A stretch of DNA of 64,000 bases from Candidatus Pyrohabitans jungbluthii (GTDB lineage Archaea > Hydrothermarchaeota > Hydrothermarchaeia > Hydrothermarchaeales > BMS3B): positions 32,001 through 96,000 of the forward strand of contig MTMD02000014.1 in NCBI GenBank assembly GCA_002010065.2, written 5' to 3'. Made by a program: the position numbers and the translations under genes. A model generated the notes under the pieces. It searched no databases. It had not been told where the DNA came from and saw only the letters and a list, made by a program, of their open reading frames with translations. Numbering within the stretch: position 1 is the first letter of the stretch; each line of letters opens with the position of its first letter. Below, in pieces: positions 1 through 64,000 of the stretch.

Positions 1-1
1 G

Positions 2-70
2 GAGATTTCGCCTGAGCAGGCGGAGGATCCAATGATCAGGATTTTTGCTGGAGTAGAGGAGCATGGCTGA
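2..70 (+). CDS. rpl18a: 3' end of 50S ribosomal protein L18Ae/LX (partial)
   Basis: Frame from nt 2 reads EISPEQAEDPMIRIFAGVEEHG*, resembling the LX C-terminus; lies directly upstream of pfdA-ftsY as in the conserved archaeal order. Confidence 0.6.
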   Translation, partial: EISPEQAEDPMIRIFAGVEEHG

Positions 71-536
71 GGAAAAGCGCATACCCGTTGAGAAGGTTCT
101 CGCAGACTATGAGATGCTGCGCACTCAGGCAGAAGCGTTGGGGCAGAACCTGGAGCTTGTAAATCAGCACATCTCCGAGTTCAAGCGCACCTTGGAGAGT
201 CTGTCTGAGATTGAGAAGCTGGGCGAGGGGAATGAGATTCTCGTGCCCGTTGGAGTGGGCTCCTTTGTTAAGGCGGAGATTAAGGATACGAGCAGTGTTA
301 TTTTGAGCTTGGGCGCAGATGTGGCAGCGCGCAAGAGCATCAGCGATGCGAAGGCCGACCTTGAGGCGCGGGTGAAGGAGCTTGAGAAGGTGCGAGAGGA
401 GCACAGCTCCCGTTTGGCGGAGGTTATGAAGAACCTCGAGGCTATTGCGCCGATGGTGGAGCAGATCATATCGGCGATGCAGCAGGCACAGCTCCAGAGG
501 GGCGGAGCAGAGGATGTTCGCAAGCCTCAGGGCTAA
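63..536 (+). CDS. pfdA: Prefoldin subunit alpha
   Basis: Coiled coils flank EILVPVGVGSFVKAEIKDTSSVILSLGADV; position upstream of ftsY. Confidence 0.95.
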   Translation: MAEEKRIPVEKVLADYEMLRTQAEALGQNLELVNQHISEFKRTLESLSEIEKLGEGNEILVPVGVGSFVKAEIKDTSSVILSLGADVAARKSISDAKADLEARVKELEKVREEHSSRLAEVMKNLEAIAPMVEQIISAMQQAQLQRGGAEDVRKPQG

Positions 537-1476
537 GATAGGAGAGCTAACAAAGAAGCTTTCTGGGGGAGAGGAGGAAAAGCAGCAGCCCAAGCTGGGA
601 GTAGCTGAGAAAACCCTTGCTCTGCTCCGCGGCGAAGTTGTGCTGGACGAGCGTAAGCTTGAGGAGCTTCTGAGCGAGTTTGAGATAGCTTTACTGGAGA
701 GCGACATCGCCTTCGATGTGGCGGAGAAGATAATCTCTGACCTTAAGCAGAACCTTTACGGAAAGAAGTTCAAGCGCTCTGAGCTTGAGGCTGCAATAAA
801 GGCCTCGCTTGAGCAGAGCCTGAGAGAAATTCTCGACCTGCCCAGCGTAAGCCTCGAGGAGATGATTCGCAGGAAGAAGGAGAAGCCCTTTGTTATACTC
901 TTCGTAGGGATAAACGGCACTGGCAAGACGACAACGATAGCCAAGGTGGCAAAGCGCCTTATGGGCAGGGGTTTTACCTGCGTTTTCGCAGCCAGCGATA
1001 CCTATCGCGCTGGCGCGATAGAGCAGCTTGAGAGGCATGCGGAGAAGCTGGGGGTCAAGCTGATTAAGCATGCTCGTGGTGCTGATCCAGCAGCCGTAGC
1101 GTATGATGCGATTGAGCATGCGCGCGCAAAGGGCAAGGATGTGGTGCTCATAGACACTGCGGGCAGGATGGAAACAAATGTTAACCTGCTGGAAGAGATG
1201 AAGAAGATCGCACGAGTGGCAAAGCCTGACCTGGTCATCTTCGTTGGTGATGCGCTCACGGGCAACGCAGCCGTAGAACAGGCGGAGCGCTTCAACAGCG
1301 CCGTTAGCATAGACGGGATAATTTTAACCAAGGCGGATGCCGATGCAAAAGGCGGCGCGGCGATAAGCATCGCTCACACGATTCGCAAGCCGGTGCTCTT
1401 CCTGGGCACAGGGCAGAGCTACGACGACCTGGTTGAGTTCAGCGCAGACTGGCTTATAAGGGAGATTCTGGGGTAG
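514..1476 (+). CDS. ftsY: Signal recognition particle receptor FtsY
   Basis: GINGTGKTTT, DTYRAGA, DTAGR and TKAD GTPase motifs; start moved to ATG 514 (MFASLRAKI). Confidence 0.97.
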   Translation: MFASLRAKIGELTKKLSGGEEEKQQPKLGVAEKTLALLRGEVVLDERKLEELLSEFEIALLESDIAFDVAEKIISDLKQNLYGKKFKRSELEAAIKASLEQSLREILDLPSVSLEEMIRRKKEKPFVILFVGINGTGKTTTIAKVAKRLMGRGFTCVFAASDTYRAGAIEQLERHAEKLGVKLIKHARGADPAAVAYDAIEHARAKGKDVVLIDTAGRMETNVNLLEEMKKIARVAKPDLVIFVGDALTGNAAVEQAERFNSAVSIDGIILTKADADAKGGAAISIAHTIRKPVLFLGTGQSYDDLVEFSADWLIREILG

Positions 1477-1541
1477 GGTTATTAAAAACCACTATTAACG
1501 CTGACTTTGGGGGAGGTGGATTTCCTCAAAGTGTGGAAGCC

Positions 1542-1820
1542 TCAGCGGGGCGACCTCGAAATTAAACCTGCGACAACAAGTGCGATGCTTGCAGCGCCCG
1601 CCAGGCAGGCGAAGAGAAGCAGAAGCACGGCTGCTATCATCGGCGTGGCAACCTCGCCAGGGTTCTGAAGCGCGACTATGCTCTGAGGCGAGGGGTGAAG
1701 GATGCTTCCGTAGAGGGGAAATACGTCCCTGTTGTTGCTGATAATCTCCAGCGCCTTTTTCAGAGCTGCAAACGAGAAGATAATGAGCACGCCGCCCACC
1801 AGGATAAAGCGGCTCCTCAT
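1542..1820 (-). CDS. Small membrane protein (two hydrophobic segments)
   Basis: MRSRFILVGGVLIIFSF and MIAAVLLLLFACLAG; abuts the stop of the upstream ORF. Confidence 0.6.
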   Translation of the reverse strand: MRSRFILVGGVLIIFSFAALKKALEIISNNRDVFPLYGSILHPSPQSIVALQNPGEVATPMIAAVLLLLFACLAGAASIALVVAGLISRSPR

Positions 1821-1821
1821 C

Positions 1822-2181
1822 TCAGAATACCGGTGCCACATCGCTGTCCTCGAGCACTTCAATCATCTTGGCGATGTGCTCCGCGAAGCTGTACTCAGGC
1901 TCAAAGTCATAGCCAGAAATGAGCAGCTTTTCTATTGCTCTGGCGAACCTCTCCGACTCCTGCTCAAGCTGTTCGCGACTCTTGCTCGCGATTATCCTCT
2001 CCACCTCGCTAGCCGGAGTTGAGCTGTTATACCCGAAGATCTCAAGTTTGAGTTTCTCGATAATCTCCTTCACGCGAGGATTTGTAACTTTACGATACTG
2101 AAAGCTCCAGTGGTTCTTCAGCTTAACCAGGCGGCGGAAAGTGGTCTCGTCAAGCTCAATCACCCTGCGCATGGCAACCAC
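1822..2181 (-). CDS. Hypothetical protein
   Basis: 119-aa ORF with protein-like composition, coupled to its neighbours. Confidence 0.65.
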   Translation of the reverse strand: MVAMRRVIELDETTFRRLVKLKNHWSFQYRKVTNPRVKEIIEKLKLEIFGYNSSTPASEVERIIASKSREQLEQESERFARAIEKLLISGYDFEPEYSFAEHIAKMIEVLEDSDVAPVF

Positions 2182-2600
2182 TACTCCTGCAGAAGCTCGA
2201 GAGAAGAATAGGGGATGCTAACTTCCACAGCTGCTCTAAAAATTACGGGTACAAGCTCAAATTCCTGCGCCTTTCGCAGAGCACGCCTGCGCAAGCCGAA
2301 GAGGGCAGCATCGTTGAGCACTAAGCTAACGGCGTAGATTACCTTATCTTTCTCTGCCAGCAGGTCAGGTGAGGCTTGGACTCCCCCCTCTTCCTGCAGG
2401 CTTGCTATATACTCGAGCAGCGCAGAGAAGCGCTCTTCTCCAAGCGCGGTGCGCATTTCCTCTGCCTCTTTTTGCGAACCAGGGAAGTTCCACACCTTGA
2501 AGCCTGCTCTGCCAAGCACATCGAATGCGACTTTCTTCCCAATCCCGTGAAGCTCAGCCTCGAGATTGAGGCTTTTCTCGTATTCCTCGATACCTACCAC
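2181..2600 (-). CDS. Hypothetical protein, possibly a degenerate PD-(D/E)XK fold
   Basis: SPDLLAEKDKVIYAVSL resembles PD...(E/D)xK but lacks the ExK residues. Confidence 0.55.
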   Translation of the reverse strand: MVGIEEYEKSLNLEAELHGIGKKVAFDVLGRAGFKVWNFPGSQKEAEEMRTALGEERFSALLEYIASLQEEGGVQASPDLLAEKDKVIYAVSLVLNDAALFGLRRRALRKAQEFELVPVIFRAAVEVSIPYSSLELLQE

Positions 2601-2684
2601 CCTAATTTAATTGTACTCACGAGTATTTCTACTTACCGTCGGATTTATATAAAACCTCAGCTATAAGTAATTTGAGGTGTCAGA

Positions 2685-2867
2685 ATGCCGATGCTTGGTG
2701 GTCAGGAACTTCTCATAATCCTCCTCATAATCCTGCTTCTCTTCGGTGGGAGCAAGCTGCCAGAGTTAGCGCGCTCTCTGGGTAAGGCGAAGAAGGAGTT
2801 CAAGAAGGGAATGGAAGAGGAGGAGAAGGAGGAGAGCAAAGAAGAGAAGGAGGAGAAAAAAGAGTAG
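2685..2867 (+). CDS. tatA: Twin-arginine translocase TatA/E subunit
   Basis: GGQELLIILLIILLLFGGSKLPELARSLGKA signature. Confidence 0.95.
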   Translation: MPMLGGQELLIILLIILLLFGGSKLPELARSLGKAKKEFKKGMEEEEKEESKEEKEEKKE

Positions 2868-2876
2868 GCGAGGCGA

Positions 2877-3170
2877 ATGTTGGGCAACACCGAAATCCTG
2901 GTAATACTAATTTTTGCCCTTTTGCTCTTCGGTCCGCAGAAGCTGCCAGAGCTGGCGCGTTCCCTGGGCAAGGCGGTGGCGGAGTACAAACGCGCAGCCC
3001 GCGAGATTGAAGAGGAGGTTAACCGCGAACTTGCAGGCGTGGAGAAGGAAATTAAAGAGGCAAAGGATGACATCAACCAGCTTAGGGCGATTGCTAAGGA
3101 TATGAACATTGACCCCATGGATAAAAGCAAAGAGGAGTTGCTAAAAGAGATAAAAAAGCGCACCTCGTAG
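2877..3170 (+). CDS. Twin-arginine translocase TatA/TatB-family subunit
   Basis: EILVILIFALLLFGPQKLPELARSLGKA plus a longer amphipathic tail. Confidence 0.92.
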   Translation: MLGNTEILVILIFALLLFGPQKLPELARSLGKAVAEYKRAAREIEEEVNRELAGVEKEIKEAKDDINQLRAIAKDMNIDPMDKSKEELLKEIKKRTS

Positions 3171-3911
3171 CTACCGCACTACCCGCCACGCATGGGTGTA
3201 GATGTTCATCCTCTTTCCACGCACAAAGCCTATGAGGGTTAAGCCGGTGCGCTCCGCCGCTAGGATGCCCGAGAATATTGGCGCTGTACGCGAGGCTATC
3301 AACGGCACGCCAACGCGTGCAGCCTTAATCACCATATCGCCGGGCATTCTTCCAGAGGTCAGGATGTAGCTGTGCTCGAAGTCTATACCGCGCTCTGCGG
3401 CTAAGCCTATTATCTTATCTATCGCCACGTGCCTGCTCACGTCCTCGACGAGGAGAAACGCATCGCCGCTCACCAGCGCTGCGCTGTGCACCCCGCCTGT
3501 GCGTCGCCACACTTCGCTCTGCTCCTGCATCCTGCGCATGTTCTCAAAAATCTCACCCGCGCTGAACTTTGCCTCTGAGGCGACCTTTATCCCCTCCTCC
3601 TTAATTCTGCTGCGCCAGCCGGTTAAGCACTCGCTGGAGATGTAGCGCTCATAAGCCTCGAGGAAGCTTTCATCCGCGAGTACGCGAATCTCGGCATAGT
3701 CAACCTCTATGCTTCTTATCGCTGAGACGCTCTTAACAAACCCCTCGCCCAGACAGTAGCCTAGGGCGAACTCATGCTCGTGCCCTGGCGATAGCTTTAC
3801 ACTGGCTATAACCTTGCCGTTAATCACCAGGCGAAGGTCACGCTCCAGCGCAACCTCATCCCATGCCTCTTCGCCGTCCTTCAGCGCCCTGACTTTGATT
3901 GATTTTTCCAT
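3171..3911 (-). CDS. fdhD: Formate dehydrogenase accessory sulfurtransferase FdhD
   Basis: TGGVHSAAL, EDVSRHVAIDK and TSGR motifs; downstream of the fdh genes. Confidence 0.92.
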   Translation of the reverse strand: MEKSIKVRALKDGEEAWDEVALERDLRLVINGKVIASVKLSPGHEHEFALGYCLGEGFVKSVSAIRSIEVDYAEIRVLADESFLEAYERYISSECLTGWRSRIKEEGIKVASEAKFSAGEIFENMRRMQEQSEVWRRTGGVHSAALVSGDAFLLVEDVSRHVAIDKIIGLAAERGIDFEHSYILTSGRMPGDMVIKAARVGVPLIASRTAPIFSGILAAERTGLTLIGFVRGKRMNIYTHAWRVVR

Positions 3912-3951
3912 GCTTTATAATTAAGAGCACCGCAGGATTTATTTTTACTGC

Positions 3952-4839
3952 TCAGATGAGAGGCACGACAAACGCTTTTATGGCGCCGTGAACAAAGAGG
4001 AACCTGAGTGTAAGCCCACCCAGCAGCACCAGAGCAAAGAACGCCGGTAAGGCTGCGGCTTTTCTGGTTATCAGCACATAGCCCAATCCCAGTATGGGGA
4101 TGATAATCCCAAGAAACATGAGCACTAGCCAGAACGCTATTGAGTAGGCGCCGGAGAGTATAGCCGATGCAGACTTCACAGCGATGTCGCCCTGCTCCCC
4201 TATTATGAAGAAGTACAGGGGTACCTCTATAGCCTCGATGAGCAGCAGCACGAGTAGGGCGGCGAGGAAGCCTCTGAGCTTACTGTATTCCTTAACAGAG
4301 GCGAGCAGCAGTGTGGCGGCTATGCCTGTGGTTAGAGCAGATGTAAGGAAGAGTAAAGGAAGTTCGCCGCTATTCCACAGGGGCACGAACCTAGCGCCCT
4401 TAAGGAGGAGCCCGGTGTAAAGCGCCGTGGCGATGCCAAGGGGCAGCGCTAGCAGCGCAAGCGTCCTTGAGTACCTCTTATCCGTAGCAAGGGAATAGGC
4501 AAAGGCGATGGCGACAAGAAGCGTGACCAACAGAATCCACGCCCCCCTCGCCATCCAGGAGGTGGTAATATTGGTGAAGGTCAGGGGCACAAGCATAGCG
4601 CGCAGCATCGCCTTTATTCCAGCGAGGTCGAGTAGGAGAAGCACAGAGCCGACGATGAGCAGCGGTGGAGCGAGATATGCACCTGCCCTGGCAATCTTAG
4701 TCTCTTTGCCCAATAGCAAGGTAACAGCCGCTGTGATAAGTGCTCCCGAGCCGACGCCGCCAAGGAAGATGTACAGCGCTATCTCCCAGCCCCAGCGCTG
4801 GTACCCGGGGAACACCATCACATAGTACGGGAACTCCAT
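3952..4839 (-). CDS. NrfD/PsrC-family membrane anchor subunit
   Basis: WGWEIALYIFLGG, SWMARGAW and YTGLLL...PLWN motifs; about 8 TM helices. Confidence 0.93.
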   Translation of the reverse strand: MEFPYYVMVFPGYQRWGWEIALYIFLGGVGSGALITAAVTLLLGKETKIARAGAYLAPPLLIVGSVLLLLDLAGIKAMLRAMLVPLTFTNITTSWMARGAWILLVTLLVAIAFAYSLATDKRYSRTLALLALPLGIATALYTGLLLKGARFVPLWNSGELPLLFLTSALTTGIAATLLLASVKEYSKLRGFLAALLVLLLIEAIEVPLYFFIIGEQGDIAVKSASAILSGAYSIAFWLVLMFLGIIIPILGLGYVLITRKAAALPAFFALVLLGGLTLRFLFVHGAIKAFVVPLI

Positions 4840-4854
4840 GCTTCACGCCTCAAG

Positions 4855-5412
4855 CTAGAAGGTCAGGAAGGTCTTCTCCACACCTCTGCTCATCCTGTAC
4901 CCAACTCTCTCTCGAAGCTTGGCAGAGATTTCGTCGGCATCGCCCGCTAACAGGTGCCCTGTGGCGCACACCATGGCACACCTTGGCTTGGGCTCGCGCT
5001 GAATCAGCCTGCCCTGCTCATCCTTCTGCTCATATGGCTCAACGCAGAAGGTGCACTTGTCCATCTTGCCCCTGTTTCCAAAGGTGCCCTTCTCGAACTG
5101 AGGTGCGCCGAAGGGGCACGCCATTAAGCAGTAGCCGCACCCTATGCAGGTGTCCTTGTTTACCAGCACTATGCCATCTTCCTTGCGCTTGTATATCGCC
5201 TTGGTGGGGCATACGTACATGCACGGGGGCTCATTACAGTGCAGACAGGGCATGGGCATGTTTGTCTCCGTGGGCTCGCCCTCGTCGAAGGTTATAACCC
5301 TGATCCTGTGCACGCCCTCGGGAGTGCGGTTGTGCGTCTTGCACACCGCCATGCAACCGCCGCATCTGAGGCAGCGGTTCACATACATATCAAGCAGGAA
5401 CTTCTTGGGCAT
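4855..5412 (-). CDS. fdhB: Formate dehydrogenase Fe-S (beta) subunit
   Basis: Four cluster motifs: CLRCGGC, CLHCNEPPC, CIGCGYC, KCTFC. Confidence 0.92.
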   Translation of the reverse strand: MPKKFLLDMYVNRCLRCGGCMAVCKTHNRTPEGVHRIRVITFDEGEPTETNMPMPCLHCNEPPCMYVCPTKAIYKRKEDGIVLVNKDTCIGCGYCLMACPFGAPQFEKGTFGNRGKMDKCTFCVEPYEQKDEQGRLIQREPKPRCAMVCATGHLLAGDADEISAKLRERVGYRMSRGVEKTFLTF

Positions 5413-5427
5413 CTTTCTACCTCCTCA

Positions 5428-8217
5428 CTATGCCTTCGCAAGCCTTTCAATCGCCTCAGGGATAACTCCCGCTTTGGTGACTTCGCACAGCCCTGACTTT
5501 GTGGTCTGCATCTGTGTCTCTGGTGCCCAGCCGGGTGGTGAGATCGTGTTGGCGCACTCACCTATGACGATAGGCTTTGTACCCTCCGGGAAGCGTTGCG
5601 TATACTCTACAGTCTCAAACATACCCGCCCAGTGGAAGGGCAGGAACACTACGCCGGGAGGTACGCGTCGCGTAACCTTCGCCTTGACCTGAATGCGCGA
5701 GCGGTAGTGCCCAAGCTCATAGCCGCGGTAGGTGTGCACCCACACCACGTCGCCATCCTTTATTCCGCGGTCGTTGGCATCCTTGGGGTTTATCTCCACG
5801 TACATATCAGGCTGAAGCTCAACCAGTATCGGGTTGGCGCGTGTCATCGCTCCGCCACCCTGGTGCTCCACCTGCCTGCCAGAGGTGAACACCAGTGGAT
5901 ACGCTTTGTGAATCTCCTTCTCGAAGATGTCCTGCTCCTGTATGCTCCTTCCCTTCGTCTCTATCCTGAAGTGGGTTTCCCCGTAAACCTTGTCCTCGAA
6001 GGTCGGGTACTTCCTGGCAAGCTCTGGGCGAGGTGTCCAAACTGGCTCGCGGTGCACCGGCACAGGGTCTGGGAGATTCCACGCCCAGAATCGCGCTCTG
6101 CCCCTGCCGTAGGGCACTTTGTTTGCGGCGATTAGCTTCTTGTAGTCGGTGGTGAGGTCGAGCTTCCATCCCGGGCCAGGGGTGCCGTCCGGGTTGAGCT
6201 CAGCATGACCGTTGATGCCAGAGAGAAGTGTCTTTCCGTCTGGCGCTTTTGTTCCCCACTTTGCGCGGAAGTCGTGCCCACCCTCTGCGACGGGTATCTC
6301 GTTGCGGTAGAGTATAGGCGTACCCGGGTGCTCGTCGTTCCAGCATGGCCAGGGCAGACCCCAGTACTCGCCGTCGCATGGACCGCCTTCAGCGCGCAGC
6401 GTCTCAATATTAAACACGTAGTCGTACTCCTGCTGCCTCTTCAGCCGCCAGGTGGACTGCCTCATGGCTATCACACGAGCACCAACGCGGATCTCCTTGT
6501 CGTAGATATCCTCAGGAAGCTTCTTGAAGTTCTTTGTAAACTCCTCCCCGAAGCCCAGCTTATGCGCAAGGGCGATGAGAATTTCCACATCTGGCTTTGA
6601 GTCGTAAAGCGGGTCAATCACCTTGTTGCGCCACTGCACCTGCCTGGAGGAGTTGGTTACAGTACCGGGGTACTCCCAGTTGGTGCAGGCTGGGAGAAGT
6701 ATTATGCCGTCGTCGCGCTCAGGAAGCGCGGCTGCGCTTTCAACGTAGGGGTCGACGATTACCAGCATCTCCAGCTTCTCCAGTGCCTTTTTCACCAAGT
6801 ACGTACCCGCCTGCGAGGGCGTGCTGTGCCCCCAGAATATGGCCATCTTTATTGGCGTGGGCTGTCCTATCTTATCGCCCGTCTCTTCAGCAAGCACAAG
6901 GTCGCGCCAGCGCGACATCGTCGCACCCTTGGCCTGCATTAACTCCTTGCTGGCAAACCTGCCCTGAAGCCACTCATAGTCCACTCCCCACACTTTTGCC
7001 CAGTGCTTCCACGCACCCTCGCTCAGGCCATAGTAGCTCGGAAGCGTGTTTGAGAGCACGCCCAAGTCGGTTGCGCCCTGCACATTGTCGTGTCCCCTGA
7101 AGGCGTTTACACCGCCTCCGCTCTTGGCGGCGTTACCTAGGAGAAGCTGAAGTATCGCGAAGGCGCGGATGTTGTGGGTTCCAACCTCGTGCTGCGTCGC
7201 CCCCATGGCATACTGGAGCGTTCCCGGCCTATTCTCGGCAAGGAGTTTTGCCGCCAGTTTTATCTTCTCAGCGGGTACGCCTGTGATTTCCTCAGCCACC
7301 TCGGGTGGGTATTGGAGTATAACCTCCTTCACATACTCGTAGCCGTGGGTGCGCAGCCGTATAAACTCCTCGTCAACCCAGCCGTTGGTTATCAGCTCAT
7401 AGCAGATGCCCCACACGAGGGGTATGTCAGTGCCCGGCCTGAACTGCAGATGCAGGTCGCTCTGCGCCGCGGTACGCGAGAAGCGCGGGTCGGCGCAGAT
7501 CAGCACTGCTCCGCGCTGCTTCGCCTTGTATATGTGGTAGAAGGACACGGGGTGCGCCTCCGCCGGGTTTGAAAAGAAGATTATACTCTTCGCGTGCCTC
7601 ATGTCATTGAAGTTGTTGGTCTGCGCCCCATAGCCCCAGGTGTTTCCCAGCCCCGCGACGGTCGTGGAGTGACAAATCCTCGCCTGGTGGTCTATGTTGT
7701 TTGAGCCCCAGAAGGCCATGAATTTGCGTTGCAAGTAGGCAGCTTCGTTGGAGACATGAGCCGAGCCCGCAAAGAAGATAGCGTCGGGGCCATACTTCTC
7801 CCGAATCTCCAGCATCTTGTTTGCTATCTCAGTAAGCGCCTCCTCCCAGGAAATCTTCCTCCATTTCCCGCCTTCCTTTTTCATCGGGTACTTCAAACGT
7901 CGATCGTTGTTTATGCTCGCGGGGATGCTCGCTCCCTTTGAGCACAGCCTTCCCCGGTTTATCGGGTGGTTCTCCCAGGGTTCAATATCCACAAGCTGAC
8001 CGTTCGCAACCTTCGCCAGAATTCCACAGCCCACAGAACAGTGGATGCAAATTGTTTTAATCAGTTCAACCTTCTCTCCACCCTCCTGCGCTGCCACAGG
8101 CTCAAAAAGCTCTACACCGCTGTATTTGAAGTATTTACCCAGCGTCGCCGCCCCTCCCGCCGCAGCAGCAAGTTTCAAAAAAGAACGTCTTTTCATTTTC
8201 ATAGCAGACAATGCCAT
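5428..8217 (-). CDS. fdhA: Tat-exported Mo/W-bisPGD formate dehydrogenase alpha subunit (Cys type)
   Basis: RRSFLK Tat signal, CIHCSVGC cluster motif, active-site ARICHSTT and FRGHDNVQG. Confidence 0.95.
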   Translation of the reverse strand: MALSAMKMKRRSFLKLAAAAGGAATLGKYFKYSGVELFEPVAAQEGGEKVELIKTICIHCSVGCGILAKVANGQLVDIEPWENHPINRGRLCSKGASIPASINNDRRLKYPMKKEGGKWRKISWEEALTEIANKMLEIREKYGPDAIFFAGSAHVSNEAAYLQRKFMAFWGSNNIDHQARICHSTTVAGLGNTWGYGAQTNNFNDMRHAKSIIFFSNPAEAHPVSFYHIYKAKQRGAVLICADPRFSRTAAQSDLHLQFRPGTDIPLVWGICYELITNGWVDEEFIRLRTHGYEYVKEVILQYPPEVAEEITGVPAEKIKLAAKLLAENRPGTLQYAMGATQHEVGTHNIRAFAILQLLLGNAAKSGGGVNAFRGHDNVQGATDLGVLSNTLPSYYGLSEGAWKHWAKVWGVDYEWLQGRFASKELMQAKGATMSRWRDLVLAEETGDKIGQPTPIKMAIFWGHSTPSQAGTYLVKKALEKLEMLVIVDPYVESAAALPERDDGIILLPACTNWEYPGTVTNSSRQVQWRNKVIDPLYDSKPDVEILIALAHKLGFGEEFTKNFKKLPEDIYDKEIRVGARVIAMRQSTWRLKRQQEYDYVFNIETLRAEGGPCDGEYWGLPWPCWNDEHPGTPILYRNEIPVAEGGHDFRAKWGTKAPDGKTLLSGINGHAELNPDGTPGPGWKLDLTTDYKKLIAANKVPYGRGRARFWAWNLPDPVPVHREPVWTPRPELARKYPTFEDKVYGETHFRIETKGRSIQEQDIFEKEIHKAYPLVFTSGRQVEHQGGGAMTRANPILVELQPDMYVEINPKDANDRGIKDGDVVWVHTYRGYELGHYRSRIQVKAKVTRRVPPGVVFLPFHWAGMFETVEYTQRFPEGTKPIVIGECANTISPPGWAPETQMQTTKSGLCEVTKAGVIPEAIERLAKA

Positions 8218-8388
8218 AGCCCATCCTCCTCTATTTCTCCCGTAGTATTAACTTGCCGTTATTTTCTATAAAAAATTTTCTGTTTTATTTAAAAATCTCC
8301 TCACCCATATATTAAAATTTTAGAAATAGTCCCAACCGATTTCAGGAAAACCAAAATTTTATTTAATGTGAAATTTAATTACCACTAA

Positions 8389-10392
8389 ATGATGCGGGGA
8401 ATTTTCCTGTGCACCTGCGGGAGGCAGAACAAATTAAATTTTAAAAAACTTAAGAATAGGCTTTCAAACCAGGGAAAAACCGAGATTTACGACTATTTTT
8501 GCTCGCCGAAGGGCATGGAGTACATCGCCCACCTTGCTGAGCGCTGGGGATTGAGCAGTATATACATGGCTGCGTGCAGCGATAAAGCAGAGAGCTTCGA
8601 AAAGCTGGGCGAGGAAATAGATGTGCCCATATATACCATAAATATCCGCGAAACCTGTGGGTGGGTTCATGACAGAGAGGAGGCCACAGAAAAAGCGGCG
8701 CTTCTTGTTAAAAGCGCGATCGCGAGCGTTGAAGTCCAGCACGACGCCGCCCCTGTGGTGGTTGGTGGTAGAGAAGATGTGATTCTTGCCGGTGACTTTG
8801 AGAAGGCAAGAGAATTCGCCAACCTTCTTCCTGAGGATGTTAAGGTAAGAATGATTGCGAGAAGTGCTTCTCCGGAAGGGGTAGTGCAAGAGTTTCTTGC
8901 CGGTGAGATAAAGAGCATTTCTGGCGAATTTGGTGATTTTAAGGTAGGCTACGAGGTAGCGCCTATAGATTCGCGCACTTGCATAGGGTGCGGTAAATGC
9001 GAAGCTTCCTGCCCTGAGGGTGCAATCTCCCTGCTCACCTACTCCATCTCAGACTCCTGTACCCGCTGCGGCAAGTGCATTAAAGTGTGCCCGGTTGGTG
9101 CAATAAGCTTCGAGAACAGGGAGGCAATCGCAGAGGCGGGGCAGGTGGTAATCTTTGGCAACTGGATGGGCCCAAACAGGCATGGAATATTTCAGGTGAA
9201 GGGCGAGGGAGATTATGCGGAGGTGCTCTCCAAGCTCATCCCCGGGTTTTACAAGAGGGCTAAACCAAGGTACATCGAGGCGCGCCTTGAGCACTGCGCC
9301 AGTGGAAAGAGCACAATAGTGGGCTGTCAGTTTTGTGAAGCTTCCTGCCCGGAGGGTGCGGTGATAAGAGAGGGGGAGAGAATAAGATTTTCTGAAGTCT
9401 CGTGCGTCGGCTGCGGCGCCTGTGTAGCTGCATGTCCCCTCTCTGTGCCCGAGCTGGTAACTCTCCCACAGGCAGCCATCGATTCCCAGCTAACCCAGCT
9501 TCTCAGCAGCGATAAGATGAGAAAGAAGGTCATAGCCTTCACTTGCGAAAACCAGTGGGAGAAGCTGCTCGCTATGGGGAAGAAAGGGTTAAGCTACCCT
9601 CCTGTGCTTCCGCTACTCGTGCCGTGCATCGGCGCTTTGTCTATACCCAACCTGCTCTTACCCTTCGCAATGGGCGCTGACGGGGTTATTCTTCTGGGCT
9701 GCGGGGAGTGTCGCCACTCTTCCAGCACTCCCGCCGTGGGGTTCGTAACCAAGCTGCTTGAAGGTTACGGGATGCAAAACGCCCTGCTTGAGATCAGAGG
9801 CAGAACCCCTGAGGAAACAGCAGAAGCTATAAAGAGCTTTTATGGCAACCTCTCACCCTCGCCATTCGCTTCTGCCGGGAAAATTGACGGCAATCAGGTG
9901 CAGCGTGTGCTAAAAATACTCAAAGCTTTTTCCTCCTTTGATTTGCCAGAAATAAGAATACTCGACGAAAGGCTGCCCTTCGGCTATGCTGAAATTGCCC
10001 GAGAGAAATGCACCTTCTGCAACGCCTGCATCTCCATGTGTCCTACTTCTGCTCTTACTAAAGCAGACTCCAAGCTCGAGTTTTCCCATTCGAAGTGCAT
10101 AAACTGCAGGCTTTGTGAAAGGGCATGTCCTGAAGGTGCGATAAGGGTGGAGAGTGTATTTGACCTGAGGGAATACGTGGGTGGGGAGAAGAAGATGCTT
10201 GTGGAGGAGGAGATGCTCCCCTGCGAGGGCTGCGGCAGACGCGTAATTCCCAGAGGCATGCTTAGGAAGTCTGCTGAAAAGCTGGTTGATGCCGGCATAC
10301 CTGGGGATTCTCTTCAGATAAGGCTTCTTGAGTACTGCGAGCGCTGCCGGGGGAAGAAGGTGTTAGAGCTTTTGATGGAGGGTAGAATTTGA
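8389..10392 (+). CDS. Multi-Fe-S protein: HdrA N-terminal-like domain, ferredoxin repeats and MvhD-like domain
   Basis: FLCTCG, MAACS and NIRETCGWVH..EATEKA (HdrA-N); AFTC, VPCIG and GADGVILLGC (MvhD-like); multiple CxxCxxCxxxCP motifs. Confidence 0.8.
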   Translation: MMRGIFLCTCGRQNKLNFKKLKNRLSNQGKTEIYDYFCSPKGMEYIAHLAERWGLSSIYMAACSDKAESFEKLGEEIDVPIYTINIRETCGWVHDREEATEKAALLVKSAIASVEVQHDAAPVVVGGREDVILAGDFEKAREFANLLPEDVKVRMIARSASPEGVVQEFLAGEIKSISGEFGDFKVGYEVAPIDSRTCIGCGKCEASCPEGAISLLTYSISDSCTRCGKCIKVCPVGAISFENREAIAEAGQVVIFGNWMGPNRHGIFQVKGEGDYAEVLSKLIPGFYKRAKPRYIEARLEHCASGKSTIVGCQFCEASCPEGAVIREGERIRFSEVSCVGCGACVAACPLSVPELVTLPQAAIDSQLTQLLSSDKMRKKVIAFTCENQWEKLLAMGKKGLSYPPVLPLLVPCIGALSIPNLLLPFAMGADGVILLGCGECRHSSSTPAVGFVTKLLEGYGMQNALLEIRGRTPEETAEAIKSFYGNLSPSPFASAGKIDGNQVQRVLKILKAFSSFDLPEIRILDERLPFGYAEIAREKCTFCNACISMCPTSALTKADSKLEFSHSKCINCRLCERACPEGAIRVESVFDLREYVGGEKKMLVEEEMLPCEGCGRRVIPRGMLRKSAEKLVDAGIPGDSLQIRLLEYCERCRGKKVLELLMEGRI

Positions 10393-11030
10393 GAGAAATC
10401 ATGGAGTCGAGAAGGGACTTTTACTACTTTCTTTCGTGGCTATACCTGGAAGGACCTCCTCAGGAGCTTGTGGAAGACCTGATTAATGGAAAGTTTCAGC
10501 TTGAGCACAGAAACAAGGATATGCAGGAGGGGATTAGGATTTTAGAGGAATGGGCCACGAGCGTGGAGGATGTAAGGGAGGGCTATCTTAACGCTCAAGA
10601 CGAGTTTGCAAGGCTCTTTATTGGACCAGGGAAGCCGCTGGTATCGCCGTATCAGTCGGTTTACGAGGAGGGCGCACCCTACGGCAAAGCCACGCTGAGG
10701 ATGAAGGAGATATACGAAGAAGCTGAGGTGAGCAAGGGTACTGGGGTAAAAGAGCCTGAGGACCACGTGGGCATGGAGCTGGCGTTTATGGGCCTCCTCT
10801 GCAATAGAATTTCCTCGCTTGTGGATAGAAGCGAGATTCTGAGGAATTTGCACACTCAAAAGCAGTTCCTCAATGAGCAACTGCTTAGATGGGTGCCGAA
10901 GTTCTGTGAAGACCTCCTCAAGAGCGAGAGGGCCTTCTTCTATCGCGGTGTGGCGATGCTCACCCTTGGCTTCCTCGAAGAGGAGAAGCGCAACATAGAA
11001 CAACTAATCGCGAGCTATGAGCTTGAGTAG
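10389..11030 (+). CDS. TorD/DmsD-family redox enzyme maturation chaperone
   Basis: FARLFIGP, SPYQSVY and EPEDHVGMEL motifs. Confidence 0.93.
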   Translation: MREIMESRRDFYYFLSWLYLEGPPQELVEDLINGKFQLEHRNKDMQEGIRILEEWATSVEDVREGYLNAQDEFARLFIGPGKPLVSPYQSVYEEGAPYGKATLRMKEIYEEAEVSKGTGVKEPEDHVGMELAFMGLLCNRISSLVDRSEILRNLHTQKQFLNEQLLRWVPKFCEDLLKSERAFFYRGVAMLTLGFLEEEKRNIEQLIASYELE

Positions 11031-11031
11031 G

Positions 11032-11445
11032 CTATTCCACAAGCTTCCTATCGGTGCGGTAAACCAGCGCACTGCAGCTCGCCACAAGCCTAGCGTCCTG
11101 GTTTCTCACCTTTATCTCGTAGAGCCCTGTTTTGCGCGTGGTGTTTATCTCCCTCGCCTCGGCGCGCAACACATCCCCCTGCTTGGCTGGCGAGGTGTAG
11201 GTTACATTCATGCTCAGCGCCACGCTTACTATGCCCCGAGAGTTGCTCGCCAGCTCGAAGGCGGCGTCGATGAGGGCGAAGATGGCGCCGCCATGAGCGT
11301 AGCCGAAGATGTTCTCGTGCTCCTCACTCACCTTCATCTCCACCAGAGCGTAGCCCTCTTTCAGCTCCAGCAACCTTATTCCCAGCTTCTTTGCAAAGGG
11401 CTCCGCCTCGAACCTCTCCTTAAGAATCTCAATGACGTTGCTCAA
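11032..11445 (-). CDS. PaaI-family (hotdog-fold) thioesterase
   Basis: NIFGYAHGGAIFALID motif. Confidence 0.92.
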   Translation of the reverse strand: MSNVIEILKERFEAEPFAKKLGIRLLELKEGYALVEMKVSEEHENIFGYAHGGAIFALIDAAFELASNSRGIVSVALSMNVTYTSPAKQGDVLRAEAREINTTRKTGLYEIKVRNQDARLVASCSALVYRTDRKLVE

Positions 11446-11697
11446 GGCTGAACACCTCTTATAAGACTATACCCTCTCTATTTTTATGTTTAAGCCAGAA
11501 AAATCCGAATCTTCTCCTGAGAGTAGAGTTGCATCCATGCTTCTCCCACATCCTCTCTTAGCAGGGTAACCTGTACCTTACCGGTAATGCTGACAACTGT
11601 TCAAAGAATTAAAGAAGTAATAAATATTATCAAAAGAACTTAAAATTTATTAAGGGATTGCTGACTACTGATGCCCAATATTTGGAGAAGTGGAAAA

Positions 11698-12033
11698 ATG
11701 GCGGACAGACTAAAAGCCTACAGACAGAAAGAGGGGCACGAAAAAATAAGAGAAATTGGACATATCGACCTCTCCGATGCGGTATTAGCCGTAAGACAGT
11801 TGAAAATCTCCCCGGCAAATGTGGAAATTCCAGAGATGGTGGGAGTCCAGAGGGATAGAAGCTTTATTGAGTTCACAAAACTTGCGGATGGTGAGTATCA
11901 GGTAAGATACGAAAACCCCGGTGAAAAAGTATACCTGATAGGCAGTTTGCCGGAGCAAAAAGCCATTGATTGCCTCACAGATTTCTTCAAAGGCGAGCGG
12001 CCAAGGTGGTGTGATGAGCTCGAGGAATATTAA
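11698..12033 (+). CDS. Hypothetical protein
   Basis: ORF after an AT-rich promoter-like region; likely ATG at 11698. Confidence 0.65.
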   Translation: MADRLKAYRQKEGHEKIREIGHIDLSDAVLAVRQLKISPANVEIPEMVGVQRDRSFIEFTKLADGEYQVRYENPGEKVYLIGSLPEQKAIDCLTDFFKGERPRWCDELEEY

Positions 12034-12571
12034 AATAGTGCTGCTTCTCCTGATTTTACTTTCGGTGATTTCAGGCACGCTGCTTTATATTAAGTTTCAG
12101 AACCGGAAGTCTGATGCTTTGCTGCCAGAGAATGCGACAGTCTCCAATGGCCCATCCTATTTTCCCGAGCTGTACCTTAAGCCGGAACAGGTTAAAATTG
12201 AGCCAAATGAGACAGCGGTTGTCAATGTGGTTCTCGTAAATGGCTCAGCCGTAGCGGCTCTTGATATTGGTATTGAATACGACGGAAATGTGATCGAGGT
12301 GCTAAACGTCACCTCAAACTACAGCATTAATTATTCCACCGGCTATATACTCGACCACTTTCTTAAGAATGTCCTGGAGCTGGAAATATATCCTGAGAGA
12401 CCCATCGAAAATGGCAGCATAGTGGCAAGCATCGCCATACGAGGGGTGCGTGAGGGTAAGAGCGTTCTGAGCTTCTCTATCTTTTCCGAGCTGTACGATG
12501 AAAAAGGAAAGCCGATAAACAGGGGGCTTTTCGACATCGCGGAGGTTGTGGTGGGAAATGAGCAACTATGA
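12014..12571 (+). CDS. Membrane-anchored cohesin-like domain protein
   Basis: N-terminal TM helix, then a beta-sandwich pattern (VVNVVL, IGIEYDGNVIEVLNV, GSIVASIAIRGVREGKSVLSF, LYDEKGKPI). Confidence 0.7.
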   Translation: MSSRNIKIVLLLLILLSVISGTLLYIKFQNRKSDALLPENATVSNGPSYFPELYLKPEQVKIEPNETAVVNVVLVNGSAVAALDIGIEYDGNVIEVLNVTSNYSINYSTGYILDHFLKNVLELEIYPERPIENGSIVASIAIRGVREGKSVLSFSIFSELYDEKGKPINRGLFDIAEVVVGNEQL

Positions 12572-12589
12572 AGCCTCATCCAGTAACTC

Positions 12590-14263
12590 TTAGAGATAAT
12601 GCCCCTGGACAGTTGACTCGGCGCAAACATATCTTTCCATCTCCCTCACCTCCCCATTTTTAAGCACCATGTACTTCGCGTATATTAGCCTGTCCTTCCC
12701 CAGGCTCTTTCTGTAGAGCCTTTCAACGATGAAGCCTCCGGCTTCTTCTCTCGCAACGGTGTGGGATATCGGCGGCTCCCTCAGGATTTTGAGCTCTCCT
12801 CCCATCTTCTGAGCCTCTTCCCTCATATCCTGCAGGACCTTCTGAAGCTCTCCCTCATTTACCTCCCGGTGCTCCCTTCCGTACCAGGAATTTGAAGTTT
12901 CATGAACCACAAAGCGCACATAGTCTGCCGCCTCTTCCGGTGTATCTATGGGCGCAAACAGGAAGGATGCCTGCTCCCAGCCTTCCACGGCGAAGCCCAC
13001 GTTGTTGTATTCGGCGATGAGATAGCTGAGCTCATCCGCTCCGATGCGCTGGTAGATGGGTCTGATAAGCCTGAAGCCCTCTCTGAGCTTTAGGCTGGGG
13101 TAGCGCCTTTTAACACCCTCTTCCGTTGAAATTACCCCGAGACCCTCGGATATTTCAAACTCCTCGTCGAGGATTGGAACCTCCTCGCCGTTGATGATGA
13201 GGCGCTCCCTGAGACCGTCGTAGGTGACGTTGTGGGGTGGGAAGAACGCAGGAGCCCTCGCGTAGAAGCGGGACCAGACCTCAATGTTCACCAGATAGTT
13301 GCCCCTGACCTGCACAATGTCAAGAAGCGCCTCGCACCTGCTTTTAATCAGAGGCTCCAACCCTCTGCTCACTCTGAACAGGTCCTCAAAGGTGTAGAAG
13401 TTGCAGTGGTCTAAGGAATTATACGACTTGAAGTAGTATGCATTTGCCCCCCGGAGGGACATGCTACCCCTGTCCATCCACTCAAGCTCATAGAGGAGGC
13501 TGAACAGGGTAGAGGAGTATTTCTTCGGCAGGTATCCCTTCGCCAGCCTATTCCCATCTTCACCCGGCCTGAGCTTTCTGATGTAGACCCTCACCGCCTC
13601 TGCGACCTCTCCGTCCTCCTCACGCCAGTAGGTCACAAACCTCTCCCCTCTCTTGCCGCCGAAAAAGCTCTCCAACCCCTCTGTTGAATTTGGCGGCGCC
13701 TCAACGACGCCCTCTTCACCCTTTATCCAGCCTTCCGGCAAGTAAGAGAAGCGTATATCCCCGCCTTCAATGGTCACCCCTCTGGCTACCTCCATAGCCT
13801 CGGTTTCCAGTATGTCACCCTTTTTATCCTGAGAAATGTAGGGATCGAGGTTTACGGTGAGATTCCCGAACACTCCTTTATCTATGGCGATAAAAGGCGG
13901 TGAATAGATTATGAGCAGATTCTCCGGATATGTGAGCGAAATAACCCTTCTGTCACCCTCCTTCATGGGCATGATGTACTCACCTTCATCTTTTTGATTC
14001 ATAAGAATGAGACTGCGATAGCCGGTATCTGCCACAAAATCGCCCCAGTATATGTTCCTAAGCTTTGGTTCTATTTTCTCAACCTCAATTACCACGTCGT
14101 AGTATCCTGTGGCAGGGTTCTCCCGCACCTCAACAAGTTTGAATGTCACCTCGACAGGAGAGGGCGGCACCGGCGGGGATAAAACAATATACAAGAGCAG
14201 GGCAGAAATGACGACCACGAATACGCCAGCTACGCCAAGAACTATTTTTAGAGACTTTCTCAT
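12590..14263 (-). CDS. Membrane-anchored extracellular hypothetical protein
   Basis: N-terminal TM helix and Pro-rich linker; 557 aa; no recognised domain. Confidence 0.75.
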   Translation of the reverse strand: MRKSLKIVLGVAGVFVVVISALLLYIVLSPPVPPSPVEVTFKLVEVRENPATGYYDVVIEVEKIEPKLRNIYWGDFVADTGYRSLILMNQKDEGEYIMPMKEGDRRVISLTYPENLLIIYSPPFIAIDKGVFGNLTVNLDPYISQDKKGDILETEAMEVARGVTIEGGDIRFSYLPEGWIKGEEGVVEAPPNSTEGLESFFGGKRGERFVTYWREEDGEVAEAVRVYIRKLRPGEDGNRLAKGYLPKKYSSTLFSLLYELEWMDRGSMSLRGANAYYFKSYNSLDHCNFYTFEDLFRVSRGLEPLIKSRCEALLDIVQVRGNYLVNIEVWSRFYARAPAFFPPHNVTYDGLRERLIINGEEVPILDEEFEISEGLGVISTEEGVKRRYPSLKLREGFRLIRPIYQRIGADELSYLIAEYNNVGFAVEGWEQASFLFAPIDTPEEAADYVRFVVHETSNSWYGREHREVNEGELQKVLQDMREEAQKMGGELKILREPPISHTVAREEAGGFIVERLYRKSLGKDRLIYAKYMVLKNGEVREMERYVCAESTVQGHYL

Positions 14264-14316
14264 TATCTTATTCTCTCCTTCGGTTACAGCCTAAAGGAAG
14301 CGTAGAATTGGGCAAA

Positions 14317-14352
14317 CTACCATCCTCCGTCATCGCCGCCATCGCCCCAGTC
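14317..14352. repeat. 36-bp perfect inverted repeat, left arm (partner 16230-16265)
   Basis: ctaccatcctccgtcatcgccgccatcgccccagtc is the exact reverse complement of 16230-16265. Confidence 0.9.
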
Positions 14353-14985
14353 ACCATCATCGCCATCATCAGAGCCGCCGTAGCCGAAGGAGTCATCAAA
14401 GGCGGCGTCATCCGAATTTACATCCTCAAGTATTGAGCTGTAGTCCTCCTCCGGAATTGCGACAACCTCTGCAACCTCCGATTGAGAAACACCCTGCGGA
14501 AGGTCGTTGAGGTAGGACATAACAAATATTGGTGCTGCATACCGCATTGCATCGTCCTCATCTTCCCTGATGATTCTCCCTATTTTCTTCCTGTCCTCCT
14601 CAACAATTTTTTCTGCTTTGGGTGTCAGCTCATAGTACTTTTTCTTTCTAAAAAATCCCTTCTTCTTAACCCTGAGCAGGTCTCTTTTTATCAGCTTGTC
14701 GACAGTATTCCTGATGTAGGAGTGGGACTTTCGGACCATCTTTGCGATTATTTCCGTGTTGCTAATCCCGTGCTTCACCGCCATTAATACAGAAAGCTGT
14801 ACCGGGGGAAGCGAGCATTTGATTTTCTTTTTCTTCGTCTTCTTTGTAGATTTTTTAGATTTTGCCTTGACTTTCCTGTTAGCCTTGCTTAAAATTGATT
14901 GTCTGTACTTCCTTAAATCTTTGCCACAGTTAGAACAGAAATTGTGCTTCTCACCCACCTCTGCCCCGCATTCAGGGCAAAACAT
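14317..14985 (-). CDS. Zinc-ribbon + winged-helix protein with Asp/Gly tail (paralog A)
   Basis: CPECG...CSNCG, Lys-rich linker, wHTH ending YELTPK, tail GDWGDGGDDGGW; start moved to 14985. Confidence 0.8.
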   Translation of the reverse strand: MFCPECGAEVGEKHNFCSNCGKDLRKYRQSILSKANRKVKAKSKKSTKKTKKKKIKCSLPPVQLSVLMAVKHGISNTEIIAKMVRKSHSYIRNTVDKLIKRDLLRVKKKGFFRKKKYYELTPKAEKIVEEDRKKIGRIIREDEDDAMRYAAPIFVMSYLNDLPQGVSQSEVAEVVAIPEEDYSSILEDVNSDDAAFDDSFGYGGSDDGDDGDWGDGGDDGGW

Positions 14986-15179
14986 ATTATCCCCTCTGGT
15001 TATGTTGGTATTTATATTTTTCGCAAACTGTGGCGGCTGAGGGCGAATCGCATAAATTTGCGGCAAAAATCGAAGATATTGTGATTTTGCTGTAAAACTG
15101 CGCCAGTTGGATATTATTACTTGCACACATAAACCACAAACTATTTATATGACTAAAATTTTATAAGGATAAATTGAAC

Positions 15180-16265
15180 ATGTTCTGCTCTAATTGCGGA
15201 GTAGAAGTGGAGGAAACTGACAAATTTTGTTATAATTGCGGGCATAAACTAAAGGTTAGAGGCAGGGTTTCTAAGAGTGCTGGCGGGGAGGTGGAGAAGC
15301 AGGTCAGCAAGGCTAAATCTGCTAAATCTCCAGCTAGGGGTAAAGCTAAAAGTAAAATAAAGCTGAAGTGCTCAATTCAGGGGATGAACAAAAAATTCAA
15401 ACCCAACGGCTCCTACAGGCTTTACAGTCTCGGGAGGGTTTCCCTCGAGGAGGCTCTGGAGTATCTGAGAATGATGCCTGAAAAGGAGGACTTTCCGCCA
15501 AAACTTCTGAAGAGAATTAAGAATATGGAAGACGTGTGTGTGCCCCACTTAATCTTCTCAAACACCTACACCCTCACCTTTTTCACCTCAGACGGAGAGT
15601 CAATAGAGGTGATAACAGAAGACTTCACCGAACTTGCAGGATTTAAATTTAAAAGTAGCTCTGCCGAGCTAATAGCGGTTGACGTCAGCAGAGAGGAGGC
15701 AGAGGAGATATTGAAGGATTTCTTCTGGAGAGTTGAGAGGATAAAGGAACTGAAGCTGAGGCTCTCCCCGCTTCAGCTGTCGATAATGACAGCCATAGAC
15801 AATGGTGTAAGCAACTCGCACGCCATGGCTGCGGTTACTGGTGTGGGGCAGAGTGAGGTGAAGGATGAGATTAAGGAGCTGCTGGATAAGGATTACATTA
15901 AGCTCAGGAAGAAGGGCTTTATAAGGAAGAAGTACTGGTATGAGCTTACTCCGAAGGGTGAGAGCATACTTGCGAGGGACAGGAGGAAGGTTGAGAAGGC
16001 GGTGGCAGATGATGACAAGATGCTGAATAATTTTGCTGCCCTCTTCTGGATGATGTATGCCCTGCATGTCGTTCCTGATACCATCACCGGAGACCAGATC
16101 GTAGATGTCATAGGCGAACCCCCCGGAGAGGTGGAGGAAGTGGTCGCCGTGCCGGAGGACATGGCATACGACATCGACGTAGATGCAGGTGGAGATGGCG
16201 ACGATGGAGGCGATTATGGAGACGACGGAGACTGGGGCGATGGCGGCGATGACGGAGGATGGTAG
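15180..16265 (+). CDS. Zinc-ribbon + inserted domain + winged-helix protein with Asp/Gly tail (paralog B)
   Basis: CSNCG...CYNCG, about 130 extra residues, wHTH ending YELTPKG, tail GDWGDGGDDGGW. Confidence 0.8.
   Translation: MFCSNCGVEVEETDKFCYNCGHKLKVRGRVSKSAGGEVEKQVSKAKSAKSPARGKAKSKIKLKCSIQGMNKKFKPNGSYRLYSLGRVSLEEALEYLRMMPEKEDFPPKLLKRIKNMEDVCVPHLIFSNTYTLTFFTSDGESIEVITEDFTELAGFKFKSSSAELIAVDVSREEAEEILKDFFWRVERIKELKLRLSPLQLSIMTAIDNGVSNSHAMAAVTGVGQSEVKDEIKELLDKDYIKLRKKGFIRKKYWYELTPKGESILARDRRKVEKAVADDDKMLNNFAALFWMMYALHVVPDTITGDQIVDVIGEPPGEVEEVVAVPEDMAYDIDVDAGGDGDDGGDYGDDGDWGDGGDDGGW
16230..16265. repeat. 36-bp perfect inverted repeat, right arm
   Basis: gactggggcgatggcggcgatgacggaggatggtag, ending exactly at the stop codon. 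Confidence 0.9.
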
Positions 16266-16275
16266 AGAAGCAGGG

Positions 16276-19023
16276 ATGAAAGACCGGCTTATTTTACTTT
16301 TGATTTTCACGGTTTTACCCGCTATTCTCCTGAGCGGCTGTTTTGGCGGTGGGGAGGAGTTTGTGGAGGAGGTGATACTCGAAAAAACCATAAATCCAGA
16401 TGAGACCCAGACTGTGGAATTTGACGGCGGGAGTGTTACAATACCTTTTGGAACAATCGACGAGAATGATACCTTAAGAGTGGCAGTGGTGAAAAAAGCA
16501 CCAAAACCAGAAGGTGCTGAAATATTAAGAGCCTACAATATAGATTTGGCCAAGACGGAAAATCTCAACGGATATATTGAGATAAAGCTGAGGCACACCG
16601 GGCCAGCCAAAAACATTGTGGCTCTGACCTACGACGAATCCTCCAAGAGATGGGTGGGTGTGTTGTACAGAATAGTCGATGATGGCGTTATTATATACAC
16701 CCCGCACCTGTCCTATTTTGCCACAGCTGTGGTGACTCACGAGTCAGGACCAATGGCAAAGATAAACTTAGATTACGTATCCGCAGCCGGCGTCTCAATG
16801 GATGAGGATAGAGCGTTAGCTGTGCTGCGGGAATACGTAAACAACAACTACGAGCCTGGTCCCAATGCCTACAGGGTTGGCTGGGACGCCGCGATGGAGT
16901 ATTTTGGAATTGGGGGTGCAGCATCAACCTTCGCCCAGCATGGGCTTGACGTGCAGACGCTTGATAAGTTCAACACATGGGCAACGCACTTAGGGGTTGT
17001 GTTTGCAGTAATACAGCTTGGCTGGGATCTGTATGATGGAAATGCCGATGAAGGAACTGTTAACTTTCTGAAGAACATGATGTACTCGGCGGTGGGTGAG
17101 TTTGGCACCCCAGCAATGCAACTCAGCTTTGTTGGTGTATTTGCAATAGACTACTCTCTAACAAAGTTCATGGTAACCGCTATAAGCGACAGGGAGAAGA
17201 TATGGGAGGAAGCCTACAAGCTGTACTATAAGAAAGATGATAGGGTAAAGCAGAAGAAAAAGATGAAATACTGGTATGATGAATTTTTAAAACTTTACAA
17301 GGAGAGCAGAACTCCTGCGGAATTAAAAGCAAAAATTGATAAAGCTATAAACGACTACGTTTACGATTTCTGGGAGGATGAAACCACAGTTGCTTTCTAT
17401 CAGGAAGAGGTCATGAAACACGCCTGGACCGGCGGCGGTGGGCTGAACGAGGAGCTTAAAAAGAAAATCTCAGAAAATCATAAGGCGGAGCTTATGAATG
17501 CCCTAAAGCCAGTATTTTGGAGGCTTGAAGAGCAGATTTTACTTGAAATGCAGGCAAAAGCCACCAGACAATTGAAGAAAATGGCTGAGGAACTGAACAA
17601 AGTGTATACCCTGAATGTCAGGGTAAACGGTCCAAAAGATTTTGTTTCGGGGCTTGAAGTTTATATTCCAGTGAAGGCGGGTAATCAGGAGCAGTGGAGC
17701 TGGGAGACGGACGAGAGCGGCGAGTGCTTCATCAGGTTTACCCTCTACGGACTCCTGAAATCACAGGCAAAGAACAAGGTTGTGCTTATAACAAAGACTG
17801 GAGAAAAAATTGAGCAGGAGTTCAAGCTCACTTCTAGGTCAACGAGCGTTGTTTTTAATATAGAGGGCAAGGGTAGCATTCAGGTCAGCGTAACACCGAA
17901 GAGGGTTGCTCCCGGGGACAAGATTAAGGTGAGCGTTCAGGTAAATCCGCCTGTTGAAACAGAGCTGGAGATTAAGATAGAGAATATTGAGACGGGGTAT
18001 GGAAAGAAATCAGAGCCGTGGAAGGTTAAGACAGGCAAGGACGGCAGATACGAGAGCAACTTTGTTATCCAGCCCAAAGATGTTTATAAGAAGGCGGGTA
18101 AGAATGTGTTAATTGTCACCGCCCCAGAGCTCGGAGCTGAAGGCAAAGCAACCTTCGAGATTATCAAGCCGGAGATCAGCGTTACAGTCTCACCCTCAAC
18201 AGTTAGACCGGGTGAGGCTGTGGTGATAAAGGCGAGGGTTGAGCCGCCCGGGAGGTATAAAGCCAAGCTTTCCGTTTTGAACGCGCAGAGCGGTGCGAGC
18301 TACAGCGACATAAAATACACGGACAGCAGCGGAAACTTCAGATATCAGCTGAGGATATACGCGAAAAACATCGAGCAAAAGCTGGGAACAAACATCGTCA
18401 GCGTTGAGATACCAAAACTCGGGGTTATGGGCACCGCAAGCTTTGTTGTTGAGGCAGAGGTGATGCCGACACCGAAGCCAACGCAGACGCCGGCACCCAC
18501 ATCTGAGCCTACAGGGACACCACTTCCAGGAGAGCCCACAACTACACCACAGGCTGAAAGTCCCTTCAATTTAAATAAGGAATATAAGGCAGGTTTTGTG
18601 GTAGATGTAGAACTCCAAGATGGAAAGCGCGATTGGTTTAATTTAAATACCTATGGATATGGCAGTAAAGTAACTAACAATATATATCATGTTAAGTATG
18701 ACTATCGTGGAGACCCAAGGACTATAGGAGAGTTCAAAGCAACTTTCGACCAAAATTACAGGCTCATGACAATAAATGCTTGGCAAAAGATATTAAATAA
18801 AAAAGGAGATGTCGAACTTGAAAAAGGATTAATCTGCAACAATCTTGGATTAGATGTTTATGGCAGATCTTGGAATGGGGATAGGGTGAGATATTGGAGT
18901 GGAGATGAAAAATTGCTATCTTCTTCCTGTACTGCGTATCATCGACATTTGGGCACTGAAATGAAAATAAAGCGGGTCGTTGAACTGGATATTAAGTTTA
19001 GAATGATTGAAGATGAAAAATGA
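16276..19023 (+). CDS. Large multidomain surface lipoprotein
   Basis: Signal peptide with LLSGC lipobox, helical middle region, two Ig-like repeats (VSVTPKRVAPGD / VTVSPSTVRPGE), Pro/Thr linker, AT-rich C-terminal domain. Confidence 0.8.
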   Translation: MKDRLILLLIFTVLPAILLSGCFGGGEEFVEEVILEKTINPDETQTVEFDGGSVTIPFGTIDENDTLRVAVVKKAPKPEGAEILRAYNIDLAKTENLNGYIEIKLRHTGPAKNIVALTYDESSKRWVGVLYRIVDDGVIIYTPHLSYFATAVVTHESGPMAKINLDYVSAAGVSMDEDRALAVLREYVNNNYEPGPNAYRVGWDAAMEYFGIGGAASTFAQHGLDVQTLDKFNTWATHLGVVFAVIQLGWDLYDGNADEGTVNFLKNMMYSAVGEFGTPAMQLSFVGVFAIDYSLTKFMVTAISDREKIWEEAYKLYYKKDDRVKQKKKMKYWYDEFLKLYKESRTPAELKAKIDKAINDYVYDFWEDETTVAFYQEEVMKHAWTGGGGLNEELKKKISENHKAELMNALKPVFWRLEEQILLEMQAKATRQLKKMAEELNKVYTLNVRVNGPKDFVSGLEVYIPVKAGNQEQWSWETDESGECFIRFTLYGLLKSQAKNKVVLITKTGEKIEQEFKLTSRSTSVVFNIEGKGSIQVSVTPKRVAPGDKIKVSVQVNPPVETELEIKIENIETGYGKKSEPWKVKTGKDGRYESNFVIQPKDVYKKAGKNVLIVTAPELGAEGKATFEIIKPEISVTVSPSTVRPGEAVVIKARVEPPGRYKAKLSVLNAQSGASYSDIKYTDSSGNFRYQLRIYAKNIEQKLGTNIVSVEIPKLGVMGTASFVVEAEVMPTPKPTQTPAPTSEPTGTPLPGEPTTTPQAESPFNLNKEYKAGFVVDVELQDGKRDWFNLNTYGYGSKVTNNIYHVKYDYRGDPRTIGEFKATFDQNYRLMTINAWQKILNKKGDVELEKGLICNNLGLDVYGRSWNGDRVRYWSGDEKLLSSSCTAYHRHLGTEMKIKRVVELDIKFRMIEDEK

Positions 19024-19108
19024 ATCCAAGGTTGCCTTGAGTGACACAATTGATGAAACGCTATCCCGTAGCGTTTGCAATTTATTTACACCTGACAGGT
19101 GATAAAAG

Positions 19109-20086
19109 GTGTTTGGTTTGGAGTGGGAGTACGACGTGATGTACTGGGTTAATGCGATAACTATTTCATCAGACAGCTCTTTCATCGTTGCCGGTTCTGC
19201 TGATGGAGGGATACATTCACTCGCCAGAAACGGCGAGCTTCTGTGGGATTATGAAGCAGAGGGCAGCATCCGTGCGATGGCTGTGGTGGAAGATGCCTCA
19301 TGCATCGCCGCGGGCATAGACGGCGGGGAGGTGCTCCTACTCAGCAGGAGCGGTGAGCTTATCTGGAGCCATGGGCTTGAAAGCAGGGTTAGCTCTGTCT
19401 CCGTCCCGTCGGATGGGTCTTTTGTAGCCGCAGGTGCAGGTGGCTGGCTCTATGTCTTCAGCAGACGCGGAAAACTCCTGTGGAGCAGTAAGGTTGCCCG
19501 GAGCGTTGATTCGGTATCTGCATCGGCAAACGGCTCATGCATAGCTGTGGGAGCCAGAGACCTGAGCAGCGGTAAGGTTTGCCTTTTCGACAGGCATGGA
19601 GATGTGCTCTGGGAGCAGAAGACCGGCTGGAGCTTAGCCGGGAGCGTGAAGGTTGCAGCCTCTCAGAGAGGGACGCTGATTGCCGCGGGCTCGTTGCACG
19701 GTGTAAGGATGTTCGACGCGGGTGGTGAGTGTCTGTGGTACTACGAAACCGGAGGTGGCGTTGAGGATTTAGCCTTCTCTCCGGACGGCAACTACGTGGT
19801 TGCCGGCACCCTCGATGGGGCGGTTTATTTATTTAGCAAAGATGGAATGGTGTGGAGCAGAAAACTTAAAAGCTCAATCCGGGCGGTTGGGATTTCAGAA
19901 GCAGGCTGCAGCGTGGCGGCTCTGGACAACGGTTTCATTTACCTGTTTGATAGGGAGGGTGAGATTCTCTGGGAGAAGGAGACATACGAGGGCATTTGCA
20001 GTATAGACATTTCCCGCGACGGCTTGTGCATTGCCGCTGGCTCTGAGGACGGCGTTGTGTACATGTTTTCAAGGAGAAGAACCTGA
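19109..20086 (+). CDS. WD40/PQQ-like beta-propeller repeat protein
   Basis: About 8 repeats of S.DG..IAAGS.DG.VYLF.R.G..LW. Confidence 0.88.
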   Translation: MFGLEWEYDVMYWVNAITISSDSSFIVAGSADGGIHSLARNGELLWDYEAEGSIRAMAVVEDASCIAAGIDGGEVLLLSRSGELIWSHGLESRVSSVSVPSDGSFVAAGAGGWLYVFSRRGKLLWSSKVARSVDSVSASANGSCIAVGARDLSSGKVCLFDRHGDVLWEQKTGWSLAGSVKVAASQRGTLIAAGSLHGVRMFDAGGECLWYYETGGGVEDLAFSPDGNYVVAGTLDGAVYLFSKDGMVWSRKLKSSIRAVGISEAGCSVAALDNGFIYLFDREGEILWEKETYEGICSIDISRDGLCIAAGSEDGVVYMFSRRRT

Positions 20087-20135
20087 GAAATCACTGAGTA
20101 TTGATGCAGACGGAGCGTGTAGATGTTATATAATT

Positions 20136-20444
20136 TCAGCGCAGCAGCCACTTCTCACCCCATCTTCGCAGCGCATTCTCAAGCTCACGCAGGTCTTTGC
20201 CCTTCTCGGTGAGGGAATACTCCACTCTTATAGGTGAGTTGTAAACTTTTCTTTTCACAATCCCCTGCTCTTCCAGCTCTTTTAGGCACTTGGAGAGGGT
20301 TTTTGAAGAAATCGCCCCGAGGCTACGCTTGAGTTCATTAAAGCCCTTTGGTCCATCAAAAAGGAAGTGGACTATTGCTAGGTGCCACTTTCTGCCCAGT
20401 AGATTTATCGCCTCCACCACCGGGCAAACTTCCCTCTGCCTCAT
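20136..20444 (-). CDS. HxlR-family transcriptional regulator
   Basis: CPVVEAINLLGRKW, GFNEL and PIRVEYSLTEKG motifs. Confidence 0.93.
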   Translation of the reverse strand: MRQREVCPVVEAINLLGRKWHLAIVHFLFDGPKGFNELKRSLGAISSKTLSKCLKELEEQGIVKRKVYNSPIRVEYSLTEKGKDLRELENALRRWGEKWLLR

Positions 20445-20486
20445 CTAAATCACCACCGGGAAATCTGGTTACATCTAGGTTACGTT

Positions 20487-20500
20487 AAGTATAAATACTT
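20487..20500. promoter_or_regulatory. Palindrome AAGTAT-aa-ATACTT overlapping a TATA-like box; candidate HxlR operator
   Basis: Perfect 6-2-6 inverted repeat in the divergent intergenic region; function inferred only. Confidence 0.4.
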
Positions 20501-20544
20501 TTCTATGGAAACTAGGTATAAAAAGGAAATTGGAGGTGAAAGAT

Positions 20545-20742
20545 GTGGCAAGGCTGGTGAAGTTGGAAGGAAAGGAGCCGAAGGTAATAACCGAGGAGGA
20601 GGCGAAGTTTCCCATAGGTATATGTACCTGCGGCTTAAGTGCAAACTTCCCATTCTGTGACGGCTCCCACAAGCGCTGCGCAGACGAGGAGGAAGGCTCG
20701 CTCTACGTCTACGATGCAAACTCCAGGGTGAGGGTAAAGTAA
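20545..20742 (+). CDS. CDGSH iron-sulfur domain protein
   Basis: ICTCGLSANFPFCDGSH; GTG start after a GGAGGTG ribosome-binding site. Confidence 0.93.
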   Translation: MARLVKLEGKEPKVITEEEAKFPIGICTCGLSANFPFCDGSHKRCADEEEGSLYVYDANSRVRVK

Positions 20743-20773
20743 CCCTCCCTCTTTCTTTTTCAGTGGAGTAAAA

Positions 20774-21673
20774 ATGCCAAAAATTGAAATCCTGTACTTT
20801 ACAGACCCCTACTGCACCTGGTGCTGGGGGAGCGAGCCCATCCTCAGGAAAATAAAGGAGGTATACGGCGAGCAGGTGAAAATCACCTACATCATGGGGG
20901 GCTTGGTTGAGGACATGGAAAGCTTTTACGACCCTCTCAACGACATCTCACGCGCCGAGCAGGTTGCTCCGCATTGGTTGAGTGCTTCAGAAAGGCATGG
21001 GATGCCGGTTAGTGGTAAGCTCTGGCTCAGCGACCCACCCCGCTCAACCTTTCCCGCGAACATCGCCTACCATGCGGCGAAGCTTCAGAGCGAGGAAAAG
21101 GCAGAGAAGTTTCTTCGAAGGATGCGTGAAGCTGCTGCAGCCGAGGACAAAAACATCTCAAGGTTGGAAGTTCTTGTTGAGCTTGCGGAAGAGGTGGGCT
21201 TGGACGCTGAGAGGTTTGTGCGTGACTTCACAGGAAGAGAAGCTAAGGATGCGTTTCTTAAGGATTTAGCAGTTATGGGCGAAGCCCTTGGTTTAAAGGC
21301 GCCTGAAAAATTCACCTCTGAGGCTGAGAAGGCTTTCTACAGAGACCTGAAGTATGCAAGAAATCTCGGTGTAACTGGCTTCCCCACCTTTCTGGTAAGG
21401 AACGAAAAGGGCGAAGGTATATGGGTCACCGGATACCACCCCTTCAGCACCTTCGAGATGGTTTTCGAGAAGCTGTCTCCAGGGTTAAAGAAGAGAAAGC
21501 CGCAGAGTATTCTTGCATTTATTGAAAAGTACGGCAGAGTAGCGACGCGGGAAGTGGCAGAGGTTTTCGACCTAACTGACGAAGAGGCTCTTGCAAAACT
21601 TGAAGCGCTGGAAAAAGAGGGGAAAATAAGAAAGCTACGCGCAGGAAACGGCTATTTCTGGGAAATAGTCTAA
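20774..21673 (+). CDS. DsbA-family (YjbH/FrnE-like) thiol-disulfide protein with C-terminal HTH
   Basis: TDPYCTWCW and GFPT cis-Pro motifs. Confidence 0.9.
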   Translation: MPKIEILYFTDPYCTWCWGSEPILRKIKEVYGEQVKITYIMGGLVEDMESFYDPLNDISRAEQVAPHWLSASERHGMPVSGKLWLSDPPRSTFPANIAYHAAKLQSEEKAEKFLRRMREAAAAEDKNISRLEVLVELAEEVGLDAERFVRDFTGREAKDAFLKDLAVMGEALGLKAPEKFTSEAEKAFYRDLKYARNLGVTGFPTFLVRNEKGEGIWVTGYHPFSTFEMVFEKLSPGLKKRKPQSILAFIEKYGRVATREVAEVFDLTDEEALAKLEALEKEGKIRKLRAGNGYFWEIV

Positions 21674-22125
21674 TCCTTTGTCTTCCTCTTGTGATGCCTG
21701 TCCTCCCATGCACCGTACTTCGGGTTGGTTATGGTGTAGTGCTGCGGCGAGTATGGCTTAATGTCCAGCACCGGCGAGCCGTCCATCGCATCTAAGCCCT
21801 TAAGATAGAGCTTATTTCCCTCGATTTTTATAATCCTGCAGGGGGTTATACCTATGGGGTTCGGTCTGAATGGACCACCGCTGGCAAAGACGCCTATCTC
21901 CTCATCGCCATGAGGTGGCTTAACCCGGAGTCCGCGAAACTCTGCGCGGTGCATGTGGTATATGATAAACACGTGGGAAAAGTGCTCGGCCAGGTTGTAA
22001 AGCCCGTCCTTGTACTCCTCGAAGACCTCCACAACGCCTTCGCCAGAGTCCTCGAACTCTTCGTGCTGCTCTGGTGACTTAAACTCCGACCTCACTATAC
22101 CAATGGGCTTGTAGCAGATTTCCAT
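21670..22125 (-). CDS. TsaA/TrmO-family SAM-binding methyltransferase
   Basis: KPIG, GVFAS..PFRPNPIG and GLDAMDGSPVLDIKPY motifs. Confidence 0.88.
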   Translation of the reverse strand: MEICYKPIGIVRSEFKSPEQHEEFEDSGEGVVEVFEEYKDGLYNLAEHFSHVFIIYHMHRAEFRGLRVKPPHGDEEIGVFASGGPFRPNPIGITPCRIIKIEGNKLYLKGLDAMDGSPVLDIKPYSPQHYTITNPKYGAWEDRHHKRKTKD

Positions 22126-22143
22126 GCCTTCACCTCACCTAAG

Positions 22144-23334
22144 CTACACAAACCACACAAGAATAACCACGCCCAGAAGTACCATAACTATGCCTGAAGC
22201 GAGTCTCATACTCCTAGCCTTGGACTCTTCCCAGTCCTTCAGCCGCTTTGTAACCTTCTCATTGGAAGCCAGGGCGAGGATGACTATGAGGGGCACGACG
22301 AACATGAAGTTGTACAGCAGCAGGTAGGCCAAGCCCTGAAAATATGTGGTCTTCGCCGAGAGCAATGCAAGAATCGCCACGTATATTCCGCCAGAGCATG
22401 GGAAGGTGCACAGACCAACGAGAAAGCCCAGGACGGCAGCGGAAGGGAAAGTGCCCTTGTACGCCCACCTTCTCAGTGTGGCATGGCTGAAGCTTGGAAT
22501 GCGGAGGTGGATGGGCAGGATGAAGGGGTTGATGTAGTCTTTAATGTTTATCAGCCCCAGGATTATTATAAGATAGGCGCCCAGTTTTGCCATGAAGTGG
22601 GGTCTGCCCGTAAATATCAGCGCCTTCATTATACCAATGCCTATGAGGAAGTAGGCCAGGTAGATGGCTGAGATGTACACAACGCCCATCTTAAGCACGC
22701 CGGCGCGGGTCTTCTTGATAGTGAATAGGAAGGCGATGAAGAAGAGCAGTACTGCAAATGCGCAGGGGTTTATCCCATCGAGCAGACCTGTAACAATAAC
22801 CAAGGGAAGTAAGCCGGAGGAGGCGTAGATCCCCTCAAGGTTGCTGGGCTTCATGTCTTTTAGCTCATTAAAGTAAGTTGAGAGGGGCTCGTCTATTGGA
22901 TACTCCCGTATCTCTCCGCCAGGCACCCACACGCGGTAGCTCTTTGCATTCGCCTTCATGGAATCCTGGTATACTACCAGCTTGCCATCCCACTTCAGCG
23001 CTTCCCTCACAGCATGCTCCGGCACGTGTCCCTCGAGAAATATCCTCCCGTCTATGACAGCGGTAAGGTGCCCCTGCAGCCTTGGCGGAATCCCCTCTTT
23101 CTCATTGAGGGAGATTAGCTCTTTCCTGTAGTCTGGGTTATTTATATAGTCCTTGAGCACAATCTTGGTAACACCTTCCTCCTTAAGCAGCGGTATGAGC
23201 CTCTCTTTAATGTAAATAGTACAGTCTGTGCAAGCTTCGTTGTAGTATATCACAGCCTCGCGCTGCTCAGCGGCATAGCTGAGGGGCAGCGATGAAAAGA
23301 TTAGCAGGAGCAGAAAAATATACCTAAGCCTCAT
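22144..23334 (-). CDS. Thioredoxin-like domain fused to CcdA/DsbD-type membrane domain
   Basis: Signal peptide, CTDC motif, then DGINPCAF and FPCSGGIY TM motifs. Confidence 0.85.
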   Translation of the reverse strand: MRLRYIFLLLLIFSSLPLSYAAEQREAVIYYNEACTDCTIYIKERLIPLLKEEGVTKIVLKDYINNPDYRKELISLNEKEGIPPRLQGHLTAVIDGRIFLEGHVPEHAVREALKWDGKLVVYQDSMKANAKSYRVWVPGGEIREYPIDEPLSTYFNELKDMKPSNLEGIYASSGLLPLVIVTGLLDGINPCAFAVLLFFIAFLFTIKKTRAGVLKMGVVYISAIYLAYFLIGIGIMKALIFTGRPHFMAKLGAYLIIILGLINIKDYINPFILPIHLRIPSFSHATLRRWAYKGTFPSAAVLGFLVGLCTFPCSGGIYVAILALLSAKTTYFQGLAYLLLYNFMFVVPLIVILALASNEKVTKRLKDWEESKARSMRLASGIVMVLLGVVILVWFV

Positions 23335-23750
23335 TTCTCTTCCTCCTTAACAACCACTGCAGTTAAAGGTATAACAACCTCCGGCTCAGCCGGGTCGTTT
23401 GTTAGAATGTACACTTCTCTGTAGACCTCGCCAAGTACCTCTACCTCCATTAGGTTGGGGTCGAAGGTTACAAGAAGCTCCGCCTCCTCACCGGGGGCGA
23501 TCAAAGTCTTGTTTATGTACGCGCGCGTGCATCCGCAGGATGTACTCACCGCCTTTATCTCAAGAGGGGCGTCGCCGACGTTTCTTACAGTGAACACCTT
23601 CCTTACCTCCACGTAGGGAACCTCGCCGAAGTCGTAGCTCGCTGGCGTAACCTCTATCTTCGGCTCACCCTCTACAGAGAGGTACTTCACAGCGCTGACG
23701 GCGACAATAACTCCTGCTACAAACAGGAAGTAGAGGTAGAGGCTCTTCAT
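23331..23750 (-). CDS. DUF1573 Ig-like domain membrane protein
   Basis: YDFG, NVGDAPLEI, TSCGCT, IAPGE and TNDP motifs. Confidence 0.88.
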   Translation of the reverse strand: MKSLYLYFLFVAGVIVAVSAVKYLSVEGEPKIEVTPASYDFGEVPYVEVRKVFTVRNVGDAPLEIKAVSTSCGCTRAYINKTLIAPGEEAELLVTFDPNLMEVEVLGEVYREVYILTNDPAEPEVVIPLTAVVVKEEEK

Positions 23751-24308
23751 TCAATCCACCTGAATAACCCTTATATACACCCTAGCCACTGGCTTCTGCG
23801 GGTCGTTGGTGTAGAGGTTTACATACCTCACGACCTCACCTCTGAGATCGGGGTGAACCTTGGGATCGTAGTAAACCTTGAGGTAGGCTTTCTCTCCGGG
23901 ATGGATTCTCTGACTCCACCACTTTGGATTTGTGCCGTGCTCCCGCATATTGAATTTTGGACCTTCCTTTCCATTGTATATGATAGAGGCGGAGGTGCAC
24001 CCACAGGAGGTGTCCATATCGTCGATTACCAAATCGCCATCACCTCGATTCTCAATAACAAAGGTGGTGGTTACCACACCGCCCCTGACGCTCACCGTGC
24101 CAAAGTCGTATGCCTCAGGGGTAATCACCATTTTCGGCGTTCCCTCGATTATCTCTTCGGATTTTGAGAATTTTAAAGAATAGATTCCTATCGCCAGAAG
24201 CAAGAGGGCTGCAGCTATGATATATATCCCTCTGTTATTTTTTCTTTTTGCATTTTTTGCCTTCACTTTTTCTTTATTTTTTCGATATTTTTTCTTTTTC
24301 TTAGCCAT
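23751..24308 (-). CDS. DUF1573 Ig-like domain membrane protein
   Basis: Lys-rich N-terminus, TM helix, YDFG, TSCGCT, TNDP; start moved to 24308. Confidence 0.85.
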   Translation of the reverse strand: MAKKKKKYRKNKEKVKAKNAKRKNNRGIYIIAAALLLLAIGIYSLKFSKSEEIIEGTPKMVITPEAYDFGTVSVRGGVVTTTFVIENRGDGDLVIDDMDTSCGCTSASIIYNGKEGPKFNMREHGTNPKWWSQRIHPGEKAYLKVYYDPKVHPDLRGEVVRYVNLYTNDPQKPVARVYIRVIQVD

Positions 24309-24319
24309 ATCTTCACCTC

Positions 24320-25021
24320 CTAAAGCAGGGCGGGGAAGTAAGGCAGAAGCTTTGCCTGTATATATCTGTCTACGCCAAAGAGGATGCCAATGCCTGTGAG
24401 TATTATCACCCACCCGGCGAACTTTCTCATCCTGAGTGAGTTCCTCCTTACCCACTCAAGTCTTGCTCCGTAGCGCTTGCTCCCATACGCCACGGCGAGC
24501 ATGGGTATGCCGAGGCCTATGGAGTACACAAAGAGCATGAAGGAGCCCCTAAGTATGTCTCCACCCATGGCGACGTAGGATAGCACCGCTCCGAGCACCG
24601 GGCCGACGCAGGGTATCCAGACTATGCCCAGGGAGAGCCCCAGGAGGAACGCTCCGCCGAGAGAGTCTTCGCCGGTTTTTAAAGGTAAAAACTTTGAAAG
24701 CCTCCCGACGAGGGAAGAAGAGTGCTTTACATAAGCCTGGTTTAGTTCATCGTCCACCATTATGGCACCAAAGCCTATCATAAAGGCAATCGCAAGGTAG
24801 CGCATCACCTCGCCAGCGGCGCTCGCGGCGATGCCAAGAGCGGAGAACACTCCGCCCATAAGTGTGAAGGTGATGGACATGCCCAGGACTATAGCCAGCG
24901 GCCTGAGCTTGCTTCCAACGCTGCCCGCAAGGAGTGGTGGAAGTATTGGTATTATGCAGGGCGTCACCACTGTTAGTACGCCAGCGAGAAATACCAGAAC
25001 TATTGAAGGCTCGGCTACCAT
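24320..25021 (-). CDS. ccdA: Cytochrome c biogenesis protein CcdA
   Basis: TPCIIPILP and WIPCVGPVL motifs; about 6 TM helices. Confidence 0.92.
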   Translation of the reverse strand: MVAEPSIVLVFLAGVLTVVTPCIIPILPPLLAGSVGSKLRPLAIVLGMSITFTLMGGVFSALGIAASAAGEVMRYLAIAFMIGFGAIMVDDELNQAYVKHSSSLVGRLSKFLPLKTGEDSLGGAFLLGLSLGIVWIPCVGPVLGAVLSYVAMGGDILRGSFMLFVYSIGLGIPMLAVAYGSKRYGARLEWVRRNSLRMRKFAGWVIILTGIGILFGVDRYIQAKLLPYFPALL

Positions 25022-25321
25022 GTTAATATACCTCGCTTCTTGACAGTCTGTTTATAAGCATAGGCAACAAAAAACACTCCCCACAGATTAATGTGAGGGA
25101 TTATATCCCCCATATTCCCTTGGCCTTGTGAACGCAGCATCCGCCGCGAAGGGACTTATCAAATTTTTGTACAGCATTTGCAGCCACCCTTCAAATTTTT
25201 TTAAATAGATTGATGGTTTTAATCACTAATAACCTTTATTATTTACAAAATAGAAATAGAAGGTGTGTGTCATTTTCCACTTCGTACTATGGTCTGCTCA
25301 GCGTACCCCTCTCAGGACAGT

Positions 25322-25693
25322 CTACAGAGACTTCAGATAAGCCTCCAGTGCTGTGAGACGCTCGTCGTTCTCTGGCAGAGGCTTGCCCTTCATGGGCACC
25401 TCTATGCAGAAGTTTATTACCTCCTTCAGTGTCATCTCCCTCTTTGCCATCTTGAAGTATCCCTTGGGGTTGTACTTATCGCCCACTCCGGAGAGCGTCG
25501 ATGGCTCGGGATGGCAGGTCAGGCAGCTCTTCCCATTCGTGCCAAGGCTGGCATCCGCGAAAAGCGCCCTGCCGTACTCCACTAAGTTATCCGGCTTCTC
25601 TGTCTCTAGAGCCTCTTCAGCCTGAGGCCTCTGTGCACATCCTGCAAAAATCGCTGCAAGTAACACCACCAGGATTAATCTTTTCACACCCAT
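25322..25693 (-). CDS. Monoheme c-type cytochrome lipoprotein (TsdA/SoxA-like domain)
   Basis: FAGC lipobox, CLTCH heme motif, INFCIEVPMKG segment. Confidence 0.8.
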   Translation of the reverse strand: MGVKRLILVVLLAAIFAGCAQRPQAEEALETEKPDNLVEYGRALFADASLGTNGKSCLTCHPEPSTLSGVGDKYNPKGYFKMAKREMTLKEVINFCIEVPMKGKPLPENDERLTALEAYLKSL

Positions 25694-25788
25694 CCCCTCA
25701 CACCATTTTATATTATAAACATCGAACTATAAAAAACTTGTCTTTTCTGCCTTTCCAATCTCTATTTTATTTATTATGTATATTCACT

Positions 25789-26475
25789 TCAAACATAGCC
25801 CCTGTCGCGCAGGCTGACGTAGCGCCCATCGCCTATGATTAAGTGGTCCAGCAGCTCTATGCCGAGAAGCTCACCCGCTCGCTTGAGCGCTTTTGTTATG
25901 GCGATGTCCTCGCTGCTTGGCTCAGGGTCGCCGCTCGGGTGGTTGTGGGCCACTATTACCCGGGTGGAAGCCTCTTCAAGGGCGATTCTGAACACCTCGC
26001 GAGGCTGAACCACGCTCGCCTCAAGTCCGCCCTGGGATATGTTCACAAGACGCAGCACCCTGTTTTTCGAGTTCAGGTAGATGCCTGCGAAAATCTCAAC
26101 CTTTCGCTGCGCCAGCCTAGGGTAGAGCACGCGAAATGCATCGCCGGAACTTTTAATCACCGGCTTCTCCTCTGCACGGTCCTCCGCTAACCTGCGTGCA
26201 AGTTCAAAGCACGCCGCTATCTGGCACGCTTTGGCGTCGCTTATACCGTGAATCTTCTTCAACTCGGCTACGCTTGCGCTGGCGAGGTCTTTGAGCGAGT
26301 ACTCGCTCAGAATCCTCGTAGCAAGGCTGAGGACGCTCTCCCGCTTAGTGCCCGTTCTGAGCAGGATAGCCAGAAGCTCAGCATTTGAAAGCGCCTCGCT
26401 ACCATGGCGAATAAGCCTCTCCCTTGGCCTCTCTGAAAGAGGCATGTCTTTGATTTTAACCACGTACTCGGCCAT
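25789..26475 (-). CDS. radC: RadC-family JAB-domain protein
   Basis: ERPRERL, ELLAILLRTG, HhH, HNHPSGDPEPS..D and LLDHLIIG motifs. Confidence 0.95.
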   Translation of the reverse strand: MAEYVVKIKDMPLSERPRERLIRHGSEALSNAELLAILLRTGTKRESVLSLATRILSEYSLKDLASASVAELKKIHGISDAKACQIAACFELARRLAEDRAEEKPVIKSSGDAFRVLYPRLAQRKVEIFAGIYLNSKNRVLRLVNISQGGLEASVVQPREVFRIALEEASTRVIVAHNHPSGDPEPSSEDIAITKALKRAGELLGIELLDHLIIGDGRYVSLRDRGYV

Positions 26476-26492
26476 TTCCCAAGTGCCAGAAG

Positions 26493-26930
26493 CTAGTTCT
26501 TTTGCTGCTGCTCCAGGAAGCGTTTTGCCTTCTCCCCAAGCACCCGTAGCACGTCTGTGGAAGTTACTATTCCCAGGGGCTTCTTCCGTGTGGGTGAAGC
26601 TGTAACCACAAGGCGATGAATTCCATTTTCAAGCATTACCCTCCCCGCCTCTTCTACGGTGGTTTCGGGGGTTACTGAGATGGTGTACGGCGTCATTATG
26701 TCCTCGGCGGTGTACTTGAAGTTAATCCCCGGGTTACCGTTGGCGAGCTTGAATATATCCAGCGCTGACACAACGCCCACCACATCACCGCCGCTGTCCA
26801 CCACGACGACGCCCGAGATGTTATTTGTGACCATCTTATCAAGAATCTCAGCCACAGTGGAGTCGAGCTTGACTGAGATAATATCCCGCGTCATTATCTC
26901 CCCCACTTTCTTGGTCTCCTGCATAACCAA
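26493..26930 (-). CDS. CBS-pair domain protein
   Basis: Two CBS repeats; paralog of 53317-53748. Confidence 0.9.
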   Translation of the reverse strand: MVMQETKKVGEIMTRDIISVKLDSTVAEILDKMVTNNISGVVVVDSGGDVVGVVSALDIFKLANGNPGINFKYTAEDIMTPYTISVTPETTVEEAGRVMLENGIHRLVVTASPTRKKPLGIVTSTDVLRVLGEKAKRFLEQQQKN

Positions 26931-26998
26931 CCACCTGTTTAATGCCTAAATTACTCTGTAATATAAAAAGGTTATTATTAAAAAGGTTATTATGCAGG

Positions 26999-27886
26999 TT
27001 ATACAGGAATCCTCTTCCGCAGCTCAGGAAGCTCTTCCAGCACCTTCTCTGGTGAGTAGCTCCTGAGCTCTTCCACCAGCCTGCGCTCATTCAGCATGTC
27101 CTCGCTGAGAGGCAGGGCGACGCCGTCGACATTTTTTGCATCGCTCATATGCAGCGAAAAGGGCGCCCTGGCGAGCTTGCCACTGGGCGTCTGCGAAGGA
27201 TCAAGGGTGAGCTGCTTTGCAAGCTTCTCGTGTCCGCCAGTGATGCGTATGCCCAGCGCAGACCTTATCTTCTCAGCCCATCTACCTGTGAAGCTTGCTA
27301 GCGGCGCCTCTTTTGAGAATCGCAGGTACCTGTTATAGAACTCCGGCGGAAGCTCCTTCTCCAGCAGGAGGTAAACGTGGAAGGAGGAGCCGGTGTACAT
27401 GGGAAAAAGCTTATACTCAGGCACAAGCGCGTTAAACTCCTCATCTTCACGTATTAGCTCCACTAGCGCCTTTGTGGCACGCTGTGCCTCCTCAGGCTTG
27501 ACCTCCTTAGCCCTGTCGATGTCGAAGAATATGCGCTCTATGGCTTTGCCCTCACCCTCGCCGTTGGTGGCATAGAAGAAGTCGCACAGCTTTCTCGGCA
27601 GGAAGTAGTTCCACACCCTAACCTGAGTCTCGGTAAGCTTCTCCCGAACCTCCCTGAGGGAGCGCAGTCTGAGTTTGAGAAACTCCTCATCAACACTCTC
27701 CACGAGCTGCTCAACATAAAGCGTGCCATGCCTTGAGCCCCGCTTTATTATCTTTGGCCCGCCCGGAATCCACACCCTGGAGGCAAGCTCCTTACCGCGC
27801 AGAAAGCCGAAAAGCGCCTTCCCCACCTCGCGGTAGTAGTAGAGCACGTCCAGCTTACCAAAAGGTGCAAGTACATCCCGAGGCAT
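26999..27886 (-). CDS. Archaeo-eukaryotic primase superfamily protein, LigD polymerase/Prim-Pol-like
   Basis: FFDID (motif I), YTGSSFHVY (motif II), LTLDPSQ...LARAPFSLH (motif III). Confidence 0.72.
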   Translation of the reverse strand: MPRDVLAPFGKLDVLYYYREVGKALFGFLRGKELASRVWIPGGPKIIKRGSRHGTLYVEQLVESVDEEFLKLRLRSLREVREKLTETQVRVWNYFLPRKLCDFFYATNGEGEGKAIERIFFDIDRAKEVKPEEAQRATKALVELIREDEEFNALVPEYKLFPMYTGSSFHVYLLLEKELPPEFYNRYLRFSKEAPLASFTGRWAEKIRSALGIRITGGHEKLAKQLTLDPSQTPSGKLARAPFSLHMSDAKNVDGVALPLSEDMLNERRLVEELRSYSPEKVLEELPELRKRIPV

Positions 27887-28055
27887 GGTTTCCCCCTTAA
27901 GAAGGGTAAGTGATGGCGTTGGGAAGGATTGTTGGAAGCATCTTATTCGTATTTTCAAGAATTTTTATGGTATCCTCTGTCGTCCATAGTTTAGTAGATG
28001 ATAATGTTATTTTAATATTACACAACAAAAACAGTGGCATAATATTTATATATCG

Positions 28056-29150
28056 ATGATCTGTATTATTTTTATGCACAAGATAAAAATGGTGTATTTA
28101 TCTGGCTTTGTCTCTCTAATTGTGCTATATTCTTTATTTTTCACAACGTATACGTGTGCTTTAAGCGTTGAAAATCCGCTTCCGATGGAATACATGGACA
28201 GAATTTCTATAATCTCAGCCGAGACTCATAGTCCTACCGACTCAGGAGACGAAGCCCATCTGGAAGATATCAGAGAGCTTCTTTCAGCTATGGAGTCTAT
28301 GCTGGTCTCTTTAATGGCAATATATCTGGTTGGCACATTCATATTTTTAATACTCAGAATGTCAGGAAAATTAGAATTTTTAAAATTTCATAGTTATGTC
28401 TACATAAGTGCATTTCTCATAGCAGTCTTTGGTTTTGGTTATTTGGCTTATCTTATATGGGGAATTTTTTATGCTCTGGCTACTGTTGTGGTGCTTTTAT
28501 TTTTAGGTTATTTAGGTTATAGGAGTGTTTTCTCTCCTGACATCTCCATTGAGAAGTCTGAAAAAGAGCCTATATCGGTGTGGAAAGATGTTATTTATGT
28601 GGGGAAGAGGAGCTATGCTGGAGGGATATTCTTTGCTATATGGATGGTTTTAAGCCTATATGTTGCTTTTACAGCTTTTGGAGAAGATAACTGGGTTTCT
28701 ATTACAGGTCTGTCTTTCTCATTTATTTCCTATTGCGGTTTTGTAAGCTCCTTTTTTAGTAATCTAAAGTTATACAGGGAGGGAATATATCAGAGAGATA
28801 TTCTCCTCAGACCTGAGTTTGTGACATGGAACTGTGTTGCTGATGTAAAAAAAGTCGAGCATTTTAAAGGTGGAGTAACCATTTCTCTGGAGATGAATAA
28901 ATTCTGTCGAAAAGTTTATGGAGTGAAGGGTATCAGTATATCCCCTTGGGAAGTCGATGATATGGGAAGGGTGTACAACATTATAAAAGAAATTCTCAGA
29001 TACAGGAAGTCGGCCTCGAGTTTTGAAGAATGGGCGGAGGAGGAGAAGAGATTACTTCAGGATGCATTAAGCAAAAGACATATTAGTCAGGAACAATATA
29101 ATAAAAGGATGGAAAAGCTTATGGAATGGGTATCCATGATATGTGGTTGA
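28056..29150 (+). CDS. Multi-pass membrane hypothetical protein (AT-rich)
   Basis: Five to six hydrophobic segments and a soluble C-terminus; start uncertain. Confidence 0.7.
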   Translation: MICIIFMHKIKMVYLSGFVSLIVLYSLFFTTYTCALSVENPLPMEYMDRISIISAETHSPTDSGDEAHLEDIRELLSAMESMLVSLMAIYLVGTFIFLILRMSGKLEFLKFHSYVYISAFLIAVFGFGYLAYLIWGIFYALATVVVLLFLGYLGYRSVFSPDISIEKSEKEPISVWKDVIYVGKRSYAGGIFFAIWMVLSLYVAFTAFGEDNWVSITGLSFSFISYCGFVSSFFSNLKLYREGIYQRDILLRPEFVTWNCVADVKKVEHFKGGVTISLEMNKFCRKVYGVKGISISPWEVDDMGRVYNIIKEILRYRKSASSFEEWAEEEKRLLQDALSKRHISQEQYNKRMEKLMEWVSMICG

Positions 29151-29212
29151 AATTCAAGGCTTAATTCAGATCAAGTTTTATTTTATTGATACTCAAGCGA
29201 TTAGAAGTAAGA

Positions 29213-29503
29213 CTATTGCATCTCTTTCCCGGTTTTCCAAAGTTTGTAATTCCCTTGGAGATATTGTTTGAGTTCTACGAAGAATAAAATTGTGCAAATT
29301 ATTCCAATAATGATAATAATACCATGAGGTGCTTGCGGCCATCCATAACCCGGGGTAAAAAATACATGTTTCATCAGCCCAAAGATTGTTTCTTTGGGCG
29401 CTGTTTTAATAATATAGTAGGACCAAAGATCGAATACTAGTGCTGCAATAAACATTTGTAATACCTGATTTCTCTTCTTCCTCTTTGCCTCTTTAATGTC
29501 CAT
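29213..29503 (-). CDS. Small membrane hypothetical protein (AT-rich)
   Basis: 96 aa with two hydrophobic segments. Confidence 0.6.
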   Translation of the reverse strand: MDIKEAKRKKRNQVLQMFIAALVFDLWSYYIIKTAPKETIFGLMKHVFFTPGYGWPQAPHGIIIIIGIICTILFFVELKQYLQGNYKLWKTGKEMQ

Positions 29504-29655
29504 GTTGTATTTTATTTAATTGACAAATTATAAAACTTGCTTCATTGATGGTTTCTTTATCTGCTCGAAAGGATTGAGCCATCTTAATTTTAAGCTTAGT
29601 TAAATTTTAGCAGGTTTAAATTTAAGCATGTGATTAATCTACAAAGAAAGAGGTA

Positions 29656-29730
29656 TGGGCCCGCTGGGCTTCGAACCCAGGACCTTTCGCTTATCAGGCG
29701 AACGCGCTAACCAGGCTGCGCCACGGGCCC
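29656..29730 (-). tRNA. tRNA-Ile(GAT)
   Basis: Minus strand GGGCCCGTGGCGCAGCCTGGTTAGCGCGTTCGC-CTGATAA-GCGAAAGGTCCTGGGTTCGAAGCCCAGCGGGCCCA folds as a cloverleaf; anticodon GAT; no intron; no encoded CCA. Confidence 0.96.
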
Positions 29731-29854
29731 TCGTGATTCGCCTGTGAGTTCACCTCTTAAAATTTTAATGAAAGTGTACCCAAGGTTTATATTCCTCATT
29801 CACCAATATTACCTTCGTTAAGCTTTCCCCTCTTTTCAGGAAGGTGAATACAAG

Positions 29855-31750
29855 TTGGACCTGATGCAGTTCCGCACCACCGAGGAGATTGAGGTTCCCA
29901 AGAACCTCATCGACCAGGTGATTGGTCAGGAGAGGGCGGTTGAGATTATAAAGAAGGCTGCCCTCCAGAAGAGGCATGTTTTACTGATAGGCGACCCTGG
30001 CACAGGGAAGAGCATGCTGGGCCAGGCTATGGCAGAGCTTCTCCCCACGGAGGAGCTTGAAGATATTCTGGTCTACCCCAACCCTGAGGACAAGAACAAC
30101 CCTAAAATAGAGGCGGTAAAGGCAGGCGAGGGCGAGGCGATAATTCAGCGCTTCAAGGAGCAGAAGCGCCGTGTAGAGGCGCCCATAAACACCATGTTCA
30201 AGGTGCTCTTCATAAGCGTAATGTTTCTGGTGCTGTACTACATGCTGGTGCTCCAGCAGCCTTATGTGCTGTTTCTCGGGATAATCGCCTTCGTCTTCCT
30301 GCTGATGGGCAGGCAGTACATTAAGGTTAAAGACGATGTGCTCGTTCCGAAGCTGCTGGTTAACAACAAGGGCAGGACGAAGGCACCTTTTGTGGACGCC
30401 ACAGGCTCGCACGCTGGAGCGTTGCTTGGCGATGTGCGCCACGACCCCTTCCAGAGCGGCGGTTTGGAGACGCCTCCCCACGAGCTGGTTGAGGCGGGGG
30501 CAATCCACAAGGCGCACAAGGGCGTGCTCTTTATAGATGAGATTTCCACTCTCGGTATAGAGAGCCAGCAGGCTCTGCTCACCGCTATGCAGGAGAAGAG
30601 GTTCCCGATTACCGGGCAGAGTGAGCGTAGCTCAGGTGCAATGGTGCGCACAGAGCCAGTGCCCTGTGATTTTATTCTCATTGCGGCGGGCAACCTCGAC
30701 GTGGTCAACAAGATGCATCCCGCCCTGCGCTCCCGTATTAGAGGCTACGGCTATGAGATTTACATGAAGGATGTGATGGACGACACCCGAGAGAATCGCG
30801 ACAAGCTGGTGCAGTTCGTAGCGCAGGAAGTTGTGAAGGACGGCAAGATACCCCACTTCACCCGCGAAGCTGTGATTGAGATAATTGAAGAAGCCAGGAG
30901 GCGCGCTGGCAGAAGGGGTAAGCTTACGCTGAAGCTTCGCGGGCTCGGTGGCTTGGTGCGCGCTGCTGGAGATGTTGCAATAAGCGAGGGTGCGCCCTAC
31001 GTAGAGGCGAGGCACGTAAAGAAGGCAAAGAAGATCGCCCGTACCTTGGAGCAGCAGATTGCCGATAGGTACATCAGTCAGAAAAAGGATTATGAGGTTT
31101 ACAAGGTTGAGGGCGCAGAGGTGGGCAAGGTTAACGGTTTAGCTGTAATCGGCAGCGACAGCGGCGTAATTTTGCCCATTGTAGCCGAGGTGACGCCTGC
31201 ACAGAGCCGCGAGGAGGGCAAAATAATAGCCACGGGCAAGCTGCGCACAATAGCGAGGGAGGCGATTCAGAACGTTAGCGCGATTATCAAGAAGCACACG
31301 GGTAGAGACATCTCGAATTACGACGTTCATATTCAGTTTCTGCAAACATACGAGGGCGTCGAGGGGGACAGCGCCAGCATAAGCGTCGCCACGGCTGTGT
31401 TCTCCGCCCTCGAGAATATACCAGTTGATCAAAGCGTTGCCATGACGGGCTCGCTCAGCGTGCGCGGCGACGTCCTGCCGGTGGGCGGTGTAAACGCGAA
31501 GATAGAGGCTGCGCTCAACGCGGGCATAAAGAAGGTGATAATACCTCACGGAAACCTCAAAGATGTGATGCTTGACCCGGAGAAGCGCAGGAAGATAGAG
31601 ATTGTGCCTGTGAAGACGCTTTCGGAGGTGCTGGAAGAGGCGCTGTGCTGGAGCGAGGATCGCGAGGGCTTGCTCGACCGCGTGAAGAGCATGATTTCCC
31701 TGCCGAGGGTGGACAGGGCTCTGCCGAGTGTTGACAAGCAGGGAAGCTGA
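29855..31750 (+). CDS. lonB: Archaeal membrane-bound ATP-dependent protease LonB
   Basis: GDPGTGKS, TM insertion in the AAA+ domain, LFIDEI, catalytic GDSAS and GGVNAKIEAA. Confidence 0.96.
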   Translation: MDLMQFRTTEEIEVPKNLIDQVIGQERAVEIIKKAALQKRHVLLIGDPGTGKSMLGQAMAELLPTEELEDILVYPNPEDKNNPKIEAVKAGEGEAIIQRFKEQKRRVEAPINTMFKVLFISVMFLVLYYMLVLQQPYVLFLGIIAFVFLLMGRQYIKVKDDVLVPKLLVNNKGRTKAPFVDATGSHAGALLGDVRHDPFQSGGLETPPHELVEAGAIHKAHKGVLFIDEISTLGIESQQALLTAMQEKRFPITGQSERSSGAMVRTEPVPCDFILIAAGNLDVVNKMHPALRSRIRGYGYEIYMKDVMDDTRENRDKLVQFVAQEVVKDGKIPHFTREAVIEIIEEARRRAGRRGKLTLKLRGLGGLVRAAGDVAISEGAPYVEARHVKKAKKIARTLEQQIADRYISQKKDYEVYKVEGAEVGKVNGLAVIGSDSGVILPIVAEVTPAQSREEGKIIATGKLRTIAREAIQNVSAIIKKHTGRDISNYDVHIQFLQTYEGVEGDSASISVATAVFSALENIPVDQSVAMTGSLSVRGDVLPVGGVNAKIEAALNAGIKKVIIPHGNLKDVMLDPEKRRKIEIVPVKTLSEVLEEALCWSEDREGLLDRVKSMISLPRVDRALPSVDKQGS

Positions 31751-31753
31751 GGC

Positions 31754-33106
31754 TTGCGCATGTTGCGAGAGGTTCGAGAGCTGTTAGAGCTGCCTGCGCG
31801 TTTTGTAGACGTCACCTTGCATGACGTTGAGAGCACGAGTATTTTGATGAAAGACGGCTCCGCAAAGGAGATTGCCACAGGCAGGAGTTCTGGAATTTCT
31901 GTGCGTGTGCTTGACCGCGGCTGGGGCTTCGCTTACGCGAGCAGTGTCCATGAACTAAAAGATGCGGCGGAGCGCGCCCTGCGTGGTGCCAAGCTTGCGA
32001 AGGAGAGGGTGGAGCTTGCTGAGGTGGATGTAACCCAGGATAAAGCTGAGGCTATAGCAAAGCTGCACCCATCGCGTGCCACGCTGGAGGAGAAGCTGGA
32101 CTACCTTTCTCGTGCCCATGAGGTGACAAAGAGCTACGAAAGCGTGGTGAGCACCAGCTTCGCGTACAACGATGCAAGCGTTAAGATAACCTACCTAAGC
32201 TCTGAAGGGGCAGAGGTGGAGATGCGCTACCCGCGTGTTGCCTTCTATGCGCAGGTTTTCGCCAAGGACGGGGCGAAGATTCAGTTCGCCAGTGAGCGTG
32301 TAGGCGCCACCTCTGGCTTAGAGGCTCTTGCCAACGTGGAGAGCGTAGCAAAGGACGCATGCGAAAAGGCGCTGCGTCTGCTCCACGCAAGAGCACCGCC
32401 TTCCGGCGAGTTTACTGTGGTAATAGACCCGAAGCTCACGGGCGTATTTATCCACGAAGCTTTAGGGCATGCGGTGGAGGCGGACCATGTGGTGCAGGGC
32501 GAGTCTATACTCGCGGGAAAGCTTGGCCAGAGCATAGCCTCCGAGCTGGTCACCATCTATGACGACCCTACGCTGAAGCAGGGGTTCGGCTCCTACTTCT
32601 ACGACGCTGAGGGGGTTAGAGCGCAGAAGAAGGCACTTGTGGAGAATGGCGTGCTGCGCAGCTACCTTCATAGCCGTGAGACTGCGGCGAAGCTCGGGCA
32701 TGAACCTACGGGCAATGCTCGCGCTCAGGGGTACAATTTCCCGCCCATGCCCAGGATGAGCAATACTTACCTTGCTAAAGGCGATGCCAGCTTCGAAGAG
32801 CTTATTGAGGATGTGGAGTTCGGGGTTTACCTGCTGGGCTCTCGAGGTGGTGAGGTGGACACAGCGCGTGGGGTCTTTCAGTTCTCGGCTGAGGAGGGCT
32901 TCCTGATAGAGAATGGCGAGATCACCACGCCGGTGAGGGATGTGGCTCTGTCGGGGGAGACGCTTGAGATACTCCGCCGTGTAGATGCGGTGAGCAAGCA
33001 TTGGGGGGTGCACATCGGCTACTGCGGCAAGAATGGCCAGCTCGTCGCCGTGGGAGACGGCGGTCCGGCGATTCGAACAGTGGCAACGGTGGGGGGTACG
33101 CAATGA
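31754..33106 (+). CDS. tldD: TldD-family metalloprotease
   Basis: HEALGHAVEAD, PRMSNT and GYCGKNGQ motifs. Confidence 0.93.
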   Translation: MRMLREVRELLELPARFVDVTLHDVESTSILMKDGSAKEIATGRSSGISVRVLDRGWGFAYASSVHELKDAAERALRGAKLAKERVELAEVDVTQDKAEAIAKLHPSRATLEEKLDYLSRAHEVTKSYESVVSTSFAYNDASVKITYLSSEGAEVEMRYPRVAFYAQVFAKDGAKIQFASERVGATSGLEALANVESVAKDACEKALRLLHARAPPSGEFTVVIDPKLTGVFIHEALGHAVEADHVVQGESILAGKLGQSIASELVTIYDDPTLKQGFGSYFYDAEGVRAQKKALVENGVLRSYLHSRETAAKLGHEPTGNARAQGYNFPPMPRMSNTYLAKGDASFEELIEDVEFGVYLLGSRGGEVDTARGVFQFSAEEGFLIENGEITTPVRDVALSGETLEILRRVDAVSKHWGVHIGYCGKNGQLVAVGDGGPAIRTVATVGGTQ

Positions 33107-34371
33107 CACCAGAGCAAGCGCTTCGCTGGCTGGAGAGGCAGGGCTGCGAGGGCGAAATATACGAGTTAAAGCAGCGCAGCTATGGGATTGAAATAAAAAG
33201 GGGCGAAGTTGAGCTGGTGGAAGCGGGGGAGCAGCATGGTTTTGCGATACGCGTGCTCCTCGCGCATCGCATGGGCTTCGCCTATGGGAATGAGCTTACT
33301 CAGGAGCTTTTGGACAAAGCACTGAGCGTGGCGAGAGTTTCTCCTCAGGATGAGCACTTAGCCTTCGCTGGAGAGCAGAGCTACCCCAGCGTTAAGGGAA
33401 TTTACGACTCTCGTTTAGCTTCGCTTAGCTTTGATGAGCTTGAGGATAAGCTGGAGGCGATGCTTGCGCCCGCGCAGAGCCTTGGGGTAGAGGTGACTCA
33501 GGCGAGCGTCGCTTGGGAGGTGAGCGAGGAGCGAATGCTCAACAGTCTTGGCGTGGAGGTGAGCGAAGAGGGCACGGAGATATATGCCCATCTCAGCGCG
33601 GTCGCAAAAAGGGGCGATGACGTAGCCACGGGCATGCACTTCGACGCCTCGCGAAGTTTTGATTTAAATTTCGAAGCGGTTGGCGAGACCGCATGCCGCC
33701 TAGCTAAGGAGTCGCTGGGCGCGCAGAAGCTGGAAACAGGCGACTATGCCGTTGTTCTCCGCCCTATCGCAATGGCGGAGCTGGTGGAGAATGTGCTAAT
33801 CCCGGCGTTCAGCGCGGATAATGTGCAGCGGGGGAGAAGCCGCTTGGCGGGCATGCTCGGCGAGCAGGTCTTTGGCGAAGAGCTAAGCGTAGTGGACGAC
33901 GCAACCCTTGAGGCTGGGCTTGAGACCTCGTGCTTCGACGGCGAAGGTACCGCTTGCAGGAGCAAGGTGCTGGTGGAAAAGGGTGTGCTCAGAGGCTACC
34001 TCTACGATATATATACAGCGCGCAAGGCTGGTGTAGAGAGCACGGGCAATGCGTTTCGCAGCGGTTTCGCGACGCTTCCGCGCATCGACGCCTCGAACTT
34101 CATAATCCAGGGCAACAGCAGCTTAGACGAAGACGAAGCGCTGGTGGTTCACGGTTTGATAGGTGCGCACACCGCCAACCCTGTTACAGGCGACTTTTCC
34201 GTCGAGACGAGAAATGCCTTTTATGGTGGCTCACCCGTGAGAAAGGCAATACTTGCAGGGAATGTTTACGACCTGCTGAGTAGCGTTTCGGGCTTTGGCA
34301 GAGACGTAACCCAGATTTCGGGTGTGGTCACAGCGAGTGTGGGCTTTTCAAATGTGAGAGTTGTAGGCTAA
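33103..34371 (+). CDS. pmbA: PmbA/TldE-family protein
   Basis: FDGEG, STGNA and ANPVTGDFS motifs; ATGA overlap with the tldD stop. Confidence 0.9.
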   Translation: MTPEQALRWLERQGCEGEIYELKQRSYGIEIKRGEVELVEAGEQHGFAIRVLLAHRMGFAYGNELTQELLDKALSVARVSPQDEHLAFAGEQSYPSVKGIYDSRLASLSFDELEDKLEAMLAPAQSLGVEVTQASVAWEVSEERMLNSLGVEVSEEGTEIYAHLSAVAKRGDDVATGMHFDASRSFDLNFEAVGETACRLAKESLGAQKLETGDYAVVLRPIAMAELVENVLIPAFSADNVQRGRSRLAGMLGEQVFGEELSVVDDATLEAGLETSCFDGEGTACRSKVLVEKGVLRGYLYDIYTARKAGVESTGNAFRSGFATLPRIDASNFIIQGNSSLDEDEALVVHGLIGAHTANPVTGDFSVETRNAFYGGSPVRKAILAGNVYDLLSSVSGFGRDVTQISGVVTASVGFSNVRVVG

Positions 34372-34381
34372 GCTTTAGCTG

Positions 34382-34828
34382 GTGGTTACGGTGAAGCTGT
34401 TTATAAGGACCCAGCCCCTGCGGAAGAAAATGCACGGGAAGGAAGATGAGCGGATAAAGAAGAGCTATGAGGAGATTCTGAAGTATCTGGATATACCCAG
34501 CGATGGCATAGCTACGCACTGCTTTGGCGTTGAGGAAATCATAGAAGTCGAGAGATACCCCTTTCTCAGGGGGTACCAGCTGTGCATTAAGCACGGCAAG
34601 TCTCTTCGCAAATTTATCACCCTCTACCTGAAGCAGCGGTACAAAATTCACGATAGGCTCACGCTGTTCTTCGACGAAAACGGAAAGCACGTGGATACAG
34701 AGTACATCCACACTCTGGGCACTGTGCACCGGGTGGAGAAGAAGGAGAAGATTAAAGAGTACGAGTGTGGAATAGAGGTACTGTTCTCCCAGGTGCTGGG
34801 CGAGAAGGTGGAGCTTATAATAGAGTAG
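34382..34828 (+). CDS. Hypothetical protein
   Basis: 148-aa ORF in a tightly packed same-strand run. Confidence 0.65.
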   Translation: MVTVKLFIRTQPLRKKMHGKEDERIKKSYEEILKYLDIPSDGIATHCFGVEEIIEVERYPFLRGYQLCIKHGKSLRKFITLYLKQRYKIHDRLTLFFDENGKHVDTEYIHTLGTVHRVEKKEKIKEYECGIEVLFSQVLGEKVELIIE

Positions 34829-34830
34829 CC

Positions 34831-35190
34831 ATGAAGAGCTGCTGTCTTGCTTCAGGGGCGATACTTGGCAGGAGGGTAGCGCAGGAATTGGGGAAGCCTG
34901 CCACGCTGGAGGAGTTTCTGCAGGAGTTTGCAGAGAAGGGTAAAGCTTACCTGAGCTATACCTATGAGATGCTCAACGATGGTGAAGCGCTGCTCCGCAT
35001 TGAGAGGAGCGCCTTCTGGGAGGTTATAAAAGGCACCTCAATAGACAAGATTAAGAAGGCAGGTTGCAACTCTGAGTTCAGGTTCATCGAGGCGGCGCTC
35101 GGCAGCTTTTTTGACGCCGAGGTGGAGCGCCGGCGCTGCTACTGGAGAAGCTCTGAGCCGTGTGAGTTCGTGGTCAGGATAAGGAGGTGA
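34831..35190 (+). CDS. V4R-like small domain protein
   Basis: GC...FIEAALG and RCYWRSSEPCEFVVR resemble the V4R C-terminal Cys pattern. Confidence 0.6.
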   Translation: MKSCCLASGAILGRRVAQELGKPATLEEFLQEFAEKGKAYLSYTYEMLNDGEALLRIERSAFWEVIKGTSIDKIKKAGCNSEFRFIEAALGSFFDAEVERRRCYWRSSEPCEFVVRIRR

Positions 35191-36197
35191 GCACATTGAA
35201 GGAGCACATTGCGAGAATGCTTGGTAAGCGGAGCAGGAGCTTCTGGGAGCTTCTGAGCAGGTGGGAGTATCGCCTCAAGGATTTTGTTGATGTGGTAAAT
35301 GAGATGCACTCCTCTGGTGAACTGGTAGTGAAGAACGGCAGGCTTGCGCTCTCAAAGCAGGCGCTCGCTACTGCACCCCGCGTGCTCGGAGACAGGACAT
35401 GCAAAGCATGCAAGGGCAGGGGCGTGGAGGTTAAGGGTACCTCGCTGCTGAGGAGGTTCAGAGCGCTGCTGAAAGAGCGCCCGCTAACGACGGCGAAGTA
35501 CTTCCAGGGGAATATGGACGCTGAGAGCGTTGTCGCAAGGGTATACCTCATGGATGCGCGCGATGGCTTGGCAGGGAAGCGCATAACGCTTGTCGGAGAT
35601 GATGACTACCTCAGCCTTGCTCTAGCTTTGACCGGCTTGCCGTCCCGCGTGGTGGTGCTTGAGATAGACGAGCGCATAGGCGGGTTCATAGAGCAGTGCT
35701 CGCGGAAGTATGGGCTTGAGATAGAGTATGTGCCTTACAACGTGGAGCAGCCTCTGCCCAAAGAGCTTGTGAAGAGCAGCGATATGTTCTCCACCGAGCC
35801 CCTGGAGACGCTCTCTGGTTTCCTGACCTTCTTTGCGCGCGGTGCTGCGACTCTGCGAAAAGGTGGCGTGGGCTACGTGGGGCTGACCAACCTAGAGTGT
35901 TCCCTGGAGAAGTGGAAGCGCATTCAGGAGGAGATACTGCGCATGGGTTTTGTTATCACCGACATAAAGCGGCGCTTCTCCTGGTACCCCATGGAGTACC
36001 CGGAGGATAAGGAGTACGTGGACCAGGTGCTCAGGGCGACGCGCTTCAAGCTGGAGCCCGCGAAGCGCAGGATATGGTACTTCTCTCACCTCTTCCGCGT
36101 TGAGGCTGTGGAGGAGGTTAAGCCCATGGTTGCGCCGGGAGAGGCGACAAAAATCGAGGTCTTCGACGAGGGTGATGACTTCACATATCCCAATTAA
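35187..36197 (+). CDS. bpsA: Branched-chain polyamine synthase BpsA (DUF43)
   Basis: CKACKGRG, YFQG, VGDDDYLSLA, LEIDERI and TEPLET motifs. Confidence 0.88.
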   Translation: MSTLKEHIARMLGKRSRSFWELLSRWEYRLKDFVDVVNEMHSSGELVVKNGRLALSKQALATAPRVLGDRTCKACKGRGVEVKGTSLLRRFRALLKERPLTTAKYFQGNMDAESVVARVYLMDARDGLAGKRITLVGDDDYLSLALALTGLPSRVVVLEIDERIGGFIEQCSRKYGLEIEYVPYNVEQPLPKELVKSSDMFSTEPLETLSGFLTFFARGAATLRKGGVGYVGLTNLECSLEKWKRIQEEILRMGFVITDIKRRFSWYPMEYPEDKEYVDQVLRATRFKLEPAKRRIWYFSHLFRVEAVEEVKPMVAPGEATKIEVFDEGDDFTYPN

Positions 36198-36229
36198 GCC
36201 ATAGCCTCGTTAGGCTGGAGCAATATGGT

Positions 36230-37324
36230 ATGTACTGGCTTCTTCGCCCGGACGCAGCGCGTGCCTTTGAAGACCGAGGAGTGAAGCACGCCTTAGGGAG
36301 ATACATCAGCGTCGCCACCAATGAAAAGCAGGCGAACTTCAGAATAGCGCAGCTTGTGGCGTCTGACTACTCAGCCCAAGATAGCACCGAGGAGCTGTGG
36401 AAGCTTCACTCAGAGAAGCTTAAAGATTACGAGAGGCTGAAGGCAGAGCTCGACGCTGGGAAGAGGGATTACGCCTCTATCGCTAAGCCTGAGAAGACTC
36501 TGCTTGACCTTAAGCGAGAGCTGGCGTGGCGCATGCTCGAATCCTGTGAGTTCTGTGAGCGCAGGTGTAAAAGAAACCGCAGGAAGGGCGAAATTGGCTT
36601 CTGCGGCGTTGCTGGCGAGGCAAGGCTGAGCAGCGAGTTCCTGCACATGGGTGAGGAGGCTTGTCTAGTGCCCAGCCACACCTTTTTCTTCATAGGGTGC
36701 AACTTTTATTGCGTTTACTGCCAGAACTGGCCGATCTCGCGGCATGTGGAAAAGGGCTTGCCTGTAACCGGGGAATACCTGGCGGAGCTTGCTAGGAAGC
36801 GCAGACTGGGCGAAGGCAGTCGCAACGTTAACTTGGTGGGAGGCTCACCCACACCAAGCTTGCATGTTATTTTAGACATGCTTGCAAAGCTGGACGTGAA
36901 TGTGCCCATAGTGTGGAACAGCAACATGTACATGAGCCAAGAAGCCATGGCTCTGCTCCATGGCGCTGTGGACGTCTATCTAGGAGACTTCAAGTACGGC
37001 AACGACGAGTGTGCCATGCGTTTATCCAGGGTGCCCCGCTACTTTGAGGTGGTGACGCGCAACCTCCTGCTCGCAAGGGAGCAGCAGGCGGAGCTTCTCA
37101 TCCGCCACCTCGTACTTCCCAATCACGTGGAGTGCTGCACCCGCAAAATTCTGGAGTGGATAACCAAGAACCTTGGAAACAAGGCGAGGGTGAATATAAT
37201 GGGGCAGTACCGCCCAGAGTTTGAGGCGTACAAGCATGCGGAGATATCACGGAAAGTTACCAGCGAGGAGATGGGCAGAGCCTTCGCTATTGCAAAGGAG
37301 CTCGGGCTTTGGAACCTGGACTGA
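36230..37324 (+). CDS. Radical SAM protein, PflX-like
   Basis: CEFCERRC, HMGEE, CNFYCVYCQN, DFKYGND and IRHLVLP motifs. Confidence 0.9.
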   Translation: MYWLLRPDAARAFEDRGVKHALGRYISVATNEKQANFRIAQLVASDYSAQDSTEELWKLHSEKLKDYERLKAELDAGKRDYASIAKPEKTLLDLKRELAWRMLESCEFCERRCKRNRRKGEIGFCGVAGEARLSSEFLHMGEEACLVPSHTFFFIGCNFYCVYCQNWPISRHVEKGLPVTGEYLAELARKRRLGEGSRNVNLVGGSPTPSLHVILDMLAKLDVNVPIVWNSNMYMSQEAMALLHGAVDVYLGDFKYGNDECAMRLSRVPRYFEVVTRNLLLAREQQAELLIRHLVLPNHVECCTRKILEWITKNLGNKARVNIMGQYRPEFEAYKHAEISRKVTSEEMGRAFAIAKELGLWNLD

Positions 37325-37333
37325 GGTGGGGAA

Positions 37334-37963
37334 ATGGAGATAGTACCTATAATTTCTAAAGGCTACGATTCGAATGTGTATGTTATCAAGGATGAGAAGG
37401 TGGCGGTTATAGACACGGGGCTGAGCGAATCCTGGCTGGAGCGCAAGCTTAGCGAGGTAGTTGCCCCTGAGCGCGTGGACTACGTGATAAACACCCACGC
37501 TCACGTAGACCACTGCGGGGGCAATGCGCTTTTCAAAAACGCGAAGACGCTCATCCATGAGCTTGATGCCCAAGCTTTGAGCGACGGCAGGTTCTACGGC
37601 ACTGCCTCGCTTTTCGCTCAGGGTAAGAGCCTGAGGTATGACCGCGTGCTTAGGGAGGGCGATGTTATAGATCTGGGCGAGGCTAAGCTTGAGGTGCTCC
37701 ACACCCCCGGGCACACCCCGGGAAGCGCGTGCTTCTATATCTCCAGCATAAAGGCGCTCTTCTCAGGCGACACCCTTTTTGCGGGAGGAAGCTTCGGACG
37801 CGTAGACTTGGGAGGCAACATGGAGCAGCTCAAGGCTTCTTTGCGACGCCTAGCTAAGCTGGATATCGATGTGCTCTACCCTGGGCACATGGAGGTTGTG
37901 GAGGGCGAGGAAGCCAGGGAAAGTGCACGCCTGGCATGGGAGATTGCGGAGGAGTATTACTGA
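37334..37963 (+). CDS. MBL-fold metallo-hydrolase (glyoxalase II-like)
   Basis: THAHVDH, HTPGHTPG, FSGD and PGH motifs. Confidence 0.92.
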   Translation: MEIVPIISKGYDSNVYVIKDEKVAVIDTGLSESWLERKLSEVVAPERVDYVINTHAHVDHCGGNALFKNAKTLIHELDAQALSDGRFYGTASLFAQGKSLRYDRVLREGDVIDLGEAKLEVLHTPGHTPGSACFYISSIKALFSGDTLFAGGSFGRVDLGGNMEQLKASLRRLAKLDIDVLYPGHMEVVEGEEARESARLAWEIAEEYY

Positions 37964-37998
37964 AGACTTTCTAGGCTTCGCGTTGCTAAGCCTGGCAA

Positions 37999-38106
37999 AT
38001 GAGGTCCCGCAACGTCCTTGCCAAGGTGCTCGGGAATAGGACAAAGGTGAAGCTGCTCAGGGCGTTTTTCACCTATCCTGGCAAGGAATTTTTTCTAAAA
38101 TCCTAA
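37999..38106 (+). pseudogene. Truncated winged-helix gene fragment
   Basis: MRSRNVLAKVLGNRTKVKLLRAFFTYPGKEFFLKS* resembles the start of archaeal wHTH(-nucleotidyltransferase) proteins and stops before the HTH. Confidence 0.45.
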
Positions 38107-38351
38107 GGAGTTCAGCTTCGAACCTCTCACCGACCTTTTGAATGTAGGTTGGGGTCACTAATTTTCCTATAGTGCTGTAGGTTCCTATAACCTGTGACGC
38201 TTCCTATGGGAGCATATCTTTTGTAGCGAATCTTCCAGATTTGCAAACCCGCCAAAATATTTAAGTAAAAGCTTTCTACAAACAAAAATCGATGGTGTGG
38301 TTGCCTTGGGGGAATTCAGGAAAATACTGGGCACGAACGGGGGAGTAATGC

Positions 38352-38936
38352 ATGCCGCCACGGGCGATAAAAACAGTTAGAGACTTAATATACTGGCAAT
38401 ATGCAAAAATAATCGCCGACTCTGCAGGTTTTGGTAAAAGACACTGGCGCTTTGTGATGAGCAGATTCAAAAAGTTTCAGCAAGGAGAAATATTCTGGAA
38501 CGAAATCAGAGAATACGTAAAGGAGAGAGAAAAAAGAGACGAGTGTATATTTTGCGGCAATAAAGCTTCCCTTACTTTAGAGCACATGTTTCCAAGAGCT
38601 TTAGGTGGTCCAAATGATGAGAAGAATATTGTATGGGTGTGTCCCTCCTGCAACTCTTCGAAGAGGGACAGAAGGTTATACGAATATTATGCTCTGAAGG
38701 GAGGGTTGAAGACCGCAAAGTATGACGTTCCCAGAATCGCCGAGGGAAAATACCTGAAGTTCCTCTATGAAATGTTTAGAGATAAGGGTTTGCTTGATGC
38801 TGATATAGAGTACTTAAAAGAAAAAGTCTGTCCGCATTGTGATTTAAGAGAGACATGTGTCAAAGAGAAGAGTGAGGGGAAACTTTCTCCACTCTGTCTG
38901 GATGGGCTGGCTACGTTGTGTTTAATGGGGGAATAA
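38352..38936 (+). CDS. HNH endonuclease
   Basis: CIFCG...EHMFPRALGG...NIVWVCPSCNSSK. Confidence 0.88.
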   Translation: MPPRAIKTVRDLIYWQYAKIIADSAGFGKRHWRFVMSRFKKFQQGEIFWNEIREYVKEREKRDECIFCGNKASLTLEHMFPRALGGPNDEKNIVWVCPSCNSSKRDRRLYEYYALKGGLKTAKYDVPRIAEGKYLKFLYEMFRDKGLLDADIEYLKEKVCPHCDLRETCVKEKSEGKLSPLCLDGLATLCLMGE

Positions 38937-38993
38937 CGCGCCGTTGGTGTAAGAAATAGGTGGTATATCATAGGAGGTGGTAGATCATTCCTC

Positions 38994-39188
38994 TCAACAA
39001 ACTCCTTCTTTGAATTCTATATCAAAAAGGTCTTTATTAAACCGCCTCTTAAAAATATCTTCTGCAAGCTTTTTAAACTCCGGAAACTCCCTCGCAAACT
39101 GGACAAACAGCTCTCTTGCATAATAAACACACCCACCATCAGCAGAAACCATTATTTTAAGAATCTTTTTTGCTTCTTCTTTATTCAT
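38994..39188 (-). CDS. Small hypothetical protein
   Basis: 64 aa MNKEEAKKILKIMVSADGGC..., with a GGAGG RBS; overlaps the M48 gene stop. Confidence 0.55.
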   Translation of the reverse strand: MNKEEAKKILKIMVSADGGCVYYARELFVQFAREFPEFKKLAEDIFKRRFNKDLFDIEFKEGVC

Positions 39189-39945
39189 GTATACCTCCTC
39201 TCCATTCCCTCCATGATACCTCTGAAAATCTATGAGCTTGGAAACATGCCTTATTACCATTAAAAATCGGCAGCTTATAGCCAGTGTGGATATAAAACCA
39301 ATACTCAGTAAGCTTCTTTTCATTGGCTTTAAAGTCTTCAAACTCCTTTTCAACGATGCTCCAGAATCTCTTGCTGTGCCTCTTCTCTTTTAGATGTACT
39401 ACTTCATGGAAAACCACATACCTCATCAACTCCTCTGGAAGCACAGCCAGCTTCAAATTAAAGCTAAGATTGCCGTTTGAGGAGCAGCTTGCCCACTTGC
39501 TCCTCTGATTTTTAATGAAAATTTTCCCAGGCTTCAGACATAACTTCTCAGAATATTCCTCCACAGCTTCCTCAATTTTCTCTCTGAGGATTTTCCTGAT
39601 CTGCTTTTTAATCTTCCTGTGGTGTGCTTCACTTTCAGGATTTATTAATACCTTACCCCTCTCAAAATCGATGCTTGGTTCTTCAGATGGGACTATCTTT
39701 AACTTCCTGCCGAAAAGGATAGCCTCATCTTCATCGAGGCTTTCATTTATCTTATTTACAACCTCCTGAATTTCCCTGTACTTCCGAATTATCCAGCTTT
39801 TCTTCCTCTCTAAAATATCCTCCTCGCTCTTCATATTCTCGGGAAGCACCACAAGAAGCGAGCCCGTTTTGAACTCCAGCCTGGGGTACTTCACTCGCCT
39901 CTTCTCTACTCTGTATTCAACTTCAACCCCGTTGGCTTTAAACAC
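39181..39945 (-). CDS. M48/YgjP (DUF45) metallopeptidase-like protein
   Basis: SKWASCS, LSFNLKL, YVVFHEVVH and HSKRFW; typical position after hsdR; GTG start inferred. Confidence 0.9.
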   Translation of the reverse strand: MFKANGVEVEYRVEKRRVKYPRLEFKTGSLLVVLPENMKSEEDILERKKSWIIRKYREIQEVVNKINESLDEDEAILFGRKLKIVPSEEPSIDFERGKVLINPESEAHHRKIKKQIRKILREKIEEAVEEYSEKLCLKPGKIFIKNQRSKWASCSSNGNLSFNLKLAVLPEELMRYVVFHEVVHLKEKRHSKRFWSIVEKEFEDFKANEKKLTEYWFYIHTGYKLPIFNGNKACFQAHRFSEVSWREWRGGIHE

Positions 39946-39946
39946 A

Positions 39947-42900
39947 TCAGTCCAGCTCTTCAAAGCCCTGCATGATCTTCTCATGTATCTCCTTCCTATC
40001 CTCAAAGCTCAGCTTATCCTTGAACCTCCTCAAAAACCTCATCAGCTCCCTGCCCACCTCCTTCTTAGTGGTGCTCTTCCTGCTCCACCCCTGGAATAGC
40101 TTCCCCTTTTCCACGAGCTGCTGAACAAAACCTTTTACATCTTGAATTAGCTCCTCAGCTTTGCTCAGCCTCTCCTCCAGCACCACAAGCATTAGATACT
40201 CGTGCTCGCTGAGCTTGAGCCTCTTCTTCCTCTCCTCAAGCTCAATGAGATTTTTAACCTCCTTCTCAAGCTGTGAGTAAGCCTCCTCTATCGCTAACTT
40301 CCTCTGCTTCCACTTTTTTATTATCCTCTCCACCCTCTCGGCGATGGGCTCATACACCGGGTTGCTCGCCTTGTCAACGAGCACGTACCTGTTTAGGGTG
40401 AAAATCATGTCGTATATCTTCGCCTCAGCATCGCCATAGGCTTTGCTCAGCTTCTCCAAGTAATCCTCATCCAGCCTGAGAATTGGGAACTCCTCTTTTA
40501 TCCTGTCAACCTCAATGCTTCTGTGTATCGCCTCAAGCGTCTTGGGGTAGTACTCCTCTACTTTTTCTCTCACCACCAGAGCTTTAGGCTCCTGCTCGGG
40601 GTACTCTGCCTCCTCACTGGGGTCTCTCCTCTTTGCGTATCTGCTGTAGGCGATGTAAACCTGAGTTAGCCACCCGAAGCGCGAGGCATGCTGTGCCTTA
40701 ACCGGATGAGAGCCCAGAAACTCAAAGAGGTTTCTGAGCTTTCTGTAGTTTTTGAGAAAGAGCTTTGCCTTTTTTTCATCCTTAGCTAATAATTTTACAG
40801 CAGACATCAGCGTAGCCCTGTCGTCTTTGCCCTTATCAATCCCCTGGAATATCTCCTCTGTGTCCCCAAGAAGTGTGACGAACTCTTGAGCCTTTTCATC
40901 GATGCTTATGAGCACCCCTTCAACGTCTTGCTTCTCGTAGTCTTCTAAGGCTTTCTCGAATTCTGCGAGAATGCCCACGTAGTCAATAATCAGCCCCGCT
41001 TCTTTAACGCTCCTGTACGGGCGGTTGGTTCTCGCCACCGATTGGAGAAGCCTGTGCCCTTTCAGTGGCTTGTCCAGATACATAACCTGTAGCACAGGTG
41101 CATCGAAACCCGTGAGTAGCATGTCGGTAACCACGAGTATCTTGGGCAGCTTGCCATTTTTGAACTTCTCTACAATCTCCTCCTTTATCTCCCCCACATC
41201 CTTGCCCGGGAACCTCTCTCTAAGCTCCTTAAGGTAGTCAGAGATAATCTTTTCCTTCTCAACCCTGTTGTAGGTCATCACCACCTCAACATAGCCTTTC
41301 GGTAAAAGCGTGTCCAACTCCCTCTTGTAGTGCACGCATGAAGCTCTATTCACCGCCACAACCATGGCTTTAAACTTCCCGTCCACCTCCCGCAAAAAGT
41401 GCTCTGCAATATCGCTGGCGACCCTCTTTATCCTTCTCGGATTGGAGAGCACCACCTTAATTTTGTCCAGCTTTCTGCTTATCTTCTTCTCCACCTCTTC
41501 CTTCAGCTCTTCAGGAATTTCCTCCTCTTCATACTCAAGAAAAGCCCTGAGGAGGTTTTTTCTCAGCACTATGTCGCTCTCCATCCTCGTTTGAAAGACT
41601 ATGGGCAGGGTGAAGCCGTCCTTCAGCGAGTCGAGAACAAAGTACTTGTGCAGGTAGAGCTCTCCTTTATCTGGATAGGCAAACTCCAAAAAGGTGTCTC
41701 TCCCCTTCTTTGATATGGGCGTACCCGTGAAAGCAAAGAAGAAGGCGTTTCTAAGTATGTTCTTCATCTGCGAGGCAAGGAGACCGTACTGAGTGCGGTG
41801 TCCTTCGTCTATGAACGCTATAACGTTCTTCCTTGTTGCTATCGTCTCTCCTAAGCCCTGCGCTTCCAGCTCTCTGGCAAGCTCCTCAAGCTCCTTAGGC
41901 TGGAACTTGTGGATAAGGGTGATGAATATCCCCCTCTTTCCTCGCCCGGAGTCGTGGCTCAGCACCTCTCTCAGCTTGGCTATGGAGTCTATCACCTCCG
42001 GCTTTATCTCCACATCGAGTGCTGAAAACTCCTGCCTGAGCTGCTCCTGAAGCTCCACTCTATCGACAACGAAAAAGATGGTGGGGTTCTCTAAGCTTCT
42101 GTGCCTGTACAGCTTGAGCGCCGCGAATATCATTGTCAGCGTCTTTCCGCTGCCCTGCCAGTGCCACACTAGCCCGTGGTTTCTTTGGTCTTCTCCCCTC
42201 AGGTTGCGGAGCACCCTCTCGTAAATCATGTTCGCAGCTTCGTACTGCATGTATCTGGGCAGCACCTTCGTTATCCTGCCCCTCTCTTCCCTCACAAAGG
42301 TGAAGTTCGCCAGTATGTCCAGCAGAGTGCGCCTCCGCAGCATCTCCAGCGTCGCCTCAAGCTCGTCCAGCTCACCAGCGCGCCAGCGGTATATGCTTAC
42401 CTCGTCTGCCTCCCTCACATTGGGGAAGTACCTCGCCTCCTGCTCCGCGGCGATGCTGAACTGCACATATTTAAAAAGCTCGGGCACCGTGCTCTCATAC
42501 TCCTTGACCTGCCTGTAGGCATCCCGCCATGAGACGCTTGCATCCGCAGGATTCTTGCACTCTATCAGCACCAGAGGCATGCCGTTAACGTATAGCACAA
42601 GGTCGGCTCTTATTCTCTCAGCAGCACCCTCAAAGCTCACCTGCCTGCTCACCACAAACTCATTCTTTGCAATATCCTCTAAGTCAACCAAACGAGCAAG
42701 CATCAACTCCCTGCTCTTCTCCAGCTTTATCCCCACACCCCGCCTGAAAAACCTCAGAAACTGCCTCGTGCCATGTATAGACGCGGGCAGGCTCTTTAGC
42801 TCCACAAGTATCCTGTTTATGTCCCCCTCTGTAAGCTTCTCCCCGTTTATCCTCCTCAGAGCACTGGCTAAGCTCCTCTCCAGCAGGGGCTCAGCCAAGC

Positions 42901-43003
42901 TCTCCCTCTCTAACGCCTGCGCTGGCACAAAGCGCCAGCCCTCTTCCACGAGTTTTTCAATGATGTAGTCCTCGACGGCGCTCTTCTCGGTGAAGGTGGG
43001 CAT
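39947..43003 (-). CDS. hsdR: Type I restriction enzyme R subunit
   Basis: ADLVLYVNGMPLVLIECK nuclease motif, QGSGKT, DEGHR, FTGTP, MLLTGFDAP and QSVARTNR. Confidence 0.97.
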   Translation of the reverse strand: MPTFTEKSAVEDYIIEKLVEEGWRFVPAQALERESLAEPLLERSLASALRRINGEKLTEGDINRILVELKSLPASIHGTRQFLRFFRRGVGIKLEKSRELMLARLVDLEDIAKNEFVVSRQVSFEGAAERIRADLVLYVNGMPLVLIECKNPADASVSWRDAYRQVKEYESTVPELFKYVQFSIAAEQEARYFPNVREADEVSIYRWRAGELDELEATLEMLRRRTLLDILANFTFVREERGRITKVLPRYMQYEAANMIYERVLRNLRGEDQRNHGLVWHWQGSGKTLTMIFAALKLYRHRSLENPTIFFVVDRVELQEQLRQEFSALDVEIKPEVIDSIAKLREVLSHDSGRGKRGIFITLIHKFQPKELEELARELEAQGLGETIATRKNVIAFIDEGHRTQYGLLASQMKNILRNAFFFAFTGTPISKKGRDTFLEFAYPDKGELYLHKYFVLDSLKDGFTLPIVFQTRMESDIVLRKNLLRAFLEYEEEEIPEELKEEVEKKISRKLDKIKVVLSNPRRIKRVASDIAEHFLREVDGKFKAMVVAVNRASCVHYKRELDTLLPKGYVEVVMTYNRVEKEKIISDYLKELRERFPGKDVGEIKEEIVEKFKNGKLPKILVVTDMLLTGFDAPVLQVMYLDKPLKGHRLLQSVARTNRPYRSVKEAGLIIDYVGILAEFEKALEDYEKQDVEGVLISIDEKAQEFVTLLGDTEEIFQGIDKGKDDRATLMSAVKLLAKDEKKAKLFLKNYRKLRNLFEFLGSHPVKAQHASRFGWLTQVYIAYSRYAKRRDPSEEAEYPEQEPKALVVREKVEEYYPKTLEAIHRSIEVDRIKEEFPILRLDEDYLEKLSKAYGDAEAKIYDMIFTLNRYVLVDKASNPVYEPIAERVERIIKKWKQRKLAIEEAYSQLEKEVKNLIELEERKKRLKLSEHEYLMLVVLEERLSKAEELIQDVKGFVQQLVEKGKLFQGWSRKSTTKKEVGRELMRFLRRFKDKLSFEDRKEIHEKIMQGFEELD

Positions 43004-43976
43004 TTTTAGTCACTCTTTTTAGATGTTTTTCTAATTCTACATCAAAATTTTTGATTATATTACCTAAAATTATAAATATTTTGTCTAAAGAATCTACTAT
43101 GCCAAGTCCTGGCTTATAATCTGTTGGCTTAAGTTTTCCATCTGGATACCTCGTATATGAAAAATGTGGATAAGTAATTACAGATAATATAAAAATACAA
43201 CCAGAAATTCCAAAGAGTTTAATTATTTTATCTATATTTTCATGAGTATAAGTTAAATTTCTGTCTATAGAATTCAATTCATGTTCGGGTAAATTTACCT
43301 TTTTTAGATTTTTAAGTAAATCTATTTTGAATTTTTTTATAGTTTTGCGGAGCTGTCTTATATCCACATTTTTATCAATTTTAATGAATTTTTTACATAA
43401 CTCTAAATAAACATAAATTTCATTTTTATCCATTTTTGCTAATCGTTCTGGTTTACGTTCTATGTATTTTTTTAGTTTATCTATATCAGATTTATTAATT
43501 TTCTTTTTCAAATAATTGCATTTATTCAAACAATCAATTACCTTTTCCATATTATTAAGAAATATAAAAAATGTTCTCGGCGTAATATGGCTGATAGTTT
43601 TATTTTCATCATTCTTCCTAAATAATTTGGTTAATAAACCACCTTTTATTTCTTTTTTCCTGCCGTATAAGTCATTCTTTTTGATGATGCCTAAATATAG
43701 GCCATATCCTTTGGAAATTTTCTCTACAGCTTGCTGTAAATGATATACTGACAATGACCAAATTTTTTCTTTACTTAATAATTTTGCTGCTTTATAATCC
43801 TCTTTTGCACAATATAAAAGAGAAGAAATATATTCTGCATTTCTAATATGTGTTTGGTTATGAATATATTTTTCAAGGTATTGATATAGCTCTAACACGT
43901 CTTTTAAACTAATATTTAGGCCGGCAGTTTTATTTGCAGTATTAATCGCAACTTGAATAGCCTTAATATTTGTCAA
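42957..43976 (-). CDS. Expanded HEPN-domain protein (AT-rich)
   Basis: AKEDYKAAKLL...YHLQQAVEKISKG, SH and YTRYPD match the COG2250-type HEPN signature, split by a long helical insert. Confidence 0.75.
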   Translation of the reverse strand: MTNIKAIQVAINTANKTAGLNISLKDVLELYQYLEKYIHNQTHIRNAEYISSLLYCAKEDYKAAKLLSKEKIWSLSVYHLQQAVEKISKGYGLYLGIIKKNDLYGRKKEIKGGLLTKLFRKNDENKTISHITPRTFFIFLNNMEKVIDCLNKCNYLKKKINKSDIDKLKKYIERKPERLAKMDKNEIYVYLELCKKFIKIDKNVDIRQLRKTIKKFKIDLLKNLKKVNLPEHELNSIDRNLTYTHENIDKIIKLFGISGCIFILSVITYPHFSYTRYPDGKLKPTDYKPGLGIVDSLDKIFIILGNIIKNFDVELEKHLKRVTKNAHLHREERRRGLHH

Positions 43977-45736
43977 ATTTTCACCCTCCTTCTCCCTGTG
44001 AGCAAATCATTCATCAACCCCTTCTTAATCCTCTCTAGCTTCTCCTTTCGCTTCTTCTCCAGCTCCAGTTTTTTGTCCATTGTGCTCAGGATTTCGGCGA
44101 TTTTTTGTTGTTCGGGAAGGGGTGGAAGTGGGATTTTAAAATTCTTTATAATTCTAACATTTAATTGTGGCTGAGCAGTACCATACGCAATCCTCTTAAT
44201 TTGAGTTTTAAGAAAAGGTGTTCTAAAAAGTAAACATAGGAATTTGTTATCAATATTTTTATTTTTGTTTCTAAGGATGACCATTCCTGAGTTTATTCGT
44301 ATGTGTTCATAGGGCACATTATCATCATAATATCCAACATTTCCAATTGTTCCACGAGTGGTTAAAACAATATCGTATCTTTTCAATTTTCCCTTGCCCA
44401 TTTTAGAATCTTTTTCTTTAGAAATGAATTGAGTTTCTGTAAATTTAAATCCACTTTCGGTAACATTTTTTGCATTTAAAAAGAGACAAAATCCTTTATT
44501 CGAAAAATCTGATTGTTTAGGATAATTCACTCCCCTATCTCCATCTATTACTTCTATATTGGCATGTACTAGCCTAACCACCTCCCATTCCTCTGGAATC
44601 CTACCAATCTCGGAATCCTTAAATTTTCTATATTCTCCCTTCAAAAATTGCTCAAATGTTATGGCATGTCCACCAAATTCAGTGGTTACTAATCTCAGAT
44701 TTTTGTCATTGCTTACAAGAATTAGATTATTTTTAATGGAAGTTTCGGCTATTAGTGCATCTCTTATTTGATTTTCTTTTGTTTTTTTTCCAGTTTTTTC
44801 ATCTAATTCTTGAAGCTTCAATAATATTCTATCATATAAATCTCCTTCACCAAATTTTGAATTATCCCATCTAGAAATGTCGAAAACTGTTGTTTCTGTC
44901 AGAATTACGTTTTGTTCTAATTTTTTAAAAATTTCTAAAAGATTGCTTCTTCTTTCTAATTTCTCAGTTTTTTTAATGTTTTCAATTTCATCTTTTTGAA
45001 TGTGTGTAATGTAATAGTTATATTTGGTAGGGAGTTGATCCACACTTATTTTACCGTCTAATATGGCATCAAATATATTAGTATCAAACATAAAACCATT
45101 AATAATTCCTTTTGTCAAAAGCTCCTGCATCAAGCCCCTCTTCAGCCTCTCAGTCTTGGCTATGACGGCGCTGACTTTCTGGATGGCATTGTCCACCGTG
45201 CTTAAGATTTCGGCGATTTTGTGTTGTTCTGGGAGTGGTGGAAGGGGGATTAGGAGATTTTCTAGGTTTTTTCTACTAATTCTTGACCTTGTTGCCCCTG
45301 CTGATAATCTCATTGCTTCTGCTAATATCTTGGGACTATTTAAAATATATACTAGGAATCTTTTATCTACTCTTTTTTTATTTACTTTAAGTATTGTAAT
45401 ATCTACAGCAACAATATAAGGATAGGGAAGTTCTGGAGCAATGCATGCTCTCCCTATTGGTTCAGGCATTCTTGAAATTAAAATATCCTCTTTTGGTCGC
45501 ACAAAAGTACAACTTAGTTTTTTTGCTGAATCATATGAAATAAATCTATTTGATTTATCTAAAAATCTACCTATTCCAATATCCCCAACTTGTAAGAGTC
45601 TAACACCCTCAGAAGTATAATATTTTTTAAGTATCCAATCACCATCTTTTAACTTTCCAATTTCCTTATCCCCAAGCCTCATAACCTCCCAATCCTCTGG
45701 GATTTCTCCGATTGGGGTTTGCTTAAATTTTGTCAT
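43973..45736 (-). CDS. hsdS: Type I RM specificity subunit HsdS with an internal PIN domain
   Basis: Two TRD-CR halves (IGEIPEDW / IGRIPEEW; PLPPLPEQxKIAEILST twice); about 157-aa insert with FDTN, E, RDALIA and VSND. Confidence 0.92.
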   Translation of the reverse strand: MTKFKQTPIGEIPEDWEVMRLGDKEIGKLKDGDWILKKYYTSEGVRLLQVGDIGIGRFLDKSNRFISYDSAKKLSCTFVRPKEDILISRMPEPIGRACIAPELPYPYIVAVDITILKVNKKRVDKRFLVYILNSPKILAEAMRLSAGATRSRISRKNLENLLIPLPPLPEQHKIAEILSTVDNAIQKVSAVIAKTERLKRGLMQELLTKGIINGFMFDTNIFDAILDGKISVDQLPTKYNYYITHIQKDEIENIKKTEKLERRSNLLEIFKKLEQNVILTETTVFDISRWDNSKFGEGDLYDRILLKLQELDEKTGKKTKENQIRDALIAETSIKNNLILVSNDKNLRLVTTEFGGHAITFEQFLKGEYRKFKDSEIGRIPEEWEVVRLVHANIEVIDGDRGVNYPKQSDFSNKGFCLFLNAKNVTESGFKFTETQFISKEKDSKMGKGKLKRYDIVLTTRGTIGNVGYYDDNVPYEHIRINSGMVILRNKNKNIDNKFLCLLFRTPFLKTQIKRIAYGTAQPQLNVRIIKNFKIPLPPLPEQQKIAEILSTMDKKLELEKKRKEKLERIKKGLMNDLLTGRRRVKI

Positions 45737-46686
45737 CTTAAAAGCCTCCGGCTCAATTTTTCACATATCTGATAAAGTTGTGGTATCTTCTCCATGACTG
45801 AGGGTACAATCACACCAAAACAAAAGCCAACATAATGTGCCAATATGTTAATCAAGTTGGTACCTCTTCGTATTTCAGAAGGTATTAGATTTGGTAGGGA
45901 AAATAGATAAACTATAGCTATTACAAAAACTCCCACTCTATAAGATAAAATAGGCGGGTGATTAACAAGCTCTTTTAGTTTTTTGAGATAGTGAATAGAT
46001 ATTTTTTGCATGGTTTTAAGATTGATTAAAAGAAACACAATTGAAATAACAGCCAATAGTACTTTTATATGTATTGGTGTGCCTAAATTAATAATTCCCA
46101 CTATTGAGAGATTTACAAGGATAAGAAAGCTAAAAAATTCTGCTTTTACTGAGAGAGTTGATACCTTCTTTAAATAATTATAGACTGCAAAAATAAAATA
46201 ACCTATCAAACCAGAAACAATTGCAGAAAAACCACTTATTTTGGGGATGTTTGGCGTAAAAATAATGTTACTTAAAGAAGATACAAAAGGTAAAATAATA
46301 AAAATTAAAAATGATGATACATAAAAGATTTTCTTATTTGTCTCAACATTGAATATCAAAAAGATTATAAGAAAATATGTGATTATGTTGCTTAAAAAAT
46401 GTTTATACTCTAAATGGGTGTAATGGGAGAGGAACATAGTTAATATCGTTGGGTTTGAGACTATTAAGGTAAAAGATTCCTTCATATCTGGAGGTAATGA
46501 ATATATTAATACGAGGATTCCAGGCAAGATCAAGAAGAAAAGCAAAAAGTCATACAGATTCCAGATAACCAGGACTGGATTAAGTTTTATCACTTTTTCA
46601 ATACATTTCCTTTTGACCAAATAATCTCCAAAAACGCCAAGTAATTGCCAAATAATTGCCAAGTTATTTGAGGACATAGTGGACAC
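45733..46686 (-). CDS. Rhomboid-family intramembrane serine protease (AT-rich)
   Basis: HLEYKHFLSN (HxxxxHxxxN), GFSA (catalytic Ser), AHYVG (catalytic His); multiple TM helices. Confidence 0.78.
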   Translation of the reverse strand: MSTMSSNNLAIIWQLLGVFGDYLVKRKCIEKVIKLNPVLVIWNLYDFLLFFLILPGILVLIYSLPPDMKESFTLIVSNPTILTMFLSHYTHLEYKHFLSNIITYFLIIFLIFNVETNKKIFYVSSFLIFIILPFVSSLSNIIFTPNIPKISGFSAIVSGLIGYFIFAVYNYLKKVSTLSVKAEFFSFLILVNLSIVGIINLGTPIHIKVLLAVISIVFLLINLKTMQKISIHYLKKLKELVNHPPILSYRVGVFVIAIVYLFSLPNLIPSEIRRGTNLINILAHYVGFCFGVIVPSVMEKIPQLYQICEKLSRRLLR

Positions 46687-48010
46687 CTCGTCCCTTCCCT
46701 CTTACCTGAAGAATGCCCTTTGCGACCAGCTCATTCAAATCAAGCCTGGCGCCTTCATCTGAGAGTCCAGAGAGTTCTCTATATTCCCTATTCGTAATCC
46801 TCCCCTTCTCCTTTACGTACATCACCGCCTTGATCTGCCTTTCATTCAATCCCAGGCTGCGGAGGTATTCTTCTGTGTAGATGTCCTTTCTGAAGATCAC
46901 CCAGAAGCCCCGGCGCTCCTCAAACTCGGGCTCAGGAAGCGATGCGCTGAGGCAGGCTTTTCTCATCTTGTCTATGCCGGAGCCCCACTGTTCGATTAGC
47001 CCCATGTCGTAGAAGACTCCTGCGATGCCCTTGTTTCTGAGTACTGAGGAGTGGGGTTTGTAGAGGTCTTCGATGGTGATGCCGTAGGGTAAGCCTCCAG
47101 GGCTCCACACTACAAGCCTGTCGTCGTATATCCTGATTTCAACGCTGGCAGGGATGGTGTAGTCCCTGTGGCAGACGGCGTTGATAACCGCCTCCCTCAA
47201 AGCTTCCAGAGGATATTCCCAGACCTCCTCCCTCTGGGGTTCGCCTGTCATCACAAAGCTTACGCTGATGTGCTTGCGAATAAAGTCCATTGCTTCGTCC
47301 ACCTGCTCAATTACTGTGCCGCCTATCATGCGGTCGTCGATTATCGTGGTTTCTCCTCTGAACCTGCCGCAGTGCACCGTCGCTTGAGAGAGAATACGCT
47401 GAGGTTCTCTGCCGAAGAGAAGCAAAGCCGCCCAGGTGGGCTGATTGTCTTTTATCAGGTCTAACTTTTCAAGAACCTGAAGGTGGTCTTCGTCCTCGGA
47501 GATATTCCTCCTTCCTGCGCTGTTGGCTCTCTTTATATATCTTTTTACCTTCTCGGGGTCTATATCCTCCAAGGTTGCGTCCCTCGCTGGGAGCTTGTCC
47601 CAGCTCATCCCAGCGGAGGCGAAATGCACCTGGGCAATCTCCTGGGGCTGCATAGCTCTGTTGCTGTTTCCCACCCTTCTGTAACATCTTCCTCGCACAG
47701 ATACCGGCTTGATTGGAAACTCTTTAATCGTTATAACAACAACCTTTTTCCCATCTGCCTCCTCAAGCTCAACCTCAGGGATAACTCTCGGCTCTGTGCT
47801 CTGAGAAATCTGATTTGCCCACTCTCGCAGAGTTTCTTTTCCGATATCCACGCCCTTAATCTCGCCGCTGTCGGAGACGCCTATGATTATTGCCCCACCC
47901 CTTGTGTTGGCAAAGGCTCCGGCGGTGACGATTACCTCCCTGTTGAAGTATTCCTTAAATTCGACGGTATCTGACTCTCCTTTACTTATTAGTTCATTTA
48001 AATCCACCAT
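46664..48010 (-). CDS. Schlafen/AlbA_2 + HATPase_c_4 + wHTH protein
   Basis: GESDTVEFKE, AFANTRGG, REAVINAVCHRDY, SPGGLP, IEQWGSGI; C-terminal HTH. Confidence 0.9.
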   Translation of the reverse strand: MVDLNELISKGESDTVEFKEYFNREVIVTAGAFANTRGGAIIIGVSDSGEIKGVDIGKETLREWANQISQSTEPRVIPEVELEEADGKKVVVITIKEFPIKPVSVRGRCYRRVGNSNRAMQPQEIAQVHFASAGMSWDKLPARDATLEDIDPEKVKRYIKRANSAGRRNISEDEDHLQVLEKLDLIKDNQPTWAALLLFGREPQRILSQATVHCGRFRGETTIIDDRMIGGTVIEQVDEAMDFIRKHISVSFVMTGEPQREEVWEYPLEALREAVINAVCHRDYTIPASVEIRIYDDRLVVWSPGGLPYGITIEDLYKPHSSVLRNKGIAGVFYDMGLIEQWGSGIDKMRKACLSASLPEPEFEERRGFWVIFRKDIYTEEYLRSLGLNERQIKAVMYVKEKGRITNREYRELSGLSDEGARLDLNELVAKGILQVRGKGRGVHYVLK

Positions 48011-49784
48011 CACCATTAAACCCCAGCTCCGCCAGATAATCCTCAATCTTCTCCTCTACGCTGGCGATCTCCCTCTCTATAGCCCTGAGCTCTTCCCACT
48101 CCTTGGCTACGTCTATCTCCTCAAGCTCCTCCTGCGGGAAGACGTAGAGGGTGACGTTGAGGTTGAAATCGTTCACTTTAATCTCATCAAGGCTCACAAC
48201 CCTTGAAAATCCGTCCCCGTCCTTGAATTCTCTATATGCCTGGGCTATCTTTGAGATGTGCTCCTCGCTGAGGCGGTTGAGCTTCCTCACCTCGGGGTGC
48301 TGCTCGTACTCCTGAGAGGCGTTGATGAATAGCACCTTACCCCTTCGCTCTTCAGGCTTGTTCTTGTTGAAGATAAGCACAGCGCCTGGTGCACCAGTGT
48401 TGTAAAACAGCTTCTCAGGGAGCAGAATCACACACTCTACTAAGTCTTCCTCCAGCGCCCTCTGCCTTATGGCTCGCTCTTTGCCTCCGCGGAATAGGCA
48501 ACCGTTGTCAATAACCACGCCTACCCTACCCTTTTCGTCATCTGCGCTCGCCAGCATGTGCTGAATCCATGCCCAGTCTGCTGACTGCTTCGGGGTAAAG
48601 CCGTACTTGTACCTCTCCCTCCAGAAGTCCGCCTTTTTTAAAACGCTCTCGTCGTAACCGTCCTGATTCCATGGGGGATTTGCTATAACCACGTGGAATT
48701 TCTTAAACATGCTGTCCTGGAGAAACTTTGGATAGATCAGGGTATCACCCTGCCTAAGCTCTGCATCCCTAATATCGTGAATGTAGAGGTTCATCTTGCA
48801 CAGCGCCAAGGTAGTGGCGTTGGCTTCCTGACCGTAGAGGAAGAGCCTCTTTGCCTCCTCTGGACCGTGCTTCTCCTTAACGTGGTTGTAGGCGAGGATG
48901 AGCATGCCTCCAGAGCCACAGGCTGGATCATAAACTTCCTCTCCCGGCTTGGGATCGAGAATCTCAACCAGTAGCTTTATAACCTCCCGTGGGGTATATA
49001 CCTCGCCCTCCTTTGCCTTCTGCGGTGCAAAATAGCGCAGAACCCATTCGTAGGCGTCGCCTAAAATATCCGGCGAAACATGGTGGAGTTTTCTGGCGCT
49101 GAATAGCTCAACAAGCTGCCTGAGAATCTCAAAGTTCTCAGTGCTGCTGGTGAACTGAAGAAAGTCTGCCCTGTCAACGACGTCTTTAAGCTCCGGGTTG
49201 CGCTCAGCGATAACCTTAAGCGCCTGGGAAAGCTTCACAGGTAGCTGGTTCACATCCCTTCTGATATTCTCCCACAGGTACTCCTGGGGTATATCAAAAT
49301 CGTGGTAATACTTGCTCTTCGCCTCCTCCCTCGCCTCTTCTTCGGTTAAACCATCGGCAAGAGCTTCCCTGTAAGCCCGCTCGTACTCCAGCTCCCACTT
49401 GTCGCTTATCCTCTTGAGGAAGAGGAGAATGAGGATAAACTTGTAGTCCACCCTGGTTCTTATTAAATCTGCCGCCTTCTTTAGAAGACTCTCCAGCTCC
49501 TCACGGGTTAGCTTCTCTCCGGGGGAAAGTCCCTCTCTGATTATGTCCCTCTTGCTCTTCAAGATATACACCCGCCTTCTGGCGTCGGCTTCGTCTATTC
49601 TCGCTTCAAGCCAGCCCGCTTTCCTAAGCTCTGAGAGGATTACGTTAATGTTATTCTTAGGGTCTTTAAACCTCTCCCTCAATACCCGGTAGGCATCTTC
49701 TCTTGTAAAAGCTTTTTCTTGGAACACTTCAAAAAGGGCTTCGTGCCTTACTTCGAGCCACCTGGGGAGTGTAATTTCACCCAT
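47994..49784 (-). CDS. hsdM: Type I RM N6-adenine methyltransferase with N-terminal winged helix
   Basis: GEVYTPREV, DPACGSGG, ANPPW and LFYNTG motifs. Confidence 0.96.
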   Translation of the reverse strand: MGEITLPRWLEVRHEALFEVFQEKAFTREDAYRVLRERFKDPKNNINVILSELRKAGWLEARIDEADARRRVYILKSKRDIIREGLSPGEKLTREELESLLKKAADLIRTRVDYKFILILLFLKRISDKWELEYERAYREALADGLTEEEAREEAKSKYYHDFDIPQEYLWENIRRDVNQLPVKLSQALKVIAERNPELKDVVDRADFLQFTSSTENFEILRQLVELFSARKLHHVSPDILGDAYEWVLRYFAPQKAKEGEVYTPREVIKLLVEILDPKPGEEVYDPACGSGGMLILAYNHVKEKHGPEEAKRLFLYGQEANATTLALCKMNLYIHDIRDAELRQGDTLIYPKFLQDSMFKKFHVVIANPPWNQDGYDESVLKKADFWRERYKYGFTPKQSADWAWIQHMLASADDEKGRVGVVIDNGCLFRGGKERAIRQRALEEDLVECVILLPEKLFYNTGAPGAVLIFNKNKPEERRGKVLFINASQEYEQHPEVRKLNRLSEEHISKIAQAYREFKDGDGFSRVVSLDEIKVNDFNLNVTLYVFPQEELEEIDVAKEWEELRAIEREIASVEEKIEDYLAELGFNGDGGFK

Positions 49785-49863
49785 ATTCTTATCGTGAAAG
49801 AAGAAGTATAAAAAAGTTACTATTTTATGAGCTAATTATATAAGCTTAATTGTATTGAACTTA

Positions 49864-51396
49864 TTAAAATTTAATTCTCCCATTTTCCACCGGCAACACC
49901 ACCTCAACCCCATCCAACCTCTCCACAAAGAACTCCGGCCTCTCGGTATGCACCGGCACCACCACCTCGGGTTCAATCTCCTCCACCATCCTGATAATCT
50001 CATCGCCTGAGGCGTGTCCGCTAGCGTGGTAGCCGCGCTGGAACTCTGGCACTGGCTTGCCGTTTTTCTCAACAATCTCGAAGCCCCTGACCTCGAGGTT
50101 GAAAAACTTCAGCCAGTTGTATAAGCGCAGGAAGTCGATGACCTGCTCCTCTGTGTATGCCTCGCTGCTTGAGTAAATGTATGTTCCGCCTTCTGGTTTA
50201 ATGTCCAGCAGGTGCTTCATGTCCCAGAAGCTGAAGCACAGGATGTAGCTCTCTGGCGAGGTGGCTATCTCGCTGGGATCAACCAGCTTGTCCTCATACC
50301 TCTCGTGCACCTCTCTTTCAAAGGCGTCCCTCTTTGCCTTTAACTCCTTATAAACCAAAAGCTCATTCATTCTATCAACGCACTGGGCACATCTCAGAGC
50401 GTCAAGGAGATAGGCGTCCTTAGCTAGGACTACGAGCTCTCGCCCAGCCTCTTTTGCAATCCTTGCGAAGGTGTCCAGGCGCTCAAAGTTTCTCGGCGAG
50501 AAGTCGGCAATCACCAGCTGCTCTTCATCAAGTGTAGCCTCAAGGCAGGTCTCATACACCTGCTGCTCCGAAACCTCAGCCTCTTCAACCCCCGCTCTTG
50601 TGCCCTCGATTATGAGAACCTGCGGGGCGAGCGCCTTCGCCTCTTTAATAAACCTCTCAGTCTTCTCTTTAAACGTGCCATGGGCGCGGATATCGCCTGT
50701 GTAGACCACCCAGCCGGCTGAGGTTTCGACGGCGCAGGCAGCTGCACCATAGATGGAGTGGTCTACATCAAACACCTTAACCTCAAGGCCAAGCTCGTCT
50801 AAGGTTTTAAGCTTCCCCGCATCCAAGCCTCTGGAGCTGGGGCAGCGCTGCCAGAAGTCCTCAAGTTCGCTGTTTGCATCGCCTGCTATAACATAGTCCC
50901 TGCCAATGTATGGTGCCTTTCTCCAGTGGCTGGTGTTGAGCACTCTCGCATCGCCGGGAAAAGCCTCCCTGGGTGCGGAGTAGGCAACCTCTGCGTTGAA
51001 GCTCAAGCCACAGTCGTTCATCGCTTTGAGTATCGCCGCCGTTGTGGGGGTTGCTATCGTGGGGATATCCAGGTCAAGCAGGCCCAGGTTGCCCGCATGG
51101 TCGAGGTGCGCATGGGAGATGAACACAGCTTCTATGTTAAGCCTCGGCATGCGTGAGAGGTCAACATCGCTGGGGATTAGGTCGGAGCGGTAGTTGTTTA
51201 TCCAGGGTATCAGGCCCATGTGCAGCAGGTCGTGGATACCTCTCGCTGGCCTGGGGCTGAGAAACTCCTCGTAGAAGTCGTACATCTTCTTATAGTTGAT
51301 TCCGAAATCGAGGAGAATGCCTCTGCCATCGCTTTCCAGGAAAATCTTGTTACCCCCGATGCTCCTCGCCCCGTCGAAGATGGTTATGCTGGGCAT
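49864..51396 (-). CDS. MBL/beta-CASP ribonuclease J-like hydrolase
   Basis: IGGNKI, SHAHLDH, VDHS, YTGD, HASGHA and PVHTE motifs. Confidence 0.85.
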   Translation of the reverse strand: MPSITIFDGARSIGGNKIFLESDGRGILLDFGINYKKMYDFYEEFLSPRPARGIHDLLHMGLIPWINNYRSDLIPSDVDLSRMPRLNIEAVFISHAHLDHAGNLGLLDLDIPTIATPTTAAILKAMNDCGLSFNAEVAYSAPREAFPGDARVLNTSHWRKAPYIGRDYVIAGDANSELEDFWQRCPSSRGLDAGKLKTLDELGLEVKVFDVDHSIYGAAACAVETSAGWVVYTGDIRAHGTFKEKTERFIKEAKALAPQVLIIEGTRAGVEEAEVSEQQVYETCLEATLDEEQLVIADFSPRNFERLDTFARIAKEAGRELVVLAKDAYLLDALRCAQCVDRMNELLVYKELKAKRDAFEREVHERYEDKLVDPSEIATSPESYILCFSFWDMKHLLDIKPEGGTYIYSSSEAYTEEQVIDFLRLYNWLKFFNLEVRGFEIVEKNGKPVPEFQRGYHASGHASGDEIIRMVEEIEPEVVVPVHTERPEFFVERLDGVEVVLPVENGRIKF

Positions 51397-51506
51397 CAAG
51401 TCCACCTTGCAAAATAAGGTATCTACGATGTGAGATAAATAATATGTGGCGTAAAGGAGAGGGAAAATTGCTTTAGGTGAAGATGCAACTATCACAATGG
51501 TGGCTC

Positions 51507-52121
51507 ATGAATGGAATAAAAGAGGAAAAACAAAAGCTGAGGGAATACGTCTGGAGGAGGCTTGAAGAAGCGGGAGTGGCGAGATTTCCTCCACCTTACG
51601 GAAGGATACCCAACTTTGAGGGGGCAGAAATAGCGGCGGAGAGGTTAAGCAAGTTGGAGGAGTGGAGAAGGGCAAAGGTGGTGCTCGCAAATCCCGACTC
51701 GCCTCAGAGGAAGGTGAGGGAGCTCGCCCTTAAACAGGGAAAGATGCTCATCATGGCATCCCCCAAGCTCAAGAGGGGATATCTTAAGATAGACCCTGCG
51801 GATGTGAAGGGAAGGGAGAGGGAGGCTTCCAGTATTAAGGGAGCCTTCAAATATGGCAGGACTATCAGCCTGGACGAGGTGGGGGGCATAGACTTGGTAA
51901 TCACTGGCTGTGTCGCTGCCACAGAGGGAGGCGTAAGGCTCGGCAAGGGTGGCGGCTACGGCGACAGGGAGATAGCAGCAGTGCGCGAAAGATTTGGGGA
52001 CGTAGCTGTGGCAACCACTCTGCACGAGCTTCAGATACTTGAGAGAATCCCTGAAGAAAAGCACGACCAGAGGGTTAGCATAATAGCAACGCCGCGCAGG
52101 GTGGTTAGAGTCCAGGAGTAG
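51507..52121 (+). CDS. 5-formyltetrahydrofolate cyclo-ligase family protein (archaeal type)
   Basis: GRIPNFEGA, NPDSPQ and RLGKGGGYGDRE motifs. Confidence 0.85.
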   Translation: MNGIKEEKQKLREYVWRRLEEAGVARFPPPYGRIPNFEGAEIAAERLSKLEEWRRAKVVLANPDSPQRKVRELALKQGKMLIMASPKLKRGYLKIDPADVKGREREASSIKGAFKYGRTISLDEVGGIDLVITGCVAATEGGVRLGKGGGYGDREIAAVRERFGDVAVATTLHELQILERIPEEKHDQRVSIIATPRRVVRVQE

Positions 52122-52818
52122 CGCCTCTGCCACGCCCTCCGGGGCACACATCGGTGCAAAGGGTGCACTTTCTGAAGCTTCCCCCACGCTCGAAGCGAAG
52201 GTTGTACTCGTAGCACCGCCTCGCATCGAAGGTTTCACCTATAGCGCTGGCTGGACATGCCTCTATGCAAGCGTTGCACTCCAGGCAGAGGTCGGGCACG
52301 CTCTGCTCAGAGCCTGAGAGTATGGCGCTCGTGGCTACGCCAGCGAACCTGGCGCGGGGGCCAAATTCTGGAGTTATCACAAGACCATTTCTGCCAATTG
52401 TGCCCACGCCGGCGATAGCTGCTAATCTGCGTATGTCAGCGCTCGGCTGCGAGGAGCTTATAACCTCACTCTCGTATCCCATTTTAAGCAGGAGGTTTGA
52501 AACCTTATAAGCTACGAGGTCGAGAATCTGGTCAACAAACTGCTTCGCTCTATTCCAGCCTTCCTGCCTGACGCCAACCAGAAGCTCCTTCTCCTTTATA
52601 CCCAGACCAAAAACAATTACGCTTCTCGCCCAGGGAAAACCTGTGAGGGGTGCTGCGTACGCTCCGCAGTAGCACCCGAAGATGTCCATTCCCTCTTCAA
52701 CGACGATAGCCTTAACCTCATCCTTCAGCGCCCAGAGGCGCGACTGAAGCAAAGCTCTAGACTCTGCTGCCACTCTACTTCCTCTCCTTTGCGCTTCCTT
52801 CAATCTCACACATTCCAT
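52105..52818 (-). CDS. QueG/reductive dehalogenase-like 4Fe-4S protein
   Basis: AGVGTIGRNGLVITPEFGPRARF, CLECNACIEACP and CTLCTDVCP; start uncertain. Confidence 0.82.
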   Translation of the reverse strand: MECVRLKEAQRRGSRVAAESRALLQSRLWALKDEVKAIVVEEGMDIFGCYCGAYAAPLTGFPWARSVIVFGLGIKEKELLVGVRQEGWNRAKQFVDQILDLVAYKVSNLLLKMGYESEVISSSQPSADIRRLAAIAGVGTIGRNGLVITPEFGPRARFAGVATSAILSGSEQSVPDLCLECNACIEACPASAIGETFDARRCYEYNLRFERGGSFRKCTLCTDVCPGGRGRGATPGL

Positions 52819-53242
52819 AGTCGCAGGCGCACTCCTCTCCAGCGGCGCTCTCAACTTCCAGGAACTTTCTCAGCCCTACTGCGAGGGATGAAGTTTCTGC
52901 CACGTGGCTGGCGATGAGCACAGCATCGAGAACCTCCTCCTTGCTAGCGCCATTGGCGAGGGCACGCTTCATGTGGCTGAGAGCGCAGGCATCGCAGCGC
53001 AGGGCTACAGCAGAGGCTAAAGCGACTAGCTCCGCAACCTTTGGCTCAAGGGTGCTGCCTAATATGAGGTTCGAGCTTTTAATAAAATTCGGGATAAAAA
53101 TCTCAGGCTTGGTGCTCAAAACTCTGGAAACAAGGGGCACCTCGCCGTACCTCTCCTCTATCATGCTGAGTATCTCCTTCACCGTCGCTTCCTTGTCCTC
53201 AAAAAGTAAGCGCACCTTGGAATTGAGGTTGACATGAGCCAT
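52775..53242 (-). CDS. Carboxymuconolactone decarboxylase/AhpD-family protein
   Basis: ELVALASAVALRCDACALSH...GASKEEV; start uncertain. Confidence 0.88.
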   Translation of the reverse strand: MAHVNLNSKVRLLFEDKEATVKEILSMIEERYGEVPLVSRVLSTKPEIFIPNFIKSSNLILGSTLEPKVAELVALASAVALRCDACALSHMKRALANGASKEEVLDAVLIASHVAETSSLAVGLRKFLEVESAAGEECACDYGMCEIEGSAKERK

Positions 53243-53316
53243 TGGGATAAAATACAATCTTGGTATATTTAACATTTTTGGTATATTGTCCAATAAAAAA
53301 TAGAAGAAGTTGGATA

Positions 53317-53748
53317 TTATTCTTTCTTCAACTCTATGTCATACAGCTTCACAAAGTCCGTCGCAGAGAGTATGCCTACCGGAATGGGGAGGCTGCCCAC
53401 GGGCTTCTTCTGGGTTATCACCAGGCGGTGGATGTTCTTCTCCAGCATCACTTTCGCCGCTTCTTCCAGGTTCGACTCCGGTGCGATGTCTATGGTGTGT
53501 GGCGTCATTATGTCCTCTGCGGTAAGGCTGAGAATCTCCTCCTTAGTCTTGCCGGTGAAGTTCTTCAGGATGTCGACGCTGGAGATAACCCCCATGGTCT
53601 CACTCTGGTTGTTCACAACCACGACGGCGGTTACATCGTTCTCCACCATAGCATCGAGAACCTCTTTCACACCAGCTGTGAAGTTCACTGTGACTACGCC
53701 CCGTGTCATTACATCTCTCACAGCAAACTTACTGAGAAGGTCTCCCAC
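53317..53748 (-). CDS. CBS-pair domain protein
   Basis: Two CBS repeats. Confidence 0.9.
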   Translation of the reverse strand: MGDLLSKFAVRDVMTRGVVTVNFTAGVKEVLDAMVENDVTAVVVVNNQSETMGVISSVDILKNFTGKTKEEILSLTAEDIMTPHTIDIAPESNLEEAAKVMLEKNIHRLVITQKKPVGSLPIPVGILSATDFVKLYDIELKKE

Positions 53749-53762
53749 TATTCAGCCCCCTA

Positions 53763-54779
53763 CTACCTGACTGCACCGATAAAGGCCTTTATGTTATCTA
53801 GGGGCACCGTGGGCGGGATATCGCAACCGGGGCAGAGCACGTATCCACCGCCCTCAGCGGCGGCGGAGATGCATTCCTGCGCTGCCTTCTTCACATCCTC
53901 GGGTGTGCCCTCGGTGAGCACAGCTACGGGGTTAACGTTGCCAGCGATGCATATTTTGCCGGATAACTCTCTCTTGGCTGTGGCAAGGTCAACCTTGTGG
54001 TCTAAGCTGAAGCAGCCTGCTTTGCTCTCTGCTATTTCATGGAGCTTGTCGCTGGTGTTGCCGCAGATGTGCAGGAATGTGCGCGCGCCCATCTTCTCAA
54101 TCTCTTGCACAAGCTCCTTGAGCGCTGGCAGAGCGTATTCCACAAACTGCTTCTTTGATATTAAATCACCGCTCGCCGTGGGGTCAGCGATGCTCACAGC
54201 CTCCATGCCCACGTCCCTTATAAGCGGCTCATAGAAGGCAAGGATAAGCTCCTTTGCGAAGTCAACCACCTGCTTGACAAACTCCTTGTTTTTGTAGGTG
54301 TCGCGCATCAGCCTCTCCACACCACGAAGGTTAGCTGCCTTTGTGAAGGGTCCCCACGCGGTAGTGCCCACGAGGTACTTATCGCCTATGCGCTCGTACA
54401 CAATCTCAGAGGCACGCCAGACTGTGCGTATCGCCTCGCTCTCGGAAATCTTCTCTACATCCAGCGCTTCTAGGTCTTCGGGCGAGTCTATTATTGGTGC
54501 TTCTAGGTCGGGTGCACCTACGCGGCGAACCTTTATCTTTCCTCCAATCGCCGCCGCCAGGAAGTTGTTGTAGCCGGAGCCAGGGAAGACCATATCCGAC
54601 TGGATTAACTCGGCGGTCTTTATTATGGTCTCCGCGTACTCCTCTGGCTTGCCTATAAAATCCATGAAGGTCTTTCCCGCATTCTTTATAGTCCACATCC
54701 CCCCGCCGTAAATTACGGCGGGCACCCTCTCGGGCGTGCCCAACTCAAAAGCTTCGAGAAGTATATCCTTCGGCTGCAT
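53763..54779 (-). CDS. MtaA/CmuA-family (URO-D fold) methyltransferase
   Basis: GPFT, LHICG and PGC zinc-ligand motifs. Confidence 0.88.
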   Translation of the reverse strand: MQPKDILLEAFELGTPERVPAVIYGGGMWTIKNAGKTFMDFIGKPEEYAETIIKTAELIQSDMVFPGSGYNNFLAAAIGGKIKVRRVGAPDLEAPIIDSPEDLEALDVEKISESEAIRTVWRASEIVYERIGDKYLVGTTAWGPFTKAANLRGVERLMRDTYKNKEFVKQVVDFAKELILAFYEPLIRDVGMEAVSIADPTASGDLISKKQFVEYALPALKELVQEIEKMGARTFLHICGNTSDKLHEIAESKAGCFSLDHKVDLATAKRELSGKICIAGNVNPVAVLTEGTPEDVKKAAQECISAAAEGGGYVLCPGCDIPPTVPLDNIKAFIGAVR

Positions 54780-54960
54780 GTCCTACCACCTCAGTTTAAG
54801 TATAATTGTTGTACCAGACGTATATAAATTTATCCTAGTGTTAGGATTTTTTTCAAATCTATGGATATAAATATGGACTGTTTTTAGATTAATTAGTAAA
54901 ATTTAAATATGGGGATAAGCAAATATCCATACCGGAGGTGACTCCAGGAGGTAGCATTGG

Positions 54961-55377
54961 ATGGCAAATGAGTGTGAGGAATATGTAAAGGAGAAGATGA
55001 AGATAGTACCCAGGTTTTTGAAGCCAATCTGCCAGGTGCACCCCGAGGCTGCGAAGCGCTTCGCAGACTTCTATGAAACGATTTTCGGCGATGGCGCGCT
55101 GGACAGGAAGACAAAAGAGCTTATTTTTACTGCGATAGGCGTTGCCACGGCTTCACCTCGCTGCATAGTCCACGTTATCCCTGCGATTGAGGCTGGGGCA
55201 ACAGACGAGGAGATTCTCGAGGCTGTGGCGGTGGGCTTCGTAGGTGCAGGATTCTATCCAAATAACCCCGGTATCCCCTACTGTTTCGAGTATGCCGCCA
55301 AGGTGCTCGAAATAGCGCAGAAGTACAGAAAGGGCGAGGACTGGGAGTACCTCAAGCCTCCAGAGTTCAGGGGCTAA
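54961..55377 (+). CDS. Carboxymuconolactone decarboxylase/AhpD-family protein
   Basis: DGALDRKTKELI...SPRCIVH...AGATDEEILEA. Confidence 0.88.
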   Translation: MANECEEYVKEKMKIVPRFLKPICQVHPEAAKRFADFYETIFGDGALDRKTKELIFTAIGVATASPRCIVHVIPAIEAGATDEEILEAVAVGFVGAGFYPNNPGIPYCFEYAAKVLEIAQKYRKGEDWEYLKPPEFRG

Positions 55378-55382
55378 GCCCC

Positions 55383-55631
55383 TTATCTTTTCTTTTCCGG
55401 CAGCGTGTATTTTCCCTTTTTGAGATACTTTCTTACCACGTAGGGCATGTACCTGCACTCCCCACAGTGCTCGCCGAAGTCGTTTTCTCCAGGGCAGAGC
55501 TCACCTCCCATGTAGTTCAGCGTTACCTCTCCTTCGTGCACCTCCACCTTCTCCATGGGGTCGAGGAAGAAAGATTTGATAACCTCAAGGTCTTCTTCGC
55601 TCACCTCTAATAGTTTAACTCTGCACAGCAT
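55383..55631 (-). CDS. Small Cys-containing hypothetical protein
   Basis: 82 aa with C and CGEC; GGAGG RBS upstream. Confidence 0.6.
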   Translation of the reverse strand: MLCRVKLLEVSEEDLEVIKSFFLDPMEKVEVHEGEVTLNYMGGELCPGENDFGEHCGECRYMPYVVRKYLKKGKYTLPEKKR

Positions 55632-55642
55632 ACTCACGCCTC

Positions 55643-56896
55643 CTAAAGAAAGCTTACCGCGTACTGGAGCACGTCGTTGCACTTAACGCCGCTCTTAAAC
55701 GCGCGCCATTCTTTGCCGTAGGGCTCTGGAAGGCGCCTCGCCACGTACATCGCATAGCACGCGGGACAGTTCATGAGCAGCGTCTCAGCACCAGTGCGCT
55801 CTGCATCGCGTAAAAAGAGCTTGCCTATCTCCAGGGCAACCTCCGGCCTTGCTCCGCGTATTCCCCCGCCAGCGCCGCAGCACTTTGTCAGCCTTCCGTG
55901 GCGCTCAAGCTCGACCAGCTCCACCCCGGGCAGGTGTTGTATTACTGTGCGAGGCTCCTCGTATATGCGGGGTCCGCGAAAGCCTCGTGTAAGCTGACAG
56001 GGGTCGTGGTAGGTAACCTTTTCTTTTCTTTCTTTTGTAAACTTGAGCCTGCCATCCTCAACAGCTTCGGCTATTATCTGGGTAATGTGGAGCACCTCAA
56101 AGGGAAGCTTCCCTGCATAGCCTCGCCACACTTCGCGAATCTGCTGAAGGCAGCATGGGCAGCTCACTGCAAGCGTGGCTATGCCCTTCTCCTCGAGCTT
56201 GGCGATATTGTTCTCCACCAGCTCTTCCTGAAGCTCCCACATGCCAGCGACGGCGAGGGGCCAGCCGCAGCACCAGGCTTGAGAAGCTTCCAGAAGTGTG
56301 AATTCTATGCCTGCCGCATTGAGCAGGCGAACCGCTGCCTCTGCCATCGCAGGCGCATCCCAGGCGACGCCACACCCCTCGAAGTAGCAGAGCTCTGCGC
56401 TCTCGGCCACCTTCACCTCTGGCGGTAGCCAGATTTTGTAGCGCAGCTCGAGAGGTGAGGGAAATATGCTGTGGTGCTTCCTTGCGTTTTCCAGCAGCTT
56501 GGGCAGCGTGCCTGGCGCGGAGTAGCCCATGCCCACAAGCTCTTTTCGCATAGCCCACCAGAGCTTCTGCGTGTCGATGCCCACCTCGCAGGTTTCGCCG
56601 CAGGCGCCGCAGGTGGTGCAGGCGTAGAGTGCGTCGAGGAAGCGGATAACCTCCTCCTCCGCAGGCTTTTTTGCTCCCAGAAGCTTCGCCCTTAAGCCGT
56701 GCACCGCCTCAATGAAGCCCTTATACTCGGCTATCTTCGCGGGCGGCGAGATGTCGCGATTCTGCGTTGTCTCCTGAACAACGCACGCGTCGAAGCAAGC
56801 GCCGCAGCGCACACACGCTTCAAGCTCCAGCATCTGCTTCCGGGTAAGCTGGGTGAGAAAATCTTTCTTAGGCAAAGCCCGTGCTTTCTCCAGCAT
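55643..56896 (-). CDS. HdrD/GlcF-like Fe-S oxidoreductase with CCG domains
   Basis: CVRCGAC, CTTCGAC, FEGC, CCG, YHDPC, CCGAGGG and CPAC motifs. Confidence 0.9.
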   Translation of the reverse strand: MLEKARALPKKDFLTQLTRKQMLELEACVRCGACFDACVVQETTQNRDISPPAKIAEYKGFIEAVHGLRAKLLGAKKPAEEEVIRFLDALYACTTCGACGETCEVGIDTQKLWWAMRKELVGMGYSAPGTLPKLLENARKHHSIFPSPLELRYKIWLPPEVKVAESAELCYFEGCGVAWDAPAMAEAAVRLLNAAGIEFTLLEASQAWCCGWPLAVAGMWELQEELVENNIAKLEEKGIATLAVSCPCCLQQIREVWRGYAGKLPFEVLHITQIIAEAVEDGRLKFTKERKEKVTYHDPCQLTRGFRGPRIYEEPRTVIQHLPGVELVELERHGRLTKCCGAGGGIRGARPEVALEIGKLFLRDAERTGAETLLMNCPACYAMYVARRLPEPYGKEWRAFKSGVKCNDVLQYAVSFL

Positions 56897-57055
56897 GGTA
56901 TAATTTATACGGTTGTGATATAAAAAGATAAACCGTGGTATTTATAAAGGGAAAACTAAACTGGGCTCCCTGGAAATCGAAGTTGTGGAATTTTCAGAAA
57001 CAGAGAAGGTGGAATACTGGGAATGTGAAAAATGCTTCGCTGGAGATTAAAAGCT

Positions 57056-57295
57056 TTAATTGAGCTTTTTAATCAGGTAGATAATCCTCTCTCCTTCGTC
57101 TCTCACCTCCAGCAGCTCATTTCCTGTTCTCTTCACGCACGCTGGGATGTCTGTTTTCGAGGCTTTATCTGTGGCTATTACCATCAGCACCTCTCCTGGG
57201 CGCATTTTCTTCAGCGCATTTCTTGCTTTAAGTACAGGCTGCGGGCACACAGCGCCGCTAACATCCAGCACCACATCCGCCTTTACTTCAGCCAT
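57056..57295 (-). CDS. tusA: TusA-family sulfur carrier
   Basis: LDVSGAVCPQPVLKA motif. Confidence 0.92.
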   Translation of the reverse strand: MAEVKADVVLDVSGAVCPQPVLKARNALKKMRPGEVLMVIATDKASKTDIPACVKRTGNELLEVRDEGERIIYLIKKLN

Positions 57296-57299
57296 AACA

Positions 57300-57668
57300 T
57301 CACCCCAGTGAGATAACATTATTTGCCTCAAGTGCCAGGTCTATGAGCGTCGCCGCCCCAGAAACCTTCGCTTCGTCGATAAGGTCTTCCTCCTTGATTC
57401 CCTTCACCTTCATTGTCTGCTCGCACACCAGTATCTCTACGCCGGCTTCGATGGCTTCCTCTAGGCGCTGCTTTATCGTTGGTACGCCCGGCTTTGCCTC
57501 CTCTTTATCCAGGGCGCCCTTGACCATTATCTCAGCGCCCTCCTGAACGCAGAAGAGTATGGTCTCAACGTCCATTGCAGCGCTTATAGAAGCGAACATG
57601 AGCGTTGCGCGGGTAACGCCGGGTGAGTTGAAGCCCGTGGTTAAGACGAAGACCAGCTTGTCTCCCAT
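57300..57668 (-). CDS. DsrE-family sulfur relay protein
   Basis: LFCVQEGA, AGVEILVCEQ and VSGAATL motifs. Confidence 0.88.
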   Translation of the reverse strand: MGDKLVFVLTTGFNSPGVTRATLMFASISAAMDVETILFCVQEGAEIMVKGALDKEEAKPGVPTIKQRLEEAIEAGVEILVCEQTMKVKGIKEEDLIDEAKVSGAATLIDLALEANNVISLG

Positions 57669-57700
57669 TGAAACCACCTGCAAAAAAGTAAAAAGGGGGT

Positions 57701-58234
57701 TTATACTGTGCGCCTGCTTTCCAGCGTTACCTCCACGTTGACAGGGTTGCGCAAGGTACTACCCACAGGCGAGGTTTTCACAACGTCTTCGTGAAGCTTC
57801 TGAAGCTCTTCCTTGCTCACAGGCGTCTTGGTCTTGAGGAACACCCTGGCGCGGACGTTGGTAAACCCTGGCCACACCTTCTCAGGCGGCTCAAGGGCAA
57901 GGAAGCCTGGAAGATCTATATCACCCTCAACTTCAACCTCAACCTTCGCAAGCTCTATTCCGCGAACAGCGGCGTTCATAACGTAGCCCACAATTAGGCA
58001 GGCGCCGAAGGCACCGAGAACGAACTCCACCATGTTGGGCGCAGTGTTTGTGCCTCCTAGGTCAAGGGGCTCGTCCATTCTTATGGTGAAGTCCCTTATT
58101 CTCACCTCTTCCTTGAAGCCTCCCTTCCACTTGGCGCTGGCGCGCCACAGAGTCTTTCCGAGCTCAGGGTTTGCCTTTACTGTCTCCACCACCTTCTGGA
58201 GGTACTCCACATCCAGGCCGTTCACAACTTTCAT
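57701..58234 (-). CDS. OsmC-family protein
   Basis: DEPLDLGGTNTAPN..E...GAC...SPV. Confidence 0.88.
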   Translation of the reverse strand: MKVVNGLDVEYLQKVVETVKANPELGKTLWRASAKWKGGFKEEVRIRDFTIRMDEPLDLGGTNTAPNMVEFVLGAFGACLIVGYVMNAAVRGIELAKVEVEVEGDIDLPGFLALEPPEKVWPGFTNVRARVFLKTKTPVSKEELQKLHEDVVKTSPVGSTLRNPVNVEVTLESRRTV

Positions 58235-58307
58235 TCTCAACACCTCAGGTAAAAATGCGCTAACCAGATATGATAAAAAAAGTGGCAGAAAAAGGGTCAA
58301 AACATGG

Positions 58308-59864
58308 TTAGAATATAAGCCGCTTTCCCTTCTCACTCACGCTGAGGAACTTGTTCCTCCCCGCTCTTTCCTCCACAAGCAAACCTTTGCCAAGCAGGAT
58401 TTTCACTCTCTTCCGTGCTGTGGTGCGGGTAACGCCCAGCTTCCTGGTTACGTCCTTGTACGAGGGCTTTACTCCTTTAAGGTTTTGCTCATGAACAAAG
58501 CTAAGAAGGGCGTAAAGTTCTTCGGTGAGCTCCGCCTCCCCTTTAACTCCAACAGCCCTGGTCTCCTTCTCCAATAGGTTTGCCTCCCTCTCATCCAGCG
58601 TCGCAGGATCCACGGAAATCAGGATCACCGCCCTGCTCAGGTATGCTAAGTCACGAAGCTTCTGAAGCAGAGCAAGCGCCGAGCGGAAGCCCCATAGGGT
58701 TATCAGGTAATCAAACCTATCTACCAAGACGACGCTTGTCCTTGTCACAAACTCCCGAATTCTGGTTTCTACAACCTCAGGCTCGGGCTTAATTGTGTCC
58801 TCTCCTTCGCCATACTCGCTGAGCCAGTAGCAGGCAACGCCTTCGCCAAAAATTCGCCTTGCCTCTGCCACTGGTAGCCTGGAAAGCACCATCCCCTTAA
58901 AGCCGCAGTTAATCATATCCCTGAGGATGCTCCTGCTCCTCTCATAGTTTTTCTCCTTCACAAGGTAGAGATTGCCCCTCTTTATGTCGTAGGAGAGCAT
59001 CCTCTCCATCAGCTTCTCCTGCTCCCTCTTCATATCGGTTATATCCACGAGCACATAGAGGGTGCCTCCCGCACCGCGAAGCGGAGAGGCGCTGACAAGC
59101 AGGTGCACCTCTTTCCCCGACTTTTTCTTGAAGTTTATCTCATACCTGTCCTGGGAGTGTCTCTCCAGCCCCGGAAGCACGAAATCGGCGCGCTTTCCAA
59201 CAACCTCATCCCTTTTGTAACCAGTAAGCCTTTCAAACACAGGATTAACAAAGGTTATAAAGCCCTCTGCATCCACTATCACAACGCCTTCTTCCATAGA
59301 TTGAATTATGTTCTCGTTGAACCTCTTGAGTTCCTCCATTTTTTTGAAGAGTCTTGAGTTTCTAATAGCTATAGCAGCATGACTGGCGAAAATCGTGAGC
59401 AGCTTTAAATCTTTGTCTGTAAAACCACCTCCACCAGCCTTGCCGAAGGCAGCAAGCCCGCCGATTATCTTTCCCTTAAAAACAAGCGGCACAACTATGG
59501 CTTCGTTTACATTCAGCTTTTTCACCAGCTCCCTGTTAATCCTGTTGTCGCTCCACAGCGAATTGGTTAGTATCGGCTTGCGATGCTTCACAACCCAGGC
59601 GCAAAGCCCGCCTTCGCTCATCGGCAGACTCATACCCTTCAGCAGATCTCTGTTCTTCCCCGCCGCCTCCTCGTAGGTTATGGTTGAGCGGTCCTCGCTG
59701 ATAACTGGAATTGCCACGGTCTCGGCATTGATGAGCATCCTCGCCTTCTCTGTTATAAGCCGGAAAACCTCCCGCGTATCCAACTCACTCAAAATAGCCA
59801 TGCACACTTCCTGAAGGGCGACAAGCTCGAGGTCACCCTCCACTCTATCAATCATCTGAATCAT
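58308..59864 (-). CDS. GAF-PAS-DUF835-like-wHTH sensor/regulator
   Basis: GAF (VPLVFKGKIIG, FTDKDLKLL), PAS (ITFVNPVFERLTGY), DUF835-like region (VVLVDRFDYLI), C-terminal HTH. Confidence 0.8.
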   Translation of the reverse strand: MIQMIDRVEGDLELVALQEVCMAILSELDTREVFRLITEKARMLINAETVAIPVISEDRSTITYEEAAGKNRDLLKGMSLPMSEGGLCAWVVKHRKPILTNSLWSDNRINRELVKKLNVNEAIVVPLVFKGKIIGGLAAFGKAGGGGFTDKDLKLLTIFASHAAIAIRNSRLFKKMEELKRFNENIIQSMEEGVVIVDAEGFITFVNPVFERLTGYKRDEVVGKRADFVLPGLERHSQDRYEINFKKKSGKEVHLLVSASPLRGAGGTLYVLVDITDMKREQEKLMERMLSYDIKRGNLYLVKEKNYERSRSILRDMINCGFKGMVLSRLPVAEARRIFGEGVACYWLSEYGEGEDTIKPEPEVVETRIREFVTRTSVVLVDRFDYLITLWGFRSALALLQKLRDLAYLSRAVILISVDPATLDEREANLLEKETRAVGVKGEAELTEELYALLSFVHEQNLKGVKPSYKDVTRKLGVTRTTARKRVKILLGKGLLVEERAGRNKFLSVSEKGKRLIF

Positions 59865-60868
59865 GAGCCCAAACTCTTCACAGTCTCAACCATGGCGCGA
59901 AGGTTCCTATTTGGCGTTAGCGGCGAGATGGCGCACCCCGGGGCGATTATGTCTATACCCGCCTCTATAGCTCGCTTCGTCTCGGCAATCACCTCCTCGG
60001 GGGTGCCAAAGGCTAGGGCGTAGACAGTGTCGATGTTGCCCATAATAGACGCCTTACCTCTGGATACCTCCACAGCATGCCTGGCGTCGGTCTTGGAATC
60101 TATGCTCAGGCAGGTGGCGCCGGTTTCTATCATCTTATCTATAATCTTCGTGCCATCGCCGCAGATGTGGAGAATCGTCGGGCCTTTAATCTTTCGTATA
60201 AGCTCACGGTCGAAGGGCTGGGCAAAGTTAACATAACCCTTGACACCCATAATATCCACAGAGGCAAACATGTTCTCTATTACAATTGCATCCGCGCCGT
60301 GCTCCAGCATGGCGTTGGCATACTCTGCTATCGCCTCAAGGCCAAGGTTTGTGAACTCCTTGACAATCACCGGGTTCTTTATGGACATCTTCAGAATCTT
60401 CTCCATGTTCGCAAGGTGGGCTGCGAGGGAGAAGGGGCCTATTACGTGTCCCATTATTGGCACCTCATCTCCGTACTCCTCCTTGAGAATCTCTATCGCT
60501 TCCAGCACCACCGGAATCCTTCCCCGCTCCAGAAAGTTCTCCGGCACCTCAACACCCTCTGGTGTTGAATAGCCTTTGAAGGGCGCCTCTGGGATGTCTG
60601 TCTTTCTCTTGCCCCACTTCACCTCAAGCCCGAAAATCTCAGCTTCTACCGTCTGGCAAAATGGGACGCCTATGCCTTCCAGACCAACCTGCTCCCAGGC
60701 AGCGGCAGCTAGTTTTGCCATCTTGCGTGCGTCGCGGTAGGCGTCTGGGAAGTATATTCCCAGCTTGTCCATCTGTTCTATGGTTGCTGTCTGGTTTGGA
60801 GAAGTCACAGGCGGGCGGTCAACCTTTTTAAGATGCAGGGCCTTGAGGAATCTTTCCCTCGGTGTCAT
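59861..60868 (-). CDS. MtaA/CmuA-family methyltransferase
   Basis: MTPRERF, VPFCQTVEAE, GRIPVVLEAI, GPFS, LHICG and APGC motifs. Confidence 0.92.
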   Translation of the reverse strand: MTPRERFLKALHLKKVDRPPVTSPNQTATIEQMDKLGIYFPDAYRDARKMAKLAAAAWEQVGLEGIGVPFCQTVEAEIFGLEVKWGKRKTDIPEAPFKGYSTPEGVEVPENFLERGRIPVVLEAIEILKEEYGDEVPIMGHVIGPFSLAAHLANMEKILKMSIKNPVIVKEFTNLGLEAIAEYANAMLEHGADAIVIENMFASVDIMGVKGYVNFAQPFDRELIRKIKGPTILHICGDGTKIIDKMIETGATCLSIDSKTDARHAVEVSRGKASIMGNIDTVYALAFGTPEEVIAETKRAIEAGIDIIAPGCAISPLTPNRNLRAMVETVKSLGS

Positions 60869-60880
60869 GTCAATCCTCCA

Positions 60881-61378
60881 CTACTCGCAGAACAGTTTCT
60901 TAAGAACATCATCACTGTAGTTCACAAGCAGCCTTTTCTCCTCCTTAATAGTGGAAGCCACGAAGTGGGTGCCTGTCTTAACCACCCCGTCTATGGCGTG
61001 CATCTCGCGGAGGATTCTCTTCAAATCTTCCCTGTCTTTAGCTTTGGCAATGACGATGAAGTCAAAGTCGCCAAGCACATAATAAACAGTAAAAACGCCT
61101 GAGATGGAAGCGAGTTTCTCCCCTATCTCCTCTGCAGTGGTGTTCTCATAACTGACGTTCACAAAGGTGACGGCGGTCATGTCCAGACCCAAAACCTGGG
61201 GGTCAAGCTCAACAAAGGTGCCCTTAATAAGTCCCATCTTCTCAAACTTCTTCAGCCTGTAGTGCACCGTCGAGCGGCTTATGCTTGTGCGCTTTGATAT
61301 CTCATCGAGGTTGCAGCTTCCATCCTCGTCGATGCATCTGAGTATTTTAATATCCTTCTCTTCAAGCTTTACGGACAT
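60881..61378 (-). CDS. Lrp/AsnC-family transcriptional regulator
   Basis: N-terminal HTH (STVHYRLKKFE..G.IKG) and LGDFDF ligand-binding domain. Confidence 0.92.
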   Translation of the reverse strand: MSVKLEEKDIKILRCIDEDGSCNLDEISKRTSISRSTVHYRLKKFEKMGLIKGTFVELDPQVLGLDMTAVTFVNVSYENTTAEEIGEKLASISGVFTVYYVLGDFDFIVIAKAKDREDLKRILREMHAIDGVVKTGTHFVASTIKEEKRLLVNYSDDVLKKLFCE

Positions 61379-61443
61379 GATGTTTTATTGTTTTTTGTAT
61401 TACTATATATAAAATTAATGCAGAAGTTGGATATTTTTCAAAG

Positions 61444-61623
61444 TCACTCCTGGCGCTCGTCTCCTACCTTCATTCTGAGCACTCCCCAGTCCACCAGGAG
61501 CTTGGCTGCAGCATAGGTGTCCTCTGGCGAAAGGTTGAGCTCAGAGGCAAGCTCACACAGGTTTATGCTCTTCCGTTGGTGCATCGCCCTGAGTATCATC
61601 TTTACGGCGATGTCCTTTTGCAT
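61444..61623 (-). CDS. Small winged-helix-like hypothetical protein
   Basis: 59 aa, INLCELASELNLSPED...LVDWGVL. Confidence 0.5.
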   Translation of the reverse strand: MQKDIAVKMILRAMHQRKSINLCELASELNLSPEDTYAAAKLLVDWGVLRMKVGDERQE

Positions 61624-61710
61624 GATATACAATACTGATTTCAGATATATATACTTTATCCAAATAAGTAGCGAAATATTTAAATATAATCCAAACAATA
61701 TGGGTACGTG

Positions 61711-63021
61711 ATGAAAAGACGCCTGCTCACACTGATAGGCGGTATAGGTGTAGACGAAGACAGATGCATAGGGTGCGGAAACTGCGAGGCTGTGTGCCCA
61801 GGCAACTATGAACTCCTCTGCAGGGGTATAGAGGGGAGAGGCACTCTTGTGGTGAGGAATGGTGTCGCGAGTTTTGTCTCAGCCGAGTGCTGCCGCAGGG
61901 ACATACCCGAGAGCGCCTGCAGGCAGTGCTACGACGCCTGCCCAATGCGTGCGGTAATTTATCCTGATAGTGAGGGATTCCAGAGACTGGAAGCTGAGAT
62001 TATAAACGCTGGAAAATGCACCGGCTGCGGTGCATGCGCTGCTGTCTGCCCGGATAAAATTATAGAGATAAATGAATATCCTATACTCAGAGGCGAGTGC
62101 ATAAACTGCGGCTTTTGCCTAGTTCACTGCCCATCAATGCGGAGAGCGTCCACCAAGGGAGAGATCTCGCTCATAGACGAACCTCTTGGGGAGTACAGGA
62201 AGCTGGTGGCTGCAAGGGCTAGTGCAGCAAGAATCGCCAGCGTAGCTCAGGATGGCGGAATTGTTACTGCGCTTCTCACCTATGCGCTGAGGAAGGGCAT
62301 AATAGATGCTGCAGTAGTTGCGGTGAATAGTTCGCAGCCCTGGAAGCCTGTGCCACTGATAGCCTCAACTGAGGAGGAGATAATCGCTGGGGCAGGAACC
62401 AAATATACAAACTCTCCAACACTTGCGGCACTGAAAAAGGCCCGTGAAAGTGGTTTTAAAAAGCTCGGGATTGTGACGCTTCCCTGCCAGAGCAGAGCAC
62501 TTCAACGACTTGAAACTTCAGAACTTGGTAGGGAGCTTATGGACATTGTTGCCCTTAACATAAGCCTCTTCTGCAAGGCTAACCTCCACTACGCCGGGAT
62601 ACTTGAACTCTCACAAAAGTATGGATTCTCCCTCAATGAAGTGAAGAAGTTTGCAATCAAGGGCAAAAGTCTCTACGTGACAACGCCAGCTGGGGTTGTG
62701 GATATCCCACTTAAAGAAGCTCTGAGGTACTGCAGACCCGCATGCAAGTGCTGCGCTGACTTTACGTCGGTGCATGCGGATATCTCAGTTGGCGCGGTGG
62801 GCTCACCCAAAGAGTTCTCCACGGTAATTATCAGAACCAGGAAAGCTGAGGAAATATTTGAAAACATGGTAAAAGAGGGTATAATTGAGGTTAAAGAGGT
62901 TAATGATAAGGGTTTCAGCCTTTTGATGAAGCTTGCGGCTCAGAAAAGCAAAAATACTCAAAATCTCAGTGAGCCTGGAAAGGTGGTTGCAATGATGCGA
63001 GCAGGTGGTGGTGGCCATTAG
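61711..63021 (+). CDS. Coenzyme F420 hydrogenase/dehydrogenase beta subunit (FrhB/FdhB family) with ferredoxin domains
   Basis: AQDGGIVTALL, AGTKY, LPCQ, CKCCADF..HADISVGAVGSP; N-terminal CxxCxxC motifs. Confidence 0.9.
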   Translation: MKRRLLTLIGGIGVDEDRCIGCGNCEAVCPGNYELLCRGIEGRGTLVVRNGVASFVSAECCRRDIPESACRQCYDACPMRAVIYPDSEGFQRLEAEIINAGKCTGCGACAAVCPDKIIEINEYPILRGECINCGFCLVHCPSMRRASTKGEISLIDEPLGEYRKLVAARASAARIASVAQDGGIVTALLTYALRKGIIDAAVVAVNSSQPWKPVPLIASTEEEIIAGAGTKYTNSPTLAALKKARESGFKKLGIVTLPCQSRALQRLETSELGRELMDIVALNISLFCKANLHYAGILELSQKYGFSLNEVKKFAIKGKSLYVTTPAGVVDIPLKEALRYCRPACKCCADFTSVHADISVGAVGSPKEFSTVIIRTRKAEEIFENMVKEGIIEVKEVNDKGFSLLMKLAAQKSKNTQNLSEPGKVVAMMRAGGGGH

Positions 63022-63120
63022 GAAAAAATCTAAGTATTTCTGTGAATTATTGAAAATTGTATTGCTTACCAAAGAAAAATTTAAATATTGTATCAGGTAT
63101 ATGATAAGTGGGGTAGCAAC

Positions 63121-64000
63121 ATGACGCCGAAAGAGAGAGTGATGAACACACTGGAAAAGAAGGAAGTTGACCGCGTGCCAGTGTTCAGCGGAATGGGCAA
63201 CGTCACCGTGGCTGGGATGCAGAAGTACGGCATCGACTTTGCCTCGTCGCATGCGAATGCTGAGCAGATGGCAACGCTCGCGTGCTCTACCTACGAGCTT
63301 TTTGGATTTGAGTGTGCTGTCGTACCCTTCGACCTGTGCGTGGAAGCAGAGGCGCTGGGCTGCGAAGTGAACTTCTACGCTGGCAAGCAGAACATACTCT
63401 ATCCTACAATAAAGTCGAAGATTCTCAAGGTAGGTGAGGAGCTTCAGGTGCCTGAGAACCTGCTTGAGCGGGGCAGGATACCTCTGGTAAAGGAGGCAAT
63501 CTCGCTTTGCAAGGAGAAGCTCAACGGCGAGGTGGCGGTTGGAAGCTATATTCTCGGGCCATTTACACTTGCGGGGCAGATCCTCGACCTGAACGACCTC
63601 CTCAAGAGTTCATTTAAAAAGCCGAATGATGTCAAAGCTCTGCTGAGCCAGCTGGTTGAGCCGCTGGTTGATATAGCCAATGCATTCCACGAGGCTGGCG
63701 CTGACTATATAACAGTGCGCGAGATGGGAGCACCCAGCGACGTTATCTCGCCGCGCATGTTCAAGATGCTGGTGCAGCCATATCTCAAGGAAACCATCGC
63801 CGGCATAAAGGCGCCGACTATTCTGCACATGTGCGGCGACACCAACATGCTGGTGGAGATGCTCTATGAGTGCGGTGCAAATGCGATAAGCGTGGAGCAG
63901 AAGAACGACGTCGCTGCTACACGCCAGAAGCTTGGCGAGGAGGCGGTGATTCTGGGCAATCTGGATGCATATGGTGTCATAGTTAAGGGCACACCTGAGG
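63121..64000 (+). CDS. MtaA/CmuA-family methyltransferase (runs off the window end)
   Basis: Open frame from ATG 63121: MTPKERV, VPFDLCVEAEALG, GRIPLV, GPFT, LHMCG; not in the ORF track because it has no stop in the window. Confidence 0.88.
   Translation, partial: MTPKERVMNTLEKKEVDRVPVFSGMGNVTVAGMQKYGIDFASSHANAEQMATLACSTYELFGFECAVVPFDLCVEAEALGCEVNFYAGKQNILYPTIKSKILKVGEELQVPENLLERGRIPLVKEAISLCKEKLNGEVAVGSYILGPFTLAGQILDLNDLLKSSFKKPNDVKALLSQLVEPLVDIANAFHEAGADYITVREMGAPSDVISPRMFKMLVQPYLKETIAGIKAPTILHMCGDTNMLVEMLYECGANAISVEQKNDVAATRQKLGEEAVILGNLDAYGVIVKGTPE

What the first reader, a model, noticed from the sequence alone, without database searches (positions are those of the whole stretch)
38352..49784. 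Type I RM locus interleaved with several candidate toxin/effector modules
Seen: the minus-strand order hsdM - AlbA_2/Schlafen - rhomboid - hsdS(PIN) - HEPN - hsdR - M48 - small ORF, with overlapping or abutting genes, plus a convergent HNH gene. Three potential RNase folds (Schlafen, PIN, HEPN) and two protease folds sit within one RM unit. Inference: a layered defence system in which RM is backed by abortive-infection-type effectors.
Basis: partly seen in the sequence, partly recalled or inferred. Interest (0 to 1): 0.75.

Follow-up and report, generated by a model that had tools for sequence, protein, structure and literature searches.

The report
Restriction system with built-in PIN nuclease
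An archaeal DNA-restriction gene cluster whose target-recognition protein carries an extra nuclease domain, and which also holds several other candidate nucleases and proteases; this suggests, but does not prove, back-up defences against viruses.

Summary
Window 38994-49784 (minus strand) is one run of eight overlapping or abutting genes: hsdM, an AlbA_2/Schlafen-HATPase_c_4-HTH gene, a divergent rhomboid-like membrane protease, hsdS with a PIN domain inserted between its two halves, a HEPN protein, hsdR, a YgjP-like Zn peptidase and a 64-aa ORF. A convergent HNH gene follows. The methylase, motor and nuclease motifs are intact.

- Rhomboid-hsdS::PIN-HEPN is a 3.66-kb low-GC cassette (25-33% GC against 51% in its neighbours). 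It is bounded exactly by the AlbA_2 stop and the hsdR start.
- HsdS::PIN is a recurrent architecture. There are 32 further proteins, in bacteria and archaea, inside complete type I operons. PIN sequence, acidic residues and predicted fold all agree. Four literature searches found no description of it.

The "layered defence" reading is only partly supported. It restates the published PrrC/EcoprrI idea. The rhomboid and HEPN families were absent from all 14 related loci, so the cargo is variable rather than one fixed system. Only the PIN link has comparative support. No function was tested.

The parts
47994..49784 (-). hsdM, 596 aa: N-terminal ~90-aa winged-helix extension, HsdM_N, N6 adenine methylase (DPACGSG at 286, NPPW at 369)
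   Evidence: Pfam; NCBIfam (MsvR-like HTH, residues 42-79, E 7.6e-5); motifs
49785..49863 (-). A/T-rich spacer upstream of hsdM with TATA-like motifs; candidate archaeal promoter of the whole run (inferred)
   Evidence: Sequence read; GC 0.34 at 49700-49899
46664..48046 (-). AlbA_2/Schlafen + HATPase_c_4 + HTH protein (COG2865 type), up to 460 aa; true start uncertain
   Evidence: Pfam; PADLOC domain-level hits to pAgo-associated proteins; a counterpart in the same position in L009
45733..46686 (-). Divergent rhomboid-like intramembrane serine protease, about 8 predicted TM segments. HxxxxHxxxN at 88-97, GFSA with Ser151, AHYVG with His281. Three TM segments, instead of the one I recall for canonical rhomboids, lie between the Ser helix and the His helix.
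43973..45736 (-). hsdS::PIN, 587 aa: TRD1 + central helix (1-210), PIN insert (about 212-368), TRD2 + C-terminal helix (369-587)
44630..45103 (-). PIN-like nuclease domain inserted in hsdS. It replaces the ~4-residue linker seen in the M. jannaschii S subunit 1YF2. Conserved D218, D249/E250, D326, D344.
42957..43976 (-). HEPN protein (PF05168 / HEPN-T type), 339 aa. The HEPN core is split by a helical insert of about 150 residues. Its last ~15 codons lie inside the 5' end of hsdR in another frame.
43004..46663 (.). Low-GC cassette (HEPN 0.252, hsdS 0.334, rhomboid 0.301) between the AlbA_2 stop and the hsdR ATG; neighbours are 0.51
39947..43003 (-). hsdR, 1018 aa: PD-(D/E)xK (D134...E148-x-K150), QxxxY at 165, GSGKT at 284, DEGH at 399
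39181..40005 (-). YgjP-like Zn metallopeptidase (HEVVH at 200)
   Evidence: the same family follows hsdR in L001, L002, L003 and L005
38994..39188 (-). 64-aa ORF of unknown family; GGAGGAGG before the ATG; overlaps the YgjP stop by 8 nt
   Evidence: no Pfam hit; no counterpart in the related loci
38352..38936 (+). Convergent HNH endonuclease, 194 aa, GC 0.417; not shown to belong to the system
   Evidence: weak PtuB and PDC-M01B hits; IscB-type HNH region

Best explanation
This is an intact type I restriction-modification operon of a thermophilic archaeon. Accessory genes fill its M-S and S-R gaps.

Shown:
- HsdM, HsdS and HsdR have all catalytic and assembly motifs, so the RM system should methylate, translocate and cut.
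- The middle of the operon (rhomboid-like gene, hsdS::PIN, HEPN gene) has a GC content about 20-25 points below its neighbours and ends exactly at their start and stop codons.
- The S subunit carries a PIN-fold domain with its acidic residues intact. It sits in the short linker between the two halves of the protein, so it must be part of the M2S1 core.
- This HsdS::PIN architecture recurs in many bacterial and archaeal lineages, always inside type I operons.

Inferred:
- The low-GC cassette was swapped in from a low-GC donor by recombination in or next to the flanking conserved genes.
- RM is the first line of defence. The PIN is a latent nuclease held in check by the assembled complex. It is released or activated when restriction is blocked or overwhelmed, as PrrC is by EcoprrI.
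- HEPN and the AlbA_2/Schlafen protein are further interchangeable effectors or sensors of the same kind.
- The YgjP peptidase is a regular RM companion, possibly acting on HsdR.
- The rhomboid-like protease is lineage-specific cargo with no role I can support.
For: - Anatomy and families. Intact motifs.
- Packing and upstream spacer.
- Low-GC cassette with sharp borders. Internal hsdS direct repeats (76 nt at 80% identity, 57 nt at 72%) of the kind that mediate TRD exchange.
- PIN, family: 32 other HsdS-length proteins share the insert at 45-64% identity. The insert is better conserved than the TRDs, and D218, D249, E250, D326 and D344 are invariant in 19 of 19 aligned sequences.
- PIN, fold: a 90-sequence family profile finds 8 PDB chains at E<=1. 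As far as names and recall show, all are PIN-like; the best are 1y82 at 2.3e-4 and VapC4 at 6e-4. The AlphaFold model (pLDDT 79.4) shows a beta-alpha pattern in 215-365. After nine S-subunit hits, Foldseek returns VapC, FitB, Nmd4 and HARP chains at E 1.2e-3 to 3.9e-3, with target-normalised TM 0.40-0.63.
- Insertion point: mapped against 1YF2.
- Context: 7 of 14 fetched loci hold HsdS::PIN. hsdM lies upstream in 5 of 5 loci that have upstream sequence, and hsdR downstream in 5 of 5 that have downstream sequence.
- Family scale: 1588 representatives at E<=1e-3; 20 of the best 150 are 500 aa or longer with the domain internal.
- The embedded PINs cluster on the domain tree: 8 changes against a shuffled mean of 43.6, with 0 of 500 shuffles as low; 9 against 32.2 on the subset tree.
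- Links between this PIN family and HEPN/MNT modules: a HEPN_AbiU2+PIN fusion and an HsdS::PIN+nucleotidyltransferase fusion.
- Published paradigm: PMC3710099, PMC3632139, PMC3874165, PMC5499597 section 17.
Against: - No functional datum exists. The second-line role is by analogy only.
- The rhomboid and HEPN families were found in 0 of 14 related loci.
- In the plasmid collection the HEPN protein had no match. The rhomboid-like homologues (6 haloarchaeal plasmids, 23-28% identity) were not in RM operons in the 3 of 6 that I examined.
- PADLOC has no model hit for the rhomboid, HEPN, YgjP or small ORF.
- The HEPN lacks a canonical Rx4-6H motif: it has TRYPD, with conserved His130 and His271 elsewhere. 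Its confident model (pLDDT 81.9) had 0 PDB matches at E<=0.001, so HEPN membership rests on sequence alone.
- The PIN family has no dedicated Pfam model, and most members score below the PF01850 cut-off.
- The deep branches of the PIN tree are weak, and starred branches force at least 3-4 changes of state, so a single origin of the fusion is not shown.
- A recently imported cassette may not yet be functionally integrated.
Confidence: 0.5

Rival explanations
1. The PIN domain is part of restriction itself, not an abortive-infection RNase. Fixed on the DNA-bound S subunit, it would act as a DNA or structure-specific nuclease. It would cut or process the DNA loops that HsdR reels towards the recognition complex, giving site-proximal or additional cleavage.
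For: The PIN-like superfamily includes DNA and flap nucleases as well as RNases (abstract of PMC5499597, listing). The domain is rigidly inserted with almost no linker beside TRD2. It co-occurs with a complete hsdR in 5 of 5 loci with downstream sequence. No antitoxin-like partner is conserved next to it.
Against: The nearest solved relatives by sequence and fold are VapC-type RNase toxins and RNA-processing PINs. HsdR keeps its own intact nuclease motifs, so no extra DNase is needed. Stand-alone members of the same PIN family occur outside RM operons.
Confidence: 0.15
2. Apart from the fused PIN, the accessory genes are unrelated passengers or selfish addiction modules. They accumulate in the recombination-prone gaps of type I operons. 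They travel with hsdS cassettes but do not work with the RM enzyme.
For: Cargo differs in every HsdS::PIN locus: ABC-3C genes, MazE-VapC, UvrD, DUF3800, or AlbA_2 plus unknowns. One locus carries a textbook MazE-PIN toxin-antitoxin pair in the S-R gap (L002). The rhomboid and HEPN families are absent from all 14 loci. The cassette has foreign composition. Distant rhomboid-like homologues sit among hypothetical and mobile-element genes on haloarchaeal plasmids. rloA/rloB of no known function sit inside C. jejuni hsd loci (PMC2928727 passage).
Against: The 4-nt start/stop overlaps on both sides of hsdS imply coupled translation with the RM subunit. HEPN-T genes are reported to cluster repeatedly with R-M operons (PMC3710099 Table 1). 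The same PIN family is fused to a HEPN domain in one protein and to an MNT-type nucleotidyltransferase in another.
Confidence: 0.25
3. Some accessory genes control restriction rather than kill. The YgjP-like peptidase would degrade HsdR (restriction alleviation). The HTH-bearing AlbA_2 protein and the wHTH on HsdM would regulate the operon, protecting the host while a newly acquired specificity cassette is established.
For: YgjP-like genes follow hsdR in 4 of 5 related loci and in the window. HTH domains are present in the AlbA_2 protein and at the HsdM N-terminus. The S cassette is evidently exchangeable, and exchange creates a self-restriction risk. That proteolysis of HsdR underlies restriction alleviation in E. 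coli is recalled, not from a call.
Against: No evidence from any call bears on a substrate of YgjP-like proteins. This reading does not explain the PIN, HEPN or rhomboid genes.
Confidence: 0.1

Closest known systems
EcoprrI (type IC R-M) with the embedded latent anticodon nuclease PrrC
   Same: A nuclease gene lies inside a type I hsd operon. The proposed logic is the same: RM is the first line, and a nuclease kept silent by the RM complex is the second (PMC3874165; PMC3632139).
   Different: PrrC is a separate ABC-ATPase + HEPN protein. Here the nuclease with comparative support is a PIN domain fused into HsdS. The HEPN protein here has no ATPase domain. Nothing here has been tested.
PIN-like toxin genes transcriptionally coupled to type I R-M subunits (Matelska et al. 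2017, PMC5499597, section 17, read whole)
   Same: PIN nucleases associate with hsdM/hsdS/hsdR, sometimes without an antitoxin.
   Different: That paper describes separate genes. It states that direct interaction of PIN nucleases with RM has not been shown. Here the PIN is an internal domain of the S subunit. The one supplementary text file held had no occurrence of Methylase_S, HsdS or PF01420. Its Supplementary Figure S7 could not be seen.
HEPN-T (PF05168) genes clustered with R-M operons (Anantharaman et al. 2013, PMC3710099, Table 1 and passages)
   Same: Same Pfam family. The R-x-x-D variant with a conserved His elsewhere fits their description. R-M context.
   Different: This family has a helical insert of about 150 residues splitting the HEPN core. 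No MNT partner is in the locus.
M. jannaschii type I S subunit, PDB 1YF2
   Same: Closest solved relative by sequence (2.4e-47) and by fold (E 1.2e-24, target-normalised TM 0.74). Both halves and both conserved helices align.
   Different: In 1YF2 about 4 residues join the first conserved helix to the second half. Here about 157 residues forming a PIN domain sit at that point.
ASCH domain fused to HsdS in Methanohalophilus (Bell et al. 2020, PMC7641849, passage)
   Same: A precedent for an extra domain fused to an archaeal type I specificity subunit.
   Different: ASCH is a predicted modified-base reader, not a nuclease. The position of that fusion was not examined here.
C. jejuni hsd loci with intervening rloA/rloB genes (PMC2928727, passage)
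   Same: Accessory ORFs sit between hsd genes and are conserved in position.
   Different: Different gene families; bacterial; no fused domain.

Membership tests
Type I restriction-modification system | HsdM with HsdM_N and an N6-adenine methylase domain, including the SAM motif and NPPW | tested here: met
   Pfam 2.4e-115 and 1e-15; DPACGSG at 286 and NPPW at 369
Type I restriction-modification system | HsdS with two target-recognition domains and two conserved helical regions | tested here: met
   Methylase_S in two stretches; both halves align to 1YF2; helices 168-207 and 540-580 in the model; Foldseek 1.2e-24 to 1YF2
Type I restriction-modification system | HsdR with an N-terminal PD-(D/E)xK nuclease and an SF2 motor | tested here: met
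   TIGR00348 704 bits against a cut-off of 284.55; D134/E148/K150, QxxxY, GSGKT and DEGH
PIN domain nucleases | Sequence match to PIN profiles | tested here: inconclusive
   Window protein: PF01850 21.6 bits against 23.6, PIN_4 18.8 against 21.9. A few relatives pass the cut-off: L014 26.4, P0187 27.4, P0096 25.7. The family profile reaches PDB PIN proteins at 2.3e-4.
PIN domain nucleases | Alpha/beta/alpha fold | tested here: met
   Alternating strand-helix pattern at 215-365 in the model, pLDDT 65-88. Foldseek hits to VapC, FitB, Nmd4 and HARP at 1.2e-3 to 3.9e-3, target-normalised TM 0.40-0.63.
PIN domain nucleases | Four conserved acidic active-site residues | tested here: met
   D218, D249/E250, D326 and D344 are invariant in 19 of 19 HsdS::PIN sequences. 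They are invariant or at least 90% conserved in 90 family members. Their assignment to the canonical positions is by motif and recall, not by superposition.
VapBC-type toxin-antitoxin pair | Small antitoxin gene immediately upstream of a stand-alone PIN toxin | tested here: not met
   The PIN is an internal domain of HsdS. No antitoxin-like gene is in the window locus.
HEPN (PF05168, HEPN-T) | Match to the family profile above its cut-off | tested here: met
   26.3 bits against 22, but residues 53-104 only. The family profile reaches 1wol at 2.1e-4 and 1o3u at 0.012, with the C-terminal RYPD part aligning separately.
HEPN (PF05168, HEPN-T) | Rx4-6H catalytic motif | tested here: not met
   The family has invariant R276-Y277 in TRYPD, with H271 and H130 conserved elsewhere. 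PMC3710099 Table 1 says that D replaces H in several HEPN-T members. RNase activity is therefore uncertain.
HEPN-MNT toxin-antitoxin | Adjacent minimal nucleotidyltransferase partner | tested here: not met
   No nucleotidyltransferase domain in any ORF of the locus.
Rhomboid (peptidase S54) | Profile match above the curated cut-off | tested here: not met
   Window protein: Pfam Rhomboid 14 bits against 22.6; rhombosortase 30.9 against 84. No rhomboid in a PDB profile search.
Rhomboid (peptidase S54) | Ser-His dyad in membrane helices plus the HxxxxHxxxN helix | tested here: met
   S151, H281 and N97 are invariant in 11 of 11 sequences and lie in predicted TM segments. The ESM Atlas feature score is 0.96 and TM 0.71 to archaeal Rhomboid clusters. 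The motif definitions are recalled.
PrrC/RloC anticodon nucleases | N-terminal ABC-type NTPase fused to a C-terminal HEPN domain | tested here: not met
   No ATPase domain in the HEPN protein. The resemblance is in proposed logic only.
YgjP-like metallopeptidase (PF01863) | Profile match and an HExxH zinc site | tested here: met
   4.9e-41; HEVVH at 200

The most novel reading that the evidence does not exclude
HsdS::PIN marks a distinct, widespread class of type I restriction enzymes whose DNA-recognition core carries its own metal-dependent nuclease. The state of the M2S1 core licenses that nuclease, for example when a DNA-mimic anti-restriction protein occupies the DNA groove or when restriction stalls. 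This would be a covalently wired immunity-to-suicide switch. The neighbouring HEPN (and, in relatives, MNT) modules would tune it.
Probability: 0.25. Interest if true: 0.8.

Novelty: new variant of a known kind. Interest (0 to 1): 0.55.

Why it matters
Type I R-M operons with embedded nucleases are the textbook case for coupling immunity to abortive infection. The only worked example, PrrC, is a separate protein whose contact with the RM complex is hard to study.

A nuclease domain built into the specificity subunit, conserved across many bacterial and archaeal lineages, would give a fixed-stoichiometry, genetically simple model for that coupling. Point mutants in one gene would separate recognition from the second activity.

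It also flags a large PIN family that no Pfam model recognises (1588 representatives at E<=1e-3). Members of this family lie beside restriction, methylase and other defence-related genes in three loci examined here (L008, L010, L011).

The sharp low-GC cassette shows that specificity genes can be exchanged together with accessory cargo. This matters for how defence repertoires are reshuffled.

Tried and rejected
- PDB profile search with the rhomboid-like family (A2) found no rhomboid, only two chance ATP-synthase subunit-8 hits.
- hhalign of the PIN insert profile against the single VapC of L002 was uninformative (probability 0.3).
- tblastn of the PIN insert against plasmids and phages, and of HEPN against plasmids: no match.
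- Foldseek of the HEPN model against PDB: 0 matches at E<=0.001. The top rows (alpha-helical pore-forming toxins and designed helical proteins, E 0.4-1, probability <=0.25) are treated as generic long-helix noise.
- Island borders: no flanking direct repeats, integrase or adjacent tRNA. The only tRNA in the window is at 29656-29730. Rfam found nothing in the locus.
- The sigma-70 and terminator scan is not meaningful for an archaeon and was not used.
- The contig lengths listed for the three families were compared by eye. Apart from the window's own contig (191334), no length is shared between families. This is a weak hint that the trio does not recur; it is not a test.
- Not available: the listing of cluster members, the ESM Atlas for the HEPN protein and complex prediction for PIN insert + HEPN (nothing was folded, so no verdict). 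The genomic contexts of the 10 rhomboid-like and 27 HEPN homologues therefore stayed unchecked, except for 3 haloarchaeal plasmids.
- The claim that HsdS::PIN is not in print rests on searches, and on passages of PMC5499597, PMC3874165 (0 whole-word 'PIN') and PMC7641849. Subscription journals and REBASE notes were not searchable.

Full report
**What is there.**
The minus strand from 49784 down to 38994 carries eight ORFs that overlap or abut. Profile searches (Pfam, PADLOC, NCBIfam) give, in order:
- hsdM (N6_Mtase 2.4e-115);
- a 460-aa AlbA_2/Schlafen + HATPase_c_4 + HTH protein;
- a 317-aa membrane protein;
- a 587-aa hsdS (Methylase_S 3.3e-53, two stretches);
- a 339-aa HEPN protein (PF05168, 26.3 bits against a cut-off of 22);
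- hsdR (TIGR00348 1.9e-211);
- a YgjP-like peptidase (4.9e-41);
- a small ORF.

A convergent HNH gene (38352-38936) ends 57 nt from the small ORF.

The enzyme motifs are intact. HsdM has DPACGSG and NPPW. HsdR has D134/E148/K150, QxxxY, GSGKT and DEGH. YgjP has HEVVH.

The junctions are tight: 4-nt overlaps on both sides of hsdS, and 8 nt between YgjP and a 64-aa ORF whose ATG follows GGAGGAGG. The 79-nt spacer upstream of hsdM is A/T-rich with TATA-like motifs.

The rest of the window encodes archaeal housekeeping and energy genes: LonB (TIGR00764), MtaA-type methyltransferases, FrhB and HdrA-like proteins, and a branched-chain polyamine synthase domain. The locus is therefore a small islet in an archaeal, probably thermophilic, chromosome. 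No integrase, tRNA or flanking repeat lies at its edges.

*Rhomboid.* The window protein alone fails the curated cut-offs: Pfam Rhomboid 14 bits against 22.6 and rhombosortase 30.9 against 84. Family-level evidence supports the call:
- It has 10 homologues.
- 9 of the 11 sequences hit Pfam Rhomboid at E<=1, best 3.2e-6.
- Ser151 (GFSA), His281 (HYVG) and Asn97 are invariant and lie in predicted membrane helices.
- The ESM Atlas places it with archaeal rhomboid clusters (feature score 0.96, 222 shared features; structure TM 0.71).

It is divergent. About eight TM segments are predicted. Three of them, rather than the single one I recall for canonical rhomboids, lie between the Ser helix and the His helix.

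*PIN.* Residues about 212-368 of HsdS score just under the Pfam cut-off. Other evidence confirms the domain:
- A profile of 90 family members finds eight PDB chains at E<=1. By their names, or by my recall for 1y82 and 3ix7, all are PIN-like. The best are 1y82 at 2.3e-4 and VapC4 at 6e-4.
- The AlphaFold model (pLDDT 79.4, pTM 0.66) shows alternating strands and helices there.
- Foldseek first returns S subunits (1YF2, E 1.2e-24). It then returns VapC, FitB, Nmd4 and HARP chains at 1.2e-3 to 3.9e-3.
- D218, D249/E250, D326 and D344 are invariant.

**HsdS::PIN is a recurrent architecture.**
A search with the insert found 32 other proteins of 412-594 aa. All carry Methylase_S. The insert is 45-64% identical to the window's. 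In an alignment of 19 of these 33, the insert is better conserved than the target-recognition domains.

Against the M. jannaschii S subunit 1YF2, the closest solved relative (2.4e-47), the PIN replaces the roughly four-residue linker between the end of the first conserved helix and the start of the second half. The DNA repeats D1 and D2 mark the duplicated halves.

An exhaustive profile search gave 1588 representatives at E<=1e-3, 880 at <=1e-10 and 172 at <=1e-30. Of the best 150, 20 are 500 aa or longer with the domain internal. Most of the others are 140-210-aa stand-alone proteins.

Pfam on 31 of these 150 showed:
- no dedicated family, only marginal PF01850 scores;
- half-size PIN-TRD forms;
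- one HEPN_AbiU2+PIN fusion (P0104);
- one HsdS::PIN with a C-terminal MNT-type nucleotidyltransferase (P0149).

On domain trees the embedded PINs are strongly clustered. They need 8 changes against a shuffled mean of 43.6 on 173 rows (FastTree). They need 9 against 32.2 on 96 rows (IQ-TREE quick; 50 embedded rows plus stand-alone rows drawn at random and a few added by hand). Deep branches are weak and at least 3-4 changes are forced, so one origin is not shown.

**Genomic context of relatives.**
I called 168 ORFs in them. I scanned the 98 nearest the matches against Pfam.

Seven loci hold HsdS::PIN:

| Locus | Organism (record title) |
|---|---|
| L001 | Omnitrophota |
| L002 | uncultured archaeon |
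| L003 | Mesoaciditoga |
| L005 | Actinomycetes |
| L006 | Moraniibacteriota |
| L009 | Promethearchaeota |
| L014 | Neisseriaceae (half-size form) |

- hsdM lies upstream in 5 of 5 loci with upstream sequence.
- hsdR lies downstream in 5 of 5 loci with downstream sequence.
- A YgjP-like gene follows hsdR in 4 of those 5 (L002, L003 and L005 by Pfam; L001 by BLASTP).
- The cargo in the gaps differs every time: ABC-3C genes (L001), MazE + VapC (L002), UvrD (L003, L005), DUF3800 (L003, L005, L006), and AlbA_2-HATPase_c_4-HTH plus two unknown ORFs (L009).
- L009 is the nearest relative: its HsdM is 68% identical and the M-AlbA_2-cargo-S order is the same.
- None of the 39 rhomboid-like or HEPN family proteins has a tblastn match in any of the 14 loci.
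- Six distant rhomboid-like homologues on haloarchaeal plasmids were not in RM operons in the three I inspected.

**The cassette.**
GC per gene:

| Gene or region | GC |
|---|---|
| hsdM | 0.509 |
| AlbA_2 | 0.513 |
| rhomboid | 0.301 |
| hsdS | 0.334 |
| HEPN | 0.252 |
| hsdR | 0.513 |
| flanks | 0.53-0.56 |

The switch is knife-sharp at the hsdR ATG (43003) and at the AlbA_2 stop (46664). The last 15 or so codons of the HEPN ORF run into hsdR in another frame.

I infer that a 3.66-kb specificity cassette carrying two passengers replaced the previous S region by recombination at or in the flanking genes. The donor is unknown; it had low GC.

**The HEPN protein.**
Its 27 homologues share invariant D60, Q82, E85, K86, K89, H130, H271, R276, Y277 and Y287.

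The family profile reaches the HEPN structures 1wol (2.1e-4) and 1o3u (0.012). The N-terminal helices and the RYPD segment align separately, so the core is split by a helical insert of about 150 residues. That 1wol is a HEPN protein is recalled.

There is no canonical Rx4-6H motif. PMC3710099 Table 1 notes that such D-for-H variants occur in HEPN-T, and that HEPN-T genes cluster with R-M operons.

The model is confident (pLDDT 81.9, pTM 0.80, all-helical) but has no significant PDB neighbour.

**How it most likely works.**

*Shown:*
- a complete type I RM enzyme;
- a PIN domain that must be part of its M2S1 core;
- tight packing of the accessory genes with the hsd genes.

*Inferred, by analogy with PrrC/EcoprrI* (PMC3874165; PMC3632139) *and with the multi-pronged defence proposal for R-M-linked HEPN genes* (PMC3710099):
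- the PIN is a latent nuclease, restrained in the assembled complex and unleashed when restriction is blocked;
- HEPN and the Schlafen-like protein are interchangeable extras of the same kind;
- YgjP is a regular RM companion;
- the rhomboid-like protease has no role that I can support.

*Rivals:*
- a DNA-directed role of the PIN within restriction;
- passenger or addiction genes without joint function;
- control of restriction by YgjP and the HTH proteins.

**Comparison and novelty.**
The concept is known. Separate PIN genes in type I operons are described, with the explicit remark that a direct PIN-RM interaction has not been shown (PMC5499597, section 17 read whole). An ASCH-HsdS fusion is a precedent for extra domains on S (PMC7641849).

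I found no description of a PIN inside HsdS (searches; PMC3874165 has no whole-word 'PIN'). This holds only within the limits of an open-access library. Supplementary Figure S7 of PMC5499597 could not be seen.

I therefore rate it a new variant of a known kind. The rhomboid-RM association is a single instance and carries little weight.

**Left open.**
- Contexts of the rhomboid-like and HEPN homologues.
- All function.

Noticed in passing
L008:6913-13150, L010:6297-11670, L011:6891-11632: Stand-alone members of the same PIN family (about 170-210 aa, 71-78% identical to each other) sit in a repeated module. A ~1010-aa protein with a RelA_SpoT domain lies upstream in L008 and L011 (89% identical); L010 has an unrelated 1220-aa protein there. 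A ~360-aa protein lies downstream in all three (54-60% identical). The modules are in CPR Moraniibacteriota and a Bdellovibrionales MAG, beside MmeI-type, EcoRI-methylase and GmrSD genes. This looks like a candidate defence module.
   Followed up: partly
proteins P0149 (637 aa) and P0104 (465 aa): P0149 is an HsdS::PIN with a C-terminal NTP_transf_2/Polbeta (MNT-type) nucleotidyltransferase. P0104 is a HEPN_AbiU2 domain fused to the same PIN family. These are recurrent links between this PIN family and HEPN/MNT modules.
   Followed up: no
L003:14338-15051, L005:9558-10244, L006:3020-3724: DUF3800 genes accompany 3 of the 6 full-size HsdS::PIN operons. UvrD-like helicases accompany 2 (L003, L005).
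   Followed up: no
window 49515-49784 (HsdM residues 1-90): HsdM has an N-terminal extension of about 90 residues with a winged-helix match (MsvR-like, E 7.6e-5, residues 42-79). It may be an autoregulatory DNA-binding domain.
   Followed up: no
L015:7231-8714, L016:7220-8759: On two haloarchaeal plasmids the distant rhomboid-like gene is paired divergently with a hypothetical gene of about 175 aa at the same spacing. TRAM-domain and AAA ATPase genes are nearby.
   Followed up: no
L009:2783-4039: The 418-aa cargo ORF between the AlbA_2 gene and hsdS::PIN in the Promethearchaeota locus has no Pfam hit. By eye its C-terminus carries a D...E-x-K pattern reminiscent of PD-(D/E)xK nucleases.
   Followed up: no
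window 28001-30000 and 14001-19000: There are two further low-GC stretches. One (0.35-0.40) lies around the only tRNA, tRNA-Ile at 29656-29730. The other (0.44-0.46) holds Zn-ribbon proteins and unknown ORFs of 946 and 557 aa with no family hits.
   Followed up: no
window 23331-24455 (-): Two contiguous in-frame ORFs both match the OS_HP2 (seleno)protein family. They are separated only by TGA, immediately followed by ATG. Several other selenoprotein-family matches occur in the window (54961-55377, 57701-58336). Whether any TGA is read as selenocysteine was not examined.
   Followed up: partly
window 42957-43976 (HEPN model): The confident all-helical model has only non-significant PDB neighbours, mostly long-helix pore-forming toxins and designed bundles (E 0.4-1). 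The ~150-residue insert therefore has no recognised fold.
   Followed up: partly

Follow-up and report, generated by a model that had tools for sequence, protein, structure and literature searches.

A PIN-fold domain within the type I restriction specificity subunit of Candidatus Pyrohabitans jungbluthii: a recurrent fusion with a possible effector role

The type I restriction specificity subunit (HsdS) of the archaeon Candidatus Pyrohabitans jungbluthii carries an inserted domain that structure prediction and residue conservation confirm as having the PIN fold and all four acids of the tetrad. Homologue searches place the protein in a widespread family of PIN-HsdS fusions with at least two HsdS backgrounds, a point that goes beyond the initial annotation of the window (the whole stretch of 64,000 nucleotides that was analysed). 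The features of the locus are collected in Table 1.

Table 1. Coordinates of the type I restriction operon and of the parts of its hsdS gene in the window
Feature	Position	Strand	Evidence and remarks
hsdM, 596 aa, first operon gene	47994..49784	minus	N6_Mtase E 2.4e-115 and HsdM_N
SLFN_AlbA_2 / HATPase_c_4 / HTH protein, 460 aa, operon cargo	46664..48046	minus	Pfam
Polytopic membrane protein, 317 aa, weak rhomboid/rhombosortase likeness	45733..46686	minus	stop overlaps hsdS start
hsdS with internal PIN domain, 587 aa	43973..45736	minus	overlapping operon ORF
TRD1, variable target recognition domain, ~aa 1-160	45257..45736	minus	Pfam Methylase_S stretch
CR1, conserved helix ending in ...LMQELLTKGI, aa 161-211	45104..45256	minus	long helix 168-209 in whole-HsdS model
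PIN domain insert, 157 aa, aa 212-368	44633..45103	minus	Pfam, Foldseek, VIA-align, AlphaFold2
Catalytic codon D218	45083-45085	minus	motif FDTN (translation)
Catalytic codon E250	44987-44989	minus	motif KDEIE (translation)
Catalytic codon D326	44759-44761	minus	motif RDALIA (translation)
Catalytic codon D344	44705-44707	minus	motif VSND (translation)
Linker YRKFKDSEIGRIPEEW and TRD2, aa 369-532	44141..44632	minus	Pfam Methylase_S 381-569
CR2, conserved C-terminal helix, aa 533-587	43976..44140	minus	long helix 540-580 in whole-HsdS model
HEPN-domain protein, 339 aa	42957..43976	minus	HEPN PF05168 26.3 bits, cut-off 22; TTG start overlaps hsdS stop
hsdR, 1018 aa, intact	39947..43003	minus	HSDR_N, SWI2_SNF2, T1R_D3-like, T1RH-like_C
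YgjP-like zinc metallopeptidase, 274 aa, last operon gene	39181..40005	minus	PF01863 E 4.9e-41

An inserted PIN-fold domain in HsdS

The initial annotation had described an HsdS with both TRD-CR halves normal and a PIN domain inserted in frame in its middle, with acids at D218, E250, D326 and D344. Both statements held, residue numbering included. The protein contains two Methylase_S stretches (Pfam, E 3.3e-53) and two TRDs, with a conserved helical region after each. The model of the whole chain (pLDDT 83.3) had the M. jannaschii S subunit as its top Foldseek match (1yf2_A, E 4e-26, TMt 0.74), and the PacII and EcoKI S chains were likewise matched. A search of ESM Atlas with the whole protein returned ordinary S-subunit clusters only (scores 0.86). 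The TRD-CR-TRD-CR layout is that of canonical HsdS (M. jannaschii, 1yf2), and the gene lies in one operon with hsdM and hsdR, on the same strand and in overlapping ORFs. From the sequence, the protein is predicted to function as a type I specificity subunit, arranged as TRD1-CR1-[PIN]-TRD2-CR2.

The insert was placed exactly between CR1 and TRD2. For comparison, PIN-less HsdS proteins of 424 and 415 aa are encoded in two related genomes, in operons whose HsdM is 68-70% identical, and their CR1 is near-identical. In both of them LLTKGI runs directly into KFKDS (...LMQELLT(K/N)GI-GHE(K/R)F(K/R)DS..), which agrees with the earlier claim that related HsdS pass from LLTKGI nearly straight into FKDSEIGRIPEEW. 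Against this background the window HsdS has ~157 extra residues at the junction, and the PIN domain, absent in the related genomes, is what sets it apart from canonical HsdS. The insertion site is a known permissive breakpoint of HsdS, which the initial annotation had not pointed out. An intein or homing element was ruled out by inspection of the junction, where the insert is followed by Tyr or Lys and lacks a Cys, Ser or Thr nucleophile, and by the PIN fold itself.

The fold assignment draws on several comparisons. The excised insert scored above the Pfam gathering thresholds for PIN (PF01850, 25.5 versus 23.6 bits) and PIN_4 (PF13638, 23.5 versus 21.9 bits); on the whole protein the same models fell just under the cut-off (21.6 and 18.8 bits, respectively). 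Pfam support for PIN is marginal in score. The AlphaFold2 model of the insert (pLDDT 89.4, pTM 0.85) has the alpha/beta/alpha fold and parallel five-strand sheet of the PIN superfamily, with strands at positions 3-6, 30-32, 64-66, 127-130 and 146-148 in insert numbering. The Foldseek matches listed for the insert at E<=0.001 were without exception PIN proteins (best 1y82_D, 3.7e-05; 33 matches in total). VIA-align found 35-36 PIN chains at Z>=8 (range 11.4 to 8.0), among them several VapC structures at Z 10-11.4, the highest being VapC15 (4chg_A, Z 11.4, rmsd 3.2, 124 aligned). The Foldseek comparison that had been proposed for aa 212-368 bore out the PIN domain. The nearest fold neighbours were VapC toxins, protein-only RNase P and Nob1, which are RNases and not FEN-type. 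We infer from these fold neighbours only that the modelled PIN domain of HsdS is an RNase, in a group of PIN-like domains that also includes DNA- and structure-specific nucleases.

Naming by sequence families was less informative: no model of NCBIfam or PADLOC names the inserted domain, the NCBIfam VapC models stayed under their cut-off even for free-standing relatives (18.7 bits versus 80), and the sequences of solved structures gave chance matches only (NSUN4 at E ~1). The four acids of the PIN metal site are conserved. They were invariant in an alignment of 30 fused sequences (A1), and D218, E250, D326 and D344 were kept in 45 of 45 fused homologues, together with T280 and S288. In the free-standing forms the acids were present in 120, 121, 122 and 121 of 122 sequences, respectively. 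M216 in the PIN domain is invariant as well. Free-standing proteins that are extended at the N terminus likewise conserve this residue at an internal position, so that its role is probably structural rather than that of an internal start for a separate product. Modelling HsdM (alignment A5) and the PIN domain (alignment A2) as a complex returned no answer (scores 0.00 and 0.00), a result without weight in either direction.

Integrity of the fusion and its operon

Third-position GC changes sharply along the gene, from 0.19 in TRD1 to a host-like 0.63 in CR1, 0.19 in the PIN domain, 0.23 in the linker and TRD2 and 0.58 in CR2, compared with 0.63-0.68 in hsdM and hsdR and 0.19 in the HEPN-domain gene. 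The fall at the insert could hint at a join, that is, at two genes or a chimeric contig being read as one ORF; the TRDs of the PIN-less relatives have an equally low GC3. Both insert junctions are bridged by independent contigs with 0 differences: a 12,633-nt contig from run X4 spans 43900-45647 (0 differences), a 3,499-nt contig from run X3 (possibly the source sample) spans 43900-45493, and a 1,900-nt contig from run X5 spans 44657-45800. The identical 587-aa protein is on record in 4 contigs. Because of these bridging contigs, and because more than 40 homologues from other assemblies of bacteria and archaea have the same junction, the assembly chimera that had been named as a refuting case is excluded and an artefact of this kind can be given a negligible probability.

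The hsdM and hsdR genes are intact and form one tightly overlapping operon with hsdS. In the organism's own genome, which is 99.95% complete, both Methylase_S matches fell in this ORF, and since it is the sole hsdS found, the restriction system depends on the PIN-bearing HsdS. The system is the archaeon's only type I system. A relative of the SLFN_AlbA_2 protein (29% identical) lies directly upstream of a free-standing PIN gene in locus L005, a homologue of the 317-aa membrane protein (54% identical) lies between hsdM and the PIN-less hsdS of the related genome G005, and YgjP homologues follow hsdR in five fused loci (L001, L003, L006, L034 and L035). The HEPN-domain protein had no homologue in the other fetched loci by tblastn and was rejected on that ground as a general partner of PIN-HsdS.

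All eight fused loci with flanking sequence (L001, L002, L003, L006, L012, L034, L035 and the window) contained hsdM and/or hsdR, and hsdR was present at all eight with sequence downstream of hsdS. Only hsdM and hsdR accompany hsdS(PIN) in L003, in the order hsdM-hsdS(PIN)-hsdR, and the order in L006 is hsdM-UvrD-hsdS(PIN)-hsdR-YgjP. In bacterial members such as the Mesoaciditoga or Actinomycetes operon, no cargo gene separates hsdS from hsdR. No VapB-like antitoxin gene was found in the operon studied here, nor next to the PIN in any of the fused loci. In place of the adjacent small antitoxin of a VapBC pair (AbrB, RHH, PHD or HTH), the neighbours of hsdS encode the membrane protein and the HEPN-domain protein. 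The fused locus L002 has its own separate MazE-PIN pair downstream.

Recurrence of the fusion and free-standing relatives

The initial annotation had proposed a search for TRD-PIN-TRD architectures and named no characterised case of the fusion. The search recovered 29 further fused proteins of 550-594 aa, and the combined set held 42 fused forms. The common junction was present on the N side in 41 and on the C side in 37 of the 42 printed rows, the remaining rows being wrongly delimited. A metagenome scan with alignment A2 confirmed at least 5 loci; L037 ends inside its match and was left unclassified. No published description of a PIN-inside-HsdS fusion was found in the literature searched. 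No member of the PIN family was found in the 37 other genomes of the phylum sample, and viral contigs gave no PIN-family relative with close-relative patterns.

One fused protein, from L012 (Moraniibacteriota), belongs to a different HsdS family with a divergent CR1 but has the insert at the same site, and its PIN domain groups with free-standing PINs of Moraniibacteriota. A single origin of the fusion was not supported: the trees required 9-11 changes for the fused rows, and their starred branches force at least 5, in FastTree trees in which many forks are weak.

Among 30 fused homologues, median pairwise identity was 0.17 for TRD1, 0.15 for TRD2 and 0.62 for the PIN domain. The PIN domains were at least 90% identical in 21 of 435 pairs, and all 21 had at least one unrelated TRD (identity <=0.37). 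On these comparisons the CR-PIN frame stays constant while the TRDs around it are exchanged, a further point beyond the initial annotation. Because near-identical PIN domains lie between unrelated TRDs, the fused HsdS look like working specificity subunits.

Free-standing relatives of the PIN domain number in the hundreds, and the family as a whole has 894 representatives. Of 14 free-standing loci looked at, four belong to type I operons (L005, L008, L016 and L038) and 10 have no type I restriction genes alongside, so that the link between the PIN family and type I restriction is frequent but not universal. In other fusions the family is combined with TM segments, a P-loop domain or HEPN_AbiU2. 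These contexts suggest that family members behave as conflict-system effectors.

Possible roles of the inserted domain

In the reading that we favour, with about half of our confidence, the PIN domain would be an RNase effector that requires Mg, is anchored to the methylase core and forms a built-in second line similar to PrrC or Ronin. The HsdS-PIN subunit would assemble into M2S1 and R2M2S1 as usual, and its PIN domain, presumed to be a Mg2+-dependent endoribonuclease of the VapC type, would be held quiet by its place in the assembled complex and not by an antitoxin. A change in the state of the complex would switch it on, such as blockage of the DNA-binding face by an anti-restriction protein or DNA mimic from a phage or, alternatively, disassembly or degradation of the complex. 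The active PIN domain would then shut down translation in the infected cell. The initial proposal of a putative latent toxin, activated upon inhibition, cleavage or disassembly of the RM complex, is consistent with these observations and fits the context because an antitoxin is absent, relatives occur in type I operons and in conflict-type fusions, and PrrC and Ronin provide precedents. VapC toxins are dimers, whereas M2S1 contains one S subunit, which counts against the RNase-effector reading.

The known systems each share part of this logic. PrrC has another fold, an ABC-type ATPase with a HEPN-like nuclease. It is also a separate polypeptide, whereas the effector of HsdS-PIN sits inside HsdS, and in place of the ATPase domain and C-terminal anticodon nuclease of PrrC/RloC homologues the insert matches PIN families only, without an ATPase. 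A likeness in the way of working is possible by analogy: the cited passages of PMC12707154 describe PrrC as an RNase effector that the type I complex keeps latent until restriction is blocked by a phage protein, and an RNase effector embedded in a type I locus with complex-held latency, as in PrrC/EcoprrI (type IC), is the logic proposed here. In Ronin, as presented in the cited portion of bioRxiv 10.1101/2023.04.06.535777, HsdM-HsdS cages and senses, and the death effector RonA is freed by ArdA, Ocr or Aop1. RonA is there a 61-aa membrane peptide and Ronin a decoy of hsdM-hsdS without hsdR, whereas the window has an intact hsdR and a covalent nuclease domain; the operon ORFs were listed from 80 aa upwards, hence above the size of RonA. 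The insert resembles VapC of VapBC in its PIN fold and four conserved acids, and differs in lacking a VapB-like neighbour, in not being a free protein and in its marginal sequence likeness. Matelska et al. (2017; PMC5499597), in the parts drawn on here, described PIN-like genes that are apparently co-transcribed with type I subunits and often antitoxin-less; these are separate genes, whereas the PIN of the window is inside HsdS.

It is a lesser possibility that the PIN domain acts locally at the restriction target. It would cut RNA (transcripts, R-loops) or flap or single-stranded DNA near an unmodified site and, with similarly modest probability, help the complex from beside TRD2 to load, translocate or inactivate the invader nucleic acid. 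The covalent attachment to the subunit that reads DNA, within a complete system of the R2M2S1 type, would suit such a role, as would the presence of hsdR at every fused locus with downstream sequence, unlike the hsdR-less decoy Ronin, and a nuclease that is not toxic would need no antitoxin. DNA-processing nucleases are also counted within the PIN-like superfamily in the cited sections of PMC5499597. The nearest fold neighbours, however, are RNases, the free-standing relatives are also met in many settings outside RM systems and in the kinds of fusion that abortive effectors typically form, and HsdR has a nuclease domain of its own.

We regard as unlikely an addiction module, in which HsdM would mask the RNase and HsdS-PIN would be freed to cause arrest once the operon, or hsdM, is lost or silenced, so that the system would serve post-segregational killing and not phage sensing. 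The absence of a separate antitoxin gene, the absence of the PIN family from the rest of the phylum sample and the low GC3 of the horizontally acquired module compared with hsdM and hsdR are compatible with it. However, toxin and putative mask would be lost together, and there was no sign of HsdS outliving HsdM. HsdR already makes type I systems damaging to cells after segregational loss, which further weakens this explanation. In its favour, RM and TA systems are treated as selfish self-stabilising units in the cited text of PMC5499597, citing Kobayashi and Mruk.

Quite improbable is a non-catalytic structural or oligomerisation module, such as PIN-PIN pairing of two methylase cores, or a spacer. 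PIN domains often dimerise, and the permissive loop could tolerate passenger domains. An ASCH accessory domain is fused to HsdS in Methanohalophilus according to the cited part of Bell et al. (2020; PMC7641849). Yet the four metal-binding acids, T280 and S288 are invariant in a domain of otherwise moderate pairwise identity, and a passive spacer is disfavoured because conservation this strong would not be expected of one.

Within the effector reading, it is conceivable, although rather doubtful, that HsdS-PIN is a single-polypeptide 'guarded restriction enzyme', in which an RNase on the coiled-coil end is under allosteric control by the methylase core, according to whether the core is bound to DNA. 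Disarming of restriction by an anti-restriction protein or DNA mimic of a phage would in that case bring about translation shutdown. If this is true, the repeated independent capture of this PIN family at one and the same HsdS junction, and its occurrence as a separate gene in other type I operons, would point to a PIN-based back-up in many type I systems, overlooked because the annotation of the proteins reads only 'subunit S'.

Defence by restriction enzymes and defence by abortive-infection toxins are usually regarded as distinct layers, and the small number of links known so far, PrrC and Ronin, involve separate proteins. The PIN-HsdS design is recurring and uncharacterised, and may couple DNA restriction to RNA cleavage. 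A nuclease effector within the specificity subunit would, if true, be the most direct coupling yet between the sensing of foreign DNA, or of sabotage, and cell shutdown. The central HsdS junction naturally accommodates passenger domains, which is of use in engineering and in the re-annotation of 'long' S subunits. A predicted role would likewise be gained for the free-standing relatives, which form hundreds of clusters without a family model.

Insertion point, integrity and fold of the insert

The initial annotation held that an archaeal HsdS normally runs almost straight on from LLTKGI, and the nearest relatives bear this out. HsdM proteins 68-70% identical to that of the window occur in four of 30 related genomes, and the operon was read in two of them (G005 and G019). 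Their HsdS proteins (424 and 415 aa) align to the window HsdS along both conserved helical regions (CRs) with the junction ...LMQELLT(K/N)GI-GHE(K/R)F(K/R)DS..GRIPEEWE, and it is exactly at the LLT(K/N)GI-GHE point that the window protein carries about 157 extra residues. The PIN family of the insert was not found in the 30 related genomes by single-protein search, nor in any of 37 other genomes of the phylum sample by profile search (E <= 1e-8). A search of the window's own genome (1.99 Mb, 99.95% complete) found only this hsdS and only this PIN copy.

The chance that the fusion is an artefact of a chimeric assembly is practically nil, since its junctions are bridged without a difference by contigs from other sequencing runs: X4 (12,633 nt, covering 43900-45647), X3 (3,499 nt, 43900-45493; possibly the source sample) and X5 (1,900 nt, 44657-45800). 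Further X3 and X5 contigs match only the 35-nt stretches at 44097-44131 (CR2) and 45117-45150 (CR1) and then diverge; these resemble further hsdS alleles present in those samples, with conserved-region DNA in common.

When excised, the insert exceeds the Pfam gathering cut-offs of both PIN (25.5 vs 23.6 bits) and PIN_4 (23.5 vs 21.9 bits); a plain sequence search of the PDB with it returned nothing meaningful. Its AlphaFold2 model, built on an alignment of 30 sequences (pLDDT 89.4, pTM 0.85), has alternating strands and helices. Foldseek gave 33 PDB matches at E <= 0.001, and among the matches listed all were PIN proteins, including Pfu-367848, VapC, FitB, protein-only RNase P, Nmd4, the Rrp44 PIN domain, and Nob1. 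A Foldseek-independent scan of 48,161 chains matched VapC15 (4chg_A; Z 11.4, rmsd 3.2, 124 residues aligned) and yielded 35 chains at Z >= 8, followed by unrelated folds near Z 5-6. The full-length HsdS model (pLDDT 83.3, pTM 0.70) best matched the M. jannaschii S subunit 1yf2_A (E 4e-26); PacII and EcoKI S chains were matched as well, and PIN proteins appeared as secondary matches.

The four acidic residues that had been named as PIN positions lie where they were placed, and each is present in 45 of 45 fused forms. Among 122 free-standing forms, D218 is found in 120, E250 and D344 each in 121, and D326 in all 122. On every feature that could be examined the protein belongs to both HsdS and the PIN superfamily. 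The type I system is complete, and its only specificity subunit, which is intact, houses a complete and strongly conserved PIN active site.

Fused family, domain exchange and origins

A word-indexed search of HsdS-sized proteins recovered 29 more of 550-594 aa with insert identities of 47-64%, from sources named Omnitrophica, Aenigmarchaeota and Thermoplasmatales among others; four bear a composite name from JGI, 'restriction endonuclease S subunit/predicted nucleic acid-binding protein'. When the insert was run in an exhaustive HMMER scan, 894 cluster representatives reached E <= 0.001 (487 at <= 1e-10); of the 150 matches listed, most stand free and measure about 145-180 aa. Pooled, the 174 sequences comprised 42 full fusions, three contig-end fusion fragments, 122 free-standing forms and seven other architectures (such as N-terminal transmembrane segments, a P-loop domain or HEPN_AbiU2 joined to PIN); further proteins with a PIN domain between two target recognition domains (TRDs), as had been proposed for a search, do exist. 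Of the rows for the 42 fused proteins, 41 have the N-side junction ...L(L/F)T(K/E/R/D)G(I/V/L/M/F/A/T) and 37 the C-side junction (Y/W/H/R/F)(R/K/Q/P)(E/K/V)(F/L/Y/T/V)(K/R).., followed by E(I/L/V)G.IP; in the other rows the domain borders are misplaced, and four of these show the same junction in the alignment of 30 fusions. The fusion is real, conserved and recurrent, and the original observation is fully confirmed.

Fusions were present at five of 18 loci in named genomes (Omnitrophota, an uncultured archaeon, Mesoaciditoga, an actinomycete and Moraniibacteriota). Each of these with flanking sequence lies between hsdM and hsdR, as do three metagenome fused loci where the contig allows. The hsdR gene reads as two consecutive ORFs in L002:2076-5311 (379 + 684 aa) and L034:5973-9123 (772 + 302 aa), which may reflect frameshifts, sequencing errors in the metagenome-assembled genomes, or decaying restriction genes beside an intact hsdS-PIN.

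Pairs among the 30 aligned fusions had a median identity of 0.17 in TRD1, 0.67 in CR1, 0.62 in PIN, 0.15 in TRD2 and 0.62 in CR2. PIN domains were at least 90% identical in 21 of 435 pairs, and all 21 pairs were completely different in at least one TRD; identities across TRD1, PIN and TRD2 were 1.00, 0.99 and 0.20 in one pair and 0.16, 0.99 and 0.99 in another. This pattern is the classical one for TRD exchange, the PIN moving with the conserved frame, and it suggests that the fusions act as live specificity subunits.

Third-codon-position GC (GC3) in the window hsdS is 0.19 in TRD1, 0.63 in CR1, 0.19 in PIN, 0.23 in TRD2 and 0.58 in CR2, compared with 0.63 for hsdM and 0.68 for hsdR; the composition of the PIN is that of the exchangeable parts. 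The PIN-less hsdS genes of two relatives (L030:3520-4794 from G005, L031:4225-5472 from G019) have the same high-CR, low-TRD GC3, so the mosaic characterises hsdS throughout this lineage. A low-GC exchange pool seems to supply the TRDs, in this case together with the PIN, while the CRs keep their match to the resident HsdM.

The fusion probably has more than one origin, as judged from quick FastTree trees of the PIN domain in which many forks are weak. Fused forms cluster yet form no single clade; 9-11 changes are required to explain the fused state, with a minimum of five forced by starred branches. The clearest separate case is L012, from Moraniibacteriota, where the HsdS is of a different type (CR1 reads ...RTAVINQAVTKGL), is 28% identical overall to the window HsdS, and has a PIN that groups with free-standing PINs of Moraniibacteriota, inserted at the same topological point. 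The PIN of L012:1180-3015 is internally expanded (183 vs 157 aa) by about three repeats of a TE..V.GVS(K/R) strand-loop segment. Circular-permutation work was reportedly carried out by Janscak and Bickle. An hsdS cut at the PIN-insertion point is described as giving an active half-subunit (PMC6158711).

Operon content and free-standing relatives

The PIN-fused hsdS is housed in an operon of seven minus-strand genes whose ORFs all overlap or abut.

Features of the operon housing the PIN-fused hsdS and of the adjoining HNH gene
Feature	Position	Strand	Remarks
hsdM	47994-49784	minus	
SLFN_AlbA_2/HATPase_c_4/HTH protein	46664-48046	minus	
Polytopic membrane protein	45733-46686	minus	317 aa; between SLFN-like gene and hsdS
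hsdS	43973-45736	minus	587 aa; two Methylase_S stretches, E 3.3e-53
PIN insert of HsdS	44633-45103	minus	aa 212-368; between both Methylase_S stretches
HEPN-domain protein	42957-43976	minus	339 aa; start TTG
hsdR	39947-43003	minus	
YgjP-like zinc metallopeptidase	39181-40005	minus	
HNH endonuclease	38352-38936	plus	194 aa; just past YgjP-like gene

The outer flanks are housekeeping genes (archaeal LonB, TldD/PmbA, a branched-chain polyamine synthase and an RNA-metabolising metallo-beta-lactamase). The hsdS stop codon is the start site of the HEPN gene, which overlaps hsdR at its end and has a GC3 of 0.19, as in the PIN. HEPN genes or domains were also found with the PIN family in L008, L011 and P0124. 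Since tblastn found no homologue of the window HEPN protein among the other fetched loci, it cannot be a general partner of the PIN. The membrane protein has a weak rhomboid/rhombosortase likeness (Pfam E 0.05; TIGR03902 30.9 bits vs a cut-off of 84), and its 54% identical homologue (L030:4791-5672) is found at the corresponding position of a related operon with a normal HsdS; it is therefore not tied to the PIN. The SLFN-like protein matched, at E 1e-25, PADLOC profiles for proteins associated with pAgo, and in a Nanoarchaeia type I operon a 29% identical relative (L005:17-811) immediately precedes a free-standing PIN. A YgjP-like gene follows hsdR in the window and in five fused loci (L001, L003, L006, L034, L035); should activation proceed by proteolysis, this metallopeptidase, counted in fused loci only, would be a candidate for it. 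The cargo between hsdM and hsdR differs in the two related operons, with a HepT-like RNase in G005 and Fic, AAA_14/DUF4143, a nucleotidyltransferase-HEPN pair and SEC-C proteins in G019. This operon type seems to be a carrier of toxin-like genes in the lineage.

Four of the 14 free-standing loci lie inside type I operons: L008 (hsdM-HEPN-PIN-hsdS-AAA_21-HNH-hsdR), L005 (HATPase_c_4/wHTH-PIN-215 aa-hsdS...hsdR), L016 (hsdM-PIN-173 aa-hsdS) and L038, where the PIN overlaps the hsdS start. Two of the 14 PINs (L008, L011) are directly downstream of a HEPN gene, and one cluster representative is an HEPN_AbiU2-PIN fusion. No VapB-like antitoxin gene adjoined any fused PIN among the fused loci with flanks. 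In L003 only hsdM and hsdR stand beside the fused hsdS, L006 adds UvrD and YgjP, and L002 has a separate MazE-PIN pair downstream.

Proposed role of the fused PIN domain

We propose, at roughly even chances, that HsdS-PIN is a complex-controlled endoribonuclease back-up within the restriction enzyme. The PIN-bearing HsdS would still assemble with HsdM and HsdR, and the PIN, presumably a metal-dependent endoribonuclease like its fold neighbours, would answer to its position in the complex and not to an antitoxin, and perturbation of the complex would set it off. A PIN that cuts RNA or DNA at the restriction target is an unlikely reading, an addiction function is decidedly unlikely, and a non-catalytic PIN is very improbable.

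Two precedents for the back-up reading rest on experiments: EcoprrI keeps hold of PrrC until the T4 peptide Stp frees it (PMC12707154), and RonA, toxic on its own, is kept in check by HsdMS until ArdA, Ocr or Aop1 unleashes it (bioRxiv 10.1101/2023.04.06.535777). HsdS-PIN as a VapBC pair, a PrrC homologue or a Ronin system was rejected. Matelska et al. (2017, PMC5499597) described PIN-like genes that appear to be transcribed together with type I subunits and in some cases lack an antitoxin, and Supplementary Figure S7 of that paper might include a fused form. An ASCH-HsdS fusion is mentioned by Bell et al. (2020, PMC7641849), while the HEPN survey of Anantharaman et al. (PMC3710099) describes HEPN genes embedded in restriction-modification operons and the eukaryotic PIN-HEPN protein Swt1. 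The initial annotation knew of no characterisation of the fusion and, in agreement, no description of a PIN domain inside HsdS was found in full-text searches of the literature outside subscription journals and REBASE. We rate HsdS-PIN as a putative restriction-linked back-up effector, made covalent.

Follow-up and report, generated by a model that had tools for sequence, protein, structure and literature searches.

A divergent archaeal rhomboid-like gene, probably carried as cargo, within a type I restriction-modification operon

We analysed a putative rhomboid-like intramembrane serine protease gene on the minus strand at 45733..46686 of the window, i.e., the whole 64,000-nucleotide stretch of DNA. 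We conclude, with a probability of roughly 0.6, that the ORF encodes an active protease of a divergent archaeal rhomboid branch and that it is cargo here and not a subunit of the restriction-modification (RM) system in whose operon it lies. Protease activity is predicted, and the enzyme would cut the membrane-spanning segment of some substrate. A foreign AT-rich cassette consisting of the rhomboid-like gene, an hsdS with a PIN-like insert (hsdS::PIN) and a HEPN gene fills the position of the specificity subunit in a GC-rich RM operon, and the rhomboid-like gene is therefore co-oriented with hsdS and coupled to it by overlap. The three genes were presumably acquired in a single event, and the rhomboid-like gene is probably co-expressed with hsdS.

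The gene and the operon that carries it

The ORF measured 317 aa when read from the GTG at 46686; the product more likely starts at the ATG at 46677 and has 314 aa, the length of the identical database cluster P0001. Read from this ATG, the gene overlapped by 14 nt with the end of its upstream neighbour, whose stop codon is TAA at 46666-46664. At its 3' end, the stop TGA (45735-45733) overlapped the hsdS start ATG (45736-45734) to form ATGA; this overlap had been claimed in the sequence-only reading and was borne out by the coordinates. The gene had a GC content of 0.303 and a GC3 of 0.289, against a window mean of 0.50.

The type I RM operon in which the same reading had placed the gene was confirmed: hsdM, hsdS and hsdR, which share the strand of the rhomboid-like gene, were identified by Pfam, NCBIfam and PADLOC. 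All of the following genes lay on the minus strand. The type I methyltransferase gene hsdM (47994..49784; Pfam, NCBIfam, PADLOC) was followed by a gene of host-like GC (46664..48046), which lay between hsdM and the rhomboid-like gene and encoded a protein with SLFN_AlbA_2 and HATPase_c_4 domains and a weak HTH. On the other side of the rhomboid-like gene, hsdS (43973..45736) encoded a 587-aa protein with two target-recognition domains (TRDs; Pfam Methylase_S, E=3.3e-53; PADLOC Specificity_I). A PIN-like insert was located between the two TRDs (residues ~216-355, about 44672-45091; PIN, E=3.6e-4, and PIN_4, E=2.1e-3, both under the cut-off), and the same insert occurred in 22 other HsdS clusters. 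The direct repeats D1 and D2 both lay inside hsdS, ~1.1 kb apart, and are consistent with a two-TRD duplication of this gene. Between hsdS and hsdR was a gene encoding a 339-aa HEPN-domain protein (42957..43976; Pfam HEPN, E=9e-6, 26.3 bits against a cut-off of 22), for which neither PADLOC nor NCBIfam gave a match. The restriction subunit gene hsdR (39947..43003; TIGR00348, 704 bits; Pfam, PADLOC) and a gene with a YgjP-like metallopeptidase domain at the 3' end of the operon (39181..40005; PF01863, E=4.9e-41) completed the set.

Composition, scanned in 200-nt bins, delimited a low-GC cassette at 42957..46690 that held three genes. GC3 was 0.19 in the HEPN gene, 0.27 in hsdS::PIN and 0.29 in the rhomboid-like gene, compared with 0.62-0.68 in hsdR, the AlbA_2 gene and hsdM, and it switched sharply within the bins that hold the two outer gene ends of the cassette. 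Repeats were sought at the cassette borders and none was found; the long direct repeats were those within hsdS, an internal duplication. The tight overlap with hsdS and the composition shared with hsdS::PIN and the HEPN gene could equally reflect a functional module or passive cargo.

Several candidates in the window were rejected. A hydrophobic stretch of the HEPN protein (residues 248-272) was considered as a transmembrane (TM) substrate of the protease; it is probably a buried helix, because it ends in YTRYPD, which we take to be a HEPN-core motif. Tandem OS_HP2-like ORFs at 23331-24455 were considered as one selenoprotein with TGA readthrough and proved to be two paralogues that have separate starts and separate anchors. 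A sigma-70 promoter/terminator scan was set aside, as the host is an archaeon.

Neighbourhoods of the relatives and a possible role in conflict

The first alternative to cargo is that the protein is a component of defence, namely an antiviral sensor or effector in the RM operon that complements DNA restriction. Its target might be viral membrane proteins that serve entry or egress, or a host receptor that it removes, or it might bring about abortive infection at the membrane. We regard this reading as unlikely, although the setting speaks for it: the gene shares a strand with the type I RM genes that enclose it and lies beside HEPN and PIN-like domains, and genes embedded in such operons have been proven to be defence systems, e.g., TgvAB, as reported in PMC11411939. 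We viewed the neighbourhoods of relatives at 21 other loci, comprising 14 genome loci and seven plasmid loci. Type I RM genes (hsdR, hsdM or hsdS) occurred within two to three genes of the rhomboid-like gene in none of these 21 loci. A recurrent neighbour was sought over the same loci, and no neighbour family was conserved beyond close relatives.

Five of the 14 genome loci had a defence or toxin-antitoxin (TA) gene at most two genes away, namely MNT-HepT, an MmeI-type RM, a UvrD-nuclease, a PDC-M05A nucleotidyltransferase and Cas6-Cas10. In two of these loci, the rhomboid-like gene shared a low-GC3 island with its neighbour: with the MmeI-type RM gene in L002 and with the PDC-M05A nucleotidyltransferase gene in L006. 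On plasmids, it adjoined a DUF4209/PDC-S39 candidate (L018) or lay two to three genes from RelE/ParE (L022). Counted by gene over the genome loci, defence or TA genes made up 7 of 42 proximal and 1 of 71 distal ORFs (Fisher p=0.004), a count in which the genes of one system are not independent. However, the other nine genome loci had no such gene within two genes, and some were plainly housekeeping; the L004 copy sat inside a mevalonate-pathway operon. A further example without a defence or TA gene so close was a copy that adjoined alpha-2-macroglobulin. If 10-20% of genes are assumed to have a defence gene among four neighbours, five of 14 gave P=0.009-0.13 in this small sample, and at 15-20% it was borderline (P=0.05-0.13). 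Judged by the refuting condition set in the sequence-only reading, the neighbourhoods gave an intermediate result.

Further results also weigh against defence. No partner gene was conserved, and defence context did not cluster on the family tree (6 changes versus a shuffled mean of 6.7). Scanned with PADLOC-DB v2.0.0, the window protein matched 0 families at E<=0.01, and its relatives in the scanned loci gave 0 matches at limits of E<=1e-10 and E<=1e-5. Literature searches turned up no paper tying rhomboids to RM or antiviral defence, and the guilt-by-embedding preprint (bioRxiv 10.1101/2024.01.29.577857) does not contain the word 'rhomboid' in its main text. The earlier suggestion of a defence gene was not established: it is opposed by the lack of nearby type I RM genes (two to three genes) at all 21 loci, of a conserved partner and of any PADLOC match, and by the scatter on the tree.

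Two pairings were tried as evidence of a conserved HEPN partner and rejected, neither showing orthology. The window HEPN protein compared with the protein downstream in L005 (itself a weak HEPN match, E=0.038) gave a BLASTP E of 1.6, and the HepT of L001 compared with a 147-aa ORF of L006 gave 6.2. Separately, the edge of the L018 stretch carried a 'DNA methyltransferase' of unknown type.

The rhomboid-like gene had the lowest GC3 of its locus in L001, L004, L005 and L008-L010, and the window copy was likewise low (0.29). A mobile accessory gene is suggested because the gene is so often the lowest in GC3 at its locus. In addition, the family tree departed from taxonomy, with a Bathyarchaeota sequence nested among Micrarchaeota. 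Taken together, lowest GC3, variable context and occasional RM, TA or CRISPR neighbours suggest frequent horizontal movement; atypical GC, patchiness and such movement form a pattern typical of defence genes. A related reading, which we consider quite unlikely, extends this to the whole archaeal long-rhomboid subfamily as a mobile conflict gene of variable or defence islands that acts at the membrane against viruses or rival elements. Its marks would be the insertion of about two TM helices beside the gate and the striking AT-richness of the gene, which in the window would be joined to an hsdS::PIN-HEPN cassette. Such a protein may cut single-pass viral proteins of entry, egress or assembly, or it may shed receptors.

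Rhomboid identity, catalytic motifs and the insertion

We consider the window protein to be a member of a large, almost purely archaeal and uncharacterised branch of the rhomboid superfamily, remote from canonical rhomboids. A family profile search yielded 1009 representative clusters at 50% identity. The best Pfam match of the window protein was PF01694 Rhomboid (E=0.05), with 14.2 bits against a cut-off of 22.6; in contrast, 48 of 113 full-length relatives matched this model at E<=1e-3 (best 4.3e-9), and the proteins of L003, L004 and L012 scored 28-30 bits, above the cut-off. Superfamily membership rests on transitive homology because the window protein itself scores below the Pfam cut-off. 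The original rhomboid assignment was therefore upheld in part: the protein belongs to the superfamily and has an intact Ser/His/Asn set, although its kinship to canonical rhomboids is only remote. The nearest clusters in the ESM Atlas were named 'Peptidase S54 rhomboid domain-containing protein' (98% Archaea), and the feature and structure neighbours of the window protein there carried PF01694. A Pfam scan of 16 longer relatives found Rhomboid in four and other domains in none. The extra lengths of these relatives appeared membrane-embedded in the alignment and offered no functional clue.

The sole NCBIfam match was the rhombosortase model TIGR03902 (E=2.3e-7), which covered residues 87-178 and ran from the TM2 motif to the serine helix. 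As this was the best curated match, we weighed a sorting or maturation protease that, by analogy with rhombosortase, would strip the membrane anchor from certain secreted or surface proteins. Neighbours of surface or secreted type agree with this proposal: an alpha-2-macroglobulin gene lay directly upstream of the rhomboid-like gene in L008-L010, a DUF11 protein was found in L012 and a LolA-like protein in L021, and the neighbour in L017 was a protein of 747 aa that carries an anchor at each terminus. However, the score of 30.9 bits was far under the cut-off of 84, such neighbours were not conserved over the family and the window operon contained none. The C-terminal anchors in L017 and L005 showed no GlyGly-CTERM likeness; they resembled PGF/PEF-CTERM archaeosortase signals. 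A sorting role is thus decidedly improbable.

The AT-rich, multi-TM ORF with HxxxxHxxxN, GFSA and AHxxG motifs recognised in the sequence-only reading was real, and the motif residues were conserved across the 113 relatives. When the family was aligned with E. coli GlpG by hhalign, H91/H96/N100/G152/S154 fell on H145/H150/N154/G199/S201 (probability 13.6%, E=0.0021). The TM2 motif H91-x4-H96-x3-N100 (HLEYKHFLSN, residues 91-100; 46387..46416, minus strand) was thereby aligned with GlpG HFSLMHILFN (residues 145-154) and contains the putative oxyanion-hole equivalents of H145/H150/N154; the relatives retained H91 in 109, H96 in 110 and N100 in 110 of 113 cases. The catalytic serine motif G152-F-S154-A155 (GFSA, residues 152-155; 46222..46233, minus strand) lay at the start of a TM helix and was placed on GlpG G199-L-S201-G, with G152 and S154 each kept in 113/113 relatives. 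The putative catalytic histidine motif A283-H284-xx-G287-xxx-G291 (AHYVGFCFG, residues 283-291; 45814..45840, minus strand) was located in the last TM helix; it was matched by pattern only to GlpG AHIAGLAVG (253-261), because the hhalign alignment stops before the His helix. H284 was retained in 111, G287 in 105 and G291 in 106 of the 113 relatives.

By analogy with GlpG, the catalytic dyad would consist of Ser154, at the outer tip of its TM helix, and His284 in the last TM helix, and His96 and Asn100 on TM2 would stabilise the oxyanion. The spacing from Ser154 to His284 was 130 residues, compared with 53 in E. coli GlpG, and the median among the 111 relatives that retained both residues was also 130. 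The intervening stretch (45841..46221, minus strand) held helices at 182-199, 205-221, 223-240 (K-rich, amphipathic) and 245-261. In the model, it would comprise about two extra TM helices and a cytoplasmic helix, and the longer spacing agrees with this. These elements would stand between the Ser and His helices, beside the position of the GlpG substrate gate. Altogether, the window protein had eight hydrophobic or helical segments, and its K+R distribution fits a GlpG-like topology with both termini inside (N-in/C-in) and with Ser154 and His284 facing outwards.

The fourth position of the serine motif is Ala in the window protein, where the canonical residue is Gly. This substitution, the long insertion separating the catalytic helices and the foreign composition of the gene would suit an inactive passenger or pseudoprotease, that is, a non-catalytic scaffold such as iRhom or Derlin, or a decaying hitchhiker gene. 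However, GxSA is a normal variant of the family because it is present in 38 of 113 relatives (GxSG in 65). Moreover, the ORF is intact, the Ser, His, Asn and small-residue packing motifs are conserved across the 113 relatives and the AF2 model was confident, all of which makes loss of activity very improbable.

The AF2 model, built from 113 sequences, had a pLDDT of 93.0 and a pTM of 0.90. It replaced a first model (11 sequences, pLDDT 83.9) for which the fold search had returned a mixture of GPCRs and GlpG. In the Foldseek search against the PDB, the first 30 matches listed were all GlpG, with probabilities up to 1.00, TM-scores by target of 0.34-0.58 and a best E of 0.051. Viral rhomboid-family proteins stood at the top of the search against BFVD (best E 0.0067), and no match reached E<=0.001 in any of the three Foldseek searches. 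The family profile searched against PDB sequences found no rhomboid; the matches were two ATP synthase subunit 8 chains (E ~0.07-0.1), which we took as chance. A tblastn search of phage and virus records gave no match to the rhomboid-like protein. That the motifs occur by chance in some polytopic membrane protein of another kind, a transporter or anchor, is scarcely credible, as the weak sequence and fold statistics of the window protein alone are outweighed by transitive homology to proteins over the Pfam Rhomboid threshold, motifs in register with GlpG in the hhalign alignment, GlpG alone among the first 30 PDB fold matches listed and PF01694 in the ESM Atlas neighbours.

Significance and comparison with known systems

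To our knowledge, little is known of what prokaryotic rhomboids cleave in the cell and what roles they play. The subfamily delineated here is large and archaeal (~1000 clusters at 50% identity); its catalytic set is intact, and an unusual insertion separates the helices that bear the catalytic residues. If its placement in the RM operon reflects function, intramembrane proteolysis would be added to the archaeal antiviral repertoire; were the conflict-gene reading true, this would be a layer of immunity by membrane proteolysis coupled to DNA restriction. If the placement is not functional, the locus is a clean case of 'guilt by embedding' catching passengers of an exchangeable specificity cassette.

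Like the defence systems embedded in type I RM loci (the PrrC anticodon nuclease and TgvAB), the window gene lies between hsd genes on the same strand. TgvAB belongs to Vibrio cholerae VPI-2 and is described as a type I RM-embedded defence system (PMC11411939), and embedding in RM loci has been used as a source of the PADLOC 'PDC' candidates (bioRxiv 10.1101/2024.01.29.577857). PrrC, TgvAB and the PDC candidates recur in RM contexts and are nucleases or ATPases of the cytoplasm, whereas the window gene encodes a putative membrane protease, was found with type I RM genes only in the window (0/21 other loci) and matched no PDC model.

The window protein resembles rhombosortase in that TIGR03902 was its best curated HMM match, over residues 87-178. 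In contrast to rhombosortase, its family is archaeal and longer, its score was 30.9 rather than 84 bits and a GlyGly-CTERM-type partner was absent among the neighbours examined.

With the rhomboid proteases (PF01694/MEROPS S54; GlpG of E. coli and H. influenzae), the protein shares HxxxxHxxxN, GxS(G/A) and (A/S)HxxGxxxG in the same order and the predicted N-in/C-in topology. It differs from GlpG in having eight rather than six predicted TM segments, a Ser-to-His distance of 130 rather than 53 residues and a K-rich cytoplasmic helix in between. Rhomboid topologies fall into the classes 6, 6+1 and 1+6; we are aware of no description of one in which an internal insertion separates the Ser helix from the His helix.

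Finally, the plasmid relatives had 23-28% identity to the window protein, host-like GC3 and different neighbours, and two of the seven are named 'rhomboid family intramembrane serine protease' in RefSeq. The archaeal and haloarchaeal plasmid members of the subfamily nevertheless have the same long architecture as the window protein, with tblastn matches that span residues ~59-296 and include the insertion.

Organization and composition of the operon

The RM operon region comprised seven genes, all on the minus strand and closely packed or overlapping, as judged from the window ORF calls and from Pfam, NCBIfam and PADLOC (defence-gene model) matches. These were hsdM (47994-49784), a gene for an SLFN_AlbA_2/HATPase_c_4 protein (46664-48046), the rhomboid-like ORF (45733-46686), hsdS (43973-45736), a gene for a 339-aa HEPN-domain protein between hsdS and hsdR (42957-43976; PF05168, E=9e-6), hsdR (39947-43003) and a gene for a YgjP-like metallopeptidase-domain protein (39181-40005). 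The coupling of the rhomboid-like gene to hsdS, claimed in a sequence-only reading, was confirmed; its stop overlaps the hsdS start in an ATGA. The gene probably starts at ATG 46677, with a 14-nt overlap with the stop of the upstream gene, because the database copy of the protein has 314 aa.

GC3 was 0.19 in the HEPN gene, the lowest within the cassette, 0.27 in hsdS and 0.29 in the rhomboid-like gene; in the flanking operon genes it was 0.68 (hsdR), 0.62 (AlbA_2 gene) and 0.63 (hsdM). A 200-nt GC scan placed the shifts at about 43000 and about 46700, i.e., the outer ends of the cassette, and a repeat search found no border repeats. The simplest reading is that a foreign three-gene cassette, with the rhomboid-like gene already aboard, took the place of the specificity module in an RM operon that was already resident. 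The remaining window was ordinary archaeal chromosome, containing, for example, FtsY, formate dehydrogenase, LonB, MtaA-type methyltransferases and FrhB/FpoF-like proteins.

Within hsdS, a PIN-like domain of ~140 residues (about 44672-45091) sits between the two target-recognition domains; its matches to Pfam PIN (E=3.6e-4) and PIN_4 (E=2.1e-3) were both below cut-off. The same insert was carried by 22 other HsdS clusters (550-594 aa, 45-64% identity), suggesting a recurrent, putative HsdS-nuclease fusion. The few clusters named by organism were from Aenigmarchaeota, Thermoplasmatales and Omnitrophica. The HEPN protein matched no PADLOC and no NCBIfam model.

Several other features of the window were recorded. 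The SLFN_AlbA_2/HATPase_c_4 gene, lying between hsdM and the cassette, has host-like GC, and its product also showed a weak DeoR-type HTH and domain-level PADLOC matches to Argonaute-associated models. HsdM has an N-terminal extension of ~90 residues before its HsdM_N domain, with a weak winged-helix-type match at residues 42-79 (MsvR model, E=7.6e-5). Adjoining the 3' end of the operon, a gene of intermediate GC (0.42; 38352-38936, plus strand) encodes a 194-aa HNH protein partially resembling the HNH region of IscB/Cas9d (NF040563, E=2.2e-13, far under cut-off). A second low-GC stretch (0.35-0.40) at 28001-30000, which adjoins the archaeal LonB gene, may be another island; its ORFs at 28056-29150 (plus) and 29213-29503 (minus) had no NCBIfam match. 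At 23331-24455 (minus), a tandem paralogous ORF pair matched the OS_HP2 (seleno)protein family model, each ORF with one membrane anchor and an SCGCT motif. A TGA lies between them and an ATG immediately after; a single read-through selenoprotein was rejected, as with TGA read as U the pair reads as two genes.

Identity of the rhomboid-like protein

The proposed rhomboid identity held for homology at the family level and for conservation of the catalytic residues, but the window protein itself fell under the Pfam Rhomboid cut-off (E=0.05, 14.2 bits; cut-off 22.6). It matched the NCBIfam rhombosortase model at E=2.3e-7 (30.9 bits; cut-off 84) and no PADLOC model. A word-indexed search returned 10 relatives only, whereas an exhaustive profile search returned 1009 representative clusters at E<=1e-3, of which 632 reached E<=1e-10 and 140 reached E<=1e-30. 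Among the 150 best profile matches, most covered nearly the whole profile in proteins 250-300 aa long.

We aligned the window protein with 112 relatives of 250-320 aa, chosen from 158 proteins after exclusion of the window protein's own database cluster. PF01694 was matched at E<=1e-3 by 48 of the 113 aligned proteins (best 4.3e-9). The three motifs named earlier were located at residues 91-100, 152-155 and 283-291. G152 and S154 were invariant across the alignment, and conservation was 111/113 for H284, 110/113 for H96 and N100, and 109/113 for H91; position 155 was Gly in 65 proteins and Ala in 38.

Comparison of the family with E. coli GlpG (from NC_000913.3) by hhalign was weak (E=0.0021, probability 13.6%), but H91/H96/N100/G152/S154 fell exactly on GlpG H145/H150/N154/G199/S201; the alignment ended short of the histidine helix. 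The AF2 model, built from the 113-sequence alignment, had a pLDDT of 93.0 and a pTM of 0.90. In a Foldseek search of the PDB, GlpG accounted for every one of the first 30 matches listed (probability at most 1.00, TM by target at most 0.58), and no match reached E<=0.001 (best 0.051). A search of PDB sequences with the family profile found no rhomboid. The top BFVD fold matches were proteins from viruses labelled 'rhomboid family' (best E=0.0067), and the ESM Atlas neighbours were clusters from Archaea with the automatic name 'Peptidase S54 rhomboid domain-containing protein'. We conclude that the window protein truly belongs to the rhomboid superfamily, though as a distant member, and that its catalytic set is intact.

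Genomic contexts of relatives and possible roles

We sampled 21 neighbourhoods, namely 14 genome loci (L001-L014) from one genome scan and seven haloarchaeal plasmids. Around the genome loci, 127 ORFs were called within 7 kb of the match (longest non-overlapping, >=70 aa) and scanned with Pfam and PADLOC. Defence labels were assigned by manual judgement, and generic PADLOC cross-matches were discounted (radical SAM to pVip, AAA to IetA, methyltransferases to mad2, PolB to HEase, HTH to Csa3 and IscB-like HNH to PtuB).

In the window and in L001, L004, L005 and L008-L010, no other CDS of the locus had a GC3 as low as that of the rhomboid-like gene (e.g., 0.27 vs a locus mean of 0.54 in L005 and 0.32 vs 0.62 in L008), even where this gene stood singly between housekeeping genes. 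It shared low-GC3 islands with an RM gene in L002 and a nucleotidyltransferase in L006. This compositional signal is indicative of an accessory gene that moves horizontally, and the family resembles a singleton acquired repeatedly by horizontal transfer. Most likely (probability 0.6), the window protein is an active intramembrane serine protease whose gene is cargo on an hsdS cassette that can be exchanged.

A defence role, proposed earlier as that of a membrane-level antiviral sensor or effector, is unlikely on present evidence. Genes embedded in type I RM operons elsewhere have proved to be defence systems (PMC11411939; bioRxiv 10.1101/2024.01.29.577857). The main text of the latter does not mention rhomboids, and a full-text literature search found no paper that connects rhomboids to antiviral defence or to RM systems. 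A defence/TA gene lay <=2 genes away in 5/14 genome loci (P=0.009-0.13 for assumed baselines of 10-20%). These neighbours were MNT-HepT (L001), an MmeI-type RM gene (L002), an ambiguous UvrD/PD-(D/E)XK protein with GajB-like cross-matches only (L003), a nucleotidyltransferase of the PADLOC candidate model PDC-M05A (L006) and Cas6-Cas10-Csm2 (L007). At the gene level, defence/TA ORFs made up 7/42 proximal and 1/71 distal genes (Fisher p=0.004, with genes not independent). No such neighbour was found at the end of a mevalonate-pathway operon (L004), in the partial locus near a serine recombinase (L011), in L005 and L012-L014, or in three close relatives downstream of alpha-2-macroglobulin (L008-L010). 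On the tree, the defence label required 6 changes vs 6.7 for shuffled labels, and the near-identical branches L003 and L004 had opposite contexts. All-against-all BLAST of neighbours revealed no shared families beyond closely related genomes.

The plasmids carried distant members (23-28% identity) among mostly hypothetical proteins; the neighbours of other kinds were a DUF4209/PDC-S39 candidate in L018, an HNH endonuclease in L020, RelE/ParE 2-3 genes away (L022) and, on a Haloplanus plasmid (L016), an SLFN_AlbA_2 protein two genes away.

Three ANME-2/Methanosarcinales genomes have the rhomboid-like gene immediately 3' of a co-oriented gene of the alpha-2-macroglobulin family (L008 30-2795, L009 61-561, L010 209-1420), a possible protease/protease-inhibitor or substrate pairing. 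That the protein is a sorting protease is less probable still, its support being anecdotal, from surface-protein neighbours in some loci.

Architecture compared with GlpG

In the AF2 model, helices 182-199, 205-221, 223-240 (K-rich) and 245-261 lie between the two catalytic helices. Loop charges agree with an N-in/C-in orientation, and the added TM pair keeps the topology. From these helices and charges, the family is predicted to have eight TM helices and an insertion within the core that would lie next to the region gating substrate entry in GlpG. On the tree, a long branch (support 93/93) separates the family from E. coli GlpG and a canonical Haloferax plasmid rhomboid. The Ser-His spacing had a median of 130 among the 111 relatives with both residues and was at least 110 in 109 of them; in the window protein, Ser154 and His284 are 130 residues apart, compared with 53 in GlpG.
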